Below are positions 1 through 64,000 of a stretch of DNA of 64,000 bases, piece by piece (positions within the stretch are counted from its first letter, which is position 1; each line of letters begins with the position of its first letter). The position numbers and the translations under genes were made by a program. The DNA lies in contig CAYITD010000001.1 in assembly GCA_964366325.1 (NCBI GenBank), positions 119,634 to 183,633 on the forward strand, written 5' to 3'. Source of the DNA: Candidatus Woesearchaeota archaeon (GTDB lineage Archaea; Nanobdellota; Nanobdellia; Pacearchaeales; GW2011-AR1). The notes under the pieces were generated by a model. That model saw only the letters and a list, made by a program, of their open reading frames with translations. It searched no databases and was not told the origin of the DNA.

Positions 1-81
1 AAAGAATTTTAGAAAGAATTGCAAAGATGGAAGAAAGGTTCTGATAGATAAAATTAAATAACTAATTTTTTATTCAAATAC

Positions 82-1725
82 ATGACCAAGTTAAAGAACG
101 AAATATGGGCTTACGCTTTAAGAAATATAATTGAGTATGGTAAAACAACTCCGGAAAATGTTCTGCCAAAGTTGTTTCAACACGGACTTGATAAAAAAGA
201 TATTGGAAAAGTAATGCCTGAAATAACAAAAGCAGTTTCCGAAATTAGCGCTCTCTCCCCAGAAAAAAGAATTCAAGAATTTGAAAAATTTAAAGATTAC
301 ATAAAGGAGAGAGAAGAAAAAGAAAAGACCTTACCAGAATTACCAAATGTAAAAGGCATGGTTATAACTAGGCTGCCTCCAGAACCCTCTAAATACTTAC
401 ACATAGGGCATGCAATTTCTTTTGTTTTGAACTACATTTATGCAAAAAGATATAATGGTCGCTGTCTTCTCAGGTTTGAAGATGCAAATCCAGAAAAAGT
501 TAGTCAAGAATATGTAGATGCTATTTTAGACGATATAAAAAATTATCTTGATATAAAATTTGATGACCTAAGATTTGTTTCAGACGACCTTCCTTTGCTT
601 TATGATTATGCAGAAAAGCTCATAAAAAAAGAGAAAGCTTACATGTGTTTTTGTTCGAGAGAAATAATGCAGGATTTTAGACATAAAGGGAAAGAATGCG
701 AATGCAGAAAAAATAAAGAAGATAAAAATCTCAAAGAATGGAAGAATTTTCTTAAAGGAGACTACATGAAAGGTGAGGCAATTTTAAGAATTAAGGGAGA
801 CATGCAAAGTAAAAATCATGTAATGAGAGATTCCGTAATTTTCAGAGCTGTTGCAGAAAAACATTTTAGACATGGAGCAAAGTATAAGGTCTGGCCAATG
901 TATGATTTCTATAATCCAATAGAAGATAGTCTAATGGGAGTAACTCATGTATTGAGAAGCAACGAATTCGAGCAGCGAGTAGAGTTGCAAGATTATATCA
1001 AGGAAGCTTTAGGGTTGAAAAAACAAACCATAATCCAGTACGGAAGATTCAATGTAATAGATGCAACAACAAAAGGTAGAGAGATTAGAGAGCTAATTGA
1101 AAGCGGAGAGCTTATAGGCTGGGACGATCCAAGGTTGGTAACTTTGAGAGCCCTAAAGAGGAGAGGAATAAAAAAAGAAGTAATTTATGCTTTGGTTAAT
1201 GAAGTAGGTTTATCAAAGTATGCTGTAAACCTAGACTTTAATATGATAGCTGCGATAAGCAGGAAACTATTAGATAAATCTACAGAAAGATACTACTTTG
1301 TTAAAGCTCCAAAGAAATTGAGTCTTTCTAGTGGAATCAAAATAAAAGAAGTTAAAATAAAGATCCATCCAGACAAAGAAGAATATAGAGTCGTGAAAGT
1401 TGGAAAGGATATTTTCATATCGCAGGAAGATTTTAATAATTTTAAGGGTAAAGAAGTCAGATTAATGAATTTATTTAATGTAAGACTTGGAGAAAAATCA
1501 GAAATTCTAAATAGCGATAATATGAAGGTTCAGAAAATTCAATGGGTTTCTTCAGGATTTAAAGCAAAAATTCTTATGGATGATGGAAAGTTTATCGAAG
1601 GTCTTGTCGAAGATGGAATCAAAAGGTTAAAAAACTCTGAAATAGTACAATTAGAAAGGTTTGGCTTCGTTAAGCTAGACAAAAAAGAAAAAGAGGAATA
1701 TGAGTTTTGGTTCACTCACAAATAA
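82..1725 (+). CDS. gltX: Glutamyl-tRNA synthetase, archaeal/eukaryotic-type class I (GlxRS)
   Basis: 547 aa; class I HIGH motif in PEPSKYLHIGHAISF; overall GluRS-like layout and length typical of archaeal GluRS. Confidence 0.88.
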   Translation: MTKLKNEIWAYALRNIIEYGKTTPENVLPKLFQHGLDKKDIGKVMPEITKAVSEISALSPEKRIQEFEKFKDYIKEREEKEKTLPELPNVKGMVITRLPPEPSKYLHIGHAISFVLNYIYAKRYNGRCLLRFEDANPEKVSQEYVDAILDDIKNYLDIKFDDLRFVSDDLPLLYDYAEKLIKKEKAYMCFCSREIMQDFRHKGKECECRKNKEDKNLKEWKNFLKGDYMKGEAILRIKGDMQSKNHVMRDSVIFRAVAEKHFRHGAKYKVWPMYDFYNPIEDSLMGVTHVLRSNEFEQRVELQDYIKEALGLKKQTIIQYGRFNVIDATTKGREIRELIESGELIGWDDPRLVTLRALKRRGIKKEVIYALVNEVGLSKYAVNLDFNMIAAISRKLLDKSTERYYFVKAPKKLSLSSGIKIKEVKIKIHPDKEEYRVVKVGKDIFISQEDFNNFKGKEVRLMNLFNVRLGEKSEILNSDNMKVQKIQWVSSGFKAKILMDDGKFIEGLVEDGIKRLKNSEIVQLERFGFVKLDKKEKEEYEFWFTHK

Positions 1726-1777
1726 ATGCTCAAAAAAGAGGACAGATATGAAAGGAGGTAAAGAAAACATTTCTATT

Positions 1778-2248
1778 ATGATAGGAAAAAAAGGTTTAAG
1801 CAGCGTTATTGCTACAGTACTTATTGTACTTTTATCACTTGTTGCTGTGACTTTGTTGTGGACATTCATTAGAGGCGGAATAGAGCAATCTAGTTCAGCA
1901 GTTGAAGTCTCAAACAAATGTCTAAATACAGAAATAAGGCCTACAAATTGTGTAGTTGATAAAACTGCAGGAAATGCAGACGTAATAGTTAGATCAACAA
2001 GAGGCGAGGCTGAGAAGCTAGTATTAATTTTGGAAAGAAACGATGGCACAACAAGTGTTAGTGCAGTTTCAACAGATGTTCCAGCAAATACTTTAGAAAC
2101 GAAGCCTTTGAACGATGTACCCTTTGCGGCCAACTTTATAGTGCCTGGGACTGACACATTCAAGTTAAAGGTAGCGGCAGTATTTACTGATAGTACAGGG
2201 AAAGACGCTTTCTGTGATCCGTCACCAGTTGTTGTAGCTTGTAGTTAA
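1778..2248 (+). CDS. Archaeal type IV pilin-like protein with class III signal peptide
   Basis: N-terminus MIGKKGLSSVIATVLIVLLSLVAVTLLW = basic residues-G then ~20 hydrophobic aa, classic PibD/FlaK substrate; SD-like aaaggagg upstream; start chosen at internal ATG (ORF track begins 1700). Confidence 0.6.
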   Translation: MIGKKGLSSVIATVLIVLLSLVAVTLLWTFIRGGIEQSSSAVEVSNKCLNTEIRPTNCVVDKTAGNADVIVRSTRGEAEKLVLILERNDGTTSVSAVSTDVPANTLETKPLNDVPFAANFIVPGTDTFKLKVAAVFTDSTGKDAFCDPSPVVVACS

Positions 2249-2455
2249 AAGTATTTTTATTTTATTTTATTTTATTTATTATCATTTGGGTTCAATACCC
2301 AGATGCTTTGCATCGACCAAATGGTAATCAAAGATTGCTGAGATGAGATAGCGAATTTCTAAGCAATCTTTTTATATTATATTGAAAAGATAGTGGGGGG
2401 CAGAGGAAATTTAAAAATTCAGATTTTCTAAAAACACATAATCAAAGAATATGAA

Positions 2456-2500
2456 GGAGGGCAAGAGTAGCCCTCCCTTATCTTGCTTTCATTTTTTTAC
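2456..2500 (+). terminator. GC hairpin (GGAGGGC-aagagta-GCCCTCC) followed by T-rich tract
   Basis: perfect 7-bp GC stem at 2456-2476 then cttatcttgctttcattttttt; sits in 420-nt intergenic between pilin gene and rps10. Confidence 0.3.
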
Positions 2501-2672
2501 ATATAGATAATCCTCCGCTTGTAGCTATAATCTCTAAATATTTTTATTATTAAAGGACTGTTAAAGATAAATCAAGAGAGACAATTAAGAGCTATTTTTC
2601 ATAAAGGTTATATATCAACAGTTAGAGTCATTTTAGGATAAGCTTTATAAAGCATCAAACTGTGTTTTTTTC

Positions 2673-2981
2673 ATGTCTAAGGTAAGAATCAAATTGAACA
2701 GTATAGAGATAGATAAGATCAACTCAGTCATAGATTCTATAAAAGAAATAACGCAAAGGTCAGGAGTTGTAATGAGGGGGCCAATACCTTTGCCAACAAG
2801 ACACCTAAAGATAACGACCAGAAAATCCCCATGCGGAAATGGAACTGCTACATTTGACAGGTTCGAAATGAGAGTCCACAGAAGAATAATTGATCTTCCT
2901 GCTGAAGACAGAATCTTACATTCAATAATGAAATTGCAAATACCACGATCAGTGCAGATAAAAATTGAGATGAAGGATTAA
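2673..2981 (+). CDS. rps10: 30S ribosomal protein S10 (uS10)
   Basis: 102 aa; RIKL...GPIPLPT...TFDRFEMRVHRRIIDL matches uS10 signature. Confidence 0.9.
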   Translation: MSKVRIKLNSIEIDKINSVIDSIKEITQRSGVVMRGPIPLPTRHLKITTRKSPCGNGTATFDRFEMRVHRRIIDLPAEDRILHSIMKLQIPRSVQIKIEMKD

Positions 2982-3017
2982 CTAAATCTTTTTATAATCT
3001 ATAATTCAATTAAAAAT

Positions 3018-3629
3018 ATGGTGAGAGAAATCCTTGTCGTAAAAAAAGATCTTCTTTTTGGAGAAAAATATTTCCAAGGCTTTTGTCCAATCGATGAAAA
3101 AGATTATCTAGAAATTGTTCTTAATAATTTTGAATATCAGGAAAGAAACGACTTATTAGAAAATAATCCAGATTTTCAGCAGATAATTCCTTATGTCTGG
3201 ATCATAAATAAAAAAGAAGGAAGGGTTTTTTTATATAAAAGAGCAAAAACTGGGAACGAAGGAAGGCTGCATGATAAGTATTCTGGAGGCGTTGGAGGCC
3301 ATATAGATAAGGATACAGAAGAAAAATCCCTTGATCCCATTATGGATGCTATGATGAGAGAATTAAAAGAAGAAGTTCTCATGCAAAGCTATCCTTTGCC
3401 TAAATTAATAGGTTTTATCAATGATGATGCAACAGACGTTGGCAAAGTTCATTTTGGAGTTATCGCAATCACAGAAAGCGCAGATGACGTAAAACCCCTT
3501 GAAGATATGTCCAGCGGGATGTTTTATTCAATCTCAGAAGCAGATAAACTTATTTCAGATCCCAATGCAGACATTGAAACTTGGACGAAGATTAGCTGGC
3601 CTTCTGTTAGAGAGTTTATAGAGAATTAG
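3018..3629 (+). CDS. Hypothetical protein, possible Nudix-like hydrolase
   Basis: GGVGGHIDKDTEE...RELKEEV loosely resembles Nudix box GX5EX7REUXEEXGU with an insertion; weak. Confidence 0.3.
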   Translation: MVREILVVKKDLLFGEKYFQGFCPIDEKDYLEIVLNNFEYQERNDLLENNPDFQQIIPYVWIINKKEGRVFLYKRAKTGNEGRLHDKYSGGVGGHIDKDTEEKSLDPIMDAMMRELKEEVLMQSYPLPKLIGFINDDATDVGKVHFGVIAITESADDVKPLEDMSSGMFYSISEADKLISDPNADIETWTKISWPSVREFIEN

Positions 3630-3630
3630 A

Positions 3631-4275
3631 TCATTCTAATAGAATTCTTTCTAACTCGTAAATATCAGGTAAATTATAATGTGCTTCAGCTGAAGTAGCA
3701 TTTACAATAGCTGTTGTAAGGCCTAATTTTCTCGCAGGGAGAATATCTACCTCTTCTCTATCTCCAACAAAAAACATTCTTGATAAGTCTGTTCCGTGGT
3801 TTTTTGCAATGTCCCTAAAAGCAGATCCATCCCTTCTTGATAGTTTGCTTTCACCATATATCTTATATGAAAATAAGTTCTCATCTAAGCCGAGAGCTTC
3901 TAATTTTCTTAAAGCTACCAATTTTCCACTGCCTGTAATAAGAAAAAGAGAAAATGATTGTTTTAGTTTGGCAAACATCTCTATTAATTTTTCATCTTTC
4001 CTTAATAGGCTTTCTATATTCGTATTTTCTAAAGCTTTTTGCATTAATCCTTTTCCATCTTCAATACCAATAGCCTGCAATGAGCGACTGCCACTTTTTG
4101 TTTTGTCTAACTCTCTAAGAAACTGTTCCAAGACATCTTGATAAGGTCTATTTAAAATTTCTGAAGCTTTAAGACAAGAGTATTCCCTAATTCTTCTGTA
4201 TATTTCTTCATTAAGAGGGTATAAAGTACCATCCAAATCAAATCCAAGTAGATCTACATCAATTATTTTTTTCAT
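3631..4275 (-). CDS. HAD-superfamily hydrolase
   Basis: N-terminal motif I FDLDGTL; C-terminal FFVGDREEVD (motif IV-like). Confidence 0.8.
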   Translation of the reverse strand: MKKIIDVDLLGFDLDGTLYPLNEEIYRRIREYSCLKASEILNRPYQDVLEQFLRELDKTKSGSRSLQAIGIEDGKGLMQKALENTNIESLLRKDEKLIEMFAKLKQSFSLFLITGSGKLVALRKLEALGLDENLFSYKIYGESKLSRRDGSAFRDIAKNHGTDLSRMFFVGDREEVDILPARKLGLTTAIVNATSAEAHYNLPDIYELERILLE

Positions 4276-4880
4276 TACAAATCCCTAATCAGCTTGTATG
4301 CTTGTTCAGCTGTTTGTTCTTGTGAAATATGGGATGTATCTATAAATCTTAGGTTTAATTCTGGAACATGGTCTGGAAGAGATCGATATAAATCTGCTAG
4401 CTGATCTATTCTTTCTGCACACTCATTTCTACTTAATCTTTCTCCTGTCGCATTGCTTCTAGATAAAGCGCGTTCATAGCCTATATTACCTTCAACTGTC
4501 AGACATATAGATAGATTTGGCCAAGGTATTGCTTCATTTTGTTTGCGTATGACTTCTATAGGTACTCCACCTTGTAAACCTTGATAAACAAAATTATCTG
4601 CTAGACCTCTATTGAATAGGAAGAATAAATTTTCTTCTTTTGTTCTTTTCAACACTTGAGATTCATAAATTAAAAGTCTGTCCACTGTAAATATTGCAGC
4701 CTCTACCCATGGACTTTTATCTACTCTGAGTCTATATCCCTTAGCAAGGCCTCTCAAGGGACCTGGCTCGGTAAGCTCAACCACTTCAAGACCCTCTTTT
4801 CTCAACAGCTCAGCTAAGCTTTTCTGCACAGTTTCTTTGCCTGTAGCTGAAGTACCAACAAGTTGAATTATCTTTGCCAT
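4275..4880 (-). CDS. tmk: Thymidylate (dTMP) kinase-like P-loop kinase
   Basis: P-loop GTSATGKET; DRLL...S and ADNFVYQG resemble Tmk DRY/LID-region motifs; start taken at MAKIIQ. Confidence 0.65.
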   Translation of the reverse strand: MAKIIQLVGTSATGKETVQKSLAELLRKEGLEVVELTEPGPLRGLAKGYRLRVDKSPWVEAAIFTVDRLLIYESQVLKRTKEENLFFLFNRGLADNFVYQGLQGGVPIEVIRKQNEAIPWPNLSICLTVEGNIGYERALSRSNATGERLSRNECAERIDQLADLYRSLPDHVPELNLRFIDTSHISQEQTAEQAYKLIRDL

Positions 4881-4881
4881 T

Positions 4882-5535
4882 TTAAGAACCAACAAAACGA
4901 GGTTTACCACATCCAATTATATCGAAATTTCTATACAATGAGTAAGGGTTAGATACACGATAAAGTTTCTTTTCTTTCATAGAGCTTGGAACAGATTCAA
5001 CTACTTTTACTCTATCCCATCCATTAGGATGTGCATAATATGGGTATGCATGATTTACACCAGAAATATAAACTGCATTGAACTCCATATCTAAAGATCT
5101 AGCTAAAGCCACTCTATGTGCGCCATCACATATTAAAGGGATGTTAATGTTCAAACTGTCATTTTCATGATCAATTTCTCCTTCTTGTTTAACATATCTC
5201 ACATTTCTCGAGGTCACTTCCATTATTGGAGGTGTCAATGTCCAAATTTCATTTTTCTCATTTCTAATTTCTAGAGCCTCACTTAAATTTAAGGTATCAA
5301 TAGAATAATTTGAAAGTAGTTGCTCTCTGAGGTCTCTTTGAAAGTCCAAGTTATGTCTTAATAAATAAAAAGTTGGAGGGTTAACTTGATCATGGGTGAG
5401 CCTCTTTAGAGTTATATTCGCCTCTTCGTAAACTAATACATCCCTTTCTTCTTCTGTTGTTTTTTTTAGAGGGACTTGCTTTAGTTTTCTAACCAGCTCT
5501 TCAAAACCTATATGTCTAACTATTTCTATTTTCAT
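4882..5535 (-). CDS. Hypothetical protein with ParB/sulfiredoxin-like DGxHR motif
   Basis: ICDGAHRVALARSL resembles ParB-N/Srx fold catalytic motif; lies between tmk and thyX-like gene. Confidence 0.3.
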   Translation of the reverse strand: MKIEIVRHIGFEELVRKLKQVPLKKTTEEERDVLVYEEANITLKRLTHDQVNPPTFYLLRHNLDFQRDLREQLLSNYSIDTLNLSEALEIRNEKNEIWTLTPPIMEVTSRNVRYVKQEGEIDHENDSLNINIPLICDGAHRVALARSLDMEFNAVYISGVNHAYPYYAHPNGWDRVKVVESVPSSMKEKKLYRVSNPYSLYRNFDIIGCGKPRFVGS

Positions 5536-7298
5536 TTTCTATTCTTATCAAACCACTCATAACCTCTTTTCCATAAGTGTGGAGGATATTCGCGTTCATC
5601 GTGTTTCAAATATTTAGCTGTTTCGGGCATTTCTCTTTTGAATTGTTCTACCATTTCCCTAGCAGTTTTGACATAAGCTGAATTGCCTTTAGATATATCT
5701 GTTCTCAAATTAGCTATGTACCCAAGTTGATTAGCTTGCCAGGAATGTAATGCTCTGCAATTTGCACCAAACGGAACTAACTTTTCTGCAACATGAGGAC
5801 TTATTCTTCTTGCTTCTTCATACATTGACTTGGCCATTTCTATATCTCTAGCATAATCTTCTTCTATTCCAAAAAAGCTAACTATCTCTGGAACTTCAAA
5901 TCCATGTTGCGTAGTTAATAACTGTGTTGACCTAGCTCCTCTTCTATGGCGAAATAAATCTCTATAACCATGATAAGGCATTAGAAGCTCAAACATAAGT
6001 CCACCATGACTTATTGAGGGACTTATTACATCATAAGTTCCTCTATGCCTGTGCGTTTTTTCTAGAACCTCTCTAACATCTGTCTCAGAAAGTGAGGACA
6101 TTATAGATCTTAAAGAAGAATGTGTATATGGAAATACAGCCAAAGCAGCATTGAAGCGATCAGTATGCATTTCTATATCTCTTGGAGTTAACAATGTAGC
6201 TGACTTTGCTCCTCCATGTTCAGGTTGTGCTTGTCCGAATCTTTCTTCAAAATAAGAACGTAATTCTCCTTCATTTTTCACTTTCCATTCATCTACGCTC
6301 ACATGGCTTTTTTCTCCAAGGAGAACAGGAGCTATTTTTTTTGCCTCATTCCATATACTATTTCCTCTTCTTTGATCTTCTGTCCTAGGGCTAGAAATAA
6401 GATCTGTTATAACCTCTTCTAATGTGCGCGCATCAACAGAGTAAACATATGAGGTTCTTGTGCCTGCTAATAAATATACTCGACTAGAGTCCAAAACAAA
6501 CTTACCTACCTCTTTTCTCATGGCCTCATTTGTCAAACCTGCCAAAACTTCTTCTCTAAACTTTGCTCTATCATTATCATCTGGGTGAAAATCAGGGTTT
6601 AAGCGAGTTTTACGTTTTATTTTTGCTTCTACTTCTGACTCCATGTTTTCTTCACTTCTTAAATGATCAGCAATATCTCTTGTGTCAGAGTGATTGAAAA
6701 CAAGATCTCCTAATTGTTCAGTCAATGCCAAATATCTACGATTCATATAACTTGCATATTCTAAAAATTTTCCTGAGGACGGTAAACTCCTGATATCTTC
6801 ATCTTCAAGTATTCCATCTAGAACTCTGCCATAAGAAATATATCTCGTTGACTTAGCCTGTGGCCTCATTAAAGGATGCCCGCTTATCTTTTTGCCAGTT
6901 ATATCCGAAACATTTTCAGAATGTCCAAAAAGAGTAGTACCTTCTTTTATAGAATCATGTCCGTGTGCCAAAACCCATTCTCTGTTAAAGTCTCCAGTTC
7001 TACGCGATATTTTTAATGATCCATCTTTATTTCTAAATATCTCCATCAGTGTAGGAATCTGAGAAATCATGGAACGCGTTTGTTCCGTTTTTTCTATGTC
7101 TAAAAATTGTAAAACTCTCGTTTGCATTGGAGAGTGAGTTCTAGAAACTGCAGACATAAGAGGAGATAGTTCTTCTCCAGCTACAAGAGGCTGTGGATAA
7201 ATGAAGCTGTTTTCCCCATATGGATTAGTAAAAACAAAATTTCTTATTAAATTCTCTTCTCCAGCAGAAAAATTCCTCATCACTCTTTCTTCAACCAT
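5532..7298 (-). CDS. Flavin-dependent thymidylate synthase (ThyX)-like protein, unusually long (two ThyX-like halves)
   Basis: LAHGHDS (cf. ThyX HGHETPFEH), FRHRRGARS (cf. RHRxxS), ARRISPHV...ANCRALHSWQANQLGYIANLRTD (cf. ThyX AR..LP...N.R.L..F..LR.D); 5' end of track ORF is hydrophobic junk so start moved to MVEERV. Confidence 0.45.
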   Translation of the reverse strand: MVEERVMRNFSAGEENLIRNFVFTNPYGENSFIYPQPLVAGEELSPLMSAVSRTHSPMQTRVLQFLDIEKTEQTRSMISQIPTLMEIFRNKDGSLKISRRTGDFNREWVLAHGHDSIKEGTTLFGHSENVSDITGKKISGHPLMRPQAKSTRYISYGRVLDGILEDEDIRSLPSSGKFLEYASYMNRRYLALTEQLGDLVFNHSDTRDIADHLRSEENMESEVEAKIKRKTRLNPDFHPDDNDRAKFREEVLAGLTNEAMRKEVGKFVLDSSRVYLLAGTRTSYVYSVDARTLEEVITDLISSPRTEDQRRGNSIWNEAKKIAPVLLGEKSHVSVDEWKVKNEGELRSYFEERFGQAQPEHGGAKSATLLTPRDIEMHTDRFNAALAVFPYTHSSLRSIMSSLSETDVREVLEKTHRHRGTYDVISPSISHGGLMFELLMPYHGYRDLFRHRRGARSTQLLTTQHGFEVPEIVSFFGIEEDYARDIEMAKSMYEEARRISPHVAEKLVPFGANCRALHSWQANQLGYIANLRTDISKGNSAYVKTAREMVEQFKREMPETAKYLKHDEREYPPHLWKRGYEWFDKNRK

Positions 7299-7407
7299 GT
7301 TTTTTGTTATACGTTTTAGTATTAAAATATAGATAATAGTGAAAAGTATATGTTTTTGTGTTAGGGACACATGGAAAAGATTAAAACCCTGATTTTTTAT
7401 CCACTAC

Positions 7408-8010
7408 ATGCACTACCTAAATTCAAACCTCTTTAACAACACTGCAACTCTAAAAAACAAATTCTCCAGTGCAAAACCATTCAAGCATATTTTCATAGAA
7501 AATTTTCTTGATGAAAAAACTGTCGAAGTTCTATTTAAAGAATTAAAAAATCAAGAATTTGAAGAGAAAGAAGCTGACTTGTTTCATCTTTATCAAACAA
7601 AAGACTTTTTTAATCTCGAAAATGGAAAATTGAGCGAATTTTACGAATATTTTAAAGGAAAAGAAGTTAAGAAATTAATTGAAGAACTTACAGGAATTAA
7701 ACTTAAAGGAAAAATTGATATGGCTGGAAGTTTATACAAAGATACAAACTTTCTTTTGTGTCATGACGATGAGTTGTCTGGAAGAAAAATCGCGTTTTTA
7801 ATCTATTTACCGAAAAACTTTGAAGAAAAGGATGGCGGTTCTTTTGTCCTATTTGATAGTAAAAATGAAAAGCCGCTAAATAAAACGATAAAATATCTTC
7901 CAAAATGGAATTCATTTTTAATGTTTGAAGTTTCAAAAATTTCATTTCATGAAGTGGAAGAAGTTATAGGAAAAAAAGAAAGATATGCAATAGGAGGTTG
8001 GTTCCATTGA
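7408..8010 (+). CDS. 2OG-Fe(II) oxygenase, PKHD/Tpa1/OGFOD1-like catalytic DSBH domain
   Basis: HxD in LLCHDDE, distal His FHEVEEV, C-terminal RYAIGGWFH typical of Tpa1/Ofd1/OGFOD1 prolyl-hydroxylase family. Confidence 0.65.
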   Translation: MHYLNSNLFNNTATLKNKFSSAKPFKHIFIENFLDEKTVEVLFKELKNQEFEEKEADLFHLYQTKDFFNLENGKLSEFYEYFKGKEVKKLIEELTGIKLKGKIDMAGSLYKDTNFLLCHDDELSGRKIAFLIYLPKNFEEKDGGSFVLFDSKNEKPLNKTIKYLPKWNSFLMFEVSKISFHEVEEVIGKKERYAIGGWFH

Positions 8011-8564
8011 TAATAAACAAAATTTATCTTGACTATGAAGTGTTAAGTCAGATAGGCAGAGCTTTCAAAAATTCAAATCCAAGAATGATAAAACTAGACA
8101 ATTTGCTTGATTTAAAATTTTATAATGAATTAAGAGAAAAACTTAATTTTTTAAGTTTTGAAAAAACTAAAATTCCTGATAAGTATTCCTTTTCAGAATT
8201 TAAAATTAATAATGAGATTGACATTGAAGAACTTGGAGATTTTATTAATAAAATAACAGAAAAGAAAAATAAAATAAAAATAAAATTAAGAAAATATTCT
8301 TGGAAAGATTATAAATTAATTCACGATTCTGAGAATTTCTCAGGTATAAAATTTTGCATTTTTATTCTTTCTGAGGAATCATGGGACTCAAACAATGGAG
8401 GATCTTTCGTTTTCAGAAGCAAGGAAGATTATGTTTTCTCTCCATTTAGCAACTCATTTTTTATTATTGAAAAAAAGAAAGATATGCAGGACTTTGTTCA
8501 GTATGTAAACAACAAAGCCGGAAACAAATGCTTTTATGTTATTGAGGGAACTGTCTTTTCATGA
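7998..8564 (+). CDS. Second, degenerate DSBH domain; probably C-terminal half of the same Tpa1-like gene (frameshift or split)
   Basis: LIHDSE...NGGSFVF resembles DSBH but lacks distal His; ORF has no ATG start (TTG at 7998), overlaps upstream ORF by 13 nt. Confidence 0.45.
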   Translation: MVPLIINKIYLDYEVLSQIGRAFKNSNPRMIKLDNLLDLKFYNELREKLNFLSFEKTKIPDKYSFSEFKINNEIDIEELGDFINKITEKKNKIKIKLRKYSWKDYKLIHDSENFSGIKFCIFILSEESWDSNNGGSFVFRSKEDYVFSPFSNSFFIIEKKKDMQDFVQYVNNKAGNKCFYVIEGTVFS

Positions 8565-9034
8565 AAGTAAAACACACATGTTTCGCTGGAATTTCTCAAG
8601 AAAGGATTGATGCAATAAAGGGCTACAATACTAGAGACCTAACTTCGCAGAGATTTTCAGACCCAAAGTCTTGGGTAGAGCTTGCAGATGTTATGACTTA
8701 CCATCCGCATCCTGTGACGCGTCATGAAGCTTGCTTTTTAGCTGCCGAGTTGCAAATACCTTACGTGCACAGGTTAGTAGCCGTAGTTAAGTTTGATGTA
8801 AGCATTGTAAACAAACATGAAGCTGCCGAGTCTCTTGGTAAAGTAATGGACAGAGATGATGCTTGGATGAGTTATGTATTTTTAAGCAAAACAACAAAGA
8901 AAAATAGAAAAAATTTCAGATATGATTCTAAAGTTTATCACCCAGACGTTCAAGCAACTATTTTAGAATCAATAACAGAATTAGAGGAACGTTTTCCTGA
9001 TTTCAAAAATAGAACTATTTCAAATGCTTTTTAG
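8561..9034 (+). CDS. Hypothetical protein
   Basis: 157-aa ORF, no recognisable motif; translationally coupled to upstream oxygenase ORFs. Confidence 0.35.
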   Translation: MKVKHTCFAGISQERIDAIKGYNTRDLTSQRFSDPKSWVELADVMTYHPHPVTRHEACFLAAELQIPYVHRLVAVVKFDVSIVNKHEAAESLGKVMDRDDAWMSYVFLSKTTKKNRKNFRYDSKVYHPDVQATILESITELEERFPDFKNRTISNAF

Positions 9035-9084
9035 ATCAATTATTTAGAAAGTTTTAAATGGCTTGCTTTTCTCTTTATTTTTTG

Positions 9085-9762
9085 ATGAAGAAAATAGTGA
9101 TCTCTTTAGGAGGTTCGTTAATTTGCCCCAAAGAAATAGATGTTAATTTTATCAATAATTTCAAAGAATTATTAGAATCTTATTCTAAAGAAAAAATTTT
9201 ATTTGTTGTTGTTTGCGGTGGAGGTTATATTGCAAGAAGTTATCAAGAGTCAGCAAATATAATTACTAAATTGGACAGCGAAAATAAGGACTGGTTAGGG
9301 ATCCAAGCTACCAAAATTAATGCTTTGCTCATAAAATCTGTATTTAAAGAAGAATTGGTTCATGGAGAAGTCATAGAAGATCCAACTTTAAAAATTGAAA
9401 CAGATAAGCAAATAATAATCTGTTCTGGCTGGAAGCCAGGATGGAGTACAGATTATGTAGCGGTAAAAATGGCTTTGAACTTTAAAGCTGATAAAATAAT
9501 AAACCTGAGCAACATTGACTATGTTTACAGTGCCGACCCTAAAAAGAATTCAAAGACTATAAAATATAAGAAATTAAATTGGAAAGCGTATCTAAGTCTA
9601 ATAGATAACAAGTGGAGTCCAGGAATGAATTCACCATTTGATCCTATAGCCTCGCAATTAGCGGAAAAAGAAAAATTAGAAGTAAATATAATTGGGAAAG
9701 ATCTGGAAAATTTAAAGAATTTAATTAACGGAAATAATTTTGAAGGAACTATAATAGGTTAG
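9085..9762 (+). CDS. Amino acid kinase family protein (UMP kinase-like)
   Basis: MKKIVISLGGS...VVVCGGG glycine-rich motifs of aspartate/glutamate/uridylate kinase fold; ~225 aa like archaeal PyrH. Confidence 0.7.
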   Translation: MKKIVISLGGSLICPKEIDVNFINNFKELLESYSKEKILFVVVCGGGYIARSYQESANIITKLDSENKDWLGIQATKINALLIKSVFKEELVHGEVIEDPTLKIETDKQIIICSGWKPGWSTDYVAVKMALNFKADKIINLSNIDYVYSADPKKNSKTIKYKKLNWKAYLSLIDNKWSPGMNSPFDPIASQLAEKEKLEVNIIGKDLENLKNLINGNNFEGTIIG

Positions 9763-9767
9763 TCAAT

Positions 9768-10097
9768 TCAACCTTTCTTCACAACCGCAGCCGTTCCATA
9801 ACAAATAACTTCGGTTATTCCAGAAGCAATTTCCGTTGCATCATATCTAACGCCGACAATTGCATTAGCCCCTAGTTCTTCCGCATGAGCCATCATCATA
9901 CTAAATGATTCTTTTCTCGCTTGTTCACAAAGTTCCGTATAGAGTGTGATATTTCCTCCAAATAGAGACTGAATTCCAGCTCCAATGTTTCCTATTATAG
10001 AACGAGATCTAACAATAATTCCTCTGACAACGCCAAGGCTTTTTGTTATTTTGTATCCCTCCAATTGAAAAGTAGTTGAAGTCATTTCTAGTTTCAT
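9768..10097 (-). CDS. UPF0145/YbjQ family protein (DUF74)
   Basis: 109 aa; [27 protein letters not shown]...AIVGVRYD matches YbjQ-like fold. Confidence 0.8.
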
Positions 10098-10121
10098 ATC
10101 TGATTAAAAAAGAGGTTTTAT

Positions 10122-10454
10122 TTAAATCTTCTTGATAGTTGGCTTTCTCAACAGATTTTTCATTTCTTCATCTATTAGAGGTTTTATTTTTTCTTTTGAA
10201 ACATCAATATCGGTGTATTTGTTTTTGAATTTATTCTCAATTTTGTTTTCTATTTCTTTTTTTAATAAATGGACATCTTCATAGTTCCAATTATATAGGC
10301 TACTTTTCTTTATGGCTTGTGATCTATATTCAATCTCTTCAAATTCTAAATGATTTATTGATTCTGGTTTTGAAGTTTTACTTACTAAAATCTTATGAAC
10401 AATAGTATTTGCAATAAGCTTGCTTAAAGAGTCTATAGTTTTATTTTTTCCCAT
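10122..10454 (-). CDS. Hypothetical protein
   Basis: 110-aa Lys/Glu-rich ORF downstream of nucleotidyltransferase gene. Confidence 0.3.
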   Translation of the reverse strand: MGKNKTIDSLSKLIANTIVHKILVSKTSKPESINHLEFEEIEYRSQAIKKSSLYNWNYEDVHLLKKEIENKIENKFKNKYTDIDVSKEKIKPLIDEEMKNLLRKPTIKKI

Positions 10455-11260
10455 TTTGCCTCTTTTATCTCTTGTTCGGTTTCTTTTAGAGATATTATTA
10501 AATAGTCTAAGGCTATTTTTCTCTCTGGTAAAGAAGCAGTGTTGCTTACTAATTTTGAAATTAAATATCTTCCAAGTTCTTTAGTTAATTCTGAAGAGAG
10601 CTTATAGTTATCAATAACTCCTCGCATTAGTAATTTTACAAGCCACAGATTTCTTATACATTCATAGATTTCTTTTCCATTGTTGATAATTAGAGGATCG
10701 CTCCAGTCCAATTTCATAAGTAGATCCAATTTTGAGAGCTCTATTTTTTTAGGAATTTTGGTATTGCCGTATATAATCTTATGATCCTTCAATTGGTAGA
10801 TTAATGATGGATTCTTTGAGTATGACTCTAAAAATATCTTTTTTGAAATTACTTGAATATCTAAATTTAATCCTGATCTTTTAGCTTTCTCTTCTAAATT
10901 AATTATACTATCTCTTCTCTCTTGAATTTCAGAAGATATTGCTTTTTTTGTTATAATAATAACATCAATATCTTTGTATTCTTTATAACTAGTTTGTATA
11001 GCTGAGCCGATTAATATTATCGATTCTATATTTTTTATATTTGAGAGAATAATATTTTTTATTTTATTTTCTATTGCTATATGTTGCGGATTGTAAGAGA
11101 GTCTCTTTAATAGATATTCTGCATTAATGTTTGCAATTTGCTTAAGCTTTGGCCTGATTGCCCTAGTCAAAATATTTGAGTCTAGTTGAGTAATTCTTCT
11201 ATTCTTGAGTTTTTTTTCTATAACTTCTATTTCTCTCTTTGTTAAGATTGGACTTTCCAT
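10433..11260 (-). CDS. Nucleotidyltransferase (Pol beta superfamily) domain protein
   Basis: ILIGSAIQTSYKEYKDIDVIII fits hG[GS]x9-13DhD minimal NTase motif. Confidence 0.55.
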   Translation of the reverse strand: MESPILTKREIEVIEKKLKNRRITQLDSNILTRAIRPKLKQIANINAEYLLKRLSYNPQHIAIENKIKNIILSNIKNIESIILIGSAIQTSYKEYKDIDVIIITKKAISSEIQERRDSIINLEEKAKRSGLNLDIQVISKKIFLESYSKNPSLIYQLKDHKIIYGNTKIPKKIELSKLDLLMKLDWSDPLIINNGKEIYECIRNLWLVKLLMRGVIDNYKLSSELTKELGRYLISKLVSNTASLPERKIALDYLIISLKETEQEIKEAKWEKIKL

Positions 11261-11367
11261 ATAACCCTTTAAAGGATTAAGTATATAAATCTGCTGGATT
11301 GAATAATTTTCTTTTCCAAAAAATTCATTATAGCATAAGTATATAACTAAGTGAAATAGATAATACT

Positions 11368-11634
11368 ATGGAGTTAACACAAAAGGAAGTTAAATTTCTC
11401 ACTATGATGGATGAAACTCGATTATCTAATAAAAAAATGTTCAAAAGAGACTCAGAAGGATTTAGGAAATTATTTTCATTCACAGACAAGGAAATGAATG
11501 TTGCTGTAAAAAAGTTGGTAAAGAAAGGTTTCCTAAGTGAAATGGATCTTGGCTCAAATGAAGTAGTTTACTTTCACACAGACAAGGTTTCTAAAGGTAT
11601 TTTGGATACAAAGTTAAGCTCTGCTAGGCATTAA
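11368..11634 (+). CDS. Hypothetical small protein, possible winged-helix
   Basis: 88 aa; AVKKLVKKGFL resembles wHTH recognition helix region; weak. Confidence 0.3.
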   Translation: MELTQKEVKFLTMMDETRLSNKKMFKRDSEGFRKLFSFTDKEMNVAVKKLVKKGFLSEMDLGSNEVVYFHTDKVSKGILDTKLSSARH

Positions 11635-11940
11635 TTATGTTAATTTTTCATAGACATTTTTTCTTTTAGTCTCTTCAAATTTATAGTTATTCTTTTTTTG
11701 CACACTGAACAACTTCCTAGAATATAAAATACATTTTCATGATCAACAATAATTTTTCTTTTAATCTCGCAATTGTTACAATTAAAGTTTATGTTTTTCA
11801 TAGTTATTTAAAGATTAAAATAGGGTTGCTAAAATAGTCTACCCCTAGAGAAGAAAACCTGCTATATAGACCTATGCTATTTCACCAAACTTTTCATATG
11901 TTTAAAAACCTTTAAAACCCTTAATTCTTAATCAATTTTA

Positions 11941-12023
11941 GCCCGGATGGCGCAGTGGTTACCGCGTAAGTTTGGAGAACTTATTTCCGCAAGGATTCGC
12001 AGGTTCAAATCCTGCTCCGGGCG
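11941..12023 (+). tRNA. tRNA-Ser (anticodon GGA), class II with long variable arm
   Basis: 7-bp acceptor GCCCGGA/TCCGGGC, D-loop AGTGGTTA, anticodon stem TAAGT/ACTTA with loop TTGGAGA, T-arm GCAGG-TTCAAAT-CCTGC, discriminator G; followed by TTTTTTGTTTTT; TATA-like tttaaaac ~27 nt upstream. Confidence 0.8.
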
Positions 12024-12096
12024 TTTTTTGTTTTTAGATTATGTACCTTAAACTCACTATAATAATACTTAAATAATCTGAAACTTAGAAAAAATC

Positions 12097-12396
12097 ATGA
12101 CGATAAACATCGAAGATGTAAATATTGAAATAGAAGGAAGAAGCAATGATTCTCCTCTAGAAGTAACTTTGTTTGAAGGAATTTTACCCAATCTTAGGTC
12201 TTCTTCTTACCCTTGTGCTTATGCGCAAGGTAAAGCGTCAGATAATCCAGGAATTACTGTTGTTGGCTATCCATATGAGAGAAATGGAAAATATCTTAGC
12301 ATGACTTCTGATAAAATTACTCAAGGTGAAACAACTAAATTAAGCGGGTGGCGTTTATACAATGGATCTATTCACAGCATTAGAAAATTAAGTTAA
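12097..12396 (+). CDS. Hypothetical protein
   Basis: 99-aa ORF after tRNA-Ser. Confidence 0.3.
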   Translation: MTINIEDVNIEIEGRSNDSPLEVTLFEGILPNLRSSSYPCAYAQGKASDNPGITVVGYPYERNGKYLSMTSDKITQGETTKLSGWRLYNGSIHSIRKLS

Positions 12397-12404
12397 ACAG
12401 CAAA

Positions 12405-13094
12405 CTAACCTTCAATCACAGTACCTTTAAAATTTTCGCCTCTAAGGATTCCATCAAGATTTTTCATATCTCTTCCAATTATATAAGTCTTAATTTTATA
12501 CTTTCTTATAATCTCAGAAGCACTTTGATCTAAAACAAAATGCTGCCCAGCTTTGAATTTTATTCTTAAAGCTCTCTTTTCAAAATCTTTCCAAGGAATA
12601 TAAGGTATGAATTTTGCATTCTTATTAATTTCAGGATTTGAACTGTATAATCCATCCGTCTTAGTTATATTAATAAATTCTCCTTTAAGAAATTTGGCAA
12701 GCTTTGCAGCCGTTCCATCTGAAGTTGATTTTTCTGCATATCTCAAAGCACCACAAACTACAACCTTATTTTTCCAGAGATTATGTTTTACTTCTTCCAT
12801 ATCTAAAGGTAGTTTACCATTAGCCTCTTTGCCAAAAACTTTCATGATAAATTGAGCATTCGTTCTAGTGGCCATTATACCTGCCAAAGAGAGTTCCTTT
12901 TTCGATTTACCCTCTTTTTCCAATATAGAGATATATTTCCGAGCAAGGCTCCCGCCACCACAAACTACAACAAATTTATATTTTTTAGAGTGTTTTCTTA
13001 GTATTTTAATAAAATCATCCAGAAGTTTATAATTTGGTTTTCCATCAGGGATAATAACACTTCCTCCAAGACTTATCACCATTACATCTTTCAT
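12405..13094 (-). CDS. Amino acid kinase family protein (UMP kinase-like), paralog of 9085-9762
   Basis: MKDVMVISLGGS...VVVCGGGSLAR; same fold/motifs as the other copy. Confidence 0.7.
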   Translation of the reverse strand: MKDVMVISLGGSVIIPDGKPNYKLLDDFIKILRKHSKKYKFVVVCGGGSLARKYISILEKEGKSKKELSLAGIMATRTNAQFIMKVFGKEANGKLPLDMEEVKHNLWKNKVVVCGALRYAEKSTSDGTAAKLAKFLKGEFINITKTDGLYSSNPEINKNAKFIPYIPWKDFEKRALRIKFKAGQHFVLDQSASEIIRKYKIKTYIIGRDMKNLDGILRGENFKGTVIEG

Positions 13095-13142
13095 AGAATC
13101 ATAAACTAATCATTCTTTTTAAACATTCCAATGGCTTGAACT

Positions 13143-13745
13143 CTACTTAAAAATTTCACCATTTTCTTTGCTCCATAATAACAAATCTAATTCATCAGCA
13201 GGTATTCCGAGGTTTTTAGAAAACTCAAGGAATTTTTTTTCTTTATCAAAATAATCTTTTCTATTCTTTATCTTCTCTTCATCAATAACCCCAGACTCTT
13301 TTAAATTTTTTAAAATGTGTCTATCAAGTATAGCTATCTGGTTATTCGATTTACCGATATTCCTCAAAAAGTGTCCAGATTCTTTAAGACCATATCCGTT
13401 AACATTATCAGCCAACCAATTTCTTAATTCAACGATAAGTTTGCTATCCAATTTTTCAACAACTTCCACCCATTTTTCTTTTCCTTCTAATATTCTTTTA
13501 GTTTTTGTGTTATGGAATCTAGTCCTTGTTTTTAAAATTTCTAAAACATTTTCAAAGTTAACTTCCTTCAGTTTCTTTATTTCAAGTACTGCACCCCAAC
13601 ATCTCTGAGCATTGCTCTGTGGCGTCAGTAAGCAAAACATGAATTCATTAAATTGTTCTTGCTCGTTTTTATTTTTAAAATCTTCAAGCCTTTCTTTTAT
13701 TTCTTTTTTCTTTAAATCATAACTAGATAAAAAATCATTTTTCAT
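13143..13745 (-). CDS. ogg: Archaeal 8-oxoguanine DNA glycosylase/AP lyase (Ogg, HhH-GPD)
   Basis: FCLLTPQSNAQRCW and GYGLKESGHFLRNIG...AILDRHI closely parallel M. jannaschii-type Ogg (catalytic Lys in HhH, Asp in DRHI). Confidence 0.85.
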   Translation of the reverse strand: MKNDFLSSYDLKKKEIKERLEDFKNKNEQEQFNEFMFCLLTPQSNAQRCWGAVLEIKKLKEVNFENVLEILKTRTRFHNTKTKRILEGKEKWVEVVEKLDSKLIVELRNWLADNVNGYGLKESGHFLRNIGKSNNQIAILDRHILKNLKESGVIDEEKIKNRKDYFDKEKKFLEFSKNLGIPADELDLLLWSKENGEIFK

Positions 13746-13779
13746 AGGAAAACAGAACAATTAACTTATTTATTCATTT

Positions 13780-14442
13780 CTATCTATATTTCTTATAATT
13801 CAGACAAAAGTTCTTATTGCCTTTTTTAAACTCTCGATGTACTTCATCTATAGCTCTTATTACGTCATTATAATCTTTAGCAAGGAAAAGGAGATCAAGG
13901 TCTTTTTTTTCAAAATATTTTCTCTTTAAAGGCCATCTCTTGAGCCATTTTATGAGGTCTGGCCACATATCACCCATTAAAATGATAGGTATATGGCAAA
14001 TCTTATTTGTTTGCACAAGTTGCCAAGTATAAAATAATTCCAGCAAAGTGCCAACCCCTCCATCAGCCACAACAACAGCGTTAGATAAAAGCATAAATTC
14101 ATCTAGTCTATTAGTAAATCTCATAAAGGTTTCTTGATAATCGAGACTTTTGTTAAATTTTTGCTCTTTTGGAAGTTTTATGCCTAAACCTATACTATGT
14201 GCATTCGTAATCTTACTTTCAGTCTTGTGTCCAGAATTCGCAGCCTCCATTAACCCTGGCCCACCGCCAGTTACAACATCTATCCCTCTCTCGGCTAGCA
14301 GTTTAGCTAATAAATAAACATTTTTATAGACCTTATCTTCCTTTTTTATTCTAGCAGAGCCAAATATAGCGACTCTGAAATGTTTAGGATCTAAAGATCC
14401 TATTAACCTTCTTTTTGTTTCCATTAACAACCAAGAAGTCAA
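13780..14442 (-). CDS. LOG family protein (cytokinin riboside 5'-monophosphate phosphoribohydrolase-like, TIGR00730)
   Basis: GGGPGLMEA and VVADGGVGTLLEL = LOG PGGxGTxxE signature. Confidence 0.8.
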   Translation of the reverse strand: MTSWLLMETKRRLIGSLDPKHFRVAIFGSARIKKEDKVYKNVYLLAKLLAERGIDVVTGGGPGLMEAANSGHKTESKITNAHSIGLGIKLPKEQKFNKSLDYQETFMRFTNRLDEFMLLSNAVVVADGGVGTLLELFYTWQLVQTNKICHIPIILMGDMWPDLIKWLKRWPLKRKYFEKKDLDLLFLAKDYNDVIRAIDEVHREFKKGNKNFCLNYKKYR

Positions 14443-14489
14443 GTATTTTTATATCTGATGTTTTGAGAGTTTGGTTTTAAGCAAGACTG

Positions 14490-15215
14490 TTATTCTTTAG
14501 CCTGATTCCACAGAATGTCAAAAATCAACTTCATTGTCTGAGCTACTTGCTCATTTTGTATTATGAATCCAACTGTTTCTTTTCTAATTGATAAGATTCC
14601 AACTTTCTTTCCATAAATGTAGATCATACATGGGAATTCTTTTAACAATGGAAGAAATCTTATTTTTGTAATCTTCTTATAAGCTTTTGTTTCGAATAAC
14701 CGGTTGCTATTTGGTTCTATAATTATCTTAGCAGGAATTTTCCTTTCTAGGCGAATTATTCTAGCATTTGCAGGTATGTGTAATAATTCCTCTATTTGAT
14801 GAGTTCCTCTGCCAAAGAAATATATCTGCTGTTTTTCCCTATAAATGTCCATATATATCGAGTGTAGACCTTTTAGTCCTTCAAACATTTCGATGTTAGA
14901 CGGCTCTATAACATTCTTTCTTAAATTTATTAAGTCAGGTATTACTTCATCTAATAATCTTTTTTTTCGGTCTACATCTTCACTTATTTTTTTCGGATCA
15001 CTAGCTTGATAGTGCGTAATTTTTTCTTTCAAGTAACTAGAGACTAAGCCTTTCCTTATGAGATATTTTAAGGTATTGTAAACAGTTGTTTTCGGATAGT
15101 CTGTTCTTCCAGATATTTTTTGAAGATTTGATTCTCCTAATTGTAAAATAATAAGATAAACTTCTATTTCTTTATTACTTAATCCATATTCTTTAAGAGC
15201 CATCTTTATATCCAT
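14490..15215 (-). CDS. TrmB-family transcriptional regulator
   Basis: N-terminal wHTH LSNKEIEVYLIILQLGESNLQKISGRTDYPKTTVYNTLKYLIRKGLV typical of TrmB. Confidence 0.7.
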   Translation of the reverse strand: MDIKMALKEYGLSNKEIEVYLIILQLGESNLQKISGRTDYPKTTVYNTLKYLIRKGLVSSYLKEKITHYQASDPKKISEDVDRKKRLLDEVIPDLINLRKNVIEPSNIEMFEGLKGLHSIYMDIYREKQQIYFFGRGTHQIEELLHIPANARIIRLERKIPAKIIIEPNSNRLFETKAYKKITKIRFLPLLKEFPCMIYIYGKKVGILSIRKETVGFIIQNEQVAQTMKLIFDILWNQAKE

Positions 15216-15285
15216 AAATTTTAGAGTCCTCAGAGGTTTATAATTTTATGCTCAGTATTCCATTTTGGTGGAATAAGGTTTATAT

Positions 15286-16404
15286 ATGGAAATCAAGCGA
15301 AAATATATGAAAGATCTACCAAAAACAATTTCGGAATATGAAACTGAAGCATTAAGAAAAATGCCGCTAAAAGTAGCAGATTATGTAAGGAAAGCCGCAG
15401 GTTCAGGTAAAACTAATGAGAATAATATCTCAGCATTCGATAAATATTGTATTGTTCCCTCGGTTTTGAGAAATTTAGGAGAAGTAGATACTACCATTTC
15501 TGCAATAGGCAAAAAAATACAAACTCCAATTATGATTTCTCCAATAGCTTGGCAAGAGTTGTATTCTCCAGATAAAGAAAGTACTTCAGTTAATGCTGCT
15601 CAGCAATTTGGAACTAATATTGTTATCTCTTCATTTTCTACACAAGGATTTGAAGAAATTAAAAAAAATTGTGGGAATTTAAGTAATGTATGGTATCAAA
15701 CGCTTTGTCACAAAGATTTTAGAATTACAGAAAGATATATTTCTAAAGCAAAAGAGGCAGGAGTTTCTGCAATAGTGCTTCTCGTTGACGCTCCTTCAGG
15801 TTGCACAATGTGTAGCAAGAAGAAGAGCCCTATAACTGGAGGTAGCAGAATCTTTCCAGAAGTTAATAGCACTAGGTTACCCCTTCTTCCAATGAATGAG
15901 GGAGACAGTTTTAATTCCCTAGATCATTACTATACCGAAAATTTAGATTCAAGTAAGTTAAGCTGGGACAATATAGCGAATTTAGTAAATATAGCTGGAA
16001 TTCCAGTTTTTCTAAAAGGTATATTAAACGCTGGAGATGCTTACAAAGCTAGCAAAATTGGAGCTAAAGGAATAATAATTTCTAATCATGGCGGCAGACA
16101 GTTAGATAAGGCTATTCCAACACTTTTAGCCTTACAAAATATTAGAAAAAACAAAGATTATGGAGACATGCAAATATATTTAGATGGAGGTTTAAGATCC
16201 GGGCAAGATGTATTTATTGCGCTTGCTCTTGGGGCAGATGGAGTGTTTATAGGCAGGTCTTTTATTTACGGTCTAGTTGTTGGAGGTAAAGAAGGTATTG
16301 TATCTGTATTGGATATAATTAATAGAGAGTTAGCACATACAATGCAACAGGCTGGATGTAGCAAAATTAAAGATATAACAAATAATAACGTTCAAGTGAT
16401 TTAA
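15286..16404 (+). CDS. FMN-dependent alpha-hydroxy acid dehydrogenase/oxidase (lactate/glycolate oxidase family)
   Basis: diagnostic ISNHGGRQLD motif, TIM-barrel length 372 aa. Confidence 0.85.
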   Translation: MEIKRKYMKDLPKTISEYETEALRKMPLKVADYVRKAAGSGKTNENNISAFDKYCIVPSVLRNLGEVDTTISAIGKKIQTPIMISPIAWQELYSPDKESTSVNAAQQFGTNIVISSFSTQGFEEIKKNCGNLSNVWYQTLCHKDFRITERYISKAKEAGVSAIVLLVDAPSGCTMCSKKKSPITGGSRIFPEVNSTRLPLLPMNEGDSFNSLDHYYTENLDSSKLSWDNIANLVNIAGIPVFLKGILNAGDAYKASKIGAKGIIISNHGGRQLDKAIPTLLALQNIRKNKDYGDMQIYLDGGLRSGQDVFIALALGADGVFIGRSFIYGLVVGGKEGIVSVLDIINRELAHTMQQAGCSKIKDITNNNVQVI

Positions 16405-16419
16405 CAAGTTAGCAAAATA

Positions 16420-17133
16420 TCAACGCCTCTGAAACGGATTCATTTTTTGTATTATGAATCTGCTTCCAACGAACTCTGAAACAACTGCAGTAACAAGCAG
16501 TCCTTGGTAAGTAGCTTTGAAAACTCCATATATCAGAGGAATTCTCGTTTTATCAGAAACATCTTTCATTATACTATCAATCTCTTCAGGACTCAAAAGG
16601 AACTCTATAGTTTCAAGTTTACCGCTTCTATTTATTATTAAATTTTTCATAGGTCCCGGGCATTCAACACTAATAACACTAGGGTCACTCACAACAACAG
16701 CCATTTTTCCCAAATTCAAAGCTGGTCCCTGAACAGCTTTTGCACCAAAAGGTTGTTGCAGCATTGGATTAGACATAGCAGGCATTTGCATGTTTTGCCT
16801 AGTCATTTGAGGAATAAGGGGTCTAGGCCTTAGAACATTTCTTCTTAAAGGGGAAATTAAACTTTTGAGTTCCTGTCTTTGTAGTTGTGGATGGACGATT
16901 TTAGTTTCAACATCATCATAAGTTTCCACTTGAGTTTTAATTCCTCCAATGCTTTTTCTTTCTAATATCATTTTTTTTCTTAACTCTTTCAACAAGTTAA
17001 TTTCTTTCAAGTCTTTTTCACTAGGTTTATAAGAATTCATTATAACTTCTTTTACGAAAGTTCTTAAAAAAACATCTCTTAACTCATATTTATTTTCTGA
17101 AGTCATTTTAGAAATGTGGCAACTGCTTTCCAA
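16420..17133 (-). CDS. Hypothetical protein
   Basis: 237-aa ORF, Met/Gln/Pro-rich centre, no motif recognised. Confidence 0.3.
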   Translation of the reverse strand: MESSCHISKMTSENKYELRDVFLRTFVKEVIMNSYKPSEKDLKEINLLKELRKKMILERKSIGGIKTQVETYDDVETKIVHPQLQRQELKSLISPLRRNVLRPRPLIPQMTRQNMQMPAMSNPMLQQPFGAKAVQGPALNLGKMAVVVSDPSVISVECPGPMKNLIINRSGKLETIEFLLSPEEIDSIMKDVSDKTRIPLIYGVFKATYQGLLVTAVVSEFVGSRFIIQKMNPFQRR

Positions 17134-17560
17134 CTGATTCAGCTTTTGGTTCCATACTTTCTTCTACGTTTTCCATTATACTTTGAGAAGGTTGGTTATA
17201 ATTAACTCTAGGTTCAGAATAAGGGATCCCGTACATTCTTTCCCTCAATCTCTCTTCCATCAAAGTCAAACCTTTAGCCAATGTTTTATTTTGATCCAAG
17301 AGCTTATCTATTTTATCCAAAAATTCCCTATCTTTTTCATATTCGCCTAGCGCGGCATTTTTAGTAAATGTTTTTGCAGTAGTTTCAAACAATGCAAGCA
17401 ATTGAGAAATTTCTTTAGACAAATGATCAAATCTTTCAATTAAGCCAGTATGTAATTTCTGTAAAGCTACAAAATTTTCAATTATCTTAGCATCTAAACT
17501 AGAACCACGAGCATAACTCTTCCTTCTAGAAGTAGATTTCTTCTTTCCCCTTTTCACCAT
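17108..17560 (-). CDS. Hypothetical protein (basic N-terminus, coiled-coil)
   Basis: 150 aa; MVKRGKKKSTSRRKSYARG then helical heptads. Confidence 0.3.
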   Translation of the reverse strand: MVKRGKKKSTSRRKSYARGSSLDAKIIENFVALQKLHTGLIERFDHLSKEISQLLALFETTAKTFTKNAALGEYEKDREFLDKIDKLLDQNKTLAKGLTLMEERLRERMYGIPYSEPRVNYNQPSQSIMENVEESMEPKAESVGKQLPHF

Positions 17561-17672
17561 TTAAAGTACAGCTTAAATTAATTTATAAATGTTTTTAAAT
17601 GAAGTATTTTTTATTTAATAAGGGTGCGTAGTTCAATAGAATAATATAAATAAATGCGTATCTTATTCAATT

Positions 17673-18752
17673 GTGTTATACGAAGAGGTTAAGGAAAGGA
17701 GAAGAAAATTAATAGATTTTATAAAGAAAAATCCAAAAACAACTCATAAAGAGATAAAAAACAAACTTCATTTAAAGGTAGAAAAAGTTTATTCTGGCGG
17801 AATGGAAGAAGCATTTAAAGAAGCGGGCGTTAGACCTCCGAGAACTTTTAAGATTAAAACAAAAGAAGAGAAGATAGACATTTTATTAAGCTATATTCGT
17901 AAAAATCCACTGGCTGGAGGGCACACGATAAGGAAGGATACCAAAATAAATTTTAGAACTCTTTTTAAAAATACAAAAGAACTTTTCGATTTAGCAGGAG
18001 TAGAGTACACAAGAGAAAAAAGAAGAAAGTTATTAAATAGAGATCCTGGAGACAGAAAAAAAGAAATTGTTGAATTAATTAGAAAAAACCCATTAATTAG
18101 TATAAGCGATATAGCTGCTCATACAAGGACTCACCCGTATAGAGTTTTTAAAAGCATTTCTGAAATCTACAAAGTTGCAAAAGTAGATTTTGTAGGTCGT
18201 TCAGAAAAGAGAAGACTGAAAAAGGCCGAGAAAATTTTGAATTTCATAAAGAAAAATCCTCTTGCTACGCAAAGAGAAATAAACAGGTCCTGTAAAACTC
18301 ATGTTCAAACAATATTCAAAAAAGGAATTTTTGAAGCTTATGAAAAGGCAGGAGTAGAGTTCCCATATCAACGAATTAATTTACATAGATCCTCGATAAA
18401 ATCAATTGGTCTGAGAGCAAAGAAATTTGAAGAAGAAATAGCGCTTAAGCTCTCAGGTTATGGAAAAGTCAATAGGCTGGTAAAAACAGGCAGAGGTTTT
18501 GCAGATATAGTTCTAGAAAGGAAAGATAGCAAAGCAGTATTGGAAATTAAGGATTACTTTGCGCATGAGATTTCTGTTTCTCAGGTAAAACAGCTTAACA
18601 AATATTTAGAGAACTCGGACTGTAAACTAGGATTCTTAATTTGCAGAAAAAAGCCTAAAAAAGATATATTTTTAATGGGTAATAATAAGATACATATATT
18701 GGAAGATTCGGAAATAAACAAAGTTCCAGTAATAATGGATTTGGGTGCGTAG
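17673..18752 (+). CDS. Protein with four tandem ~58-aa HTH-like repeats and C-terminal PD-(D/E)xK nuclease-like domain
   Basis: repeats KKNPxxTxxEI...F(K/E)xAGV x4; C-term GFADIVLERKD...VLEIKDY fits D...ExK restriction-endonuclease fold; GTG start (no nearby ATG). Confidence 0.5.
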   Translation: MLYEEVKERRRKLIDFIKKNPKTTHKEIKNKLHLKVEKVYSGGMEEAFKEAGVRPPRTFKIKTKEEKIDILLSYIRKNPLAGGHTIRKDTKINFRTLFKNTKELFDLAGVEYTREKRRKLLNRDPGDRKKEIVELIRKNPLISISDIAAHTRTHPYRVFKSISEIYKVAKVDFVGRSEKRRLKKAEKILNFIKKNPLATQREINRSCKTHVQTIFKKGIFEAYEKAGVEFPYQRINLHRSSIKSIGLRAKKFEEEIALKLSGYGKVNRLVKTGRGFADIVLERKDSKAVLEIKDYFAHEISVSQVKQLNKYLENSDCKLGFLICRKKPKKDIFLMGNNKIHILEDSEINKVPVIMDLGA

Positions 18753-18815
18753 GATAATGGCTCAGTCTGGCTGCCTCCAGAGCAGCAGGTGGGGGTTCGA
18801 TTCCCTCCGTGCCCA
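18743..18815 (+). tRNA. tRNA-Trp (anticodon CCA)
   Basis: perfect anticodon arm GCTGC-CTCCAGA-GCAGC, T-arm GGGGG-TTCGATT-CCCTC, acceptor GGGTGCG/CGTGCCC (two G-U), discriminator A; D-stem weak (G-U,G-C,A-U,U-G); 5' end overlaps stop of upstream CDS. Confidence 0.6.
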
Positions 18816-18963
18816 TTTGGGAATCGAACAGGTTCGATTACTTCAAATTTTTAACAAATTTAAATTTGAAGGATCCGCGGAACTTGTTCTGCGTGAGCAC
18901 TCCGTGTCAATTACTAAAAGGGTTTAACAGAGAATTTAAATAGCTCTTCTTTGTGGCAAAATT

Positions 18964-19341
18964 ATGGTAGATAAGTCAATATTACAATATAGGAAAGAAG
19001 CTGATGAAGCAATTTTATTTTTTCACAGAACAAATATACCTATAGAAGATATAATTGAAGATACGGCAATTAGATTTACGTCTGAATTTAGGGAAATAGG
19101 AGCTAAAGATAATGAATATGCAACAAGAGCTGTAGCCAATGTGGCGGAAAGTATATGTTCTAGAGTTAGTTGTAGTCTAGGTCAAAATCAGGCCAACTTT
19201 AGTGGAGAAGTACTAGCGAAAAATTGCGAAGCGGTTTCGGCTATTACAATTTCTTATCTTCTTAATCTTGCAAATACTAGAGGATCGCCTCCGCATAAAA
19301 ATATTTATGAACATTTAGCATTTTTAAGAGATCTTAAGTAA
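18964..19341 (+). CDS. Hypothetical protein
   Basis: 125-aa ORF. Confidence 0.3.
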   Translation: MVDKSILQYRKEADEAILFFHRTNIPIEDIIEDTAIRFTSEFREIGAKDNEYATRAVANVAESICSRVSCSLGQNQANFSGEVLAKNCEAVSAITISYLLNLANTRGSPPHKNIYEHLAFLRDLK

Positions 19342-19382
19342 TGGTCAGATTCTAAATCCTAGTAGGTTAGAGTCAAGAAGTT

Positions 19383-20057
19383 CTACATTTTCTTCAAAAT
19401 ATTAATTTCATCAAACGAAACAGCTGCACCTTTGAATTTAGTAGCATAAAGAACAGCCTCTAAAGCTCTGGGATCTTTTATTTCCAAAACGCCTAACTTA
19501 AAAGCAACCAAGACCAATTCAGTTGATCTTATAAAATTAAAATTAGAAAATTTTCCAAGGTTTTTTTTGTTAATTTTCACTATTGTATGCATTTTTTTAG
19601 ACATTATTTCTTCAAGGCTTTCAGGATTTTCTCCTAAAGTTCTAGTTGTTCTCTCATCAACAGCAACAAGGCTTTCTATGTTTTTCTCAGAAAGCAATTT
19701 ACTCAAGGCTAAGCAAGAAATTTCCGCAGGACTAACAATGTTAATAAATTTTCCATTCGAGGATAAAGTGTGATTTGCATAATCCATCAATTCAGTCGTT
19801 ATTTCTTTTATCCGTTCATCTCTAATGCCTGCATTATCTGGCATTTCCAAAGTTCCTTCTTTAAGCAATTGAGAAATCATTAAGGCTCCAAGCTCAAATC
19901 TAGGAATTCCAGTTGGTTTATCAATCGTCTCACTCCTTACTTCTTTTGTTATTAAAAACCGCACTCCAGTTTTTTCTTTTAGCCCCTTCAAAATATAAAG
20001 TATGCCATTCATTGAGAGGTTTATCAATGGTCCGGAATCAAGAACAACTGCCTTCAT
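19383..20057 (-). CDS. Hypothetical protein, possible PIN-like N-terminal domain
   Basis: MKAVVLDSGPLINL resembles PIN strand-1 acidic motif; weak. Confidence 0.3.
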   Translation of the reverse strand: MKAVVLDSGPLINLSMNGILYILKGLKEKTGVRFLITKEVRSETIDKPTGIPRFELGALMISQLLKEGTLEMPDNAGIRDERIKEITTELMDYANHTLSSNGKFINIVSPAEISCLALSKLLSEKNIESLVAVDERTTRTLGENPESLEEIMSKKMHTIVKINKKNLGKFSNFNFIRSTELVLVAFKLGVLEIKDPRALEAVLYATKFKGAAVSFDEINILKKM

Positions 20058-20629
20058 TTTCCAAAAAACTCCAGAGCGATTTTAGCTCTTTTCTTAGTAT
20101 CAACTTTTTTTGTTTCTTTAACAACTTCAATGCTTTTTTGTCCAACATAATCAGAAAGTTCCCATTGAGAAATTCCTAAAAGCTTCGCTGTTTGCTGCAA
20201 TGATATGCCATGTTCATAAATTTTAGATGCTTTATTTATACAAGCCTTTTTTATAAGGTCTTGAATATAACTAGTTTCATCTTTGGAGATATTTTTTAGA
20301 GTTTCTATAGCTTTCTCAATACCTTCTCGAAATGTTTTTTCATTTCTCAGCTTTATAGATTTAGAAGCAAGATTAAGCAAATAATTGAATTTTTCAACGA
20401 AGTTTTCCCAGTTTTTAAATCGGGAATAATCTTCTCTTTCAACTATTTTGCTCAGAACATAAGCCAGAATGACAATAGTTATGCTTTCAGCATCTTGATG
20501 GCTGCAAGACATATGAATAGTATTGTCAGAAAGATCTCTCAGTTTAGTAGAATTTTTTTCAATCAAAGCAACCTTCATTTCTTCCAAGACTATTGATATA
20601 TGCTCAATTTCCTCTTTTTCAATTTGCAT
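20054..20629 (-). CDS. Hypothetical protein with C-terminal HTH
   Basis: TAKLLGISQWELSDYVGQ HTH-like; 4-nt overlap with downstream gene. Confidence 0.3.
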   Translation of the reverse strand: MQIEKEEIEHISIVLEEMKVALIEKNSTKLRDLSDNTIHMSCSHQDAESITIVILAYVLSKIVEREDYSRFKNWENFVEKFNYLLNLASKSIKLRNEKTFREGIEKAIETLKNISKDETSYIQDLIKKACINKASKIYEHGISLQQTAKLLGISQWELSDYVGQKSIEVVKETKKVDTKKRAKIALEFFGK

Positions 20630-20712
20630 ATTCTATAAACTAATATAAATATATAAAACTATCCGCCAAGAATTAAATATAAACTTAAATATTATACATA
20701 TAGAAAATAACA

Positions 20713-22500
20713 ATGAACACTAAAACTGAATGGGATTTCTCAACTTTATTCAAGAAAGAAGAAGACATGGAACAGGAGAAGGAAAAAGTAGAAAAAGAGG
20801 TTTCAAATTTTGTAGAAAAATGGAAGAACAATTCCGATTTCCTAAGTTCGCCTGAAAAGCTAAAAGAAGCTTTAGATGATTATGAGAAATTAATAAGAAA
20901 AGCTGCAAGCGGTGGAAAAGCGCACTACTATTACTGGTTAAAAACACAACAAGACCAAAATTCTTCAGAGTTAAAGGCAAAATACAATAAAATAAATGAA
21001 TTCGCAATAAAGATTAGCAACGACTTGCAATTTTTTACCTTAAACATCTCAAAAATTAAAGAAGACAATCAAAAAATATTCCTAAGCTCTCCAATATTAT
21101 CAGAATACAAACACTATCTTGAAAAGGCATTCATACAATCAAAATACCTTCTTTCAGAGGGAGAAGAAAAAATACTCAATCTTAAGTCTAAGACTTCTCA
21201 CGAAAACTGGGATAAAATGCTCTCTTTATTTTTATCCAAAGAAGAGAGAAATGTTTTTGATGAATCTGGTTCTTTTTCTAAGAAGAATTTTTCAGAAATA
21301 TCTTCCTTACTTCAAAGTACAAAAAAAGAAGTTAGGGACAGCTCTGCAGATGCATTAAACGATATTCTTGAGAAAAACATTGATGTTGCAGAGCAAGAAA
21401 TAAATTCAATCTTAGAAGATAAAAAAATAAATGATGAATTAAGGGGATTTTCAAGACCAGATCAGAATAGGCACATTTCAGATGATTTAAGCACAGAAGT
21501 TGTAAATTCTTTAGTAAAATCCGTAACTGATAATTTTGAAATTTCAAAGAAGTATTACAAACTAAAGGCTTCTTTGTTTAATGTAGGTAAACTAGAGTAC
21601 CATGAAAGAAATGTACCTTATGGTAAAATAGAAAAAGAATTTTCATTTGAAGAATCTTCAAAATTAATAAATAAAGTTTTTCATTCTCTAGATCCTGAAT
21701 TTTCAAAGATATTTTCCGAGTTTCTAAAAGAAGGAAAAGTGGACGTTTTTCCAAAAAAAGGAAAGAGGTATGGTGCTTTTTGTATCTGGATTTCCCCAGA
21801 GTTTCCGATTTACGTTATGTTAAATCATACTAACAAACTAAATGATGTTTTAACGATCGCTCATGAATTTGGCCATGCAATAAATGGAGAGCTTTCTAAA
21901 AAGCAGAATTCTTTAAATTACGATTCTTTAACTTCAACAACAGAAGTAGCGAGTACATTTATGGAAGACTTTGTTTTTCAAGAATTATTGAAAGAATCAA
22001 CAGATGAAGAAAGACTCTCTTTGATGATGCAAAAACTTAACGATGATATTTCAACGATATTTAGGCAAGTTGCATGCTACAATTTTGAATTTGAACTACA
22101 CGAAGAATTCAGAAAAAAAGGCTTTCTCTCTAAAGAGGAAATAGGTAAAATATTCCACAAAAATATGTTGGCTTATATGGGAGATTCTGTCGAGTACACT
22201 AAGGAAAGCAATAATTGGTGGGTATCCTGGCACCATCTCAGAAGATTTTTTTATGTTTACTCATACGCCTTCGGTCTTTTGATTTCTAAGAATCTTCAAA
22301 AATCTATAAGGGAAGATCCGGCATACATAAATGATGTAAAGAAGTTTTTCTCTGCTGGCTGTTCAATTTCTCCATATACTATATTTAAAAATTTAGGCTT
22401 GGACATCTCCCAAGACACTTTTTGGCTTTCTGGCATTGAAGAAGTAAAAAATCTATTGCATGAAACGCAAGCACTTGCAAAAAGATTAGGTAAAATATAA
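20713..22500 (+). CDS. pepF: Oligoendopeptidase F (M3 family zinc metallopeptidase)
   Basis: 595 aa; HEXXH in TIAHEFGHAING; size and layout typical of PepF. Confidence 0.85.
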   Translation: MNTKTEWDFSTLFKKEEDMEQEKEKVEKEVSNFVEKWKNNSDFLSSPEKLKEALDDYEKLIRKAASGGKAHYYYWLKTQQDQNSSELKAKYNKINEFAIKISNDLQFFTLNISKIKEDNQKIFLSSPILSEYKHYLEKAFIQSKYLLSEGEEKILNLKSKTSHENWDKMLSLFLSKEERNVFDESGSFSKKNFSEISSLLQSTKKEVRDSSADALNDILEKNIDVAEQEINSILEDKKINDELRGFSRPDQNRHISDDLSTEVVNSLVKSVTDNFEISKKYYKLKASLFNVGKLEYHERNVPYGKIEKEFSFEESSKLINKVFHSLDPEFSKIFSEFLKEGKVDVFPKKGKRYGAFCIWISPEFPIYVMLNHTNKLNDVLTIAHEFGHAINGELSKKQNSLNYDSLTSTTEVASTFMEDFVFQELLKESTDEERLSLMMQKLNDDISTIFRQVACYNFEFELHEEFRKKGFLSKEEIGKIFHKNMLAYMGDSVEYTKESNNWWVSWHHLRRFFYVYSYAFGLLISKNLQKSIREDPAYINDVKKFFSAGCSISPYTIFKNLGLDISQDTFWLSGIEEVKNLLHETQALAKRLGKI

Positions 22501-22541
22501 GGAATCAAAAGTATTAAATACTTATTTTTCTTTTTAATCAA

Positions 22542-22913
22542 ATGCAGGTTATTTTAGATACTAGCTTCATAGTGTCTTGTTTGATGAAGAGGATAGAATT
22601 TTTAGATAAATTAAGCGAATTAGGTTTTCACGTCTTAGTTCCAAGAGAAGTTCTAGAAGAATTAAAAGATTTAAAGAAAAACGATAAAACTACAATGCGA
22701 GAGAGAGAAATGATAGCAATAGCATTAGAATTACTTTCTTCCAGAAAGATTAAGAAAACAAGACTCGGTCATAAAAATGTTGATCAGGGGCTTATACAAA
22801 AAGGAGTTGAAGGAATATATATTGCAACTTTAGATCGCGGAATAAAGAATAAAATACCTAACAAAATAGTTATATCAGCAGCACAAAATTCTCTATTAAT
22901 AGAGCGAGCTTAA
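22542..22913 (+). CDS. PIN-domain protein (Fcf1/VapC-like)
   Basis: MQVILDTSFIV...IATLDRGIK acidic PIN motifs, 123 aa. Confidence 0.6.
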   Translation: MQVILDTSFIVSCLMKRIEFLDKLSELGFHVLVPREVLEELKDLKKNDKTTMREREMIAIALELLSSRKIKKTRLGHKNVDQGLIQKGVEGIYIATLDRGIKNKIPNKIVISAAQNSLLIERA

Positions 22914-22970
22914 GGTTTAAATATAAGGTTTTATTGCTATTAAAAAGAATATGAAAGGAGGGAAAATAAT

Positions 22971-23324
22971 ATGTCAAATACTAAAGATCTAGCCATGAAA
23001 GTTAACTGGTTACTTCTAGGCTTACTTATGTTGGTCGCAGGTTTAGTGAAACTATTCATCATGAAACCTTCAGCAGTTGTAGGTATGCTTTCAGGAATGG
23101 GTTTTCCAGCCGCAACATTTTTTGCTTGGATACTAATTTTATCAGAAATAGTTTTTGGAGCTTTGATTTTAGCTAAATGGAAACTAAAATATACGGTTAT
23201 TCCTCCGATGATTATCTTGATAATCGCAGCATTTGCTACTAATTGGGGTAATTGGGCAGGATTGTTACTACATTTGTTAGCAGCTTCAAACTATTGGGTT
23301 CTTGGTTCTTCTGCAAAGAAATGA
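22971..23324 (+). CDS. DoxX-like membrane protein
   Basis: 117 aa, 3-4 TM helices; adjacent to flavoprotein oxidoreductase as in DoxX-NDH/SQR pairs. Confidence 0.55.
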   Translation: MSNTKDLAMKVNWLLLGLLMLVAGLVKLFIMKPSAVVGMLSGMGFPAATFFAWILILSEIVFGALILAKWKLKYTVIPPMIILIIAAFATNWGNWAGLLLHLLAASNYWVLGSSAKK

Positions 23325-23357
23325 AACCAGAACATTTTTTAATTTGTTTTTTTTAAT

Positions 23358-24401
23358 TTGTTTATGAAAAGATTGGCCATAATCGGTGGAGGTTTTGCAG
23401 GTTCAAAAATAGCTAAATCTCTAGAAAATAAATTCCACACAACTCTAATAGACACAAAAAATTACTTCGAATTTACTCCTGGGATTCTAAGGACAATAGT
23501 CTATCCAGAGCATATAAAAAAAATTCAAGTATTGCATAAAAACTATCTAAAAAATACAGAAATTATTATAGGAGAAGTTAAAGAAGTAGCAAGTAAATAT
23601 GTAAAAGTCAAAAATAAAAAGATTTTTTTTGATTATCTTGTTGTTTCCTCAGGTTCGAAATATAGCTCTCCAATAAAAGACCAAAAGATAATTATGGCAA
23701 CAAGAGCGAGTATTTTAAGAGAAAGTTTCACAAATTTATGCAAATCAAATACTGTTTTAATAATTGGTGGCGGTCTTGTTGGAGTAGAACTTGCGGCAGA
23801 AATATGCAATAGATACAAAAATAAAAAAGATATAACTCTCGTCCACGCTAAAAATCACCTAATAGAGAGAAACGATGAAAAAGCCTCAGATTTTGTTGAA
23901 AAATATCTTAGAAAGAGAAATGTTAAAATTATTTTTAATGAAAGAGTTTTGAAAAAAACAGGCAATTTTTATCTAACGAATAAAGGTAAAAAAATAAAAG
24001 CAGATGCAGTTTTCCTCTGTACAGGAATTGTGCCTAATTATTCTTTCATGAGGGATAATTTTTCTTCAAGCCTAAATGAAAAGAATCAAATAAAAGTAAA
24101 TAGCTTTCTTCAGGTTGAAAATCATAAAAGTATTTTTGTAGCAGGTGATGTCTCTGGAACAGAAGTTGAAAAAACAGCCCAAAATGCAGAACATCAAGGA
24201 AAAATAGTAATAAAAAATCTCCTTGCACTTGAAAACAAAAAAGCGCTGGTTAATTATACTCCAAAAAGAGGACCCTTAGTAATAAGTCTTGGAAGGTACA
24301 ATGGCTTGTACGTAAATAAAGATTTTATAATAAAAGGCAAGATCCCAGCTTTAATGAAATATCTAGTTGAAAAATGGGAGATGTTTAAGAAGAGGTTTTA
24401 G
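23358..24401 (+). CDS. FAD-dependent pyridine nucleotide-disulfide oxidoreductase (NDH-2/SQR-like)
   Basis: N-terminal Rossmann AIIGGGFAGSK, second GxGxxG IIGGGLVGVELAAE. Confidence 0.7.
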   Translation: MFMKRLAIIGGGFAGSKIAKSLENKFHTTLIDTKNYFEFTPGILRTIVYPEHIKKIQVLHKNYLKNTEIIIGEVKEVASKYVKVKNKKIFFDYLVVSSGSKYSSPIKDQKIIMATRASILRESFTNLCKSNTVLIIGGGLVGVELAAEICNRYKNKKDITLVHAKNHLIERNDEKASDFVEKYLRKRNVKIIFNERVLKKTGNFYLTNKGKKIKADAVFLCTGIVPNYSFMRDNFSSSLNEKNQIKVNSFLQVENHKSIFVAGDVSGTEVEKTAQNAEHQGKIVIKNLLALENKKALVNYTPKRGPLVISLGRYNGLYVNKDFIIKGKIPALMKYLVEKWEMFKKRF

Positions 24402-24419
24402 TTTTTAATTAAATAAGCG

Positions 24420-24716
24420 TTAGATGCTTTCTTGTGCGTTTTCTCCTAGACAGGTTATTTTTCTTACATGCTCCATTGAGATTATAGCCTCTAAAGGGGC
24501 GCCTTTATCAGAAGACCCCTTTCTCAAAACTATAGGCTTTCTCAATAACATAGATCTTGTCAAATATTCCAAATCATCTTCCCTCCTGCCTTTATCATCA
24601 TTTACTTTTATTCTAGTTGGAGAGCCGTTTGCACCGTTAATTACATCATATTGAGCAATATTTTCAGTCTCTAATTCCACTGGCTTTCCATGATAATATT
24701 CCACTCTTACTTTCAT
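24420..24716 (-). CDS. Hypothetical small protein
   Basis: ~98 aa beta-rich ORF; not confidently matched to any r-protein/RNase P subunit. Confidence 0.3.
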   Translation of the reverse strand: MKVRVEYYHGKPVELETENIAQYDVINGANGSPTRIKVNDDKGRREDDLEYLTRSMLLRKPIVLRKGSSDKGAPLEAIISMEHVRKITCLGENAQESI

Positions 24717-24768
24717 AGACAAAATCTCCAATCTCTCTTTATATATTTTTCTTCAGTAAAGTTGCTAC

Positions 24769-26058
24769 TTAAATTTTCATCTCAATCTTTTTCTTCCCAC
24801 CCATATACTTCTGCAGGACTTTAGGAATATTTATGCTTCCATCTTTATTTTGATTGTTTTCCATTATTGCAACCAAAGCCCTAGAAGTTGCAATTGCCGT
24901 ATTGTTCAAGGTGTGAACAAACTTCCTTTCATTCTTTTCATCAAGAAAACGAATATTCAATCTTCTTGCCTGTGCTTCTTCCATATTAGTCACAGAAGTA
25001 ATCTCAAAATATTTTTTCTGTCTTGGGCTCCAAGCCTCAAGGTCCGCACTCTTCGCTTTCAAATCAGATAAATCTCCAGAACAACATTCTAGCTCTCTTA
25101 TAGGTATTTCAAGGCCTTTAAACAACTCTTTACTTAATTTTAAAAGTTCATCATAATACTTATACGAATCTTCAGGCTTACAAATTACTACCATCTCCTG
25201 TTTGTTAAACTGATGAGTCCTATACAATCCTTTTTCATCTATTCCATGGCTTCCAATCTCTCTTCTAAAACACATGCTATAAGCCGTAATTTTAACAGGT
25301 AGGTCTTCTTTCTTCAAAGTTTTATCTTTATACATGCCTATGAGTGGATGTTCAGAAGTTGCAATCAAGTACAAGTCTTCTCCTTCAGTTTTATAAGCCA
25401 TCTGTTCTATTTCAGCATTGGAATATACTCCTTCCAAAACTTCTTTCCTTATCATCAAAGGGGGTTCAATATACAAATATCCTTTCTTAACCATAAACTC
25501 TCTTGCATAACTAATTAAAGCCTGATTAAGCAAAGCCAAGTCACCTTTCATAACATAAAATCCATTTCCAGAAATTTTCGCGGAAGAGTCAAAATCCAAA
25601 ACTCCTAAACTCTCCCCAAGTTCCGCGTGATTTTTTACATCAAAACTAAAATCTTTTATTTTTCCAATCTTTTCTTTTACAACATTTTCTTCTGCATTTT
25701 TCCCTATTGGAACACTTTTATGTATGATATTAGGTATCTTAAGCATCAATTGATGTATCTCTTCTTCAAGCCTTCTCGTGTTTTCCTCAATTTTAGCAAT
25801 CTCATCAGGTATCTGCTTTGCCTTCTTCATTAATTTTTCAACTTCCTTATCTTTTCCAGATTTCTTTAATTCAGATATTTCTTGAGAGATTTTATTCCTT
25901 GAGTGTCTCAATTCATCAACTTCTTTTTTCAAAGAGCGCCATTTTTTATCCTTCTCAAAGACTTCTTCAACGTATTTTATCTTTTCATTCTGAAATTTCT
26001 TCTTTATATTCTCTTTAACGATTTCAGGATTTTCTCTCACTAACTTTATATCAATCAT
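24769..26058 (-). CDS. serS: Seryl-tRNA synthetase
   Basis: 429 aa; N-terminal coiled-coil arm MIDIKLVREN..., class II core with FRRE/GxGxGxxR-like motifs. Confidence 0.9.
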   Translation of the reverse strand: MIDIKLVRENPEIVKENIKKKFQNEKIKYVEEVFEKDKKWRSLKKEVDELRHSRNKISQEISELKKSGKDKEVEKLMKKAKQIPDEIAKIEENTRRLEEEIHQLMLKIPNIIHKSVPIGKNAEENVVKEKIGKIKDFSFDVKNHAELGESLGVLDFDSSAKISGNGFYVMKGDLALLNQALISYAREFMVKKGYLYIEPPLMIRKEVLEGVYSNAEIEQMAYKTEGEDLYLIATSEHPLIGMYKDKTLKKEDLPVKITAYSMCFRREIGSHGIDEKGLYRTHQFNKQEMVVICKPEDSYKYYDELLKLSKELFKGLEIPIRELECCSGDLSDLKAKSADLEAWSPRQKKYFEITSVTNMEEAQARRLNIRFLDEKNERKFVHTLNNTAIATSRALVAIMENNQNKDGSINIPKVLQKYMGGKKKIEMKI

Positions 26059-26130
26059 ACTTATTCACAGAAAAATATATTATTTAAAACATTCCCCTTT
26101 GGCATTTAGGAATAGAAAACAAAAATTCAA

Positions 26131-26343
26131 TCAATTACCAAATATGAATCTTCCAGTTTTCCCAATGCACACAATTCCATAAACTGCTACAATAAAACAG
26201 CAAATTCCAAGAATGTCCACAATCATAGAATCTTTAATACCATTCAAAAGATAAAACCCAGAAATAAGAAAGACCGTTACAGCAAAAGAATCTGCTCTGC
26301 CATGGTTAATTTTTCTCTTCGCCCTCTTCATATCCAATAACAC
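26131..26343 (-). CDS. Small membrane protein
   Basis: 70 aa, two TM helices. Confidence 0.3.
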   Translation of the reverse strand: MLLDMKRAKRKINHGRADSFAVTVFLISGFYLLNGIKDSMIVDILGICCFIVAVYGIVCIGKTGRFIFGN

Positions 26344-26368
26344 AAATTAGAACTAAATAAATCTTTCC

Positions 26369-29182
26369 TTAAACTTTTTCAAATTCAACAGCAAACTTTT
26401 TATCTTTTATCATAAATCCTTCTTTGTTTCCTAGAGATAATATTTCAATCTTTTTTGCGTTAGTTCTACTCTTCAAGAAATCAAATTGCTGTTTAAGCAT
26501 ATTTTCCTCTTCTTTATCCATAAATATCTTTAATTCTATGAAATCCTTTTTCTCAAGCCCTGCTTTCTTCCTTTCATCTTGTATCTTTCTCGCCAGTTCA
26601 CGAGCAAAGCCTTCAGCTTCAAGTTCCAAGGTAATTTTAGTGTCAAGTTTAACTTCAATCGTGTCAGCTTTTTTAATTTCAACATTTTTCACATTCAATT
26701 GTCTTTTTATTATCTCTTTGAAGTCTTTATTTAATTCAGAGCTAGCTTTAACAATAGCCTTAGAAAGAGGCCATCTCAAACCTATCTTTTCTTTATCTCT
26801 CTCAGCCATTCCAAATTCTATTATTTTTCTTGCAAGTTCAAAATCCTGCTCAAGTTTTTCATCAATTTTTTTATTATCTTCTTTAGGCCATTCAGTTAAA
26901 TGTACAGATTCTTCCTCGACTATTTTTTTCGATTTCATATCTAGCCATATAACTTCAGTCATAAAAGGAATCATAGGAGCACACATCTTAACTAAATCAG
27001 TATACACTTTTTTTATAATGTACTTCACGGCTTCGTCGTTTTCTCCAATTCTTTCTCTAACTAACTGTATGTATCCCCTGCTGAAATCTTTTAACCAGAA
27101 ATCTTGGAGCCTTCTCATTCCTTCAAATAATCTAAGTTCCTCTATAGACTCGCTAGTCTTTTTTATCAAAGAATTTAATCTGCTTAAAATCCATTTATCT
27201 TCAAGAAGTTCAATTTTTTTAACATCAGGGCAATTTTCAACCAGTCTATTTATATTGAACAATATGTTCATATTATTCAACGGTTCTTTTAAAGCACTAA
27301 AACCAAATCTTAATTCTAAGGAAGGGTCGTGAAGGGAATAAAGTAATCTCATTGGGTCAGCGCCAAACTTTTCAGCAGCAATATCAAAAGGTATAGCGTT
27401 GCCTTTACTTTTATGCATTTCCTCTCCCTTTTCGTCTTTCAAAGTTTCATATCCCAAAAGTGCTTTAAAGGGAGCTTTTCCAGTCAAAGTTACAGACGAC
27501 CAAAACAAAGAATTAAACCATCCTCTGAACTGTCCAGGTATACTTTCCGAAATTAAATCAGCAGGGAACCATTTAGACCATTCTTTCTTGTCATCAAGAT
27601 AAGGACCCACTGTAGAGAAAGGAATTATCCCAGCGTCAAGCCACGCATCTCCAACATCTTTAATTCTTTCAGATTCTTTTCCACATTTTCCACATTTTAT
27701 TTTTATTTCATCAATCCAAGGTCTATGAATTTCATGCAAAGCATCAACTTTTTTCTTGTCTATCGCTTTCTCTCTTAACTCTTTTAAGTCACCAATTACT
27801 TCCACGCATCCGCAGGAACACTCCCATATTGGCAATGGCAGTCCCCAATATCTTTTTCTAGATATAAGCCAATCACTCATATTCTTGAACCATTCTTCCT
27901 GCCTTTTCATACCATATTCAGGAACCCACTTTATTTTTTTATTTTCATCAATCAATTTTTGACGAATTTCTTCAGCCTTAACATACCATTCATCAACTAA
28001 TCTAAAAACTAGTTCTTCACCACATCTCCAACAATGAGGATATCTATGTTTTATGCTAGTTTCCTTATAGGTGAATCTTCTTTGTTCCATATCATGCAGA
28101 ACTTTTTTATTAACTTCAGAATATTTCATCAAACTAAATTCACCAAAACCCTCTTGATAACAACCCATATCGTCAAGCGGAGATATAGCTGGCAGTTTTT
28201 CCTTTTTACCTAAATCAAAATCTTCTGTTCCACATCCAGGAGCAATGTGGACTATACCCGTTCCTTCATCACCAGAAGCTAAATCCCAAAGGACAACTTT
28301 ATAAGGGTTTTCGATATTTATTTCAAAATCACCATAAGGGGAAATATATTCTACTCCCTTTAAGGATTTTCCAATCTTTTTTTCTAAAATTTTATATTTT
28401 TCATTTATCTCCTGCAATCTAGACTCAGCAAGCCAATACTTCAAGCCATCACTTTCAATTTTCACATAGTAGATATTTGGATTAACAGCTATAGCCACAT
28501 TTGCTGGAACAGTCCAAGGAGTAGTTGTAAAAACAAGGAAGTATTCATCTGGATGCTCCTTCAATGGAAGTTGCATATACAAAGCAGTGTGAGAGACTTC
28601 CTTATATCCCTCTGTAGCAATGTCATGTTTAGAGCTTGCCGTTCCGCATCTCCAACACCAAGGCACAGCATCCTTTCCCTTATACAACCACCCATTTTCA
28701 TGATACTTCTTTATTAGATGCCAATTATGAAGGTTATTTGCATCGCTCATTGTGTAATAGCTGTTTTCCCAATCCATCCATTGTCCTAGTCTTTTCGATT
28801 GTTCCTCTTGTATCTTGGAAAATTTTTCAACTCTTTTTCTGCAAGCTTGAACAAAATTAAGTATTCCGAATTTTTCAATGTCCCTTTTATTCTTCAACCC
28901 TAGATCCTTTTCCTCTTCTCTTTCAACCCATAAGCCCTGACAATCAAAACCATTTTGAAACCTTTGATCAAACCCTTGCATAGCCTTGAATCTCTGGTAC
29001 ACATCTTTGTAAGTCCTGCCCCAAGCGTGATGTACGCCCATAGGGTTATTTGCAGTTATCGGACCATCAAAAAAACTCCACTTTTTCTTTCCATAGTTTT
29101 TCTTTCGGAGTTTTTCAAATATCTTATTCTTCTCCCAAAATTCAAGGACTCTTAGTTCGTTTTCGTTCGGATTGTACATCAA
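26369..29182 (-). CDS. ileS: Class I aminoacyl-tRNA synthetase, Ile/Val family; most likely isoleucyl-tRNA synthetase
   Basis: 937 aa; FFDGPITANNPMGVHHAWG (HIGH region), YQRFKAMQGFDQRFQNGFDCQGLWVE (IleRS-like), WCWRCGT, KMSKS variant EMHKSKGN. Confidence 0.6.
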   Translation of the reverse strand: MMYNPNENELRVLEFWEKNKIFEKLRKKNYGKKKWSFFDGPITANNPMGVHHAWGRTYKDVYQRFKAMQGFDQRFQNGFDCQGLWVEREEEKDLGLKNKRDIEKFGILNFVQACRKRVEKFSKIQEEQSKRLGQWMDWENSYYTMSDANNLHNWHLIKKYHENGWLYKGKDAVPWCWRCGTASSKHDIATEGYKEVSHTALYMQLPLKEHPDEYFLVFTTTPWTVPANVAIAVNPNIYYVKIESDGLKYWLAESRLQEINEKYKILEKKIGKSLKGVEYISPYGDFEINIENPYKVVLWDLASGDEGTGIVHIAPGCGTEDFDLGKKEKLPAISPLDDMGCYQEGFGEFSLMKYSEVNKKVLHDMEQRRFTYKETSIKHRYPHCWRCGEELVFRLVDEWYVKAEEIRQKLIDENKKIKWVPEYGMKRQEEWFKNMSDWLISRKRYWGLPLPIWECSCGCVEVIGDLKELREKAIDKKKVDALHEIHRPWIDEIKIKCGKCGKESERIKDVGDAWLDAGIIPFSTVGPYLDDKKEWSKWFPADLISESIPGQFRGWFNSLFWSSVTLTGKAPFKALLGYETLKDEKGEEMHKSKGNAIPFDIAAEKFGADPMRLLYSLHDPSLELRFGFSALKEPLNNMNILFNINRLVENCPDVKKIELLEDKWILSRLNSLIKKTSESIEELRLFEGMRRLQDFWLKDFSRGYIQLVRERIGENDEAVKYIIKKVYTDLVKMCAPMIPFMTEVIWLDMKSKKIVEEESVHLTEWPKEDNKKIDEKLEQDFELARKIIEFGMAERDKEKIGLRWPLSKAIVKASSELNKDFKEIIKRQLNVKNVEIKKADTIEVKLDTKITLELEAEGFARELARKIQDERKKAGLEKKDFIELKIFMDKEEENMLKQQFDFLKSRTNAKKIEILSLGNKEGFMIKDKKFAVEFEKV

Positions 29183-29231
29183 CTCTATAAAAAATCATTA
29201 CTTTTAAATTATGTGTTCTTTTTCTTTCCAA

Positions 29232-29489
29232 CTATCTTAGCCATCTTTTATCATATCCCTTCGCCAAAGAAATTGCAGATATGATTACAATAATCACGCA
29301 AGTTAGGAAAACTTCATAATTCCTAAAGATTAATGAAATTATACCAGAAAAAAAAGATAAGACACATAATAGCTTAAACCAATTTCTTCCAGCCAACAAT
29401 TCCTCTTTGCAGAGCCAAGCAATTAGATAGCCAACAGGAATACTCAATATTATGGCTAGAAATACCAATAATAAATTAATTGTTTGCAT
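29232..29489 (-). CDS. Small membrane protein
   Basis: 85 aa, 3 TM. Confidence 0.3.
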   Translation of the reverse strand: MQTINLLLVFLAIILSIPVGYLIAWLCKEELLAGRNWFKLLCVLSFFSGIISLIFRNYEVFLTCVIIVIISAISLAKGYDKRWLR

Positions 29490-29534
29490 AAAATAGGAGA
29501 TTTCATTTTTATATAAATTTTTGTATTTGGATAA

Positions 29535-29855
29535 TTAATCATATCTAACCAATCTATGGTCTAGCAATCTCTCGATTTCTGTCAGTAATGTTCTATCAGT
29601 TATAGCTTCTGCTTCAACACCTAGATTATGGGGCAAAATTCTATTTAGAACATATGCTCTGTCCAAAAGAGGATCTTGACCCTCAGACCATTCATCAACA
29701 AAAATGAAAAATTGTTCAGCCTCTAACAAAACGTGAACGCTTCGTCTATTAAGCTCCATATCAAAACCAAGATATTTGTTAGAATTGCCATTGCCACATG
29801 ATCTTCCTTCTTCTACATCATAATTTTCAATATTTTTCATAAGCAAAGAATCCAA
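29535..29855 (-). CDS. Hypothetical protein
   Basis: 106-aa ORF. Confidence 0.3.
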   Translation of the reverse strand: MDSLLMKNIENYDVEEGRSCGNGNSNKYLGFDMELNRRSVHVLLEAEQFFIFVDEWSEGQDPLLDRAYVLNRILPHNLGVEAEAITDRTLLTEIERLLDHRLVRYD

Positions 29856-29891
29856 AATGCATATTTAAATAGTTAACTGCTTCAAAATAAT

Positions 29892-30086
29892 ATGCCAGAA
29901 ACAAAAATGCCAAAAGAAGAAAAAATAGGGTTTCATAAAGGAGCTATACACACTTTAATAGGTGAAAGAACAGAACTTCTCAAGATGCTTCAAGCCACGG
30001 AATCTTTAATACAGGCCCACGCACAAGAGTTAGAAAAACTAGGCGTTAAACTTTATTCTGATAAAGATAAAAAGAGAATGCCTTAA
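29892..30086 (+). CDS. Hypothetical small protein
   Basis: 64-aa ORF filling an intergenic gap; helical. Confidence 0.2.
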   Translation: MPETKMPKEEKIGFHKGAIHTLIGERTELLKMLQATESLIQAHAQELEKLGVKLYSDKDKKRMP

Positions 30087-30355
30087 ACTATTTTATCAAT
30101 TTCTTTAGCTACTTCAAAATCTTTCCTTGACAAGCCTTTTTCATAATGAGTTGTCAAAGTCAATTTAACATTGTTATAGTTTATCACAATATCAGGATGA
30201 TGGTTGTGTTTCTCAGCAATTTCCCCAACTTTATTTACAAATTCAAGAGCGCCTCTAAAATTCTCCAATACAAATACCTTAGATATAGAATCGGTTTCTA
30301 TAGACCAATTGTCCAAGTTTGCTACTTCATTTTGTATTTCATTTAAGTTCATCAT
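30083..30355 (-). CDS. Pterin-4a-carbinolamine dehydratase (PCD/DCoH)
   Basis: AEKHNHHPDIVINYNNVKLTLTTHYEKGLS fits PCD signature E-x3-H-[HN]-P-x5-6-[YW]-x12-H-x3-G-L. Confidence 0.8.
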   Translation of the reverse strand: MMNLNEIQNEVANLDNWSIETDSISKVFVLENFRGALEFVNKVGEIAEKHNHHPDIVINYNNVKLTLTTHYEKGLSRKDFEVAKEIDKIV

Positions 30356-30388
30356 AAATAAATAATCTCTCCATGTTAATAAATTTTC

Positions 30389-30667
30389 TTAAAGCATAGA
30401 GCCATAGAAAACAGTCGCTAATAGACCAACTTTAATAAATTCGTATAGTCCATCTCTAGTAGGTATAGCTAAAAGTTCTCTTTTAAACTCTCTAGACCCT
30501 TCTGCACAGCTCACGTAGGCGTTATTTAACAATTGTCCAGCTTTTCCAACTTCTCCTCTCAAGCTATCCTGAATTGCGAGAGTGGCTCTCGCTAGATTAG
30601 CAGTTAAACTATTTCCATCAATTCCAGTTCCTTTAAAATAATCAGTTATTTCCATAAAAGTCCACAA
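30389..30667 (-). CDS. Hypothetical protein
   Basis: 92-aa ORF. Confidence 0.3.
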   Translation of the reverse strand: MWTFMEITDYFKGTGIDGNSLTANLARATLAIQDSLRGEVGKAGQLLNNAYVSCAEGSREFKRELLAIPTRDGLYEFIKVGLLATVFYGSML

Positions 30668-30751
30668 AAAACACCTTATTTAAACCTTTCTAATGTAACT
30701 ACTTAAAGATGATTAAATAATATTATTAAATGTAGAAATGCACAGGAAGTT

Positions 30752-31108
30752 ATGCGGGATCTAGCTCCAAAAATTTATCGTCAAAGACTAGTTATAGAAG
30801 GTATTTACACAATTGAAATAACACCTCAAAGGCTTAAGGATTATCTTAAAGATTTATCCACCAAGTTGGGTTCAACTATAATATTTGGTCCAATAATAAA
30901 AAATCTAGCTGGTAAGATAAATTCTATACATGAAGGATTTGAAGGCGTCTTAATTTGGGCAGAATCTGGTGTCTCAATTTATACTTGGAAAAAGGAGAAT
31001 TTCTTCACAATAGACATCTATACCTGTAAAAAATTTAATAATCGTACAGCAGTTAAATTTACAAAAGAATTTTTTAAGACAAAAGACATAGTTTTCAAGA
31101 GTGTCTGA
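30752..31108 (+). CDS. speH: Pyruvoyl-dependent S-adenosylmethionine (or arginine) decarboxylase proenzyme, SpeH-type
   Basis: GVLIWAESGVSIYTWKKE...IDIYTCK parallels SpeH LAESHISIHTWPE...DVFTCG self-cleavage region. Confidence 0.7.
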   Translation: MRDLAPKIYRQRLVIEGIYTIEITPQRLKDYLKDLSTKLGSTIIFGPIIKNLAGKINSIHEGFEGVLIWAESGVSIYTWKKENFFTIDIYTCKKFNNRTAVKFTKEFFKTKDIVFKSV

Positions 31109-31119
31109 CTAAAAAATAA

Positions 31120-31410
31120 CTAAAAACCAAACAATCTACCAAAAAATCCCTTTTTCTCTTCAGGCATATTCGATCGAATAGCTTCATATTTTATCTCTGG
31201 CTTTGTCTTTAAAACAGGAGCCTGATTAGCAAGTTCTTGTTCAGCTCTAATAATTGATTTAGCGACTTCAAGCCTTGAATATCCTTGATTAACTAAAGCC
31301 CATCTCAAAGACTCAGTTGTGTATCCTTTTTTAAGATTACTTTTTATATAAGCCGTAAGCTGATCAACCAACCCTTTTTCTCTTAACATAGTTTTCCAAC
31401 ATTTCTCCAA
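31120..31410 (-). CDS. Hypothetical protein
   Basis: 96-aa ORF. Confidence 0.3.
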   Translation of the reverse strand: MEKCWKTMLREKGLVDQLTAYIKSNLKKGYTTESLRWALVNQGYSRLEVAKSIIRAEQELANQAPVLKTKPEIKYEAIRSNMPEEKKGFFGRLFGF

Positions 31411-31485
31411 TATTTAAAATTATTGCTTCTCTAGAAGATTAAAACAAATTCAACATCTTTAAATAGGTTCTAGAAAAATAATTTC

Positions 31486-31815
31486 ATGGTAAAGATTAGA
31501 GATTACGATCCAGAAGTTTTTTATGGTTCGCCTAGAGGGAATCGTCCTGGATGTTCTGCTTTTTTAGGAGTAATAATAGGAGATCAACATTTTATTTATA
31601 ACAACGATGACGTTAAAGAAGGGGATAAAAAAGATTTATTCAGAGTTAAAATCCAAGGCAAAAGAATATGTCTTGAAGTTTTAGACAGAGTTTATTTACT
31701 TAGAGAGTACAATAGCGAAACAGGAATAGCAAAAGTAGATGCGATAACAGATAGGTCAACAATCATAAGAGTGGTTTTTGCTGGTAGAATTAAAGAAATG
31801 GAAGATCTTATTTAG
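31486..31815 (+). CDS. Hypothetical protein
   Basis: 109-aa ORF. Confidence 0.3.
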   Translation: MVKIRDYDPEVFYGSPRGNRPGCSAFLGVIIGDQHFIYNNDDVKEGDKKDLFRVKIQGKRICLEVLDRVYLLREYNSETGIAKVDAITDRSTIIRVVFAGRIKEMEDLI

Positions 31816-31874
31816 AATCCAAACAACTTATAAAACATGGCAATTATTATAAACCTCTTCCATTTTAACCTAAA

Positions 31875-32429
31875 GTGATAGCAAAAGAGACGACTAGAAG
31901 AGATATTGATGCAAAGATTTCAAAAATGGGCGAGTATGTGAAGATAGATTATCTATCAAGTTGTTTAAAGCAACCTCTTGATTTTGATACAAGAAAGTTT
32001 GTTTTAACGAGCCTTTCGGATTCATATATTGCGAGAGGAATGTTTTCAGATGCAGGTAAAATGATGCTCATAGCTTCAGAAATAAACACTAGCTTTCAAA
32101 ACAAATTAAATGATTACGTAAAAACTATGGATTTATTTGTTAGAGGAAACGACACAGAAAAAGTAATAAGTGTGATGGGTCGCGCTCTAGTAATTGCAAA
32201 CGATACTCAGAAAAACGAAATAAAAAATAAAGTAAAGAGTTTTTATAATCTTCAGGCAGAGCTTTTAATTAAAAAAAATAAAAGGAGACAGGCAATAACT
32301 CTCTATGAAAATTTGTTAGATTTTGAATTAAATGATTCAGAGAGAAAAGAAGTTCAAGACAAACTTCTTAACTTATATCACGCACTCGGTTTAATGAAAG
32401 AATATTATATATTAAAAAGAAAAAAATAA
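31875..32429 (+). CDS. Hypothetical protein
   Basis: 184-aa ORF. Confidence 0.3.
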   Translation: MIAKETTRRDIDAKISKMGEYVKIDYLSSCLKQPLDFDTRKFVLTSLSDSYIARGMFSDAGKMMLIASEINTSFQNKLNDYVKTMDLFVRGNDTEKVISVMGRALVIANDTQKNEIKNKVKSFYNLQAELLIKKNKRRQAITLYENLLDFELNDSERKEVQDKLLNLYHALGLMKEYYILKRKK

Positions 32430-32668
32430 AAAATTAATCTTCTGATGTTGAGGTCAAACCATCAAACAGGTCTTCATCAACATTCATCTCTTCAGGATCC
32501 GACTCCGAGCCAGACTCTGAATTTTTATTCTCAAGCACCTCTTTTGCTTTCATTTTGACTGATTTGATTTTAGAATTTAAATATATAAACTTTATTATTT
32601 TTCAGGACATGGTAATATTGTTAAAAAATAAACAATAGGTTTAAAAAACCACTTTTCATGTTTAAACA

Positions 32669-32806
32669 ATGGCTCAATACAAATGCTTTGATTGCGAAAA
32701 ACCAATAACCTCTAAAGTTTTAGAGAAGAGATTTGTTTGTCCAAATTGCGGCTCAAGAATTTTTTATAAGCCTAGAAGCAAAATGGTAAAGCTCAAGGCT
32801 GTTTAA
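32669..32806 (+). CDS. rpoP: DNA-directed RNA polymerase subunit P (RpoP/Rpb12/RPC10), zinc ribbon
   Basis: 45 aa MAQYKCFDCEKPITSKVLEKRFVCPNCGSRIFYKPRSKMVKLKAV; CxxC-x15-CxxC and FYKPR match RpoP; not in ORF track (below length cutoff). Confidence 0.8.
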   Translation: MAQYKCFDCEKPITSKVLEKRFVCPNCGSRIFYKPRSKMVKLKAV

Positions 32807-32810
32807 CTAC

Positions 32811-33167
32811 ATGGAATTTGAAGAAGAGACAAAGAAAAAAGTAGAGGAGTTGCAATTATTAGAAAATTATCTTCAAAACTTTTTGATGCAAAGACAATCT
32901 TTTAATCTAGAACTAGGTGAATTAAACAATGCATTAGCAGAACTAAAAATTTCAGATGATGAAGTGTACAAAATTTCCTCAGGTGTCATGTTTAAATCTA
33001 CAAAACAAAAAATTTTTACTGAATTAGAAGAAAAAAAGAAAGTTTTAGAGTTGAAAATACAGTCAGTAGAGAAACAGGAAAAACTTTTGGAGAAGAATTC
33101 TTCGGAATTAAGAGAAGAGATAGGAAAGATAATTTCTTCAGATACCAATAAGACACATAGAAAGTAG
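32811..33167 (+). CDS. pfdB: Prefoldin beta subunit
   Basis: 118 aa coiled-coil with central beta-hairpin region; starts 5 nt after rpoP stop. Confidence 0.75.
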   Translation: MEFEEETKKKVEELQLLENYLQNFLMQRQSFNLELGELNNALAELKISDDEVYKISSGVMFKSTKQKIFTELEEKKKVLELKIQSVEKQEKLLEKNSSELREEIGKIISSDTNKTHRK

Positions 33168-33207
33168 AATAATAATATTTATATAGTACACAATTATACA
33201 GTCTCTT

Positions 33208-33588
33208 ATGGCTTTTAGTTTCAAGAGGTTGATGGGAAAAGAATCTTCAGGTGATGAATATTTAGAGATAGATGTTGACTCTGCAAAGCCAAAAGAGAAA
33301 AAAGTTCTTGTTAAGACATTTGTCTTGAGAAGCTTTGAAAACATGGACGAAATCTTAAATTCTCTAAGAGAAGGGTACACTATTGCAGTTATAGACATAA
33401 AACCTCTAAAGTCTAAGGATATTGTAGAATTGAAAAGAGCAGTCTCAAAGATAAAGAAGACCGTGGATGCTTTAGAAGGCACAATAGCGGGCTTTGGAGA
33501 TAACGTAATTATAGCAGCCCCAGAATTTGCACATATTCACCGCCCAACATTGGAAAAGGAAAAGAAAGTTGATTTTATAGGCAATTAG
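33208..33588 (+). CDS. sepF: Cell division protein SepF (DUF552)
   Basis: 126 aa; LVKTFVLRSFENMDEILNSLREGYTIAVIDIKPL...ALEGTIAGFGDNVIIAAP matches SepF fold order. Confidence 0.75.
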   Translation: MAFSFKRLMGKESSGDEYLEIDVDSAKPKEKKVLVKTFVLRSFENMDEILNSLREGYTIAVIDIKPLKSKDIVELKRAVSKIKKTVDALEGTIAGFGDNVIIAAPEFAHIHRPTLEKEKKVDFIGN

Positions 33589-33648
33589 GCCCATCGTTCT
33601 AGAGTTTAATCACATTAAATTTAAAAATAAACATGTCCGAGATTTCTT

Positions 33649-33822
33649 GTGAAATGCAAGTGTGGTAACGACATAGACATCCGAGTTGGTTCAAAACTCA
33701 TCGCAAAGGGTTGTAAAATTCTAACTGCTATAACTGTCATTGTTACAGCCCAATGCCAAAAATGTGGAGAAATGTTCCAAGTTCCCATAAAGAACAGCAG
33801 TTCAGTATCAAAAACGGAATAA
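33649..33822 (+). CDS. Possible small zinc-ribbon protein (GTG start)
   Basis: 57 aa VKCKCGNDIDI...CQKCGEMFQVP with CxC...CxxC; no ATG, so doubtful. Confidence 0.2.
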   Translation: MKCKCGNDIDIRVGSKLIAKGCKILTAITVIVTAQCQKCGEMFQVPIKNSSSVSKTE

Positions 33823-33843
33823 AAACTTAAAATGCAGATTGAG

Positions 33844-34416
33844 TTAATGAGCTAAATATTCTTCTCTTCCAATTCTTTTTGAATGTCTTAATAAAAAACC
33901 AACTTCCTTTTCATAAGTTGTATTTTTTTCTTCCCAATCATATATTTGCTGCATATCTTTAGAGTCAGGGATTATCAAAATAGGCCGAGTTGCAGCAAAA
34001 AGGATCCCCTCAGGATTTTCATCGTCATATGTTTGAAATTTACCTAATAGCGAAAATGGCTCTTGACATTCCATCATCATTTTCACTAAATCTTTATTTG
34101 CTCTTAAATTTCTGCTTAAAGCATCCGAAGAGTAGAAACCTAAAGCGGAGGCAATAGATCCGCCTGCTTTTTTCCACAAAAGAGGTTGATAATTTTGTGC
34201 ATTTTTATTCCTCAATATCCTTCTTAATGAAAGGCTGTAATAAAAACCATTTTCTTCTACACGTTGCTGTCTATCTGGTAAGGCTTCATGAAATCTTGAA
34301 GATTCCGAAACATCAGTAGAAAGCAGTATATCTAAGAATAATTGATTATTTGGTCTCACAATGGATCTATGCTTTCCTAATTCATCCAGTAATTTCTTAG
34401 CAATTTCTTCATCCAT
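33844..34416 (-). CDS. Hypothetical protein
   Basis: 190-aa ORF. Confidence 0.3.
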   Translation of the reverse strand: MDEEIAKKLLDELGKHRSIVRPNNQLFLDILLSTDVSESSRFHEALPDRQQRVEENGFYYSLSLRRILRNKNAQNYQPLLWKKAGGSIASALGFYSSDALSRNLRANKDLVKMMMECQEPFSLLGKFQTYDDENPEGILFAATRPILIIPDSKDMQQIYDWEEKNTTYEKEVGFLLRHSKRIGREEYLAH

Positions 34417-34536
34417 GTTATAAAACAGCTAAATACCAACTTATAAACATTTCACTAATTGATTACATGTTTCACTTTCTTTCAATTTTATAGATAATAC
34501 CTAAATAAATTTAAAACAAAATCTCCATCTCTCAAA

Positions 34537-34932
34537 ATGTTATACACAAAATCAATTTTAAAAGAAGTATCACAAGAAGACGGTTTAAGGATTTCTGTGA
34601 TGAGCAGGCATACTTTGCCTAATGGGATTACACCAGATCTTAGAATTACTTCAGACTCCTTTCACGAGCACTTGCAAGCGTTGGCTCCACCTCCAGAACT
34701 AGTTGGAGATTATTACAAAAGAGATCTGACTTGGGGAGTTTATGAGACTAGGTACAATGAATATCTAAGAAAACCAGAAGTTTCTAGAGAAGTAGAGAAA
34801 TTAGCCAAAAGAGCCACAGAGCAAGACATAACTCTTCTCTGCATAGAAGACACTCCAGAAAGATGTCACAGAAGGCTCCTAGCGGAGGCGTGCCAAAGAT
34901 ATCAGCCGGAGTTGGAAGTAGTTCATAGATAA
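34537..34932 (+). CDS. DUF488 family protein
   Basis: 131 aa; C-terminal LLCIEDTPERCHRRLLAEAC is the DUF488 signature; locally higher GC. Confidence 0.6.
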   Translation: MLYTKSILKEVSQEDGLRISVMSRHTLPNGITPDLRITSDSFHEHLQALAPPPELVGDYYKRDLTWGVYETRYNEYLRKPEVSREVEKLAKRATEQDITLLCIEDTPERCHRRLLAEACQRYQPELEVVHR

Positions 34933-35009
34933 GCGCTCACCACTGTATAACCTCCTTCAAAAGCATTAGAAGTTAGCATACAAAGGCCTATCCTTTAAAT
35001 TTTGAGGCT

Positions 35010-35540
35010 TTATCTAAATAATTCTGGTTTTACAAACCTTTGAAGGTAGGTACCAAAAAGACTCGAAGACTCATCGGGGGATGGAGGCCCATTTTTTTGT
35101 AATGAGCATATATTTGCTAGATCTTCTCTTATTCTATATAATATTCCAACTTTGTAATATCTACCTTCTTCTAGTTCTTCTGGTCTTGCTAATATGACTG
35201 GAGAAATTATTCCCAAATTAGTGTCTCTCAGTCTTTTTCTTTCACATGGAGTAACTGTTAATTCATCTGTAAAATCTTGTATTTTGTGACCTACCAAATC
35301 ATTCTCTCCATCATAAATATTAGTTATATTAGTGTTGTGCAGATAGACGATAGCATGTTTTCCATCTACTAGAAAACCGCTGAATGGACTTAATTTTTTC
35401 CAAGAAGAGGGCAGAGGTATATCGGCTCGAGAAGCAATAAAATCATGAACCGTTATAGCAAGATACATATCAGGGATTAATCTACCCACTAAACCTAATC
35501 TTACATTGACATTTCTCATAAAATTTTCAATTGTATTCAA
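35010..35540 (-). CDS. Hypothetical protein
   Basis: 176-aa ORF, higher GC than surroundings. Confidence 0.3.
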   Translation of the reverse strand: MNTIENFMRNVNVRLGLVGRLIPDMYLAITVHDFIASRADIPLPSSWKKLSPFSGFLVDGKHAIVYLHNTNITNIYDGENDLVGHKIQDFTDELTVTPCERKRLRDTNLGIISPVILARPEELEEGRYYKVGILYRIREDLANICSLQKNGPPSPDESSSLFGTYLQRFVKPELFR

Positions 35541-35584
35541 TTATTAAAATTATGTATTTTCAATTTCCTATATACAATATAGCT

Positions 35585-35953
35585 TCACCTCTTAGCCAAA
35601 GCAAACACAGTCTTCAATGCAACAATTATTGTAGCAGGTACAAAAAGAACAAGAAAGGCCCCTAAAATGGACGAAACAATTTTTCCTATGGCTACTCCTC
35701 TTATGGCAGCATCAAGAAAAAGGCCTTGAATCCCTGCAAAGCTTACAATCACTAAAGAAACAGAGGCCAAGAGAAAAGTCTGAACTTCTTTCTCAGATAC
35801 AAAATATCCAACAACTAATCCAAGTACTGCCATAATGCCCAATATCAAAGGATTAGTTCTGTTTCCAGCAAAGATGCCCACTAAGACCGCAAGAACCATT
35901 CCCATTAGAAAAGCCCAAGCACCTATAAGATTCTCTCTATATTTAATTGGCAT
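35585..35953 (-). CDS. Integral membrane protein
   Basis: 122 aa, 4 TM helices. Confidence 0.35.
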   Translation of the reverse strand: MPIKYRENLIGAWAFLMGMVLAVLVGIFAGNRTNPLILGIMAVLGLVVGYFVSEKEVQTFLLASVSLVIVSFAGIQGLFLDAAIRGVAIGKIVSSILGAFLVLFVPATIIVALKTVFALAKR

Positions 35954-36095
35954 TTAACCTCTATTATCCATTAGCATAAAGTTTATTTAAACTTTCTCTA
36001 TCCTAGAGCACATATATGTTTAAATCTAAACAATCTATCTTCTAGAGAATAGAAATATTTAAATACCATATATGTAACTATAAAATTACAACAAA

Positions 36096-38069
36096 ATGAC
36101 AAACAAAACTAACGTGTTAAAATTCTCAACATTTTTGTTACTAGCAACAGTTCTACTTGGAGCTTTCGCAAGCGCTACAGTTGACTTTGTTGGGGTCAGT
36201 GGATCCTCTCAGACTGTTAGACAAGGTTCTCAGGCTGTAATTTCATTCAAAGTTGAAGGCACAGATTTCTCTGGTCAGTTCGATAACGCACATTTAATAC
36301 TTCCTTCTAATGTTTTCTCAAGCACAGTTTGGTCTGGAGACACAGGTTCATTTACCTTGCTTCCAAACTCCAATGTTTCAAGAACAGTAGTTCTTTCCGT
36401 TCCTTCAACACAAACTCCTGGAAGTTACAATGCTCAAATAAGTTTCGCAGGTGATTACAACTTATCAGGAACTCCAGTTATTCACCCATTAAACATAGTT
36501 CTTACAGTAGAAGCAGCACAGACTATACAATTAAGGGAAAAGACTGCTATGACAAAATCAACAAATGGAGTTATTGAAGTAGAAAACACAGGTTCTTTCA
36601 CATTAACCAACATACAACTCTCAAAACTTTCAGGAGAATTCGATGTGTCTTTCTCTGAAAACGGATTCTCACTTGTTCCAGGTCAGAAAAGAGAAATAAC
36701 AGTTTCACCTAGTAATTTAGGAGAACCAGGATTAAGCGGAAGATCAACTACCATAAGAGCCTCCTCAAATGGGAACTCTGCATCTTTAACTCTTAATGTC
36801 CTAGGGTCCTTCTGTAGTAATGGAGCAGTTGGCGGAAATCTAACAATAAGAAGTGTTGATATCTCAAATAAAGGAGAAGGTTCAGAAGATGAGTGGAAGC
36901 TTCTTGATGAAGTAGAGATAGAAGTAGACGTAAAAAATAATGGCAATGATAATGTTGATAATGTTCTAGTAGAAATAGGTTTGTTTGATTCAACAGGAAG
37001 TAACCAGATTGGAGACTTAGATTTCGATAACGCAGATGAAGAACAAATGGATCTAGGCGATTTGAACGACGGAGACACAGATAGCGTAATATTCACATTT
37101 AGAATACCTGCAGATATGGAAGACGGTTCTTACAAGTTAGCAGTAAAAGCTTACAGCGATGACGCTGGAGAATCAGAAGAGTGTATGGATACAGCAAATG
37201 ATTTGAACAAGAGATCATATCAAGATATTGATCTTCAAAGGGAAGATGATGAAAGCAAGTTTATCGCTTTTGAAAATGTAGAAGTTTCACCTCTAGAAGT
37301 AACCTGTGGCGAGTCAGCTACATTAACAGCTGATGTATTTAACATAGGCGATCAAGACGAAGATCAAGTTAGAGTTAACTTTATGATTCCAGACTTACAG
37401 ATAAAAGATTCATACGAAATAAAGAGTAACTTAGACAAGGGAGACAACGATAAAGTTGACTTCAGTTTCATAATTCCTCAGAATGCACAAGATAAAACTT
37501 ACCAGATAAGATTATCAGCAGATTATGATTACAGAAATGGAAACTACAGAGAATCATTGGATGAATTCGCTACCTTCCCATTGAAAGTTCTTGGATGTAA
37601 TGTTCAAGGCTCAGGTTCAGGTGGAAGTGGGAACACGGGAAGAATAGCTTCAATAACAGCAAACTTAGTGTCTGATAAAATAGAGCCTGGAAAAGAAGCA
37701 GTAGTAAGAGCAACAATAACAAATCTAAAATCAACACGTTCAAGTTTTGTAATTGGAGCAAGTGACTACGACTCATGGTCTTCTCTAAGTGGCGTTTCCC
37801 AGAGAATTTTAGATTTAGATGCAGGTCAAAGTAAAGACGTTACATTCACATTAAAGATAAACGATGATTCTCAAGGAGAACAGTCTTTCATCATAGAGGC
37901 TCTTGCAGACGGACAGACAGAAACAAGAGAAGTAGCTCTAGATATCTCTTCTGCTTCAGGAACTTCATTTAGCTTCGGAAACAATGGATTTATCTGGGTA
38001 ATCGGAGCAGTAAACTTGCTTTTGATAATCTTGATTATATTCGTCGCAGTAAGAATTTCACGAAGATAA
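36096..38069 (+). CDS. Secreted cell-surface protein (S-layer-like), N-signal peptide, C-terminal GF-TM-RR anchor
   Basis: 657 aa; signal MTNKTNVLKFSTFLLLATVLLGAFASA; many N-x-S/T sequons; acidic D/E-rich middle; C-term NNGFIWVIGAVNLLLIILIIFVAVRISRR. Confidence 0.7.
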   Translation: MTNKTNVLKFSTFLLLATVLLGAFASATVDFVGVSGSSQTVRQGSQAVISFKVEGTDFSGQFDNAHLILPSNVFSSTVWSGDTGSFTLLPNSNVSRTVVLSVPSTQTPGSYNAQISFAGDYNLSGTPVIHPLNIVLTVEAAQTIQLREKTAMTKSTNGVIEVENTGSFTLTNIQLSKLSGEFDVSFSENGFSLVPGQKREITVSPSNLGEPGLSGRSTTIRASSNGNSASLTLNVLGSFCSNGAVGGNLTIRSVDISNKGEGSEDEWKLLDEVEIEVDVKNNGNDNVDNVLVEIGLFDSTGSNQIGDLDFDNADEEQMDLGDLNDGDTDSVIFTFRIPADMEDGSYKLAVKAYSDDAGESEECMDTANDLNKRSYQDIDLQREDDESKFIAFENVEVSPLEVTCGESATLTADVFNIGDQDEDQVRVNFMIPDLQIKDSYEIKSNLDKGDNDKVDFSFIIPQNAQDKTYQIRLSADYDYRNGNYRESLDEFATFPLKVLGCNVQGSGSGGSGNTGRIASITANLVSDKIEPGKEAVVRATITNLKSTRSSFVIGASDYDSWSSLSGVSQRILDLDAGQSKDVTFTLKINDDSQGEQSFIIEALADGQTETREVALDISSASGTSFSFGNNGFIWVIGAVNLLLIILIIFVAVRISRR

Positions 38070-38077
38070 TTCTAAAA

Positions 38078-38467
38078 ATGACTTCAACTAAAGATTCACA
38101 AGTTTTTCCATTAGAAAGAATACTTACAATTTCTGCTAGTGATTATCTTTCTCTTAAACCAAGTTATAACAAAGGAGAATCAGATATTTTTTATCAACCA
38201 GTAGGCGTTAATGTTCAGGGCTGTTCAGAAGCAGGTGAGGGGCATACAACAATAAGCATCAGAGGAGATTCTAGAAATTACTCAACCTTACATGAAGCTT
38301 TTGCTTCTAGAGTTCCAAGAGAGGCAGAAGTGGTTGTCGGTTATGTTAACCGTATAACTTTCCTGGAATATGGATATGGAGATCATTTAATCTTCACAGC
38401 ACAAGGAACAGCGCTTATCCCAGTAAAAAGAAAAGGCGTCGGTGAGTGTGTCAGTTTAATACCTTAA
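38078..38467 (+). CDS. Hypothetical protein
   Basis: 129-aa ORF immediately after surface protein. Confidence 0.3.
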   Translation: MTSTKDSQVFPLERILTISASDYLSLKPSYNKGESDIFYQPVGVNVQGCSEAGEGHTTISIRGDSRNYSTLHEAFASRVPREAEVVVGYVNRITFLEYGYGDHLIFTAQGTALIPVKRKGVGECVSLIP

Positions 38468-38629
38468 CTTTTTGATTTTTAGCTAATCACCTATTTTAAT
38501 TGTAATCAAATTAATGAGATTTCATTATTAACTCTAGTTTTATTACATAATATCAAGATTAATAAAATTCTATTGTTTTGCTCCAGACAAAAGCACCACA
38601 CTTTTAAACTCCTCAAACCTTTAAGATGA

Positions 38630-39157
38630 ATGAAAAACAGAGGTGTATTGGATTTATCCTTAAGATACATAATTCTTCTTATTTTAGGAATATTTAGCAC
38701 AATCCTCTTTTATTTTATTTTCACACCTCTGACAGTTTATCCCGTATTTTGGATTCTACATTTAATAGAGGGATCCACTAAACTTCTGCCGGGAAACTTA
38801 ATCTTTGTCAAAGGATTTTATGCTGAGATTATCTCAGCCTGTGTTGCAGGAGCAGCCTACTATCTTCTTTTGATTTTGAATCTTTCAACGCCTATGAGGT
38901 CCAAAAAGAGAATTTTCAGTTTGTTATTTTTAATCTTTTCTTTCCTTTTGCTTAATATCTCCAGAATTCTCCTATTTATCTACCTTCTAGTCTCTGGTTA
39001 CCAATATTTTGAGCTAACTCATAAGTTAACATGGTATTTTGGAAGCACTATTTTAGTTGTCTTACTCTGGTTTCTAAACGTTTTCTTATTTAACATAAAA
39101 AACATACCCATTTACACAGATATGAAAAATCTTTTTTCAGATGTTAAGAAAGTTTGA
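38630..39157 (+). CDS. Polytopic membrane protein, possible exosortase/archaeosortase-like
   Basis: 175 aa, ~5 TM; conserved-looking Cys (ISACVAGAAYY) and Arg (NISRILLF) in TM segments as in sortase-like transpeptidases; short for canonical ArtA. Confidence 0.3.
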   Translation: MKNRGVLDLSLRYIILLILGIFSTILFYFIFTPLTVYPVFWILHLIEGSTKLLPGNLIFVKGFYAEIISACVAGAAYYLLLILNLSTPMRSKKRIFSLLFLIFSFLLLNISRILLFIYLLVSGYQYFELTHKLTWYFGSTILVVLLWFLNVFLFNIKNIPIYTDMKNLFSDVKKV

Positions 39158-39348
39158 GTAAATCCAGATAATTAATCTATTGTATATCCTCTATTTTATA
39201 ATATTAGAATTGCAAATATCAAAATAATAATTGCTCTTTTGGTTTAGTCTATATGTATTAATCAATGTATAAAGTGTGATAAGCTATTTTCCAGCCAACA
39301 AAGAATATTAAATTATTGAACTTAATGAGAATCTAAACAAATTTAATT

Positions 39349-40029
39349 TTAAACAAGCTCAGCGTTTTTAGCATCAACTATAGACTGCAATTCAAATTTT
39401 TCAATAGCATCTAATATTTCACAATTAGAGACATCGATTATATGGCAGTTTGGGGTAGGCTTTGTTATTTTAGTCTCCTTTCCAGATTGTATTAAGATAA
39501 CTAAGTTTGTAGGATGGGTGTTACAATTAGCATGCCTTATTCCAGTTGAATTGGCCTCTTTTTCATCGGGGAAAGCGCTCTTGACTTCTATATTGTTACT
39601 TGATAGAAATTGAGCAAGGCTAGACACAGAAGGAGCGCTAAAATCACAACTAGTTAAGTTTGTAGAATTAATACTTACATAAACAAATTTATCCTTAGGG
39701 TATATTATTTCACCGTCGATAGAAACGTTATTTTTTCTAGGATCTATTCTTAAATTAAGGTTAACACTTCTGTTTCTGCCAACATCATCTGTAAAATAAT
39801 AGCTATATCTAAACAAAGGTATTTTTCCAAAATACTCCTTTGAGAATTCGAGTCCTTCAAATTCAAACTTTTTCAAACTCTGAGAATAATAGTAAACTCC
39901 AATTACAATCACAATTATTCCGATCATTCCTAAAATTATCCAATATAACTCTTTCTCTTTGTGCTTACTAGGTTTTTCTTCTTGGATTTCATGTTCATTT
40001 TTCCTTTCGTTCTTTTTTTCTTTAGCCAT
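39349..40029 (-). CDS. N-terminally membrane-anchored hypothetical protein
   Basis: 226 aa; basic N-term then TM LYWIILGMIGIIVIVIGVYYY. Confidence 0.35.
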   Translation of the reverse strand: MAKEKKNERKNEHEIQEEKPSKHKEKELYWIILGMIGIIVIVIGVYYYSQSLKKFEFEGLEFSKEYFGKIPLFRYSYYFTDDVGRNRSVNLNLRIDPRKNNVSIDGEIIYPKDKFVYVSINSTNLTSCDFSAPSVSSLAQFLSSNNIEVKSAFPDEKEANSTGIRHANCNTHPTNLVILIQSGKETKITKPTPNCHIIDVSNCEILDAIEKFELQSIVDAKNAELV

Positions 40030-40076
40030 TTTATAAATCTCTATTTTTGTATTTTTAAATATTACGAAAGATAACT

Positions 40077-40622
40077 CTAATTGTCAAATTGGAATATCTT
40101 AAAGAGAAAAGCATCAACAGTCTTTAAATCTCCCTCAATTATGACGCAATTATCTTTTTCACTTATTCTATTTTCTACACTATCTTTCCAAACTATGATA
40201 TTCTCATCACAGCTCTTTTCAGGTAAGTCTCTAGAGCATGGGCCACTACATGCTTCTTGAACTCTTGAGCTAAACAAACCAAGAGTGGAAGCAATCTCCG
40301 AAGTAACTGCCCCATTCTCAGAATCTATATACAATATTTTCCCTTGATAATCTACAATATTTCTGCTTATATCAACAGATATATTTTCAGCATCGATTGG
40401 AGAATTGCTAAAGTATATATTTCGGCCTTGAAATTCTGTAGCCCAGCCATCTCCATAATTGTCCACACCATTATCGCCGCTTTCGTTAGTATCTGTTCCA
40501 GATTCAAAAAAAGCATAACCTATAGTACCTCCCACTAATATAAACAACATAACCGCACTTAGGATTATATTTTTCCTTTTTTGTTTTCTTGCTTTGTCTC
40601 CTTCACTCATTATCTTTCTCAT
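40077..40622 (-). CDS. N-terminally membrane-anchored hypothetical protein
   Basis: 181 aa; TM ILSAVMLFILVGGTIGYAFF. Confidence 0.35.
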   Translation of the reverse strand: MRKIMSEGDKARKQKRKNIILSAVMLFILVGGTIGYAFFESGTDTNESGDNGVDNYGDGWATEFQGRNIYFSNSPIDAENISVDISRNIVDYQGKILYIDSENGAVTSEIASTLGLFSSRVQEACSGPCSRDLPEKSCDENIIVWKDSVENRISEKDNCVIIEGDLKTVDAFLFKIFQFDN

Positions 40623-40947
40623 CTTTTAAGAAGAAAAACGTCTTTTAAAAATATTTGCACAAAATATAAAATATTTAAAACACGAAGTTTAGGACACACT
40701 TGTTAGTTCAAATTACTTAATTTATGCTTAATCTATTGTCTAAAATAACAATACGATCAACTATTTTAATTAATTGGCAACGCAACGTTTATTAGTATAT
40801 ATCAATATTTAGGCTATTCTTTAGCGTAATACTCTTTTGTCTAACTCACAAATATCTCAATCAAGATAAAATAATTGCTCAATAACAATTAAGGTAAATT
40901 AAAAATAATAAAGAAAAAATAAAAAAATAAGATTTTATAGCCTCTCT

Positions 40948-43329
40948 TTAAGCAGTTACAAGCGTAGCACTTGTTGCAGATGTGCCTTTATACTTCTTAC
41001 CAACCGTTGTATCAACATTGGTTTGTGTAGTCAAGTATTTAGCAGCATTTGTTGTATCACCAGCATTATATCCAGCGACTAACGTAGCAACTTTGCCTCC
41101 TGTTCTTGAGAAAGTCTGAATAAGGAATTCGTTAGCTCCGACGCCTGTAGCAGCAGTGAAATCAGCACCACAAGTTGGGAAGGTTTTTCCCAAAAGTTCT
41201 GCTGAAATCTTGTTGACACAAGTTCCGCCGATTACTACTAAATTCTTTCCAGCAACTGAATCTATTTCAGAGTCTTTTACTGAAACGATGTTCACAGCTC
41301 CTCCAGAATCTCCTCCAGACACAGCAACCGAAGTGCTGACGTCTGTTACATAAACACTACCATAGGATTCTTTTCCATGATAAATAATCTGTAAAGAGTA
41401 CTGGTCTCCGCTCTGATCCCAAAGCATTTCTGATGCTAATGGGGAGTACATAAAGCTTCTGAAAACATCTGTCGATCCAATTTCTTCAAATGTAACGCTT
41501 TCGCCAACAACATCACTCACATGAGTTTCTCTTGTTGATGCAGCGTTCCATCCAAGGGTAGCGTTAAAAGCTCCTGTTACCGTCGTAGGTGCAACATTCT
41601 CATTCTTGTCTTCTTCATTGAATTCAAGATGAAAGCTTGTTCCATTATGACCAGCGACCGTAGCTGCAGTAAAGTTTATAGCTCCAGCCAGATAAGTTAC
41701 ATTATCAGTCGCCCAAGGCAAGTTTAACTTCAATCCCTCTTTAGAGTACAAAGTGTTAAACTTGACGTTAGTTCCTGATGTGAAGTTTACTGTTTTATCA
41801 GTCTTCTGAACATAATCCACAGTAATAACAGCATTTCCAAACGTTACCTGATCATTATGTATAGCATTCTCCTTCTTAGTTACCCAGCTTCCATCTTTCT
41901 TATACTGAATAGTTGTTTTGTTTACACTACTCTCAGTAATAAAGCTTGTAGCCTTAACAAGATAAGACTCTGCATTTGTTCCATCATTATATGACACAAC
42001 AAAATACTGATCAGTATCTCCATCAAATGTGATGGCAGTTTGGTTTGTAGTTCTTAACAAGTTTGTGCTATCTTTACCAATTCCTGTATACGCACCACTG
42101 CTACCATACAAAAGATCTATAGTTTCAGTACTATCTTTCAATGGGAAGTCTTTCAACTGCAAATAGTCTCTAGAACCAGCTTCAATACTAAATTTCTCTT
42201 CCATAGGGAATGTCATTCCACCGAAAGATACCTTAAGATTTTTCAATCCAGGCATAGTAATTGAGCTGTCATCAGTGATGAACATATCATCATCTGCTGT
42301 CCATTGCAACAATATTCTTGTAATCGAATCTCCACTAGATCCTCCGGAGTTTGTTAAGTGACCTGTCAGACCGTTTATAGTGTCTTCATTTATCTTAACA
42401 TCTGCGCCAGAAGTTATCTGCAACTTTCCAGAACCAATACTGAACTCAACTTGTTTAATACCGCCTTGATAATCTTGTGTGTTTACTTCTTTTATTCCGA
42501 TATAAACACCATCAGATAATTTATAGGTTTGACCTGTAGCTAAACTGTTAGTGGTTTGACCATTTACATTTAGCTTAACGCTGTTACTTGCAATAAATTC
42601 CAAGGCAACATCGTAGGTTTTATCTCCTACAGTTAAGGTTTTTGTTTCACCCTCATTCAAGATAGTTGTACTAGCTGAGTCAAGTAAATTCAAAGTTGTG
42701 TTAGTTGTCGTACTTAAGATATAATAGTTGACGCCCATTATGTTGATATCGCTTGTAGATAGATCAGCCCAAGTAGGTACATCTGTAAAGTCTAAAGTGT
42801 AATTAAGGATTTGTCCTGCATTAGCAACTTTAATACCTACAGTTGGTGTGTCTGCTTTATAATCACTATCATCGAACATTGTTAAAGACAAGTTTGCCAT
42901 CACTATTTTTTGAGTGTAGTCAAATTCATCATTATCATTGTCTAGAAAAACTCCATCAGCCAAAAGAACTTCTAAGTCATCATCGTTTAATGTACCCGAG
43001 ACAACATCTAAGACTCCCTTTCCTAACTGGAATTTCGTTGATGATCTTTCAAGCTTAACAAAATCTCCACCTGTTGGAGTACCTCCACCAGTGCTTCCTC
43101 CACTAGATCCTCCTCCTGCTTGAAGCAAACGAGCATTTAAGTCGTTTGTTATATCCAAAGCAGCAGCAAGATCAGTGTTCTGCCCAGCCATTCCCCAAAC
43201 AACTGCAACATCTGCATTGCTCCCACTTATAAAAGGGGAAGGGTAATTTGCGGCTGCGGCAAAAGCTACAGTAGATCCGAACATAGCTGCGCCAGCCAAT
43301 ATGCTTGCAACTTTTTTAAATTTTAACAT
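40948..43329 (-). CDS. Large secreted Thr/Ser/Gly-rich surface (S-layer candidate) protein
   Basis: 793 aa; signal MLKFKKVASILAGAAMFGSTVAFAAA; beta-rich T/S/N/G composition, many N-x-T/S; long AT-rich upstream leader; more GC-rich codon usage than neighbours. Confidence 0.65.
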   Translation of the reverse strand: MLKFKKVASILAGAAMFGSTVAFAAAANYPSPFISGSNADVAVVWGMAGQNTDLAAALDITNDLNARLLQAGGGSSGGSTGGGTPTGGDFVKLERSSTKFQLGKGVLDVVSGTLNDDDLEVLLADGVFLDNDNDEFDYTQKIVMANLSLTMFDDSDYKADTPTVGIKVANAGQILNYTLDFTDVPTWADLSTSDINIMGVNYYILSTTTNTTLNLLDSASTTILNEGETKTLTVGDKTYDVALEFIASNSVKLNVNGQTTNSLATGQTYKLSDGVYIGIKEVNTQDYQGGIKQVEFSIGSGKLQITSGADVKINEDTINGLTGHLTNSGGSSGDSITRILLQWTADDDMFITDDSSITMPGLKNLKVSFGGMTFPMEEKFSIEAGSRDYLQLKDFPLKDSTETIDLLYGSSGAYTGIGKDSTNLLRTTNQTAITFDGDTDQYFVVSYNDGTNAESYLVKATSFITESSVNKTTIQYKKDGSWVTKKENAIHNDQVTFGNAVITVDYVQKTDKTVNFTSGTNVKFNTLYSKEGLKLNLPWATDNVTYLAGAINFTAATVAGHNGTSFHLEFNEEDKNENVAPTTVTGAFNATLGWNAASTRETHVSDVVGESVTFEEIGSTDVFRSFMYSPLASEMLWDQSGDQYSLQIIYHGKESYGSVYVTDVSTSVAVSGGDSGGAVNIVSVKDSEIDSVAGKNLVVIGGTCVNKISAELLGKTFPTCGADFTAATGVGANEFLIQTFSRTGGKVATLVAGYNAGDTTNAAKYLTTQTNVDTTVGKKYKGTSATSATLVTA

Positions 43330-43675
43330 TTTTTATAACCTCCTTTCAGTCTTATACATTGGCAGTCCCACAGGACACCCTCATTGAGGAGACGTAAAGT
43401 CCGCCAATACATAGCCCAATAAGGTTAAAACATTAAGATAAAAACGCTTTAAAAAGCTTTCGTTATTTGAAGCTATATAAGCAAGTTTTATGTTAAAATT
43501 TAAAATTTATTTATAAACCTTTCGCTATCACTCTTTTTTATGACACATTTTATTTTGATACAAGTTTCGCATTAATTCAAATATATGTTATTTTTACACT
43601 TATATTATAAATAGAAACATATATATACTTTATATATGTTAGATATATCTAAAGTAAATAAACACATATAAAGAA

Positions 43676-44032
43676 ATGGCCGAAAAATCAAGAACAAGAG
43701 AGATAACAATTACCGACGATAGAGGTACATTTAGTACATTTTTTAGACGTTTTTCAGGTGAGAAAGAATATGACTTTGAAGGTTTAGCTACTATAAGGAA
43801 AATTTTAACAAACGAAAAGGCTAGGTTATTACACACTATAAAGTCACAAAAGCCAAAGTCTATTTATCACCTTGCAAAGCTCTTAAAAAGAGACTTTAAA
43901 TCAGTAAGTGATGATGTGAAGCTGCTAGAAAAATTTGGATTTTTAGATCTCTTGGCAGAAAAGTCTGGGAACAGAGAAAGGTTAAGGCCTATATTGGTTG
44001 TTGACTCTATGTATATACATATCAAGTTTTAA
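43676..44032 (+). CDS. Winged-helix transcriptional regulator-like protein
   Basis: 118 aa; IYHLAKLLKRDFKSVSDDVKLLEKFGFL HTH-like. Confidence 0.4.
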   Translation: MAEKSRTREITITDDRGTFSTFFRRFSGEKEYDFEGLATIRKILTNEKARLLHTIKSQKPKSIYHLAKLLKRDFKSVSDDVKLLEKFGFLDLLAEKSGNRERLRPILVVDSMYIHIKF

Positions 44033-44060
44033 ATATTCAAAATCCAACTCCTTACAGTTA

Positions 44061-44663
44061 TTAACAAAGAACTAAGGAGTAAACTATCTTGTCTCCTTTC
44101 CCAACAGGTTTAACTCTATCATCGCCTCTAAGTTGTGTAGTGCAGTTACCATTTTCCAATTCTTTCAGATCAAGTTTATTCCTCTTTCCACTTTCAGACT
44201 CAAAGAAAGCTTCGAACCTATACCCTTTTGTTGCACTCTCAGGGCTAAAATTCCAGCTTTTTTCTATAAGCGCTTTTAAACTGCCCTCTAAAACTTCACA
44301 AGATTTTTTTCCTCCAACACATAAAGAGCCTTTATTACAGTGTTCAAAAAGGTCGCTTAAACTTAAATAAGTATAGCCATTTAACGTACATTCACTAGTA
44401 AAAGACTCCATAGCATCAAGAAAGTGGCTTGTCTCGGAACTCTTTTGTGTTTTCACTACATTGTTTTTACTTATATTTATTCCAAGAAAAACAAGGAAAA
44501 TTACCGCAACTATAATCACTATAACAACAAGTCCAACCATTTCTTCCTGCCCTCTTTTATTGCTCGAACTGAGTTCAATACTTCGCAAATTGTTGCGACC
44601 AGTCTCAGTTTGAGGCTTAAAAATACCCCTCAGCTTGCTGTGTTTGGGATTTTTATCAACCAT
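44061..44663 (-). CDS. Pilin-like protein with extended class III signal/leader
   Basis: leader MVDKNPKHSKLRG...RSIELSSSNKRG then QEEMVGLVVIVIIVAVIFLVFLG; leader shared with 45167-46216 gene. Confidence 0.5.
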   Translation of the reverse strand: MVDKNPKHSKLRGIFKPQTETGRNNLRSIELSSSNKRGQEEMVGLVVIVIIVAVIFLVFLGINISKNNVVKTQKSSETSHFLDAMESFTSECTLNGYTYLSLSDLFEHCNKGSLCVGGKKSCEVLEGSLKALIEKSWNFSPESATKGYRFEAFFESESGKRNKLDLKELENGNCTTQLRGDDRVKPVGKGDKIVYSLVLC

Positions 44664-45195
44664 TTTCAATATTTTTAGCAGAAATATGAATCCTCCCCAA
44701 TTCATATCTGAAATCCCCAGAAGCCCCTAAATTAGGGTCCCATCTAGCCAGCGTAACAAATGTAGTTTTAGTTACTATTTTTTTATCATTAGAATCAATG
44801 ATTGTGATTTTATTGCATTCTGGATAGTTTGTTTTTGTACATTCTCTTTCCGTTTCGTTCGGATATACTTTCTCAATCATTAAATAGTCAAAATTCCAGA
44901 AGTTTTTATATTGGCTTCTTTCTTTTAACATTAAGGTCTTATCTAAATCAATACAAGAAGAGCAATCTCCTCCAGATTTAAATGCAAACTCAGCAGTTCC
45001 AGAAAGTTTTTTTACACTTTCCACAGCCTCTTGATTTCTCAAGGCTTTAGTTTCAGAGTCTATCTGGCTTGAAGTTATACTAACATAAACCAAGCCAACC
45101 ATAGAAAACAAGATAAATACTGCGACTAGCATGAATGCCATTTGTTGTATTTTCAGTTGCCCTAATTTAGAATAATTTACATATGAGTTTTGCAT
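44656..45195 (-). CDS. Pilin-like protein
   Basis: N-term SKLGQLKIQQMAFMLVAVFILFSMVGLVYV hydrophobic segment after basic/G motif. Confidence 0.4.
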   Translation of the reverse strand: MQNSYVNYSKLGQLKIQQMAFMLVAVFILFSMVGLVYVSITSSQIDSETKALRNQEAVESVKKLSGTAEFAFKSGGDCSSCIDLDKTLMLKERSQYKNFWNFDYLMIEKVYPNETERECTKTNYPECNKITIIDSNDKKIVTKTTFVTLARWDPNLGASGDFRYELGRIHISAKNIENG

Positions 45196-46216
45196 TTTTT
45201 TCCTCCAATTGTATAACAAGAGAGTTGAAGTTATCATCTTTAATTCTTAAACTAGAATCATCATTAACCATACTTTTACTTTCTGCTCTATAACTTTCTA
45301 AATCGCCTATTAAGTTAGCAGAACCACATTTTTGCTGCTGAAGATAAACTGATTTATCTTCATATAAACTAGATAGTTCAGAAGCTCGCCCCATAAGTCT
45401 CTTTATCTGGCATTCATACACTTCAGGATCTGAAAAGATACCCGCGTACAATAAAGAGTATTTGTCAGAATCATCAAAATATGTAAAATATACAGTTTTT
45501 TTATCTTCATTAAATGAGATGCTCTTAGAGTTAAATGACACTTCAATATCACAATTTTCTCCTCTTGGTGGAAAGCAAACTTTCTTGCTTCCAGATGCAC
45601 ATTTTTCCGAAGTTCTGCTGAATGAAACCATGTCCAGCTTCAATGAGTCATTAAGCTCTTTTTTAATGTCTTCAGGTGCGTTAACAAAACAATATTCTTC
45701 TTTATCGCTCCACATTATCATAATATCTCCGATTTTAAAAGGAAATTTGAAAGGCTTAGATAGAACATAAAATTCTTTTTTAGACTTAATGCTTTTTCTA
45801 GAGAACAGATATTTGTTTTTAAAACTACTTTCTACCCCAGCAGATTCTTTTTCTTCTTCATTTATGCTAGACTTTAAAGCAACACTTATCTTTTGTTTCC
45901 CAAAAATACCTGAGTTTTCACATCCATTAAAAATAGTTGTTTCTTCAGGAACAATTATTCTTGTATATTTAGCACCTTCTAAGTTAGTTTCTATAGGATT
46001 TAGCAAAATGCCTATTTCTTTGCCTCGTTTAGCCTGTTCAACAAAATCATTAGTTGAAACAAGACGATTTGCAGCATAAACAGCAAGAAATATTATCATA
46101 GCACCAGCTATGAAAGCAAAAATCCATGAAAAACTAAATTCAAAACCTCTTTTATTGCTCGAACTGAGTTCAATGCTCCGCAGCTTGCTGCGTTTGGGAT
46201 TTTTATTGATCCTCAT
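45167..46216 (-). CDS. Pilin-like protein (large) with extended class III leader
   Basis: MRINKNPKRSKLRSIELSSSNKRG|FEFSFSWIFAFIAGAMIIFLAV; 349 aa. Confidence 0.5.
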   Translation of the reverse strand: MRINKNPKRSKLRSIELSSSNKRGFEFSFSWIFAFIAGAMIIFLAVYAANRLVSTNDFVEQAKRGKEIGILLNPIETNLEGAKYTRIIVPEETTIFNGCENSGIFGKQKISVALKSSINEEEKESAGVESSFKNKYLFSRKSIKSKKEFYVLSKPFKFPFKIGDIMIMWSDKEEYCFVNAPEDIKKELNDSLKLDMVSFSRTSEKCASGSKKVCFPPRGENCDIEVSFNSKSISFNEDKKTVYFTYFDDSDKYSLLYAGIFSDPEVYECQIKRLMGRASELSSLYEDKSVYLQQQKCGSANLIGDLESYRAESKSMVNDDSSLRIKDDNFNSLVIQLEEKNAKLICKLF

Positions 46217-46725
46217 AGCTTTCTCACAATTCTAACAACACTATCATTAACCTCTTTATTTAGCTTGATTTTTTCGAGGTCACTAGTAGAGACACAGAAA
46301 AATCCTCCAATTAAAGAATGCTTTAAATCAAGGGAATAAAGATTTCCATCACAAGCAGCTTCAGGTGGATACAGAAAAAGATTTTCACTTGTTTCAAAAG
46401 CATAATCTTCAATCTTAATTTTTATCGGGCTGTCCACACTATTCGCAGGCAAATCAATGCTGCCAAAACAAACATTTTTTATTTTAGATGGAAGTTTATA
46501 CTCAAATTCTTTCAAGTCATCCTTGCATATTCCAGAATTCCAACACTCATCAACTTTTTCTTGAACCGATTTATAAAAATTTCCTATCTCTGTGCATTGA
46601 CTTAGCTCTAAAAAATGTTGTATCACAAAAAAACCAATTCCAATTATAGCTATGATCAAAATTATTGAAAAAATAACTCCATAAGACATCCCAAAAACTT
46701 CCTGCCCTCTTTTTGTCTTAATCAT
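46213..46725 (-). CDS. Pilin-like protein with class III signal peptide
   Basis: MIKTKRGQEVFGMSYGVIFSIILIIAIIGIGFFVI (KRG|QE + hydrophobic). Confidence 0.55.
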   Translation of the reverse strand: MIKTKRGQEVFGMSYGVIFSIILIIAIIGIGFFVIQHFLELSQCTEIGNFYKSVQEKVDECWNSGICKDDLKEFEYKLPSKIKNVCFGSIDLPANSVDSPIKIKIEDYAFETSENLFLYPPEAACDGNLYSLDLKHSLIGGFFCVSTSDLEKIKLNKEVNDSVVRIVRKL

Positions 46726-46997
46726 TTTTTATTCAATCCTTTAAGAGTTCCAGATACTCTTTTTATTTTAATATTCTTATTTGAAAGCTCAACAGCCGCT
46801 CTAACATTTTCAAGTTCTTTTCTATTTATTGATAAGATTGTCTTACTCTCTTTTTCAATAAAAAAAACATTTGCTTTAGCCACACCAAGAATCCCTAAAT
46901 ATTCTATAAGGAAGCTTTCAATTTCTTTTTTTGTTTCATTTTCAAATAAAAGATATCTTCTGTTTATTCGATTAGAGGAGTTTATTTTTAGAGCCAT
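46722..46997 (-). CDS. Hypothetical protein in pilin operon
   Basis: 91-aa ORF, 4-nt overlaps both sides. Confidence 0.3.
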   Translation of the reverse strand: MALKINSSNRINRRYLLFENETKKEIESFLIEYLGILGVAKANVFFIEKESKTILSINRKELENVRAAVELSNKNIKIKRVSGTLKGLNKK

Positions 46998-47887
46998 TAA
47001 GGTATTATTGTCTGGTTTGCCACATTATTAATAGTTTCTTTTACAGAACTACTCTTAAGAGAAAATCCAAGGCTTTCAGCACCTCCTATTTTAAAATTAT
47101 TAATACCTACTACTTTTCCTTGAATGTCTATTAAAGGTCCGCCAGAATTTCCAGGGTTCAAAGAAACGTCAGTTTGTATATATTCTCTTAATCCACTTGG
47201 TCCCAATCTATCAATGGCTGAGATTATGCCTTCCGTAACACTATACGACAAACCTAAAGGGTTGCCTATTGCAATTACTTTCTTTCCTACTTGTATATCT
47301 TCATCTTCTGCAAGTTCTATTGCCCTATAGTTTCCGTCTATTTTCAAAAGAGCAAGGTCTTTTTTCTCATTCTTACCAATTAGTTCGGCAAGCAATATAG
47401 TTTTATCATAAGTTATAACTTTTATGTTCTTTTCATTTGTAGAAATAACATGATAGTTTGTAACAATATACCCTTCAGAATTAACAATGAAGCCAGAGCC
47501 TAAAGAGTTATCAGAAGTTACACTAACAACGCTTTTTACAACATCTTCAACAATTCCAGAAAAATCATTTTGTGTAGACTTTATCAATTTAATCTCTCTG
47601 TTAAAATTCTTCTCTGCATCAGTTAGAGAAAGAGAAATATCTTTAAAATTTTCTTGATATAGATCATTATAGCTTCCAACTAATTTAGTCGTAAACTCTT
47701 TAGAATCTATTTCAACTTTATTTATCCCAGAATCTATTTTCATATTTAGTCTGGAAATTTGAAGATTCAACAAAACAAATGAAGTGATTTGAAGTATAGC
47801 TAAAAAAACAACCAGCAAATACAAAGCGTTCCTGTGTTTTCTATGAGAATCAACAAAACCACCATTATAATTATTCATCCTCACCAT
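46997..47887 (-). CDS. Trypsin-like serine protease (HtrA/DegP S1C family, no PDZ), membrane-anchored
   Basis: catalytic triad context TNYHVI (His), D, GNSGGPLID (Ser); N-terminal TM. Confidence 0.8.
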   Translation of the reverse strand: MVRMNNYNGGFVDSHRKHRNALYLLVVFLAILQITSFVLLNLQISRLNMKIDSGINKVEIDSKEFTTKLVGSYNDLYQENFKDISLSLTDAEKNFNREIKLIKSTQNDFSGIVEDVVKSVVSVTSDNSLGSGFIVNSEGYIVTNYHVISTNEKNIKVITYDKTILLAELIGKNEKKDLALLKIDGNYRAIELAEDEDIQVGKKVIAIGNPLGLSYSVTEGIISAIDRLGPSGLREYIQTDVSLNPGNSGGPLIDIQGKVVGINNFKIGGAESLGFSLKSSSVKETINNVANQTIIP

Positions 47888-48007
47888 GTGAAAAAAAGAA
47901 AAGCTAGATATTTATAGTTTGCTAAAGAGAATTTTAAGTTAGTCATTTTCTAAAATATCTAGCTAAACATTTAAATAAACCGAACTTCTCTTTTTAAAGT
48001 AAAAAAG

Positions 48008-48829
48008 ATGGAATCGATAGATAAGTTGAAATCAGAGTTGAAAATAAGAGGTTTTTCACCTTTAACTGTTAGAAACTACACTTTCTTTGTAGAAAAATTT
48101 ATGCAAAGGATAAACAAATCTCCTCTTGATCTAAATGAAGACGATGTTAAAATTTACCTCTCAGAAATGTTCGATACAAAGTCAAAAAACACTATCATGC
48201 TTGCCGCTGCATCATTAAAGTTCTTTTTCTTAGAGGTTTTAAAAAAAGATTTTAAAAATATTCCTCTTCCAAAAAAAGAGAAAAAGCTTCCAGAAATTTT
48301 ATCTAAAGAAGAAATAATAAACCTAATAAATTCTACAGATACAATAAAATCTCGTTTAATGATTTCTTTTCTTTATTCAACAGGTCTTCGTGTTTCTGAA
48401 ATTGTTAAATTAAAAATCGAAGATCTTAATCTTAATGAAAATACTGGTTGGGTTAGAAAAGGAAAAGGCTCAAAAGATCGTATCTTTGTTTTTTCAAAAG
48501 GTCTCGGGGATGAAATAAAGGAATACATAGAAATGAGAGGAAAAGAAAATCTCTATGTTTTTTCAAAAGAAAAACCCCTGACAACAAGGAACATCCAGAA
48601 AATAATCTCTGGGACGAGAAAAAGAGCAGGAATAACAAAAAGAGTTACACCTCACACTTTAAGGCACTCATTTGCGACCCATTTATTAGAAAATGGAACA
48701 GATATACGAACAATCCAGGCAATCCTAGGCCACGCCTCCCTAAACACAACGCAAGTTTACACTCACATCTCCAGTGACCAAATCAAAAAAGTAAAAAATC
48801 CTTTTGATGGCCTTTATCCCACAATATAA
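48008..48829 (+). CDS. xerA: Tyrosine recombinase XerA/XerC/XerD-like
   Basis: 273 aa; R...HTLRHSFATHLLENGTDIRTIQAILGHASLNTTQVYTHIS (R-H-R-Y catalytic signature). Confidence 0.8.
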   Translation: MESIDKLKSELKIRGFSPLTVRNYTFFVEKFMQRINKSPLDLNEDDVKIYLSEMFDTKSKNTIMLAAASLKFFFLEVLKKDFKNIPLPKKEKKLPEILSKEEIINLINSTDTIKSRLMISFLYSTGLRVSEIVKLKIEDLNLNENTGWVRKGKGSKDRIFVFSKGLGDEIKEYIEMRGKENLYVFSKEKPLTTRNIQKIISGTRKRAGITKRVTPHTLRHSFATHLLENGTDIRTIQAILGHASLNTTQVYTHISSDQIKKVKNPFDGLYPTI

Positions 48830-48880
48830 TTTTCTCATTTTAATAGGAAAATTTATAATCAATTTTATCTTAATCCATTT

Positions 48881-49408
48881 ATGAGATGTTTTTTTGGAAT
48901 AAATCTAAATAATTATAGCGAGCTTCTTGGTAAAATAACTTTACCAAAAGATCCAGAGATGTCAAAAGCCAAAGAATACCACATAACTTTAATATTTTAT
49001 TCAGATTTATCTGATAGTCTTGTTAAAACGTTTAAAGAAAAACTAAAGGGCTTTTCTTTTCCTAAATTTAAGCTAGAAGGAGATAAAATAGTTGCTTTTC
49101 CTAATAAAAACAAGCCAGAACTTTACGCCTTAGGCTTTAGAGATAAGTCTAACTTGGATGAATTATACAAAAGAATTAAAGACATAACTGGATTAGAAAG
49201 TAATGATAAGTTCAACCCGCATATAACTCTTCTCAGAAGAGAGAAATTATCTCCTGATTTTAAAAAGTCTAAAGAAGAATATTCTAATATTGAGTCCATA
49301 AATCTTAAAATTGATAGTTTTGGATTATACAAAAGCGAACCAGACAGAGGTATGAATTCTTATACGCCTCTTTTCATGGTTAAGTTAAGTTTGTTTCCTA
49401 TTCCTTAG
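48881..49408 (+). CDS. 2'-5' RNA ligase / 2H phosphoesterase (LigT/ThpR)
   Basis: two HxT motifs: EYHITLIF and NPHITLLR. Confidence 0.7.
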   Translation: MRCFFGINLNNYSELLGKITLPKDPEMSKAKEYHITLIFYSDLSDSLVKTFKEKLKGFSFPKFKLEGDKIVAFPNKNKPELYALGFRDKSNLDELYKRIKDITGLESNDKFNPHITLLRREKLSPDFKKSKEEYSNIESINLKIDSFGLYKSEPDRGMNSYTPLFMVKLSLFPIP

Positions 49409-49800
49409 GGTTCTATTCTTCTAATTTCTTCGACTTTATCGAAATGAGCATCAAAACTCAATAACTCTTTATTGTTAGTTGATATTGCAGATTGTAAAGT
49501 TATCGCATCTTCATAATCTAAATTATATTTTTCAATCAATTTTAGCGCATTTAGTCTATCTTTAAAATTTATTTGATAAATTGTAAGACCTTGATATGAT
49601 AAAAGACTTTTGATAAATAGTTCAATTGAAGATAAATCTGTTTTATTTCTATTCATTATAATAATTATGGAGTCTATTGTGAAATTCGTTATAATTGCTT
49701 TAGTTTTTCCTTTTCTAATATCTTCCAATATTTTTTTACAAGAACTAGCTTTTTCCTGATCTAGAAGAACCTCAAGAAAAATGTTTGCGTCTATTAACAT
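49405..49800 (-). CDS. vapC: PIN-domain toxin (VapC-like)
   Basis: MLIDANIFLEVLL...D...ITLQSAISTNNKELLSFDAHFDKV; start uncertain (track ORF starts 49842). Confidence 0.6.
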   Translation of the reverse strand: MLIDANIFLEVLLDQEKASSCKKILEDIRKGKTKAIITNFTIDSIIIIMNRNKTDLSSIELFIKSLLSYQGLTIYQINFKDRLNALKLIEKYNLDYEDAITLQSAISTNNKELLSFDAHFDKVEEIRRIEP

Positions 49801-50053
49801 ATTTTTCTCCCAAAATATTTCCAGTTTCATGTTGCAACTCAACAGAATTTTTTTTCACATGTTTCATTAAACCAGCAATAGCATTCACAGGATCATCTAA
49901 CTTTTCTTCTTCAATTGAAGAAAAAGTCCAATTATTAATGGCCTCTTCTGCAGCCATACTAAAAGCTCCTTTACGATATCCAAATCTTTTCATAGCTATT
50001 TTTCTAAATATCTCTTCTACGCCATCAGTTATACTTATTTTCATTTCACCCAT
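49772..50053 (-). CDS. Putative antitoxin (VapB-like) upstream of PIN gene
   Basis: 93 aa, position and size typical; overlaps vapC-like start. Confidence 0.4.
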   Translation of the reverse strand: MGEMKISITDGVEEIFRKIAMKRFGYRKGAFSMAAEEAINNWTFSSIEEEKLDDPVNAIAGLMKHVKKNSVELQHETGNILGEKYVNRRKHFS

Positions 50054-50318
50054 AGGTACTTATGGGAGAAAGTAATATATAAATGTTTCTCCAAATTATA
50101 AATTTAGCATAACAGAAAAGCTTTTATAGCGTCAAAATAGGGAATCTTCCCAGAAAAGTTCGTTTATTTCCGTTTGGATCTAATACGCCGATGCAAACAT
50201 CGGCCAAACGGTAATTAGAGATTGTCAGTCATAAAGCGAAAAAATTCGCGAATACTTCAGCAGCTTGCTGTGGTTGAGTAGAGAACTTTTAGACAATCTA
50301 TTTATTTTCTGACTTTCA

Positions 50319-50903
50319 ATGAAATACACAATCTGCCTAGACCAAGTAGTCCGTAGTAAATTTGGAGATAGAACTAGCGGAGCTACTGCTTATTTTGATG
50401 CAAATGCTCTCAAATTTAGATATTCTCCTGCGAAAAGAGTGAAGACTTACGTAACGCATGGAGTTATGGGTGAATTGTCTAGATTTCCTGAAGTTTTCCC
50501 TCAAGATTCTATTAATCAACTTATGGGACTATTAGGTACAAAAACTGTATCTGAATTTGTCCCAATAGAAGATGAGTATATGATTTCAAAAGTAGCTCTT
50601 GAATGTTCTACAAAAGAAAGACAACAAAGAGGACAGATAGGTTGGGTCGACTTACAACAGATAGGTTTAGCACTAGATCATGCTAGAAAAGGTGAAAAAA
50701 CCATTATAATCTCAAGCGATTCTGATATCCTGAGAACAGTCAAAGGATTGGGTAAAAGACTACATTATGCAGCCTGTGGTCTAAGAGCTTTTTCAGTTAG
50801 AAGATATATAGAATCACAGCATGCCCAAGAATTTCAAGGTCTAGGTGGAGAAGAGAGAATAGCTAGATTCAAAGAAATTGAAATGCAGTATAAGGCTGCT
50901 TAA
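50319..50903 (+). CDS. Hypothetical protein (higher GC)
   Basis: 194 aa; TIIISSDSDIL possibly PIN/NYN-like acidic motif. Confidence 0.3.
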   Translation: MKYTICLDQVVRSKFGDRTSGATAYFDANALKFRYSPAKRVKTYVTHGVMGELSRFPEVFPQDSINQLMGLLGTKTVSEFVPIEDEYMISKVALECSTKERQQRGQIGWVDLQQIGLALDHARKGEKTIIISSDSDILRTVKGLGKRLHYAACGLRAFSVRRYIESQHAQEFQGLGGEERIARFKEIEMQYKAA

Positions 50904-50977
50904 TTTAGGATTTATACATTATAACTTTCTTGATAATTCTTCAATCTCAATTTAGCTAAACAGAACCAGTAAATAAA

Positions 50978-51403
50978 TCATCTAAACGACTTCTGTCTCT
51001 TTGCTCTTGCTTTAGAATCCCCAGGTTTCCTTGTTTCCTTTCTTCTGAAATCTGGAACTATCATGTTTCTATCGTACTTAATGAAAGCCTTTTTTAAAAC
51101 ATCCGAACCTGTTATGCCTAAAAGAGCTCTAGCAATTGCAAGTCTTGCGGACTGAATTTGAGCTTCTTTTCCTCCTCCAGAAGTTTTGATGTAAAAATCA
51201 TATTTCAATTCCTCTTCCAACTCCTGAACATAAATTCTCAAAGGTTCAGTTAAAGCTAATCTGTGAAACAACCCAAGCTCATTATGATCTAAATGATTAA
51301 AGAAAACTTTACCACTTCCAGGCTTTACTCTAAGTTTAGACACTGCAGTCTTTCTTTTTCCCGTAAATATCATTTTTTCAAAATTTTTAACATTCTTAGT
51401 CAT
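50978..51403 (-). CDS. rps9: 30S ribosomal protein S9 (uS9)
   Basis: GKRKTAVSKLRVKPGSGKVFFN...ARAKRQKSFR. Confidence 0.9.
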   Translation of the reverse strand: MTKNVKNFEKMIFTGKRKTAVSKLRVKPGSGKVFFNHLDHNELGLFHRLALTEPLRIYVQELEEELKYDFYIKTSGGGKEAQIQSARLAIARALLGITGSDVLKKAFIKYDRNMIVPDFRRKETRKPGDSKARAKRQKSFR

Positions 51404-51404
51404 T

Positions 51405-51809
51405 TTATATCTCCTTGCTTAGATCTAACAAACTAAATGTTGGACCTCTAGCTTCTTTTTTGAACGAAATCTTTTCAGAATTTTCAAACTCTTTAGGAGT
51501 CTTATTATGACAAATGACATTTTCCAAGGCAACTCTGCCTCTCTGTTGTTTATATGGAAGCATGCCTCTAACTGCTCTTTTCATTACTCTAAAAGGTTCT
51601 CTAGGAAAGTTAGGGCCATTTAAGCTTGATCCTCCTCGAACTCTTGCAATTTTATATTCTTCAATTATCATTCTTCTCCCACCCATCAACAACGCTTCGT
51701 TACAGTTTAATATAATTATTTTATTACCTAAAAGAGCTTTTTTAGCGGCATTGCTGGCTATTCTTCCCAAGATCCCTCCAGATGCATCGATTACGATAGT
51801 TTTATTCAT
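51405..51809 (-). CDS. rpl13: 50S ribosomal protein L13 (uL13)
   Basis: MNKTIVIDASGGILGRIASNAAKKALLG... Confidence 0.9.
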   Translation of the reverse strand: MNKTIVIDASGGILGRIASNAAKKALLGNKIIILNCNEALLMGGRRMIIEEYKIARVRGGSSLNGPNFPREPFRVMKRAVRGMLPYKQQRGRVALENVICHNKTPKEFENSEKISFKKEARGPTFSLLDLSKEI

Positions 51810-52201
51810 TTTAACAATTTTATCCCTTCCGCTTTTGGATTTTTCTTTATCTCTTCAAAAAGATTCAAAAATTCTGATTTTGTTTTTCCAAGCTTCTCTC
51901 TAGCAGATTCCGATATGCTAAGTGCACAGATTCTTATTTTTTTCGTAAGTTCTCCTTTTGACAAAACTTTTCCGATTATTACTGCCGTATCTCCATCCTT
52001 CGTTTCTGCATCAATCTGAAAAAGGTTCAAGCTGGTTTGTTTCCTTGTAGACGAAGAAAGGATTTTAGCAACTTCACGCCACTCTGGTTTTCTCATGGCT
52101 TCAAGGCAAACTTCCTTCATAGCTGGACTAGTCTTCCTTCTAGTTCTCCATCTGAGTTTAGTCTTGCTCATCTCAGCTATTCTGTTCTGCTTCTTCTTCA
52201 T
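51806..52201 (-). CDS. rpl18e: 50S ribosomal protein L18e (eL18)
   Basis: 131 aa; DGDTAVIIGKVLSKGELTKKIRICALSISESAREKL; conserved archaeal L18e-L13-S9 order. Confidence 0.8.
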   Translation of the reverse strand: MKKKQNRIAEMSKTKLRWRTRRKTSPAMKEVCLEAMRKPEWREVAKILSSSTRKQTSLNLFQIDAETKDGDTAVIIGKVLSKGELTKKIRICALSISESAREKLGKTKSEFLNLFEEIKKNPKAEGIKLLK

Positions 52202-52276
52202 TTTTATATTGAAAATGAAAGCTATTTAAACCTATCCAATAAAAGCATTTTTATACTCTAATACACATTAATATTC

Positions 52277-52498
52277 ATGAAGAAAATCAGAGTAAACATT
52301 ACAGTAGACAAAGAACTTTTAGAAAAAGCAAAATCCAAGCTAAACCTTTTCGGGGGCAAGTTAAGTACACTGTTTAATCTATATTTAAAAGAGTTTGTTA
52401 ATTCAATTGAAGAAAAGCCAGAAAGAAAAAGCCTAAACGACAAAATAAAGGGACTAGAGCATAGAATAAAAAAGTTAGAGAACAGACCTTCGAACTAG
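52277..52498 (+). CDS. Small ribbon-helix-helix-like protein
   Basis: 73 aa; MKKIRVNITVDKELLEKAKSKL typical RHH/CopG N-terminus. Confidence 0.35.
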   Translation: MKKIRVNITVDKELLEKAKSKLNLFGGKLSTLFNLYLKEFVNSIEEKPERKSLNDKIKGLEHRIKKLENRPSN

Positions 52499-52959
52499 CA
52501 CATTCTTATTTTTCTGCTGCTTATCAAACATTTTTCAGCATAAATTTCAAGACTATCTAAATTCAAACTATCGGAGAAAGAAAAATAATAATTTTTTGTT
52601 TCCTCAATATTTGGGAGAATACAATTTCCGCACAAATCTCCACATTGCCATTTTTTCATTTCACCATTAGAAGTACTAACAACAAAATCCACACCTGACA
52701 AATCATAATTTCCAAGTTTTCTTTTCATCTTTACTTCAATCTCCTTTGTGTTTTGATTGTAGCAGGCATCTTTCAGTTCAAAAGGTGATCTTCCTTGCAT
52801 TTCTAAACAACTTATTTCTGGAGAAAGTTGGGCGCCTGCCTTATTTATAGTTCCCAATACACTAACATAAACCATGGAGGCAGCAACTACAGTTAAAAGA
52901 ATTAAAGTAGAAACAGCAACAACATCTGAAATTCCTTTTCTATTCAATAAATTACGCAT
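52495..52959 (-). CDS. Archaeal pilin-like protein, class III signal peptide
   Basis: MRNLLNRKGISDVVAVSTLILLTVVAASMVYV. Confidence 0.55.
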   Translation of the reverse strand: MRNLLNRKGISDVVAVSTLILLTVVAASMVYVSVLGTINKAGAQLSPEISCLEMQGRSPFELKDACYNQNTKEIEVKMKRKLGNYDLSGVDFVVSTSNGEMKKWQCGDLCGNCILPNIEETKNYYFSFSDSLNLDSLEIYAEKCLISSRKIRMC

Positions 52960-54068
52960 GCTCTACCTCCTAAATCTTTAATGTCAATTCTAGTTTTCTT
53001 ATCATAATGTTCTATTTCTATTTCCGAAGCATCTTCCAATATAGGTGATTTTATGATAAACTTATTGTTTCCAGAAATAGTTTCTCCATCTATTCCTTCA
53101 TCAGCAGGAGCATCGGTAAATATCAGTTCAGGATTAAAATTATCTTTTATCATAGCTTCTCCCTTTGTATCAATTAAATTTATTCCGAAAGACCCATATC
53201 CATTACCACCAACACAACCAGTTTCAATATTTTTATCAAGAAATTTAACTTCATTATTTTCAGCGTTATATTCACCTTCTATTGCGTAGTATTTTTCTTC
53301 TTCACACTTTCTGGAGTCTTTTACAACATTCCCAGTTATAGTTTTTACATTTTCAGAATATTCCTCATCTATTCTTTTTTGAACAAAATTTTTATTAAAT
53401 ATGCCATAATCATCTGTAGATAAAGTCCTCATGACTCCGTCTTCAATAGATCTCTTATATTCTGCGTCAGAACAGCCTTCATAACATCCATTTTTTTCTC
53501 CGCTAAAATCCTCACACGAAGCAACACAATTAGTTGTGCCTCTTGGCAATTTAGCAGGCACATATTCTTCAGCAAAGTTAGCAAAGGAATGTCCAAATTC
53601 ATGTGTTAAAACGCTTAGAGGATGAACAGAGTTTATGCTCATAACATTAGTATAGGAAGAGCTTCTTACATTTGCATCTTCTTTCTTAACAACAAGAATA
53701 TAATCATTTGGGCAGGAAGAAGCTTTTTTTATTAGATCATTCGAATAACACAAAAGAGCTATGCCTTTGTAAATCTCACATTTTGGTTCGTAATCAGATA
53801 TGTAATATATATTGAACTTTTCTTTTTGGTTTTTAAATGGATCAACACTAAGCAGATGTTCAGAATATTGTTTAGCCTCTCTTTCCGTTGAAAAGAAAAC
53901 TAAGTTAATTGCACCTTCACCATTAAAAACAAGAGTTTTACAGCTTTCTAAATTCTTTGGAGAATTACTTAAATCACTGCCTTGGTAGTTAACCAAATAT
54001 AGTGCGAGAGAAACAACAGAAATAGCAAATAATGGGACTGCTATTACTAGAAAAAACTTATTATTCAT
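52944..54068 (-). CDS. Membrane-anchored zinc metallopeptidase, M64 (IgA-peptidase)-like
   Basis: N-term TM; VLTHEFGHSFANFAEEYV = HEXXH followed by ExxY, resembles Peptidase_M64 HEFGHSF..L.DEY. Confidence 0.5.
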   Translation of the reverse strand: MNNKFFLVIAVPLFAISVVSLALYLVNYQGSDLSNSPKNLESCKTLVFNGEGAINLVFFSTEREAKQYSEHLLSVDPFKNQKEKFNIYYISDYEPKCEIYKGIALLCYSNDLIKKASSCPNDYILVVKKEDANVRSSSYTNVMSINSVHPLSVLTHEFGHSFANFAEEYVPAKLPRGTTNCVASCEDFSGEKNGCYEGCSDAEYKRSIEDGVMRTLSTDDYGIFNKNFVQKRIDEEYSENVKTITGNVVKDSRKCEEEKYYAIEGEYNAENNEVKFLDKNIETGCVGGNGYGSFGINLIDTKGEAMIKDNFNPELIFTDAPADEGIDGETISGNNKFIIKSPILEDASEIEIEHYDKKTRIDIKDLGGRACVIY

Positions 54069-54114
54069 AAAAGAAATACAACTAAGAGGTTTAATAAGAT
54101 TACGCTAAATTTCT

Positions 54115-55119
54115 TTAAGCAACAACACTTTCCTTATCTAACCCGTTTTTCTTAAATCCTAATATATTTTCAACAGTTTTTTTTATTATTTTTTCTAATG
54201 CTTCCTTGCTATAGAAAGCAATATGCGGTGTAAAGACAACATTATCTCTTCTTAGCAATTCATGGTCTTTTGCCAAAAGCTCTAAATCCTTTCTATTTTT
54301 CTCATGGTGTAAAATTTCTCTTTCTTCTCTTATCAAATTTTCACCTTCAATAACATCCAAACCAACACCCGAAACAATTTTCTTATCTAGAGCATTCAAC
54401 AAAGCAGAACTGTCTATTAATGGACCACGTGCAGTGTTTATTAAAATTACACCTTTTTTCATTTTCTCAAAAGAAGAGGCATCTATCATATGATGGTTTT
54501 CTTTAGAGTAGGGAACATGCAAACTAATAACATCAGATTTCTTTAAGACCTCAACCAGAGAGGCATACTTAAATCCAAGTTGTTCAGCCAAAAAATCATC
54601 TTCATGTCTATCGTTAACCAATACATTCATTTCAAATCCTCTGGCAATTCTTATAACATGTTTTCCTATTTTTCCAGCCCCTATAACTCCCAACGTTTTC
54701 CCCTGTAAATCAAAACCCATAAGGCCATCAATGCAAAAATCATTTGCCAATTTCCTCAAATATGACTGGTGGACTTTCCTTGATAGAGCGAGCAACAAGG
54801 CAAATGCGTGCTCTGCAACAGTATTCTCACCATACGTCGGGACAACACAAACTTTTATTTTCTTTTTTTTACACTCTTTAACATCTATATGATCATAACC
54901 CATAGATCTTGTAGTAATCAACTTAACTTTTTTTAATTTATCAATAATTTTCTTATTAATTTTAGAGTATATAAAAACAGAAATAATCTCCGCATCCTTA
55001 GCTCTATCTAAATTATCTAAATTGAGTGGCTCAGAAAAAATCTTAACATCATGTCCTTTCAGCTTACTTTTTATCTCGCTTATTTCCCATCCCTGAATTT
55101 CAAAAAATACTATCTTCAC
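54115..55119 (-). CDS. D-isomer-specific 2-hydroxyacid dehydrogenase (NAD-dependent)
   Basis: GKTLGVIGAGKIGKHVIRIARGFEMNVL Rossmann; catalytic R/E/H arrangement near C-term. Confidence 0.8.
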   Translation of the reverse strand: MKIVFFEIQGWEISEIKSKLKGHDVKIFSEPLNLDNLDRAKDAEIISVFIYSKINKKIIDKLKKVKLITTRSMGYDHIDVKECKKKKIKVCVVPTYGENTVAEHAFALLLALSRKVHQSYLRKLANDFCIDGLMGFDLQGKTLGVIGAGKIGKHVIRIARGFEMNVLVNDRHEDDFLAEQLGFKYASLVEVLKKSDVISLHVPYSKENHHMIDASSFEKMKKGVILINTARGPLIDSSALLNALDKKIVSGVGLDVIEGENLIREEREILHHEKNRKDLELLAKDHELLRRDNVVFTPHIAFYSKEALEKIIKKTVENILGFKKNGLDKESVVA

Positions 55120-55234
55120 TTTTCACCTCAAAATAGCAAGTAAAAATCAATATATAAATTATGCGGATTTTCAAACCTAGAATTCAAAAATCATAACATC
55201 ATAAATTAAAAAGGCATATAAATCCCATTTATTT

Positions 55235-58210
55235 ATGACTAAAATGAATAAAGAAGCACAAAAAATAGATTTCAAAAAAATAGAAAAGAAATGGCAGAAA
55301 GTCTGGGCAGATAATGAAGTTTTTGAAGCTAAAGAAATAGAAAAAAAGAAGAAATTTTACATTTTAGAAATGTTTCCGTATCCTTCTTCTTCAGGGTTGC
55401 ATATGGGTCACGCACTCAATTATACAATCGGGGATATATTTGCGAGATATAAAAAAATGCAAGGTTTTAATATTCTTCACCCAATGGGTTTCGATTCATT
55501 TGGTCTTCCTGCAGAGAATGCTGCTATCAAAGCTAAATCTCACCCAAAAAAGTTCACAGAAGAAGCTATAAAAAATTATATAAAACAGATGAAAAATTTA
55601 GGCATAAGTTACGATTGGTCAAGAGAAATAGAAACTCACAAACCTGAATATTATAAGTGGGATCAATGGATCTTCTTAAAAATGTTTGAAAAAGGTTTAG
55701 TCTATAAAAAAAAGTCTCCAGTAAACTGGTGTCCTGAATGTAATACAGTTTTAGCAAATGAACAAGTTCAGGGTGGAAAATGTTGGAGGCACGAAGAGAC
55801 AAATGTTGAAATAAAGCATCTTGAACAATGGTACTTAAAAATCACGGAATATGCAGAGGAACTATATGACTCTCTTAACAAATTAACAGACTGGCCTGAA
55901 ACAATAAAGACACTTCAGAGAAATTGGATATCAAAAAGTGAAGGGACAGAAGTTGTTTTCAAAATAAATAACGAAAATTGGAAAATATTTACAACGCGCC
56001 CAGATACTTTATTCGGAGTAACTTTTCTCGTTGTCTCAGCACAACATGCAAGACTTATGGATTTTGTATCAAAGGAAAAAAAGCTAGAAGTGGAAAAATT
56101 TGTTAGGAAACTAAATTCCGTTAAAGAAGAAGATATAGAAAAGTTGAACAAAGAAGGAGTTTTTACAGGAAGTTATGCAGAGCATCCATTGACAAAAGAA
56201 AAAATTCCTGTTTGGGTAGGTAATTTTGTAGTTGCTGATTATGGTTCTGGAATAGTTATGGCTGTGCCTGCACACGATCAAAGAGACTTTGAATTTGCGA
56301 AGAAGTACGGTTTGCAAATTAACCCAGTAATGTCTTCAGAAGAAGAAAAAAACGGCGCACAAGATCTTCTCGAGTCAGAATTTAAGAAATTTGTAGAAAA
56401 GGCGAAAAAAGAAAAAAAAGAATTTATCCTAAGCGGAGGTTTTAGCATTCGCATTTTGAGAGGCGTGCGTTATAGAAATCACAAGGATATAGATATATTA
56501 ATTCCAAAGAAAGATTTTGCTTTTTGGAAAAATTATTTTACAAATAATGGGTACGAAGACTGGAGAGAACCAGGAGATAATAAAAGAGACTACTCAAATT
56601 ATGCACTTTATACAAAAGAGATAAACGGATTTGATATCGAGTTTGATATATTTACAATAGAAAAAGATGAACATGGCTACTTTGACAGAGAGTGGGGAAA
56701 GAAAAGGTATTGGAATATTAATTTTGAGGATATAACCTCTTTTGATTATAATGGCGCAGAAATTAAACTTTCAACAAAATTAACTTCCTTTAGAGATGTT
56801 CCTGAAAATAGAAACAAGAAGAAATTAGCTTTAGATTCTTGCTTTGCTTTAGAGAAAGCTTATGAAGGCACAGGAATTCTAATGAATTCAGAAGCTTTCT
56901 CAGATCTTTTCAGCTCAGAAGCTAAAGAACATATAACAAAGGCCTTAGAGGAGAAAAAATTAGGCAATCATGCAACAAACTTCAAATTGAGAGACTGGTT
57001 AATTTCAAGACAGAGATTCTGGGGTACACCTATTCCTATAATTAATTGCAGTGTCTGTGGTTCTGTTCCTATATCAGAAGAAGATCTTCCTGTAGTTCTT
57101 CCTGATAAAATAAAATTTGAGAAGGTAAAAAATCCATTGATAGAGTACGGTAAATTTGTAAACACAAATTGTCCTAAGTGTGGCGGAAAAGCAAAGAGAG
57201 AAACAGACACAATGGACACTTTTGTTAATTCCTCATGGTATTATTTAAGATACTGTGATCCGAAAAATAAAAATGAGATATTTGATAAAAGGAAAGTAAG
57301 TTACTGGTGCCCGATTGATCTTTATATCGGTGGAAAAGAACACGCTTGCTTGCATCTAATATACATAAGGTTTTACACGAAATTTCTAAGAGATTTAGGA
57401 TTGCTTAAATTTGACGAACCCGCTTTAAGACTATTTAACCAAGGGTTTCTATTAGGCCCAGATGGGGAAAAAATGAGCAAGTCAAAAGGCAATGTTATTG
57501 TTCCTGAAATAGTTTCAGAAAAATATGGGATTGATACTGCTCGTTTATTCTTAGTCTCTATAGCGAGTCCAGATAAAGACATAATTTGGAGCGAAAATGG
57601 TGTCGAGGGTTCCCTAAAATTTATCAGAAAAATATTTGATTATGCAAAAAACCTTAAAATAGGTAAGACAAGTGAAAAGCTAGAATCAAAAATAAATAAA
57701 ACCATAAAACAAGTAACAGATGATATAGAGTATTTAAAATATAATTTCGCTGTTATCAAATTAAGATCTCTTTTCGAATCTTTAGAAAATGAAATTTCAA
57801 AACAAGATTTTGAAAAGTGCGTAAAACTCCTTTCTCCTATATGCCCGCATATTGCAGAAGAGCTTTGGAGCAAGTTAGGAAATAAAAGTATTTTGTCTTC
57901 GGAGTCTTGGCCTTCTTATGATGGGTCAAAAATAAATGAAAAATTTGAAAAAACAGAAGAACTTACAGAGAAAACAGTTTCAGACATACTAAATATCTTT
58001 AAAATAGTCTCAGAAAGAGAAAATAAAGAAGTAGAAAAAGTTTATCTCTACGTGCTTCCTCACGAACTCGAGAATTATTCTGAAAAAGAAATTTCAATTC
58101 GTATTAATAAACCAGTTAAGATTTTTTCAGTTTCTGATAAAAACAAATATGATCCACAAGGAAAATCCTCAAAGGCTAAGCCAAATAAGCCTGCAATATA
58201 CGTCGAATAA
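55235..58210 (+). CDS. leuS: Leucyl-tRNA synthetase (archaeal type) with an internal nucleotidyltransferase-like insertion
   Basis: 991 aa; PYPSSSGLHMGHA, editing-domain end PAHDQRDFEFAKKYGL, LRDWLISRQRFWGTPIP, KMSKSKGN. Confidence 0.9.
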   Translation: MTKMNKEAQKIDFKKIEKKWQKVWADNEVFEAKEIEKKKKFYILEMFPYPSSSGLHMGHALNYTIGDIFARYKKMQGFNILHPMGFDSFGLPAENAAIKAKSHPKKFTEEAIKNYIKQMKNLGISYDWSREIETHKPEYYKWDQWIFLKMFEKGLVYKKKSPVNWCPECNTVLANEQVQGGKCWRHEETNVEIKHLEQWYLKITEYAEELYDSLNKLTDWPETIKTLQRNWISKSEGTEVVFKINNENWKIFTTRPDTLFGVTFLVVSAQHARLMDFVSKEKKLEVEKFVRKLNSVKEEDIEKLNKEGVFTGSYAEHPLTKEKIPVWVGNFVVADYGSGIVMAVPAHDQRDFEFAKKYGLQINPVMSSEEEKNGAQDLLESEFKKFVEKAKKEKKEFILSGGFSIRILRGVRYRNHKDIDILIPKKDFAFWKNYFTNNGYEDWREPGDNKRDYSNYALYTKEINGFDIEFDIFTIEKDEHGYFDREWGKKRYWNINFEDITSFDYNGAEIKLSTKLTSFRDVPENRNKKKLALDSCFALEKAYEGTGILMNSEAFSDLFSSEAKEHITKALEEKKLGNHATNFKLRDWLISRQRFWGTPIPIINCSVCGSVPISEEDLPVVLPDKIKFEKVKNPLIEYGKFVNTNCPKCGGKAKRETDTMDTFVNSSWYYLRYCDPKNKNEIFDKRKVSYWCPIDLYIGGKEHACLHLIYIRFYTKFLRDLGLLKFDEPALRLFNQGFLLGPDGEKMSKSKGNVIVPEIVSEKYGIDTARLFLVSIASPDKDIIWSENGVEGSLKFIRKIFDYAKNLKIGKTSEKLESKINKTIKQVTDDIEYLKYNFAVIKLRSLFESLENEISKQDFEKCVKLLSPICPHIAEELWSKLGNKSILSSESWPSYDGSKINEKFEKTEELTEKTVSDILNIFKIVSERENKEVEKVYLYVLPHELENYSEKEISIRINKPVKIFSVSDKNKYDPQGKSSKAKPNKPAIYVE

Positions 58211-58337
58211 ATTTATCTGTGTAAAAATGCGGAGAGGACGACTTTCCCTAAAAGTTAAGGTCAGTTACATAATGTAATTTATATAACATTGAAACAGCTT
58301 CTATATTTATATTTTGTCATAAAATAATATATACGTT

Positions 58338-59474
58338 CTATAATTTTTCATAAATTTTATTTTTAGTCTCTTCATCTTTTGTGTTAAATTTTTCTACAAT
58401 ACTATCAATTATATTTTTTCTTATTTTGTAGGTATTAGCCCATTTTGCATATCCAAACCAGCCTTGCAGTTCTTCAATTAATTTGTTTGGGCTTGTTTGT
58501 GTCGGATCATAATTGTCTAGTTTTTCTTTAAACTTTCTTATAAAAATACGTATATTTCTCTTTCTGAGCAGCTTATGATAATAAAAAACTCTATAACCTA
58601 AGAAAGTAACCCCTTTTCTCAATGGAATTATTTTTGATTTATCTGGGTGCAATTCAAGATTTATGTTTTTTAGAAATTCTATGATTTTTATTTTGAAATA
58701 TTCTAATCTTTTTTTGCTTCTGTGTAAAATTACAAAGTCATCAACATATCTTATGTAATATTTAGCTTTAAGTTCATGTTTAACAAAATAATCTAGTTCA
58801 TTAAGGTAAACATTAGCGAAAAACTGAGAAGTGTAATTCCCTAAGGGCATCCCTTTCCCTTTAACTTCAGAGTCAAAATTTTTCAAGATCAATCTTACAA
58901 GCCAAATAAATTTTCCATCTTTTATTTTCTTTCTTAATATAGAAATTAATACTTCATGATCCACACTATCAAAATAATGTTTTATGTCTGCTTTCAAACA
59001 ATATCCTTGAATTGAATCATAATCTCGCACTATAAAGTTGTTCGCCCCCCCCCCCGAACTAGCTGTCTTTAAGATAAGTCCATTTTGAGAGACTTTTCTT
59101 TTAAAATAATCAAATCTCTGTATAGCTGGATGTGTACCTTTATCCTTTCTGCTTGCAAAAAAATCATAAATGAATATTTTTTCAAAAATTGGATCTAAAA
59201 TGTTAATTACTGCGTGATGCACAATTCTATCTCTAAAAGCTGAAGCGTGTATTGTTCTTGTTTTCGGATCTCTAACTATAAATTTTTTGAGAGGTCTAGG
59301 CCTATAATTCATATTTTCAAGATCTGTTTTTAGATTTTCAAGATTTTCCTTAAAATCTTTATCAAATTCAACAACAGACAATTTTTTGCTCTTTCCTTTT
59401 TTTGCTTTTAAATATGCTAAACAGATATTTTCTGAACTGCAAAGTTTTCGATAGACATTTTTGTATCTTTTCAT
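58338..59474 (-). CDS. Diversity-generating retroelement (DGR) reverse transcriptase
   Basis: 378 aa; RT motif 4 as PLGNYTSQFFANVYL (DGR-specific [IV]GxxxSQ instead of group II QGxxxSP), motif 5 YIRYVDDFVIL; cognate TR/VR pair found. Confidence 0.8.
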   Translation of the reverse strand: MKRYKNVYRKLCSSENICLAYLKAKKGKSKKLSVVEFDKDFKENLENLKTDLENMNYRPRPLKKFIVRDPKTRTIHASAFRDRIVHHAVINILDPIFEKIFIYDFFASRKDKGTHPAIQRFDYFKRKVSQNGLILKTASSGGGANNFIVRDYDSIQGYCLKADIKHYFDSVDHEVLISILRKKIKDGKFIWLVRLILKNFDSEVKGKGMPLGNYTSQFFANVYLNELDYFVKHELKAKYYIRYVDDFVILHRSKKRLEYFKIKIIEFLKNINLELHPDKSKIIPLRKGVTFLGYRVFYYHKLLRKRNIRIFIRKFKEKLDNYDPTQTSPNKLIEELQGWFGYAKWANTYKIRKNIIDSIVEKFNTKDEETKNKIYEKL

Positions 59475-59497
59475 ATTATAAGCCTTAGAGGTCAGGT

Positions 59498-59585
59498 TAT
59501 TCCGAGCGACGCATTAGTGTTAGATGGATTCCTATTGCAGTTCAGGTTAGCCCTGTCTGAATTAGCATTGAACCTAGCGACAGTT
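59498..59585 (-). repeat. DGR template repeat (TR)
   Basis: reverse complement aligns base-for-base with 62243-62330; ~18 mismatches, all at TR adenines; lies just upstream of RT on same strand. Confidence 0.8.
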
Positions 59586-59922
59586 GTAGCACAATCATTA
59601 AGTATCACCATAACTTTAGGTTTCACTCCAAACTTCCCCAAGGTTTTTCATAACTACTTGCTATTGTTATTGTATTTTATGGCTTTTAGCGCTATGATTG
59701 TGCGTGTAACCTGTTAAGTTCTGTCTAGGTATAGTAATTCCTTGAATAAGGAATGAATTTGACAGCCCTCTAAGGCATTCTTACCTTGTAAAATTTGTTT
59801 TAAAATATTTATACAATTTACCATATAAGTTATGTTGTAACTCTAAAGTAACTTCAAAAGAAAGATTTAAATACTCAATATTTCTAGGAAAATTGATATA
59901 AAGCAACATAAAACACATAAAA

Positions 59923-60093
59923 ATGACACAAAATCAAGCTAAAAGCTACACAATAACAAAAAGAATAGCAAAGCACGGCAAACAATCAGTCATACTTATT
60001 CCTAAATATCTACAAGAAGAACTAAGGCCTAAAACGATAGTAGAGGTAAGAATAAATATAGTTAAGGAGGCTGAAGAAAATGGCAGAGAATAA
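59923..60093 (+). CDS. Possible small AbrB/SpoVT-like protein
   Basis: 56 aa MTQNQAKSYTITKRIAKHGKQSVILIPKYLQEELRPKTIVEVRI resembles swapped-hairpin AbrB domain; overlaps start of AAA gene; below ORF-track cutoff. Confidence 0.2.
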   Translation: MTQNQAKSYTITKRIAKHGKQSVILIPKYLQEELRPKTIVEVRINIVKEAEENGRE

Positions 60094-61528
60094 AAATTTA
60101 ACAGAACAACAGAAAGTAAGAAAATTATACGACTTAATCGGCGATAGAGGTCTATATGTTAATACTAATTTTGATGTTTTCTCAGAAAAGCCAGAAATGG
60201 TAGCTTTAGCAGGCGGAGCAGGGTACAAAGTTCCTCTTATTCAACCAGGAACAAAAGCATATGCTTCTCCTTTATTGTTTGCATCACTCACTTCTCTTTT
60301 GAATCACGGAACTATGTTAATAACTGGAGCTCCAGGTATTGGTAAAACTACGGGTGCAGAGTTTGCAGGACATTTCTTCACAGGAACTAGTCTTGAAGAA
60401 ATTCTTGCTTCTGAAATCCAAGGTCATCCTCAATTAACTGAAGAAAAGATGGTTGCTTCTTATGATATAGGTAAGCTTGTAAGTACGGGAGAAAGAAAAG
60501 TTATTCCAAATAGATTCTTGAAGTGTGCTGTAAAAATTCTTGATGAAGGAAACAGAACTCCTTCTGATGTATTAAGTATCATGATGAGATTAGCGGATAC
60601 AGGTAAAGCTGTATATGGCGGTGAACTTCTTAAAGCGGAGCAAGGGCCTTTATATGTAACTGCAAATTATGCGGATGAAGGCACCTTCCAATTTACTCCT
60701 CCTTTTCTTGATCGTTTCGATGTTGCAGTTATGGTAACAAGTCCTCCTTCATGGGATTTAAATAAAATTAGAAAACGTGGAGATGAGAAATTAAATGGCG
60801 GTCTCGGTAATGCGGTTAATATTCCTGAAGGTCTTAAGCTTGACTTTGAAAAACTGAGAGCAGAGATTAAAAATATTCCTCAAGATGTAGAGTATGAAGT
60901 TCCGCAAATGAATGCTTTTGCCGACTTTGTTTATAGCTCGCTGAGATTTTCTGAGGCTGCAAGCGCAAACCTTGCCAGAGCTACAAAGGGAAACGCATGG
61001 CAAGTTAATCAAGATAACTCTCCACCAGGGCATTTTAAGGATTCTCCCTTTAATTATACGGTAAATGAATTAAGTGTGAGAACCGCACAAGCAATGCCTC
61101 GATATGCAAAAGCCTTTGCATGGATGAATGGAGACTCTAAAGTAACTCCTGCGCATCTTAAAACCATTCTTCCTTATATGTTATGGCATAAACTTCAGCC
61201 GACTCAAAAAGCAACAGCAGAAAATGCTTTACATGTTAATGATCGTATAGCTTTTGTTGAGGATTTAGTAGCAAGAATAGAAACAGACTATGATGAACTT
61301 CTAGGAAACTCTAAACTTTTACAAACCTATGCTGCTGCTTTGAAGGTTGTTAGAACTCATAAGATAAAAGATAATGATATTACTCCAGATCAAGTTCGTA
61401 GTGTTGTTAAAAATGCAATTACTCAGATAGGTGCTGAAGATAAAGCGTATGCTGTCACTTTGGCCGATCATATATCTTCTGAGTATAATTATAGTTTAAC
61501 AAATGAATATGACGCGCAACAACCTTAG
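60080..61528 (+). CDS. MoxR-family AAA+ ATPase
   Basis: Walker A LITGAPGIGKTTGAE, Walker B ILDEGNRTP, sensor/arginine region; 482 aa. Confidence 0.8.
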   Translation: MAENKNLTEQQKVRKLYDLIGDRGLYVNTNFDVFSEKPEMVALAGGAGYKVPLIQPGTKAYASPLLFASLTSLLNHGTMLITGAPGIGKTTGAEFAGHFFTGTSLEEILASEIQGHPQLTEEKMVASYDIGKLVSTGERKVIPNRFLKCAVKILDEGNRTPSDVLSIMMRLADTGKAVYGGELLKAEQGPLYVTANYADEGTFQFTPPFLDRFDVAVMVTSPPSWDLNKIRKRGDEKLNGGLGNAVNIPEGLKLDFEKLRAEIKNIPQDVEYEVPQMNAFADFVYSSLRFSEAASANLARATKGNAWQVNQDNSPPGHFKDSPFNYTVNELSVRTAQAMPRYAKAFAWMNGDSKVTPAHLKTILPYMLWHKLQPTQKATAENALHVNDRIAFVEDLVARIETDYDELLGNSKLLQTYAAALKVVRTHKIKDNDITPDQVRSVVKNAITQIGAEDKAYAVTLADHISSEYNYSLTNEYDAQQP

Positions 61529-62351
61529 ACCTTTGCTTCCTGTAAACCCACAAGGGTTAGACGATATAGCTTCTGCTTTATTAGATAATGCTCCTCCTAA
61601 GGATGATGAGGAAAATGTTCTTCCTGCAAGTATTAACAACCCAGAGAAACGTATTATTTTACCAACTAGAACTCATGGCCATTATAGTTATCCTGATTTA
61701 GTTGTAGATATGAATAGACTAGCCTACGATGCAACTGTAGAGAAAGCTGCAAAAGAATTGGGAATTAAGGTAAAAAATACGGGTAAAGAACAAAGCGGAC
61801 ATGACTATATTGGAAACATTAATTGGGAAACTGCTCTAAAATTAAATCAAAAATTAGGAAATGTTACTTTAAATCCGCGCCAGTTTATTGATTTAAGAGA
61901 ATTACTTGAAGCAGGGATAGATAAAAGTAAAAAAGTGTATGACGGGAAAGGCAAACCAATTGCTGTAGATATCCTTAAACAAGTCTATAACGAGATTACA
62001 GAAAAACGTGACCCTTGGAGATCTGAGTGGTTGGATGCTCGATTTACATCTAAAGGCAGATCTCTTGAAATTAATTATGACCATAGGTTATCTGGCGGAA
62101 ATCTTACAGCAGGGAAATCAGAAGCTCTAGAAGCTTATGTTGGTGAAAACTCATGGGTTGACGTTACGAGTTTTAATAGACAAGGGCTCCCTAAGAAAAA
62201 ATCAGCAACAGAAAAATTGTATTACTGGTTTCCTGTAGATGGATCTGTCGCTTGGTTCTATGCTGGTTCGGACGGGGCTGGCCTGTACTGCTATGGGGGT
62301 CCATCTGTCACTAATGCGTCGCTCGGGGTACGTGCCGCGCGAAAAAAATAG
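61503..62351 (+). CDS. DGR variable (target) protein with C-terminal CLec/FGE-like fold
   Basis: C-term YYWFPVDGSVAWFYAGSDGAGLYCYGGPSVTNASLGVRAARKK contains VR; Gly/Tyr/Trp-rich VR-encoded tail ending LGVRAAR like DGR targets (cf. LGFRCAR). Confidence 0.75.
   Translation: MNMTRNNLRPLLPVNPQGLDDIASALLDNAPPKDDEENVLPASINNPEKRIILPTRTHGHYSYPDLVVDMNRLAYDATVEKAAKELGIKVKNTGKEQSGHDYIGNINWETALKLNQKLGNVTLNPRQFIDLRELLEAGIDKSKKVYDGKGKPIAVDILKQVYNEITEKRDPWRSEWLDARFTSKGRSLEINYDHRLSGGNLTAGKSEALEAYVGENSWVDVTSFNRQGLPKKKSATEKLYYWFPVDGSVAWFYAGSDGAGLYCYGGPSVTNASLGVRAARKK
62243..62330 (+). repeat. DGR variable repeat (VR)
   Basis: 88 nt matching RC of 59498-59585 with adenine-specific substitutions; followed by GC-rich cgtgccgcgcg (IMH-like) and stop codon 19 nt later. 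Confidence 0.8.
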
Positions 62352-62360
62352 GAGTTTACT

Positions 62361-63983
62361 ATGGCACAAACACTAGACGTTAGAGTTAATGAAGCATGGA
62401 GTGATGCATTAAAGAGTTGGAACTCTCCTTCAGTTCCTTATGTCATTGCTCCTTCCAATCTTAAAGAAGTTAGAGGAATGGGAGAAATTGGAAAAGCTTT
62501 GGAAGGAGAATTCGCTTTTATGAAATATCCTGAATTTCAAACCTATATGAATCTCGAAAGAATTGTACAGAAATTCCCAACTGATCCTCAACGTGCAGCG
62601 AAAGCAATTGCAAAACATGAAGTGGGTCATAGGTTTTGCCCTTATGATATTGTTACGCTCATTACTTTAAATCATGCTATGAGTAAGGCATTGGAAGCTC
62701 AGAAAATTCCTTATGATGCAAAAGCAGCTGCGCAAAATATTATGAATTTATTTACTGATACTTGCATTAACACTCGTCTTGTTCAGAAGGGAGACGAAGA
62801 CATTTCTTGGGTGTATCAAGGGTTAAGTAAAGAAAAGAAAGGCAGCAAGTTATGGAATGTGTATGGAAGAAGTATGGAACTTATTTGGAAAAGGGATATT
62901 TTGCCGAAAAAGACAAAGTTGAGTGCCGAAGAGAAAACTAGTGCGCAAGATCTAGCAGAATTGTTTACCAGAGATTACTTTAATAGAGATACTTGGAAAG
63001 ATAATGGCATCCGTTATGCTGAAATTATAAGCAAGTTCTTAGAAAATGAAGAACAGGATGGAGATAGTGGGCTTGATAATAGCCTAGGCAATAACTTGCC
63101 TAAAACTATTGATGAAAAAACTGCGCAAGATCTAGCAAAACGTCTGGCTCAAATTGGTAGCGATGGATTGCCACAGAATGCTGAAGGAATGAAAGAATTC
63201 CAGGAAATCATGGCAGGATATGGAAAAGGGGACGCAATACAAGCAAGCATTCAGTTTTATGATATGCTTTCAAAATCTTATGACGTTATGTTTGCGACAA
63301 GACCTTTTGGAAGACCAAGAACAAATCCTTTCCAACCTGTAAAGTGGAATCCTTCAATGGGAACGGAGAGACTTGATGTTGATTATTCAATACATGCAGG
63401 AGGCAAAATTATTCCTGGAGTCAATACTTATGCATGGAACACACGTAAACGAGATGCTTTCGGAGGTCTTGAAGAAGTAGTACCTAATTTAGATATTTAT
63501 TTAGATACTTCAATGAGCATGCCTAATCCTATTCAGCAAATCAGTTTGCCTGTGTTAGCAGGCTTTGTTGTTGCTAAAAAAGCCCACAGAAAGGGAGCAA
63601 ATATTCGTGTAACTAATTTTAGCGGTAAAGGACAATCCGTGACACAAGATAATACGCGCGAATTAAATAAAGTATTTGAGACTCTGGTAGTCCACTATAA
63701 TGGCGGAACAGTGTTTCCAACAGCCACATTAAGTGAGGGGACAGATCCTAGACAAGTTTTAATTATAACTGATACTTTTTTGGGAAATGAAGCTGAAACA
63801 ACAAATGCGGTTAGTAATTTAAGGTCTAGAAATAAAGCTAATAAAGTAACAGTATACGAAATTCACCCAGGGAGTCACGGAAGTTATTTACGTGGAGCTG
63901 GAGCCGAAGTAATTAATGGAACAACTACAGATATATTTAAACGGGTAATAGGTAAAGCCAACGAGGTGTACGCAAATGCATAA
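62361..63983 (+). CDS. DUF2201-type putative metallopeptidase / von Willebrand factor A (VWA) domain protein
   Basis: N-terminal HExxH (AKHEVGHRF); C-terminal MIDAS DxSxS as YLDTSMSM plus downstream T/D residues; classic MoxR partner. Confidence 0.75.
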   Translation: MAQTLDVRVNEAWSDALKSWNSPSVPYVIAPSNLKEVRGMGEIGKALEGEFAFMKYPEFQTYMNLERIVQKFPTDPQRAAKAIAKHEVGHRFCPYDIVTLITLNHAMSKALEAQKIPYDAKAAAQNIMNLFTDTCINTRLVQKGDEDISWVYQGLSKEKKGSKLWNVYGRSMELIWKRDILPKKTKLSAEEKTSAQDLAELFTRDYFNRDTWKDNGIRYAEIISKFLENEEQDGDSGLDNSLGNNLPKTIDEKTAQDLAKRLAQIGSDGLPQNAEGMKEFQEIMAGYGKGDAIQASIQFYDMLSKSYDVMFATRPFGRPRTNPFQPVKWNPSMGTERLDVDYSIHAGGKIIPGVNTYAWNTRKRDAFGGLEEVVPNLDIYLDTSMSMPNPIQQISLPVLAGFVVAKKAHRKGANIRVTNFSGKGQSVTQDNTRELNKVFETLVVHYNGGTVFPTATLSEGTDPRQVLIITDTFLGNEAETTNAVSNLRSRNKANKVTVYEIHPGSHGSYLRGAGAEVINGTTTDIFKRVIGKANEVYANA

Positions 63984-64000
63984 TTCTTTTAGACCCTTAT

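Follow-up and report, generated by a model that had tools for sequence, protein, structure and literature searches.

The locus examined here, which lies within a 64,000-nt stretch of DNA (the window), raises the question of whether a reverse transcriptase (RT) gene and a nearby inverted repeat constitute a complete diversity-generating retroelement (DGR), as a sequence-only reading had proposed, and what else belongs to the element. There is little doubt that it is a complete chromosomal DGR without Avd, serving two target genes, for which roles of an RNA domain and of the target operon can be proposed. Its host, a DPANN archaeon of the Nanoarchaeota type (Woese-/Pacearchaeota-like), comes from Hainich groundwater and has a genomic G+C content of 32%. 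DGRs are already well known in this host group, and the element itself is of a known kind; what goes beyond the earlier finding is the RT-16 RNA adjoining the template repeat (TR), the covarying helices enclosing the TR, and the conserved target operon. Since the locus is bordered by genes for leucyl-tRNA synthetase and ribosomal proteins, and a search of IMG/VR revealed no relatives, we consider the element to be cellular rather than viral.

The enzyme is encoded by a single ORF:

58338-59474, minus strand: DGR RT, 378 aa (Pfam RVT_1, E 1e-20; PDB 8ub7, E 3e-48)

This ORF is intact and carries LGNYTSQFFANVYL and RYVDDF. The motifs LGNYTSQ and YVDD, regarded as diagnostic in the sequence-only reading, are accompanied by an equivalent of R74 of bRT, and the former fits the DGR signature [I/V/L]GxxxSQ, as against QGxxxSP (PMC7826257). 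The best PDB match is the Bordetella phage bRT (8ub7), ahead of the best group II intron RT (E 7e-23) and a "retron-type" RT (E 1e-21), which supports the proposed grouping with DGR RTs. More than 6000 homologues were found, the closest named ones originating from Nanoarchaeota/Pacearchaeota. It is extremely improbable that the RT derives from a group II intron, a retron or a defence-associated system (DRT/UG) and that the repeat is coincidental. The top NCBIfam match is indeed a group II intron RT/maturase model, several homologues are annotated as "group II intron" or "retron-type" RTs in their source records, and PADLOC gave only generic RT and DRT matches; however, the NCBIfam scores fall under the curated cut-offs (156 bits against 300 for the top model), the Bordetella DGR RT is the closest solved structure by 25 orders of magnitude, and the motif is LGxxxSQ, not QGxxxSP. 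Moreover, the protein has no maturase or endonuclease extension, and an Rfam search detected RT-16 alone, without group II intron or retron RNA families.

The repeats and the target genes are arranged as follows:

59498-59585, minus strand (read from 59585 to 59498): TR, 88 nt, 28 A
61503-62351, plus strand: VP1, 282 aa, C-type-lectin (CLec) fold, no Pfam match
62243-62330, plus strand: variable repeat VR1, 18 mismatches, all at TR adenines
62322-62341, plus strand: IMH-like 3′ boundary, CTCGGGGTA-CGTGCCGCGCG, common to VR1 and VR2
63976-64000, plus strand: start of VP2 (P0039, 263 aa); ATGCATAATTCTTTTAGACCCTTA encodes MHNSFRPL, the remainder lying beyond the window

Pairwise alignment of the reverse-complemented TR with VR1 was gapless over all 88 nt, in agreement with the repeat pair first described, and the same pair was recovered independently in a repeat search (82-nt inverted repeat, 82%). 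All 18 mismatches fall at TR adenines, as had been counted by hand; they comprise 12 A>G and 6 A>T changes, some of them synonymous (e.g. TCA>TCG), while the A>C class also listed in that reading is absent from the 88 nt. The likeness ends abruptly on either side, which was borne out by both the alignment and the flank comparison. VR1 occupies the 3′ end of VP1, on the strand opposite to the TR and RT, just as originally placed. VP1 was recognized correctly as a target, but a second one, its paralog VP2, was missed. The complete VP2 gene is located in the overlapping contig L005 (4922-5713) and contains VR2 (5605-5692), in which 22/22 mismatches are at TR adenines. Tabulation by TR base thus gave only adenines for both repeats: 40/40 pooled, on one strand only. 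The P values obtained for this confinement are 5e-12, for 18/18 VR1 mismatches falling by chance on A (28 A in the 88-nt TR), and 1e-15. VR1 and VR2 have 37 nt in common. Among 56 TR-VR pairs of related loci there are 788 adenine and 14 non-adenine mismatches (802 in total); each TR is accompanied by 1-3 VRs and, where the RT was found, is located directly upstream of it. Modelling of the target protein yielded a CLec fold.

The codons of the TR that vary are 8 AAY, 3 AGG, 2 ACT and 1 GAC. Adenine changes cannot produce a stop codon in this frame, from which about 4e12 protein variants are possible. These properties also bear on the idea that no retrohoming takes place and that the TR, beside an unrelated RT, is merely a remnant of a VP gene decayed by AT drift (a pseudogene or a tract of gene conversion). 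Decay toward A/T is to be expected for non-coding copies in so AT-rich a genome (32% GC), yet drift would yield T as well as A, whereas the differences here (40/40) and family-wide (788/802) are at A on one strand. Furthermore, the TR frame has stayed open, stop-proof and AAY-rich, the RT-16-TR-RT module is rigidly conserved, and two related genomes (L007 and L008) have identical TRs and different VRs. The decayed-fragment explanation has a vanishingly small probability, being refuted for practical purposes by the mismatch counts.

At the 3′ end of the repeats, 55 of the 56 VRs of the related pairs have GGGGTA in place of the TR sequence GGAATA, the first of the two differences being at a synonymous Gly site. 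Because this difference is fixed, the final two TR/VR1 "substitutions" more likely represent an IMH/IMH*-type difference than mutagenesis, and the terminal AAUA of the TR (59501-59498) is probably not transferred. The flanks of VR1 and VR2 are identical, including the boundary, the ensuing A-run and the stop codon. The GC-rich IMH-like run pointed out after the VR is therefore common to both repeats and, by codon usage, is built of rare codons (GGG 11%, CGN 16.5%, GCC+GCG 13%); their presence in the invariant GVRAAR tail argues for a constraint at the nucleotide level, not fully separable from the coding constraint. No significant hairpin was found at this boundary (z -0.4 and -0.8).

The operons of L007 and L008 are 95.9% identical and, as noted, the TRs do not differ. 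Between the two genomes, 16 positions differ in VR1 and another 16 in VR2; of these 32, 31 are at TR adenines, against a background of 3.6%; the variation predicted for related genomes at TR-adenine positions was thus found. Where the TRs of genomes differ at non-adenines (GCGTCGCTC vs GGCGGTCTC), both VRs follow the TR of their own genome. The VRs therefore evolve in concert with their TR and diverge among close relatives. On each point on which the claim of a complete DGR could have failed (the base at which mismatches fall, the grouping of the RT, the variation of VRs between genomes), the result favoured a DGR.

Within the population, no VR polymorphism was found in the assemblies, which are consensus sequences giving only the majority allele. 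Four or five assemblies that derive from a single well (replicates R1-R3 at 0.1 µm, and one at 0.2 µm) do not differ in VR1 or in VR2. It is conceivable, though rather doubtful, that this genuine DGR is now (nearly) quiescent in the population and that its VRs are frozen products of past homing. The shared VRs of the same-well assemblies agree with this, and the 37 nt common to VR1 and VR2, instead of heterogeneity, can account for contig breaks beside VR1. Against quiescence, no disabling change has affected the RT, TR, RT-16 or either VR, all of which are intact, the VRs are completely reshuffled in relatives at 96% identity, and a majority allele is all that assemblies report.

The RT, TR and VR of the initial inventory are all real, but this inventory lacked an RNA domain:

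59581-59729, minus strand: RT-16 RNA (Rfam RF03019), 79.8 bits vs a gathering score of 50
59694-59703 / 59589-59598, minus strand: RT-16 closing helix, compensatory changes in 7/10 pairs
59767-59776, minus strand: helix A 5′ strand (GCCUUAGAGG), in the leader upstream of RT-16
59482-59491, minus strand: helix A 3′ strand (CCUCUAAGGC), 7 nt past the TR end and 8 nt ahead of the RT start codon
59709-59713, minus strand: helix B 5′ strand (CAGGU), within RT-16
59493-59497, minus strand: helix B 3′ strand (ACCUG), immediately 3′ of the TR
59737-59754, minus strand: leader hairpin AUUCCUU-AUUC-AAGGAAU, in the MFE and centroid folds

The RT-16 match spans the full Rfam model and overlaps the first 5 nt of the TR. 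RT-16 adjoins the TR 5′ end in 16/16 loci; it was found in 15/15 related loci tested, at -8 to +2 nt from the TR start and always on the TR/RT strand. Helix A was recovered in the MFE fold, and a contiguous helix of at least 9 bp is present at its site in 29/33 related loci, compared with 24% of shuffles. Its arms have 32 distinct sequences across these loci; cognate arms pair at -20.4 and non-cognate arms at -16.0 kcal/mol, the latter still pairing fairly well because the core is conserved (CYAG-type). For helix B, 81% of cells are paired across 31 loci, vs 61% in shuffles (0/500) and 26-46% in slid registers, with both-side changes in 8/8 pairs; in the window it comprises only 5 bp and is not selected in the MFE fold. 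Part of the first hairpin of the RT-16 model is not formed locally at this locus, its 3′ strand being predicted to pair instead with the TR 3′ flank (helix B). From this covariation we infer that the sequence immediately 3′ of the TR is paired both with the leader and with the 5′ edge of RT-16, the closing helix ending at the TR 5′ end; bracketed in this way, the TR would form a closed loop on a structured platform. Mutually pairing segments on both sides of the TR are required in the Bordetella DGR RNA (bioRxiv 10.1101/2023.10.23.563531). The 3′ arm of the leader hairpin resembles the TR end GGAAU; the hairpin may have some role in relation to that end.

On the plus strand, three further genes accompany the targets:

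59923-60093, plus strand: 56-aa basic protein, pI 9.7, first gene of the target operon, with homologues in the same place in 17 related loci
60080-61528, plus strand: MoxR/ChlI-type AAA+ ATPase, 482 aa (Pfam AAA_5 3e-9, AAA_lid_2 8.5e-8)
62361-63983, plus strand: HExxH helical protein with C-terminal vWA, 540 aa, vWA fold, complete MIDAS motif

The original picture of the locus captured the core DGR and overlooked both the conserved small ORF and the ATPase/vWA operon. Its statement that no Avd-like ORF separates the TR/RT from the target holds insofar as no Avd homologue was found at the locus; the 56-aa ORF does lie between them. This protein is not homologous to Avd. Its homologues share 36-95% identity (16 aligned of the 17 loci), and the family gives weak matches to PF04014 (MazE_antitoxin) in 2/17 members (E 0.008); the protein is possibly AbrB/MazE-like. 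Its ORF overlaps the ATPase start codon by 14 nt. The closest PDB entry to the ATPase is BchI (1g8p; 3e-4). The ATPases encoded at the same position in related loci all match AAA_5, and 3/9 match bpMoxR (PF20030); the two ATPase groups, compared by hhalign, gave E 6e-5 over 335 columns, with a reported probability of 65%.

The operon, whose genes overlap at their boundaries, has the order (i) AbrB-like small protein, (ii) MoxR-like AAA+ ATPase, (iii) VP1, (iv) HExxH-vWA protein and (v) VP2. Related loci keep the order small ORF - ATPase - VP - (VP) - HExxH/vWA - VP, also in cases in which simple HMMs no longer detect the diverged ATPase and vWA proteins. This gene order suggests that the VPs may act with the ATPase and vWA proteins. 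A competing view, which we hold to be a serious if minority possibility, is that the VPs are exported adhesins with which an episymbiotic archaeon binds its host, the ATPase and vWA proteins assembling or maturing them or being unrelated neighbours. Such a role is the usual suggestion for DPANN DGR targets; CLec targets of phages and bacteria are mostly ligand-binding surface proteins (PMC8144416), and host interaction has been suggested for CPR/DPANN DGRs (PMC10907252). However, VP1 and VP2, inspected by eye, showed neither a signal peptide nor a transmembrane segment, although they might leave the cell by another route. Archaeal DGR targets were also noted to lack recognisable membrane domains (Roux et al., PMC8144416), and the conserved operon, compact and with overlapping genes, in which the VPs are encoded alongside a MoxR-like ATPase and a MIDAS-vWA protein fits the bacterial cytoplasmic MoxR-vWA systems (PMC7159879).

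We propose that the minus strand encodes one unit, comprising the leader, RT-16 RNA, TR, a short 3′ flank and the RT gene. The RT would copy the TR into cDNA, misreading adenines, and this cDNA would replace the last ~85 nt of VP1 or VP2 on the plus strand, so that homing rewrites about 14 codons per gene and never creates a stop codon. Synthesis may start at the G's of CUCGG, a predicted site just 5′ of the fixed AAUA, which would explain why GGAAUA is not copied into the VRs. To our knowledge, the only DGR RT studied biochemically requires Avd; with no Avd homologue here, the mechanism must differ in some step. RT-16 could take the scaffolding role held in the phage by spacer RNA plus Avd. 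As opposed to exported adhesins, the VPs might serve intracellularly as the variable, ligand-binding components of a complex resembling a chaperone or a sensor, in which the MoxR-like ATPase and HExxH-vWA protein of the same operon would be their partners.

Among known systems, the Nanoarchaeota/DPANN DGRs described since 2015 (Paul et al. 2015, PMC4372165; AvpA structure 5ioo) share with this element the host group, the subsurface groundwater, the chromosomal location, small orphan CLec-fold targets and a small basic ORF between RT and target; the source-named RT homologues of the element are annotated as Nanoarchaeota or Pacearchaeota. The Bordetella BPP-1 DGR (mtd-avd-TR-brt) has in common with it (i) adenine-specific TR-to-VR transfer, (ii) an RT with [I/V/L]GxxxSQ and R74 (an equivalent here), (iii) a VR at the 3′ end of a CLec-fold gene, (iv) a GC-rich VR 3′ boundary differing from the TR copy and (v) mutually pairing RNA segments upstream and downstream of the TR, predicted in our case. 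Helices A and B resemble the "cPRT stop" duplex of the Bordetella RNA, but the large structured domain lies upstream of the TR here (RT-16) and downstream there (spacer/RT-10), and 120-190 nt separate the TR from the upstream strand of the closing duplex, which in BPP-1 lies within 20 nt. BPP-1 is a phage system with Avd and a 140-nt spacer, whereas this cellular element lacks both, its TR being ~24 nt upstream of the RT, and has two targets on the opposite strand.

The MoxR-vWA "ternary" conflict systems (Kaur et al. 2020, PMC7159879; Dore et al. 2024, PMC10907252) likewise combine genes for a MoxR-type AAA+ ATPase and a MIDAS-vWA protein with a CLec domain diversified by a DGR, and some ATPases of the related loci match the Pfam bpMoxR model built from them. 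In those systems, which were linked to multicellular bacteria, the CLec is fused to the vWA domain; in these ultrasmall unicellular archaea it is a separate small protein (two or three paralogs), the vWA protein has an HExxH helical domain in its place, and VMAP, TIR, caspase and trypsin components were not detected.

RT-16, matched here over its whole model well above the gathering score, was published as occurring "near RT genes" without an assigned role, only RT-10 being tied to DGRs (Weinberg et al. 2017, PMC5737381); at these loci it is always fused to the TR. In DGR "Architecture A" (Wu et al. 2018, PMC5758913) the TR is also directly upstream of the RT, avd is absent and multiple targets are allowed. 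Beyond this TR-RT core without an accessory gene, our loci possess two conserved features, a small ORF and an RNA domain, which may represent its missing accessory functions.

[quoted passage not shown] The window contains an element that we regard, with hardly any reservation, as a genuine and complete DGR. It is a clean example, with all of its parts located within approximately 6 kb:

58338-59474, minus strand: reverse transcriptase (RT) gene, 378 aa
59482-59491 and 59767-59776, minus strand: arms of helix A (10 bp in the window; recovered in the MFE fold)
59498-59585, minus strand: template repeat (TR)
59581-59729, minus strand: RT-16 RNA (Rfam RF03019), full length (1-158), 79.8 bits against a gathering threshold of 50, ending within the first 5 nt of the TR
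Plus strand: AAA+ ATPase gene (AAA_5 and AAA_lid_2; closest solved structure, BchI)
61503-62351, plus strand: gene of variable protein VP1
62243-62330, plus strand: variable repeat VR1
63976-64000, plus strand: first 25 bases of the gene of variable protein VP2

The TR, read as the reverse complement of 59498-59585, was aligned with VR1 over 88 nt without gaps. All 18 of the 18 mismatches fall at TR adenines (A>G, 12; A>T, 6); with 28 A in the 88-nt TR, the probability that every VR1 mismatch falls on A by chance is 5e-12. The sequence-only reading had counted roughly 18 substitutions by hand, every one at a TR adenine, and had described sharp breaks of similarity at both ends; the computed alignment agrees on both points, the likeness breaking off abruptly on either side. 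The same TR/VR1 pair was recovered by an independent repeat search, and no further TR/VR copies were found by repeat searches of the 64-kb window. A second variable repeat, VR2, is present at 5605-5692 of L005, a contig of the same aquifer that overlaps the window. It differs from the TR at 22 positions, 22/22 of them TR adenines, while all non-adenine positions match (P = 1e-15). VR1 occupies the terminal ~30 codons of VP1, and VR2 those of VP2. The TR includes 8 AAY, 3 AGG, 2 ACT and 1 GAC codons; stop codons cannot be reached from it by changes of A, and approximately 4e12 proteins can. Synonymous changes of A are also present (TCA>TCG and CCA>CCG), which shows that the TR/VR differences are mutational and not selected.

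The gene opened by the last 25 bases of the window (MHNSFRPL...) is identical to that of P0039, a 263-aa paralogue of VP1. The whole locus is contained in L005, comprising (i) the 56-aa ORF, (ii) the AAA ATPase, (iii) VP1, (iv) a 540-aa protein and (v) VP2. In both VP1 and VP2 the VR is displayed on a C-type-lectin (CLec) fold. Pfam, NCBIfam and PADLOC gave no match for VP1, VP2, the vWA protein or the small ORF, and no relatives of the targets were found among the viral contigs of IMG/VR. Archaeal DGR targets lacking recognisable domains, whose location was left open, have been reported by Roux et al. (PMC8144416), a point to which the gene order described below is relevant. The N-terminal peptide of the VPs is conserved, RPLLPVNPQGLDDIA (window 61503-61580 and the N-termini of the alignment). 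All VP paralogues share the N-terminal pattern RPL[LIV]PVNP.GLD.IA..LL, followed by a disordered linker; purely as speculation, it might dock onto the ATPase or onto the MIDAS site of the vWA protein. One VP2 variant, P0187 (from a 7291-bp ENA contig), has an unchanged VR2 but for the loss of 1 nt from the GGG found in place of TR codon AGG; the reading frame is thereby shifted across the whole VR. This deletion may be a sequencing error in a G run, or an indel that arose at an adenine-derived site.

The RT ORF is intact and contains LGNYTSQFFANVYL and RYVDDF. The DGR RT signature [I/V/L]GxxxSQ (defined in PMC7826257) is present in the translation as LGNYTSQ and the catalytic YxDD as YVDD, in keeping with the first description of this 378-aa protein; they align with IGSLTSQ and YMDD of bRT, the RT of the Bordetella phage BPP-1 DGR. 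An equivalent of bRT residue R74 is also present. The protein matches Pfam RVT_1, and its nearest solved relative is bRT (8ub7), matched at E 3e-48, whereas a group II intron RT reaches 7e-23 and a 'retron-type' RT 1e-21; the group II intron match in NCBIfam lies well under its cut-off. Judged by E-values of profile and PDB matches, the RT is closer to DGR RTs, as had been proposed, than to those of group II introns or retrons. The RT gene also contains a run of 11 C (59045-59055; G11 on the coding strand), flanked by an inverted repeat (GTTCG/CGAAC) and located in a genome of 32% GC. The run encodes a Gly-rich loop (SSGGGA), which is variable and Gly-rich in homologues, and L005, an independent assembly contig, begins exactly after it. 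Slippage at this run could switch the RT on and off; alternatively, the run may be no more than a weak point of assembly or sequencing.

The statement that no Avd-like ORF is present also held: neither Pfam nor NCBIfam gave an Avd match at the locus. According to Wu et al. (PMC5758913), avd is missing from 26% of DGRs (present in about 74%). The sole small ORF of the locus encodes a basic protein of 56 aa, which is conserved in 17 loci and shows weak AbrB/MazE-like signals (PF04014 match in 2/17 members, E 0.008; PDB profile matches, E ~1).

The 3′ boundary of transfer was inspected in the 56 TR-VR pairs available from related loci. The TR ends in GGAATA and the VR in GGGGTA in 55/56 of them, the first change being synonymous. 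The 3′ flank is identical in VR1 and VR2 (GGGGTACGTGCCGCGCGAAAAAAATAG), and its codons (GGG GTA CGT GCC GCG CGA) are rare in this 32% GC genome. We read GGGGTA/GGAATA as a putative fixed difference of the IMH/IMH* type (the VR 3′-end boundary and its TR counterpart), marking the end of transfer and overlapping with coding constraint, which is not fully separable since the flank also codes for the invariant GVRAAR. Hairpins or cruciforms of the BPP-1 style downstream of VR1 and VR2 were no better than in shuffled sequences. GC-rich hairpins with a GAA loop occur ~8-12 nt past some related VRs (e.g. L031 after 3389, L026 after 7012, L041 after 637 and L056 after 2397), none following VR1 or VR2 of the window. 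They include GCGCC-GAA-GGCGC, and GCTGC-GAA-GCAGC versus GCAGC-GAA-GCTGC, a compensatory swap. Paul et al. 2015 (PMC4372165) described a hairpin with a trinucleotide loop, which is probably the same feature.

The related loci were collected by a scan with the VP alignment, using one genome per species, which gave 59 loci; an iterated VP profile was set aside, as it was contaminated by ORFs reading through the TR into the RT. Mismatches in the 56 pairs number 788 at TR adenines versus 14 elsewhere. Each TR is accompanied by 1-3 VRs; in loci with an identified RT, the TR immediately precedes the RT gene, in the same orientation. In approximately one third of these DGRs, an 18-25 nt stem-loop (CUCG-loop-CGAG) is located inside the TR and is missing from all cognate VRs (L012, L013, L015, L021, L024, L032, L033, L034, L036, L038, L040 and L046; for example, L033 TR 1092-1164 and the following sequence). 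Its flanks still match the VRs with adenine-only mismatches. At these loci, either the RT would need to pass over the hairpin or trimming of the cDNA would be needed. The window TR carries no such insertion.

Two close-relative MAGs, L007 and L008, permit a comparison over a shorter distance. Their operons are 95.9% identical and their TRs are identical; VR1 differs between them at 16 positions, as does VR2, and 31/32 of these correspond to TR adenines. The window TR also differs from that of L007/L008 at non-adenine positions, and there both VRs of each genome track their own TR, the hallmark of recurrent TR-to-VR transfer. In the population of the window itself, the assemblies, which are consensus sequences, held one allele each of VR1 and VR2. 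When metagenome contigs were searched with a TR sequence in which each A had been masked as N, only the same Hainich population and the chimeric contig L068 were recovered, with no VR variants. Variation at TR adenines, predicted from the sequence-only reading, was therefore found between L007 and L008 and not within the window population, whose assemblies are identical. Contig ends adjacent to VR1 and at the RT homopolymer were considered as signs of population heterogeneity and rejected: VR1 and VR2 share 37 identical nt, and coverage is 3-7x. Two related populations with different TRs share one well. Contig L068 (ERZ1292640, 3557 bp) and protein P0190 are identical on one side to the window strain and on the other to an L007-type strain, with switch points inside the vWA gene (L068) and inside VP1 (P0190); the joins could reflect either chimeric assembly or genuine recombination.

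The window sequence was found in Hainich groundwater assemblies (well H43, 0.1 um fraction). The neighbours of the DGR encode leucyl-tRNA synthetase (LeuRS), archaeal ribosomal proteins and RNA polymerase subunits, and homologues with a source annotation belong to Nanoarchaeota, Woesearchaeota or Pacearchaeota. The DGR is chromosomal and resides in a DPANN archaeon. DGRs have been known in Nanoarchaeota/DPANN since 2015 (PMC4372165), and the element is thus of a known kind, in a group already rich in DGRs. Tyrosine recombinase genes (Phage_integrase) are located on both sides, ~10 kb upstream (window 48008-48829, plus strand) and ~0.6 kb downstream (L005 6275-6901, minus strand) of the locus; the region is probably not a mobile island, because housekeeping genes lie between them. 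The LeuRS gene (55235-58210) contains an insertion at about aa 387-489, between the editing domain and the remaining catalytic core, which matches nucleotidyltransferase families (Aminoglyc_resit, E 1.7e-5; NTP_transf_5, E 8e-4). In assembly L002 this gene was called as two ORFs (888 and 105 aa).

What is added here is (i) a second target, (ii) the assignment of RT-16 to the DGR RNA, with a covariation-supported fold, and (iii) a conserved MoxR-like/vWA operon around the targets, a context that Paul et al. 2017 (Nat Microbiol) may have covered already. The locus therefore offers two handles, a covariation-backed RNA model (leader, RT-16, TR loop and 3′ flank) and a conserved ATPase/vWA partnership; should both fail, it would be just one more nanoarchaeal DGR.

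RT-16 has been published as a motif near RT genes only, RT-10 alone being tied to DGRs (PMC5737381), and no link between RT-16 and DGRs was found in the literature searched. We detected RT-16 in 15/15 related loci tested (64-87 bits), with the same abutment to the TR, and its closing helix shows compensatory changes in 7/10 pairs. The conserved motif 3′ of the TR was tried as a small local hairpin and rejected; RNAalifold detected none, and duplex searches identified it as the 3′ strand of long-range helices. In helix B, the bases right after GGAAUR pair with those right before the conserved YACAYGY of RT-16; pairing was observed in 81% of cells, versus 61% after shuffling (0/500) and 26-46% in slid registers, with changes on both sides in 8/8 pairs. 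In helix A, the next ~10 nt, 3′ of the helix B strand, pair with a leader segment upstream of RT-16. Helix A reaches at least 9 bp in 29/33 loci, versus 24% of shuffles, and its arms show 32 different sequences. The TR would accordingly lie in a loop that RT-16 closes at one end and helices A and B close at the other end.

The Bordetella DGR RNA likewise needs pairing of segments upstream and downstream of the TR (the 'cPRT stop' duplex; bioRxiv 10.1101/2023.10.23.563531). In that RNA, both the priming adenosine and a large structured spacer are located downstream of the TR, and the system depends on Avd, whereas the order is inverted in the window and only 23 nt separate the end of the TR from the RT start codon. 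The upstream RT-16 platform and the helices between leader and 3′ flank would enclose the TR, standing in for Avd and the spacer RNA; if so, the orphan RT-16 RNA would acquire a function. The published analysis took 40 nt upstream of the TR (bioRxiv 10.1101/2023.10.23.563531), a limit at which helices A and B would be missed.

The genes of the plus-strand operon overlap or almost touch. The ATPase is adjoined by a vWA protein with a MIDAS site, whose identity came from a fold search only (its family profile gave no match to PDB sequences) and which carries an HExxH motif of putative activity. By simple HMM iteration, ATPase and vWA proteins of the window type were detected in 4 loci only; the other positional homologues were recognised by alignment, hhalign and motif inspection, and the gene order is kept even where both proteins are too diverged for simple searches. 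All positional-homologue ATPases match AAA_5 and 3/9 match bpMoxR (PF20030); the subfamily placement is approximate. Compared with the window ATPase, those of related loci gave E 6e-5 over 335 columns at 65% probability (hhalign). Gene order, the sole basis for this view, points to VPs that may work with the ATPase and vWA proteins inside the cell, and the conserved partnership hints at an intracellular rather than the assumed surface role of the targets. If true, archaeal DGR targets without a known function would gain a testable cellular context. Taking RNA and operon together, it is possible, though short of probable, that this family of DPANN DGRs uses an RNA architecture unlike that of the phage and diversifies free-standing CLec subunits of a MoxR-like ATPase/HExxH-vWA machine.

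The closest analogue is provided by the bacterial MoxR-vWA 'ternary' systems with DGR-diversified CLec domains (PMC7159879; PMC10907252). Searches of the locus with Pfam, NCBIfam and PADLOC revealed no VMAP, iSTAND, FtsH, beta-propeller, peptidase or TIR. Since VMAP and the effectors are missing and the CLec domain is unfused to vWA, the locus is an analogue of these systems and not a member. If the proposed partnership is true, the MoxR-vWA 'antigen sensor' systems of bacteria would have a counterpart in archaea, in organisms that have been stated to lack this association.

Follow-up and report, generated by a model that had tools for sequence, protein, structure and literature searches.

A Woesearchaeota-like (DPANN) genome harbours a self-contained module of about 8 kb, which combines a DGR, consisting of a reverse transcriptase (RT) and one template repeat (TR), with a five-gene operon. 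The module belongs to the known DGR-linked MoxR-vWA theme, of which it is a variant. As the best explanation of its function, to which a probability of roughly 0.55 is assigned, we infer that the CLec proteins of the operon are intracellular binders whose ligand state is coupled to an ATP-driven VWA/AAA+ transducer. The window, that is, the whole stretch of DNA analysed, comprises 64,000 nt of Candidatus Woesearchaeota archaeon (GCA_964366325.1, contig CAYITD010000001.1, positions 119,634 to 183,633, forward strand); sequence beyond its end was taken from a near-identical contig (L010), which is 99.94% identical to window positions 59055-64000. The features of the module are as follows.

58227..58241, no strand assigned: putative left att site, which repeats the tRNA-Leu 3' end (ATGCGGAGAGGA exact, 14/15 nt match)
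58338..59474, minus strand: DGR reverse transcriptase, 378 aa, Pfam RVT_1 1.2e-20
59502..59583, minus strand: template repeat, 28 nt upstream of the RT start
59923..60093, plus strand: small basic ORF, 56 aa, pI 9.7
60080..61528, plus strand: MoxR/chelatase-clade AAA+ ATPase, 482 aa, Walker A GAPGIGKT, Walker B ILDEGNR
61503..62351, plus strand: DGR target 1 (T1), 282 aa, in which an N-terminal tag (RPLLPVNPQGLDDIASALL) and a disordered linker precede a CLec/FGE-fold domain
62245..62326, plus strand: variable repeat VR1, within target 1
62327..62351, plus strand: 3' flank of the VR (GGGGTACGTGCCGCGCGAAAAAAATAG)
62361..63983, plus strand: HExxH-VWA protein, 540 aa, HEVGH at 86-90, DTSMS at 382-386
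63976..64000, plus strand: first 25 nt of DGR target 2 (T2; translation MHNSFRPL), 263 aa in L010
L010 5607-5688, off the window: variable repeat VR2, within target 2

Diversification of two CLec proteins by a single template repeat

The DGR is genuine. Its RT is matched by the PADLOC RT model (3.7e-52) and by the NCBIfam group-II-RT-like model (1.5e-45), and its translation includes LGNYTSQ, which fits the DGR-type [I/L]GxxxSQ motif. The TR contains 23 adenines, mainly within AAY codons, and differs from VR1 at 15 of 82 nt, with all 15 mismatches on TR adenines and 14 at the first or second codon position; the 18 mismatches of VR2 likewise all fall on TR adenines. The view of target 1 as a CLec-fold DGR target is supported. 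When four independent loci are pooled, 111/113 TR/VR mismatches lie on TR adenines, and where TRs of different loci differ at non-A positions, both VRs show the same change (7/7 in L001, 12-13/13 in L003). One and the same TR is the source from which the C-terminal ligand-binding surface of either CLec protein is rewritten. The 25 nt that follow VR1 behave like an IMH, since this flank is the same after VR1 and VR2 and unlike the flank of the TR; a hairpin at the VR 3' flank was not significant (z = -0.76 and -1.74). VR1 is identical across four assemblies from the same site, which thus give no sign of ongoing diversification in this population.

Operon layout and conservation of the cassette

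The five genes are ordered as a small regulator-like ORF, the MoxR-clade AAA+ ATPase, CLec target 1, the HExxH-VWA protein and CLec target 2, with overlaps of 14 nt between the small ORF and the AAA+ gene, of 26 nt between the AAA+ gene and T1 (20 nt if the start is the second ATG, at 61509) and of 8 nt between the VWA gene and T2, and with a gap of 9 nt between T1 and the VWA gene. The ORFs, the Walker A/B, HExxH and MIDAS motifs and the 26-nt overlap described in an earlier note on this DNA are all confirmed, and its interpretation is partly supported. That note had seen one target inserted between the ATPase and its VWA partner; T1 does lie between them, but the unit is not a single-target one, as two CLec genes flank the VWA gene and a small ORF precedes the pair. 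A check of the window end for further cassette genes yielded the second target, which starts at 63976 and continues off the window. The small ORF, which has no Pfam match in the window, is kept at the equivalent position in L001, L003, L004, L010, L012, L017 and L018, while L007 and L008 have RHH_1 proteins in its place (E 7.7e-8 and 5.6e-4, respectively); it is probably a DNA-binding regulator of the operon.

The MoxR-target-VWA arrangement, suspected from this one locus, was looked for in related loci and is present there: the same gene order occurs in 6/6 contexts fetched through target homologues, and the cassette was found in 57/73 metagenome loci, always in the order AAA-T(1-2)-VWA-T(1-2). 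Dozens of DPANN loci have this order, in most cases with an RT close by; among the seven loci that extend for 3.5 kb or more on each side, AAA and VWA genes are present in 5/7 and an RT in 6/7. Each of 15 complete cassettes carries two or three targets, and cassettes elsewhere hold up to three or more CLec genes. The arrangement is thus a conserved cassette, beyond chance, which makes it reasonable to infer that the ATPase/VWA pair and the diversified protein are functionally linked; the co-encoding of the CLec proteins with the AAA+ and VWA proteins suggests that the pair handles the diversified binders.

The ATPase/VWA pair and its bacterial relatives

The placement of the ATPase in the MoxR/chelatase clade is supported by its matches to Pfam AAA_5 (3e-9) and AAA_lid_2 (8.5e-8) and to the PDB sequences of BchI (1g8p) and MoxR (2r44). 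Its partner has a helical N-terminal domain with HEVGH and, at the C-terminus, a VWA domain whose MIDAS site is complete; both motifs are invariant across archaeal and bacterial relatives. The label of DUF2201-like, by contrast, was not confirmed, as the window protein has no Pfam family and DUF2201 was matched by 1/32 relatives, at E = 0.15. Since no fold or family match was detectable for the N-terminal HExxH domain, its putative peptidase activity is suggested by motif invariance.

A search with the VWA protein found 534 genomic relatives, and in nearly all of 70 bacterial loci an AAA homologue is followed by a gap of ~1 kb and then by the VWA gene. The gap holds a middle gene, M (~335 aa), which forms one BLAST cluster for 48/52 and is a separate conserved family without similarity to the CLec targets. 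This three-gene unit, AAA-M-VWA, is widespread and unannotated, with hosts among Halopseudomonas, Massilia, Verrucomicrobiota, Chloroflexota and others. The window AAA+ is 26% identical (E 1e-23 over 408 aa) to the bacterial ATPase, which matches Pfam AAA_3, and the HExxH-VWA protein is 24-28% identical to its bacterial homologue over ~470 aa, with every motif residue invariant. By sequence comparison, both DPANN proteins are homologous to the bacterial members, and the slots around the DPANN VWA gene hold two to three or more CLec proteins in place of M. The window shares with the bacterial triad the layout of AAA, ~1-kb middle gene and VWA, whereas the triad has no RT, TR or second flanking gene of target type and is often followed by a radical SAM gene that is absent from the archaeal islands.

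These relatives bear on two other explanations. Firstly, the pair may be a housekeeping-type activase for cofactor or complex maturation, like NorQ/NorD, CbbQ/CbbO or CoxD/CoxE, with the CLec proteins as variable adaptors or co-transcribed unrelated passengers. This is rather improbable: the DPANN pair belongs to a mobile island that has an integrase but no candidate enzyme client, both M and the radical SAM gene are missing, and target genes with a common cassette-specific tag accompany the pair in dozens of loci. Secondly, the AAA+ and VWA proteins may assist retrohoming, as substitutes for a missing Avd, instead of acting on protein products; no Avd-like gene is recognisable at the locus (ORF list, Pfam), and an RT lies beside the cassette in most long loci. 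However, the pair is kept in about 70 bacterial loci without an RT match and in the archaeal cassettes L008, L017 and L018 without an RT within 5-8 kb, and very little credence is given to this explanation.

Localisation of the CLec proteins

All accessory proteins within one cassette carry a common, cassette-specific N-terminal tag of ~25 aa. Identity over the N-terminal 28 aa is 0.64 within cassettes, versus 0.40 for the core domain, and 0.24 between cassettes, where the core domain reaches 0.28; concerted evolution or gene conversion among paralogues could be another cause of this likeness within a cassette. In the predicted structure, pLDDT is low in the tag region, where a short helix is modelled at residues 16-27.

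The same proteins could be exported as surface adhesins for host-cell attachment, with the AAA+/VWA pair as their maturation or assembly chaperone. DPANN archaea are regarded as episymbionts, a contribution of DGR targets to such relationships has been proposed (PMC5006420, PMC10907252), MoxR-VWA pairs assemble extracellular structures in an archaeal virus according to work cited in PMC7159879, and some tag-bearing proteins, of the L015 and L017 cassettes, have hydrophobic segments. On the other hand, no signal peptide or TM segment was found in the window proteins (the highest 19-residue Kyte-Doolittle scores of AAA, T1, VWA and T2 being 0.53-1.19), the AAA+ and VWA proteins, being soluble and ATP-dependent, are cytoplasmic, and the ~8-kb island has no secretion or pilus genes. 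Export is accordingly considered unlikely. The adhesin model resembles the view of the earlier note and what is usually proposed for DPANN DGR targets. That note had the pair mature, insert or remodel the diversified protein; a functional link is reasonable from the conserved cassette, but insertion, meaning display in the membrane or on the surface, is disfavoured by the lack of hydrophobic segments in all of the proteins.

Composition and mobility

The block at 59.5-64 kb had been described as GC-rich, in keeping with horizontal acquisition. GC is indeed raised at 60080-64000 (37.8% versus a background of 32.5 +/- 1.6%), but stands at background at 59475-60079 (32.6%) and below it in the RT (27.8%). 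The excess is located in GC1 and GC2, while GC3 of the three genes (0.217, 0.272 and 0.256) equals that of the host (0.250 +/- 0.029); it therefore reflects amino-acid composition, and raised GC fails as a sign of recent transfer.

Horizontal acquisition is nevertheless plausible on other grounds, as a split integrase and a tRNA-Leu gene lie downstream of the cassette and, together with the tRNA 3'-end repeat at 58227, bound the island. The repeat, which occurs once in the 64-kb window, 17 nt past the LeuRS stop, has its partner at L010:7137-7151, the 3' end of tRNA-Leu(aag), beyond the window. Such a match arises at a frequency of ~0.008 in mononucleotide shuffles of a 6.5-kb stretch, and the assignment as a left att site is suggestive. 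The repeat spans only 12-15 nt and the integrase is split, which counts against this part of the reading. An independent case, L007, has an integrase, a tRNA-Ser and a 24/26-nt direct repeat that encloses the cassette and RT. The module seems to be mobile as an island that integrates at tRNA genes.

Integrase, tRNA integration and DGR are all common in temperate viruses, and MoxR-VWA has a precedent in an archaeal virus (as mentioned in PMC7159879). The island could thus be a provirus remnant, with a receptor-binding protein as the substrate of the DGR and with MoxR/VWA as the assembly factor for a tail or fibre, like that of Acidianus two-tailed virus. Such an origin is highly improbable, given that the VWA protein and the target family have no relative in 2.9 million IMG/VR contigs and that the islands, of just ~8-12 kb, have no capsid, portal or terminase genes.

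Proposed mechanism

In the preferred reading of intracellular binders, each CLec protein would carry its cassette-specific, acidic amphipathic N-terminal tag on a disordered linker. By analogy with CbbQ/CbbO, NorQ/NorD and RavA/ViaA, the MIDAS site of the VWA protein would capture this tag, after which the AAA+ ring would remodel or release the captured protein; the invariant HExxH domain may cleave either the linker or some other substrate. More speculatively, the CLec proteins are probably intracellular binders with a pre-diversified repertoire, because all parts are without export signals, and their ligand state may be coupled to the ATP-driven, protease-bearing transducer. In its logic, the module would then correspond, in DPANN, to the bacterial 'ternary' conflict systems in which MoxR-vWA is linked to DGRs; the reasoning behind peptide capture by MoxR-vWA, and behind its links to DGRs, has been published (PMC7159879 and PMC10907252). 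PADLOC reported the RT only for the cassette, and since no effector or toxin domain is recognisable in the window cassette, a defence role would be no more than an analogy.

Comparison with known systems

As portrayed by Kaur et al. 2020 (PMC7159879) and Doré et al. 2024 (PMC10907252), the VMAP 'ternary' systems of cyanobacteria and gammaproteobacteria share with the window a MoxR-clade AAA+, a MIDAS vWA, DGR-diversified CLec/FGS and an RT/TR, as well as the proposed logic, by which an ATP-driven thresholding pair is coupled to a variable binder; many of them also include a peptidase. The window, however, has no VMAP protein and is ordered AAA-CLec-VWA-CLec instead of VMAP-MoxR-vWA; its CLec domains are on separate small proteins instead of being fused C-terminally to vWA, its vWA domain is C-terminal to an HExxH domain, its AAA+ N-terminus (zero Trp within residues 1-78) is without the W-rich motifs of VMAP-type MoxR, and its host is a DPANN archaeon instead of a multicellular bacterium. 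Doré et al. 2024 (PMC10907252) stated, for their clade 5F, that CPR/DPANN DGRs are unlinked to conflict-system domains, which would speak against the conflict-system analogy if the window RT belongs to that clade. Characterised MoxR-VWA pairs (CbbQ/CbbO, NorQ/NorD, RavA/ViaA, BchI/BchD) have a fixed enzyme client, whereas the candidates in the window are co-encoded hypervariable binders, and its adaptor, unlike theirs, bears an invariant HExxH motif.

A 2017 study, as summarised in PMC10907252, described, in lineages with ultra-small cells, the coupling of an AAA-type ATPase to a CLec domain that is diversified. Compared with that summary, the ATPase and CLec protein of the window are separate overlapping genes, a split kept in relatives; in addition, the cassette requires a VWA partner, and its targets are several. 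AvpA and other Nanoarchaeota DGR variable proteins, as presented in the portions of Paul et al. 2015 (PMC4372165) and Handa et al. 2016 (PMC5006420) that concern them, resemble those of the window in being DPANN targets of orphan-looking sequence with a CLec fold and a C-terminal VR, and in numbering several per genome.

Operon Architecture and Its Continuation Past the Window End

The block between positions 60080 and 63983, which the earlier note had described as a MoxR ATPase and a VWA protein with a single diversified target between them, belongs to a larger operon. The reading-frame coordinates, the motifs and the 26-nt overlap reported in that note agree with the ORF map, and one target (CLec-1) does lie between the two partners; however, a second CLec gene follows the VWA gene and a small ORF precedes the ATPase. 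The window extends 17 nt past the stop codon of the 540-aa VWA gene, and past this end, where the earlier note had proposed a check for further cassette genes, CLec-2 was found in L010, a near-identical contig from the same groundwater site, which is 99.94% identical to window positions 59055–64000 (three mismatches, all in the reverse transcriptase gene). This fifth gene (P0039) encodes a paralogue of the first target with 39% identity. The features concerned are as follows.

Features of the operon and the adjacent DGR (window positions)
58338–59474, minus strand: reverse transcriptase (Pfam RVT_1, 1.2e-20; LGNYTSQ present)
59502–59583, minus strand (that of the reverse transcriptase): TR, 28 nt upstream of the reverse transcriptase
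59923–60093: small basic ORF of 56 aa, conserved in relatives; 14-nt overlap with the start of the ATPase
60080–61528: AAA+ ATPase of 482 aa (Walker A, GAPGIGKT; Walker B of the DExNR type, ILDEGNR)
61503–62351: CLec-1 target of 282 aa, overlapping the ATPase by 26 nt (20 nt from the second ATG)
62245–62326: VR1, within CLec-1, an 82-nt inverted repeat with TR
62361–63983: HExxH-VWA protein of 540 aa (HEVGH, residues 86–90; DTSMS, residues 382–386)
63976 onward: CLec-2, the fifth gene, 263 aa in L010, with its first eight codons (MHNSFRPL) inside the window

The operon is ordered as small ORF, AAA+, CLec-1, HExxH-VWA and CLec-2, with every junction either overlapping or at most 10 nt apart, and in more distant cassettes an RHH_1 protein occupies the position of the small ORF. 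A frameshifted fusion of the ATPase and the target was ruled out, since the related loci L001 and L003 likewise have two overlapping genes. The anatomy of the unit as described here is held with high confidence.

Template-Directed Diversification of Two Targets

The segments 59502–59583 and 62245–62326 form a textbook DGR TR/VR pair; aligned in register, they differ at 15 positions, all of which fall on TR adenines and 14 of which fall on the first or second codon position of the target. VR2, located at the end of the fifth gene in L010, shows the same pattern: its 82-nt core departs from this TR at 18 sites, every one of them a TR adenine (18/18). Both of the co-transcribed CLec proteins are diversified from this single TR. 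When four independent loci are summed (window/L010, L001, L012 and L003, with one TR and two VRs apiece), 111 of 113 TR/VR mismatches are located at TR adenines. Information flow from TR to VR is further supported by the changes shared at non-A positions, in that the differences between the TRs of separate loci recur in both VRs (7/7 in L001 and 12–13 of 13 in L003); L001 and L012 carry an identical TR with different VRs. The four loci together point to a DGR that works, or worked recently.

The VR sits at the 3' end of the target gene, which encodes a ligand-binding CLec fold, and VR1 and VR2 are each followed by an identical 26-nt flank that is missing from TR and that, by its sequence, behaves as an IMH-like element. 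A hairpin after the VR scored no better than in shuffled sequences, and neither an Avd-like ORF nor a Pfam match to an Avd-type accessory was found between the reverse transcriptase and the target; Avd is not universal among DGRs. VR1 is identical in L009, L010 and L011, the sibling contigs of the window population, and so gives no sign of present-day diversification there. The sole VR difference among these siblings is a 1-nt deletion (GGG to GG) in VR2 of L011 (around 2330–2440), present in one of three assemblies, by which target 2 is frameshifted to 268 aa; this deletion may have been introduced in assembling a heterogeneous VR, or it may be genuine and inactivating.

Identity of the Encoded Proteins

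The ATPase scores above the Pfam cutoffs of both AAA_5 (37.5 bits against 22) and AAA_lid_2 (32.3 bits against 22.7), and its closest solved relatives by sequence, at weak E-values, are the Mg-chelatase BchI and MoxR 2r44; the designation of MoxR-clade AAA+ is therefore fair, and the MoxR assignment of the earlier note stands in this sense. The MoxR-proper model AAA_3 is matched by the bacterial homologue (30.7 bits, cutoff 27) and not by the window ATPase. No Pfam families besides AAA_5, AAA_lid_2 and RVT_1 were found among the cassette proteins. For the target, no relative was retrieved from Pfam, NCBIfam or PDB sequences, and neither the target nor the 540-aa protein gave a match in Pfam, NCBIfam or PADLOC.

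Both proteins are modelled with confidence: the AlphaFold2 model of the target, built from 31 homologues, has a pLDDT of 88.9, and that of the 540-aa protein (pLDDT 85.1) contains a Rossmann-like VWA fold. The N-terminal ~310 residues of the latter are helical in the model, and no match to this region was retrieved. Moreover, a single-sequence search of the PDB with the 540-aa protein returned nothing, and profile searches of the PDB returned chance-level matches. The assignment of this protein as HExxH plus VWA is nonetheless confirmed, because its motif residues are invariant or nearly so across 8 archaeal and 63 bacterial homologues at ~25% identity; these comprise H86, E87, H90, N129, D133, N137 and E173, together with D382, S384, S386, T450 and D471 of the MIDAS (DxSxS...T...D). 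The accompanying term "DUF2201-like" was not confirmed, as the protein had no Pfam match, PF09967 was detected in 1 of 32 relatives at an E-value of 0.15, and PF13203 was detected in none. In the model, HExxH lies in a helix after two short strands, and the resemblance to zincins is marginal (minigluzincin MJ1213 at an E-value of 0.73; Peptidase_M48 in 1 of 32 members), with fold searches dominated by VWA matches.

Conservation of the Cassette and Family Size

The absence of this gene order elsewhere had been named as the finding that would weaken the cassette interpretation; the cassette was instead present in all six contexts fetched via six different target homologues, including the divergent locus L008, in which the ATPase carries GDTGTGKT/DELNR and the VWA protein carries HEVNH/DTSGS. 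When metagenomes were scanned with a profile of the target, 73 distinct loci were obtained, in 57 of which an ATPase and/or VWA gene adjoins the target, and most of the remainder are contigs of 1–2 kb. The gene order in the metagenome loci is invariably AAA-T(1–2)-VWA-T(1–2), where T denotes a target, and the 15 complete cassettes contain either two targets (seven cassettes) or three (eight cassettes). Among the seven loci whose flanks extend 3.5 kb or more in each direction, both partners were found in five and a reverse transcriptase in six. At E ≤ 1e-3 the target family has no fewer than 1275 cluster representatives, of which 519 remain at E ≤ 1e-30, and it occurs almost always inside an AAA+/HExxH-VWA operon.

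Two related loci deserve separate mention. In L021, the targets flanking the VWA gene (7119–7940 and 9800–10591) have the same core domain, with essentially all differences confined to the VR, which suggests that one was recently duplicated from, or converted to, the other and that the two VRs then diversified separately. In L008, five tagged CLec-like paralogues surround the AAA+ and HExxH-VWA genes (3938–12739), and no reverse transcriptase is found in the 16.9-kb locus; its targets may be served by a DGR acting in trans, or a DGR once present in the cassette may have been lost.

A Cassette-Specific N-Terminal Tag

The accessory proteins of any one archaeal cassette all start with the same motif of ~25 aa, composed of a short Pro-rich stretch and an acidic amphipathic helix, followed by a low-complexity linker.

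N-terminal tags by locus
Window, L001, L003: RPLLPVNPxGLD[DE]IAxALL
L004, L007: IPDxFMxKxVEGAxE
L018, L019: [ST]PEER[KA]...LL
L021: ILKGVEYTQAEADEIYNELL

Within cassettes, the mean identity is 0.64 over the first 28 residues versus 0.40 over the core domain, whereas between cassettes the corresponding values are 0.24 and 0.28. In the target model, the tag and linker are predicted with low confidence and contain a single short helix (residues 16–27). A shared, partner-specific tag of this kind is what proteins handled by, or built into, a single machine would be expected to carry; alternatively, the likeness of tags within a cassette could have arisen via concerted evolution among paralogues. 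Tagged short proteins of 148–191 aa without a CLec domain were also observed in L017 (4335–4781 and 6423–6884) and L015 (1906–2481); these possess two Gly-rich hydrophobic segments, with a highest 19-residue Kyte-Doolittle score (KD19) of 1.55–1.94, and could be membrane effectors.

A Bacterial Relative with a Different Middle Protein

With a profile of the VWA protein, 534 relatives were retrieved from genomes; of the 80 loci kept, the majority are bacterial and are distributed over many phyla. In nearly all of the 70 bacterial loci, a homologue of the ATPase (26% identity over 408 aa, E 1e-23) is located upstream of the VWA gene with ~1 kb between them, and this gap encodes a conserved protein of ~335 aa, designated M, which forms one BLAST cluster in 48 of 52 loci. 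The bacterial triad (L022–L091; for example, L022 5436–10294) consists of a MoxR-like AAA+ protein of ~527 aa, M of ~335 aa and an HExxH-VWA protein of ~600 aa, often followed by a radical SAM gene (20/45 bacterial loci), and its hosts include Pseudomonadota, Verrucomicrobiota, Chloroflexota, Spirochaetota and other phyla. M has no Pfam match, and the possibility that it is a diverged target was rejected by hhalign, for which both the single sequence and a 46-sequence profile gave a probability below 1%. As the bacterial homologues of the ATPase and the VWA protein flank M, which is unrelated to the CLec targets, the archaeal cassette looks like an old AAA+/HExxH-VWA pair whose co-encoded partner was replaced by DGR targets. 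Neither Pfam nor NCBIfam nor the source records assign the triad a function, the label in the records being only "VWA domain-containing protein", and no paper on it was found in the literature; the AAA-M-VWA set is thereby brought to light as an uncharacterised conserved unit.

Comparison with Known DGR-Linked Systems

The coupling of a DGR-diversified CLec protein to MoxR and vWA has published precedents in cyanobacteria and purple sulfur bacteria (PMC7159879, section 25; PMC10907252, section 13), and CLec-AAA fusions have been described in CPR by Paul et al. 2017, as summarised in PMC10907252; Roux et al. 2021 leave ATPases and MoxR unmentioned. The VMAP ternary systems (Kaur et al. 2020) possess a VMAP protein, whereas the present cassette has no such gene by size or position and no Pfam match to one, provided that the Pfam copy searched contains the VMAP-C models. 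Those systems follow, according to section 9 of PMC7159879, a strict VMAP-MoxR-vWA order with the effector or FGS fused C-terminally to vWA; in contrast, the genes here run small ORF-AAA-CLec-VWA-CLec, with the VWA domain at the C-terminus of its own protein and the CLec proteins unfused. Furthermore, VMAP-type MoxR proteins carry the N-terminal motifs WxhapG and PsWRxa, whereas residues 1–78 of the present AAA+ protein are without tryptophan. The target, which has no sequence similarity to AvpA, including the motifs GxxVVVYAH, HPxxxPFxG and RFxGV of the AvpA-like CLec subclass, is on these grounds classed as not AvpA-type. The cassette is thus a variant on the known DGR/MoxR-vWA theme, in an arrangement that is probably new. 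The DGR/MoxR-vWA link, known only from multicellular bacteria, now reaches ultra-small archaea, and its proposed tie to multicellularity is accordingly weakened.

Proposed Mechanism

The CLec genes are consistently accompanied by genes for a MoxR-clade ATPase and for an HExxH-VWA protein whose MIDAS and catalytic-looking residues are intact, and all of these products appear soluble; the AAA+ protein, both targets and the VWA protein are without a hydrophobic stretch (KD19 ≤ 1.2), which argues for a cytoplasmic location. Characterised MoxR-VWA pairs provide a model for client capture and remodelling (PMC7159879, section 8). By analogy with these pairs, the MIDAS site of the VWA domain would capture an acidic client peptide, for which the tag is the obvious candidate, and the ATPase ring would then remodel or release the client. 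More speculatively, the HExxH domain, whose peptidase activity is predicted, might cleave the linker or a downstream substrate, and the module might serve as an intracellular recognition device along the lines of the bacterial MoxR-vWA ternary systems that are linked to DGRs. A probability of roughly 55% is given to the combined explanation, by which the AAA+/VWA pair would act on tagged CLec proteins inside the cell; the contact between tag and MIDAS, and likewise a role in defence, are each considered less probable than this.

A broader proposal, namely a mobile DGR-programmed intracellular recognition system in DPANN that would convert ligand binding into an ATP-gated proteolytic or remodelling output, and that would be derived from the bacterial AAA-M-VWA(-radical SAM) unit by client replacement, is put forward as a long shot. 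Under this proposal, two to three hypervariable CLec sensors would dock by the cassette tag to the HExxH-VWA adaptor/protease and the MoxR-type ATPase; if true, it would amount to an anticipatory immune-like device in tiny-genome organisms. The DGR targets of DPANN and CPR are numerous and are usually discussed as possible surface adhesins. The present target family, with two to three members per cassette, a private tag, no export signals and tRNA-integrating islands, points to a chaperone- or protease-coupled intracellular machine, and DPANN DGR targets that form a large orphan family gain a concrete and testable molecular context.

Mobility and Base Composition

In L010, CLec-2 is followed in order by a split integrase, tRNA-Leu(aag), and host ribosomal and RNA-polymerase genes.

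Integrase past the window end
L010 5878–6901 (~1.9–2.9 kb past the window end), minus strand: split tyrosine recombinase, ORFs of 208 aa and 121 aa

The 208-aa ORF covers positions 5–138 of the 172 in the Phage_integrase model, and the 121-aa ORF begins with MASVYVHLSGRD, probably the part of the recombinase around the catalytic Tyr, and has a zinc ribbon at its end; because the recombinase is split into two ORFs, the island may be immobilised. The last 12 nt of tRNA-Leu recur exactly (14/15 when extended) once in the window, at 58227, with a shuffle frequency of ~0.008, and this repeat is located 17 nt past the LeuRS stop, just outside the reverse transcriptase. With an exact repeat of only 12 nt and a split integrase, the window case is a putative island of roughly 8 kb bounded by this repeat. 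A clearer case is L007, where an intact 398-aa integrase, tRNA-Ser and a 24/26-nt direct repeat around cassette, reverse transcriptase and integrase (~11.7 kb) mark a tRNA-integrating island. The LeuRS itself (991 aa, window 55235–58210, plus strand) contains an extra segment after the editing domain (~residues 387–489) that is unusual for LeuRS and has weak nucleotidyltransferase matches (Pfam Aminoglyc_resit, 1.7e-5; NTP_transf_5, 7.6e-4).

The horizontal acquisition suggested earlier from a GC-rich block at 59.5–64 kb is plausible from the integrase and the tRNA repeat, but not on grounds of GC. The GC content of 60080–64000 (37.8%) is indeed above that of every background window (32.5 ± 1.6%, maximum 36.4%), but the spacer between TR and operon is at background, and the reverse transcriptase gene has a GC content of 27.8%. 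Since the excess lies in GC1 and GC2, with GC3 values of the three genes (0.217, 0.272 and 0.256) at the host mean of 0.250 ± 0.029, the raised GC reflects amino-acid composition, and codon usage was ruled out as evidence of transfer. A viral origin was likewise set aside, as the VWA and target profiles found no relative in IMG/VR. Two related cassettes, in L003 and L004, are located a few kb from TraC-like/DUF87/TraG-type ATPase genes (regions L003 1–631 and L004 937–4003), with AbiEii and an integrase nearby in L003 and a type I restriction-modification operon nearby in L004, and are therefore placed in mobile or defence-rich neighbourhoods.
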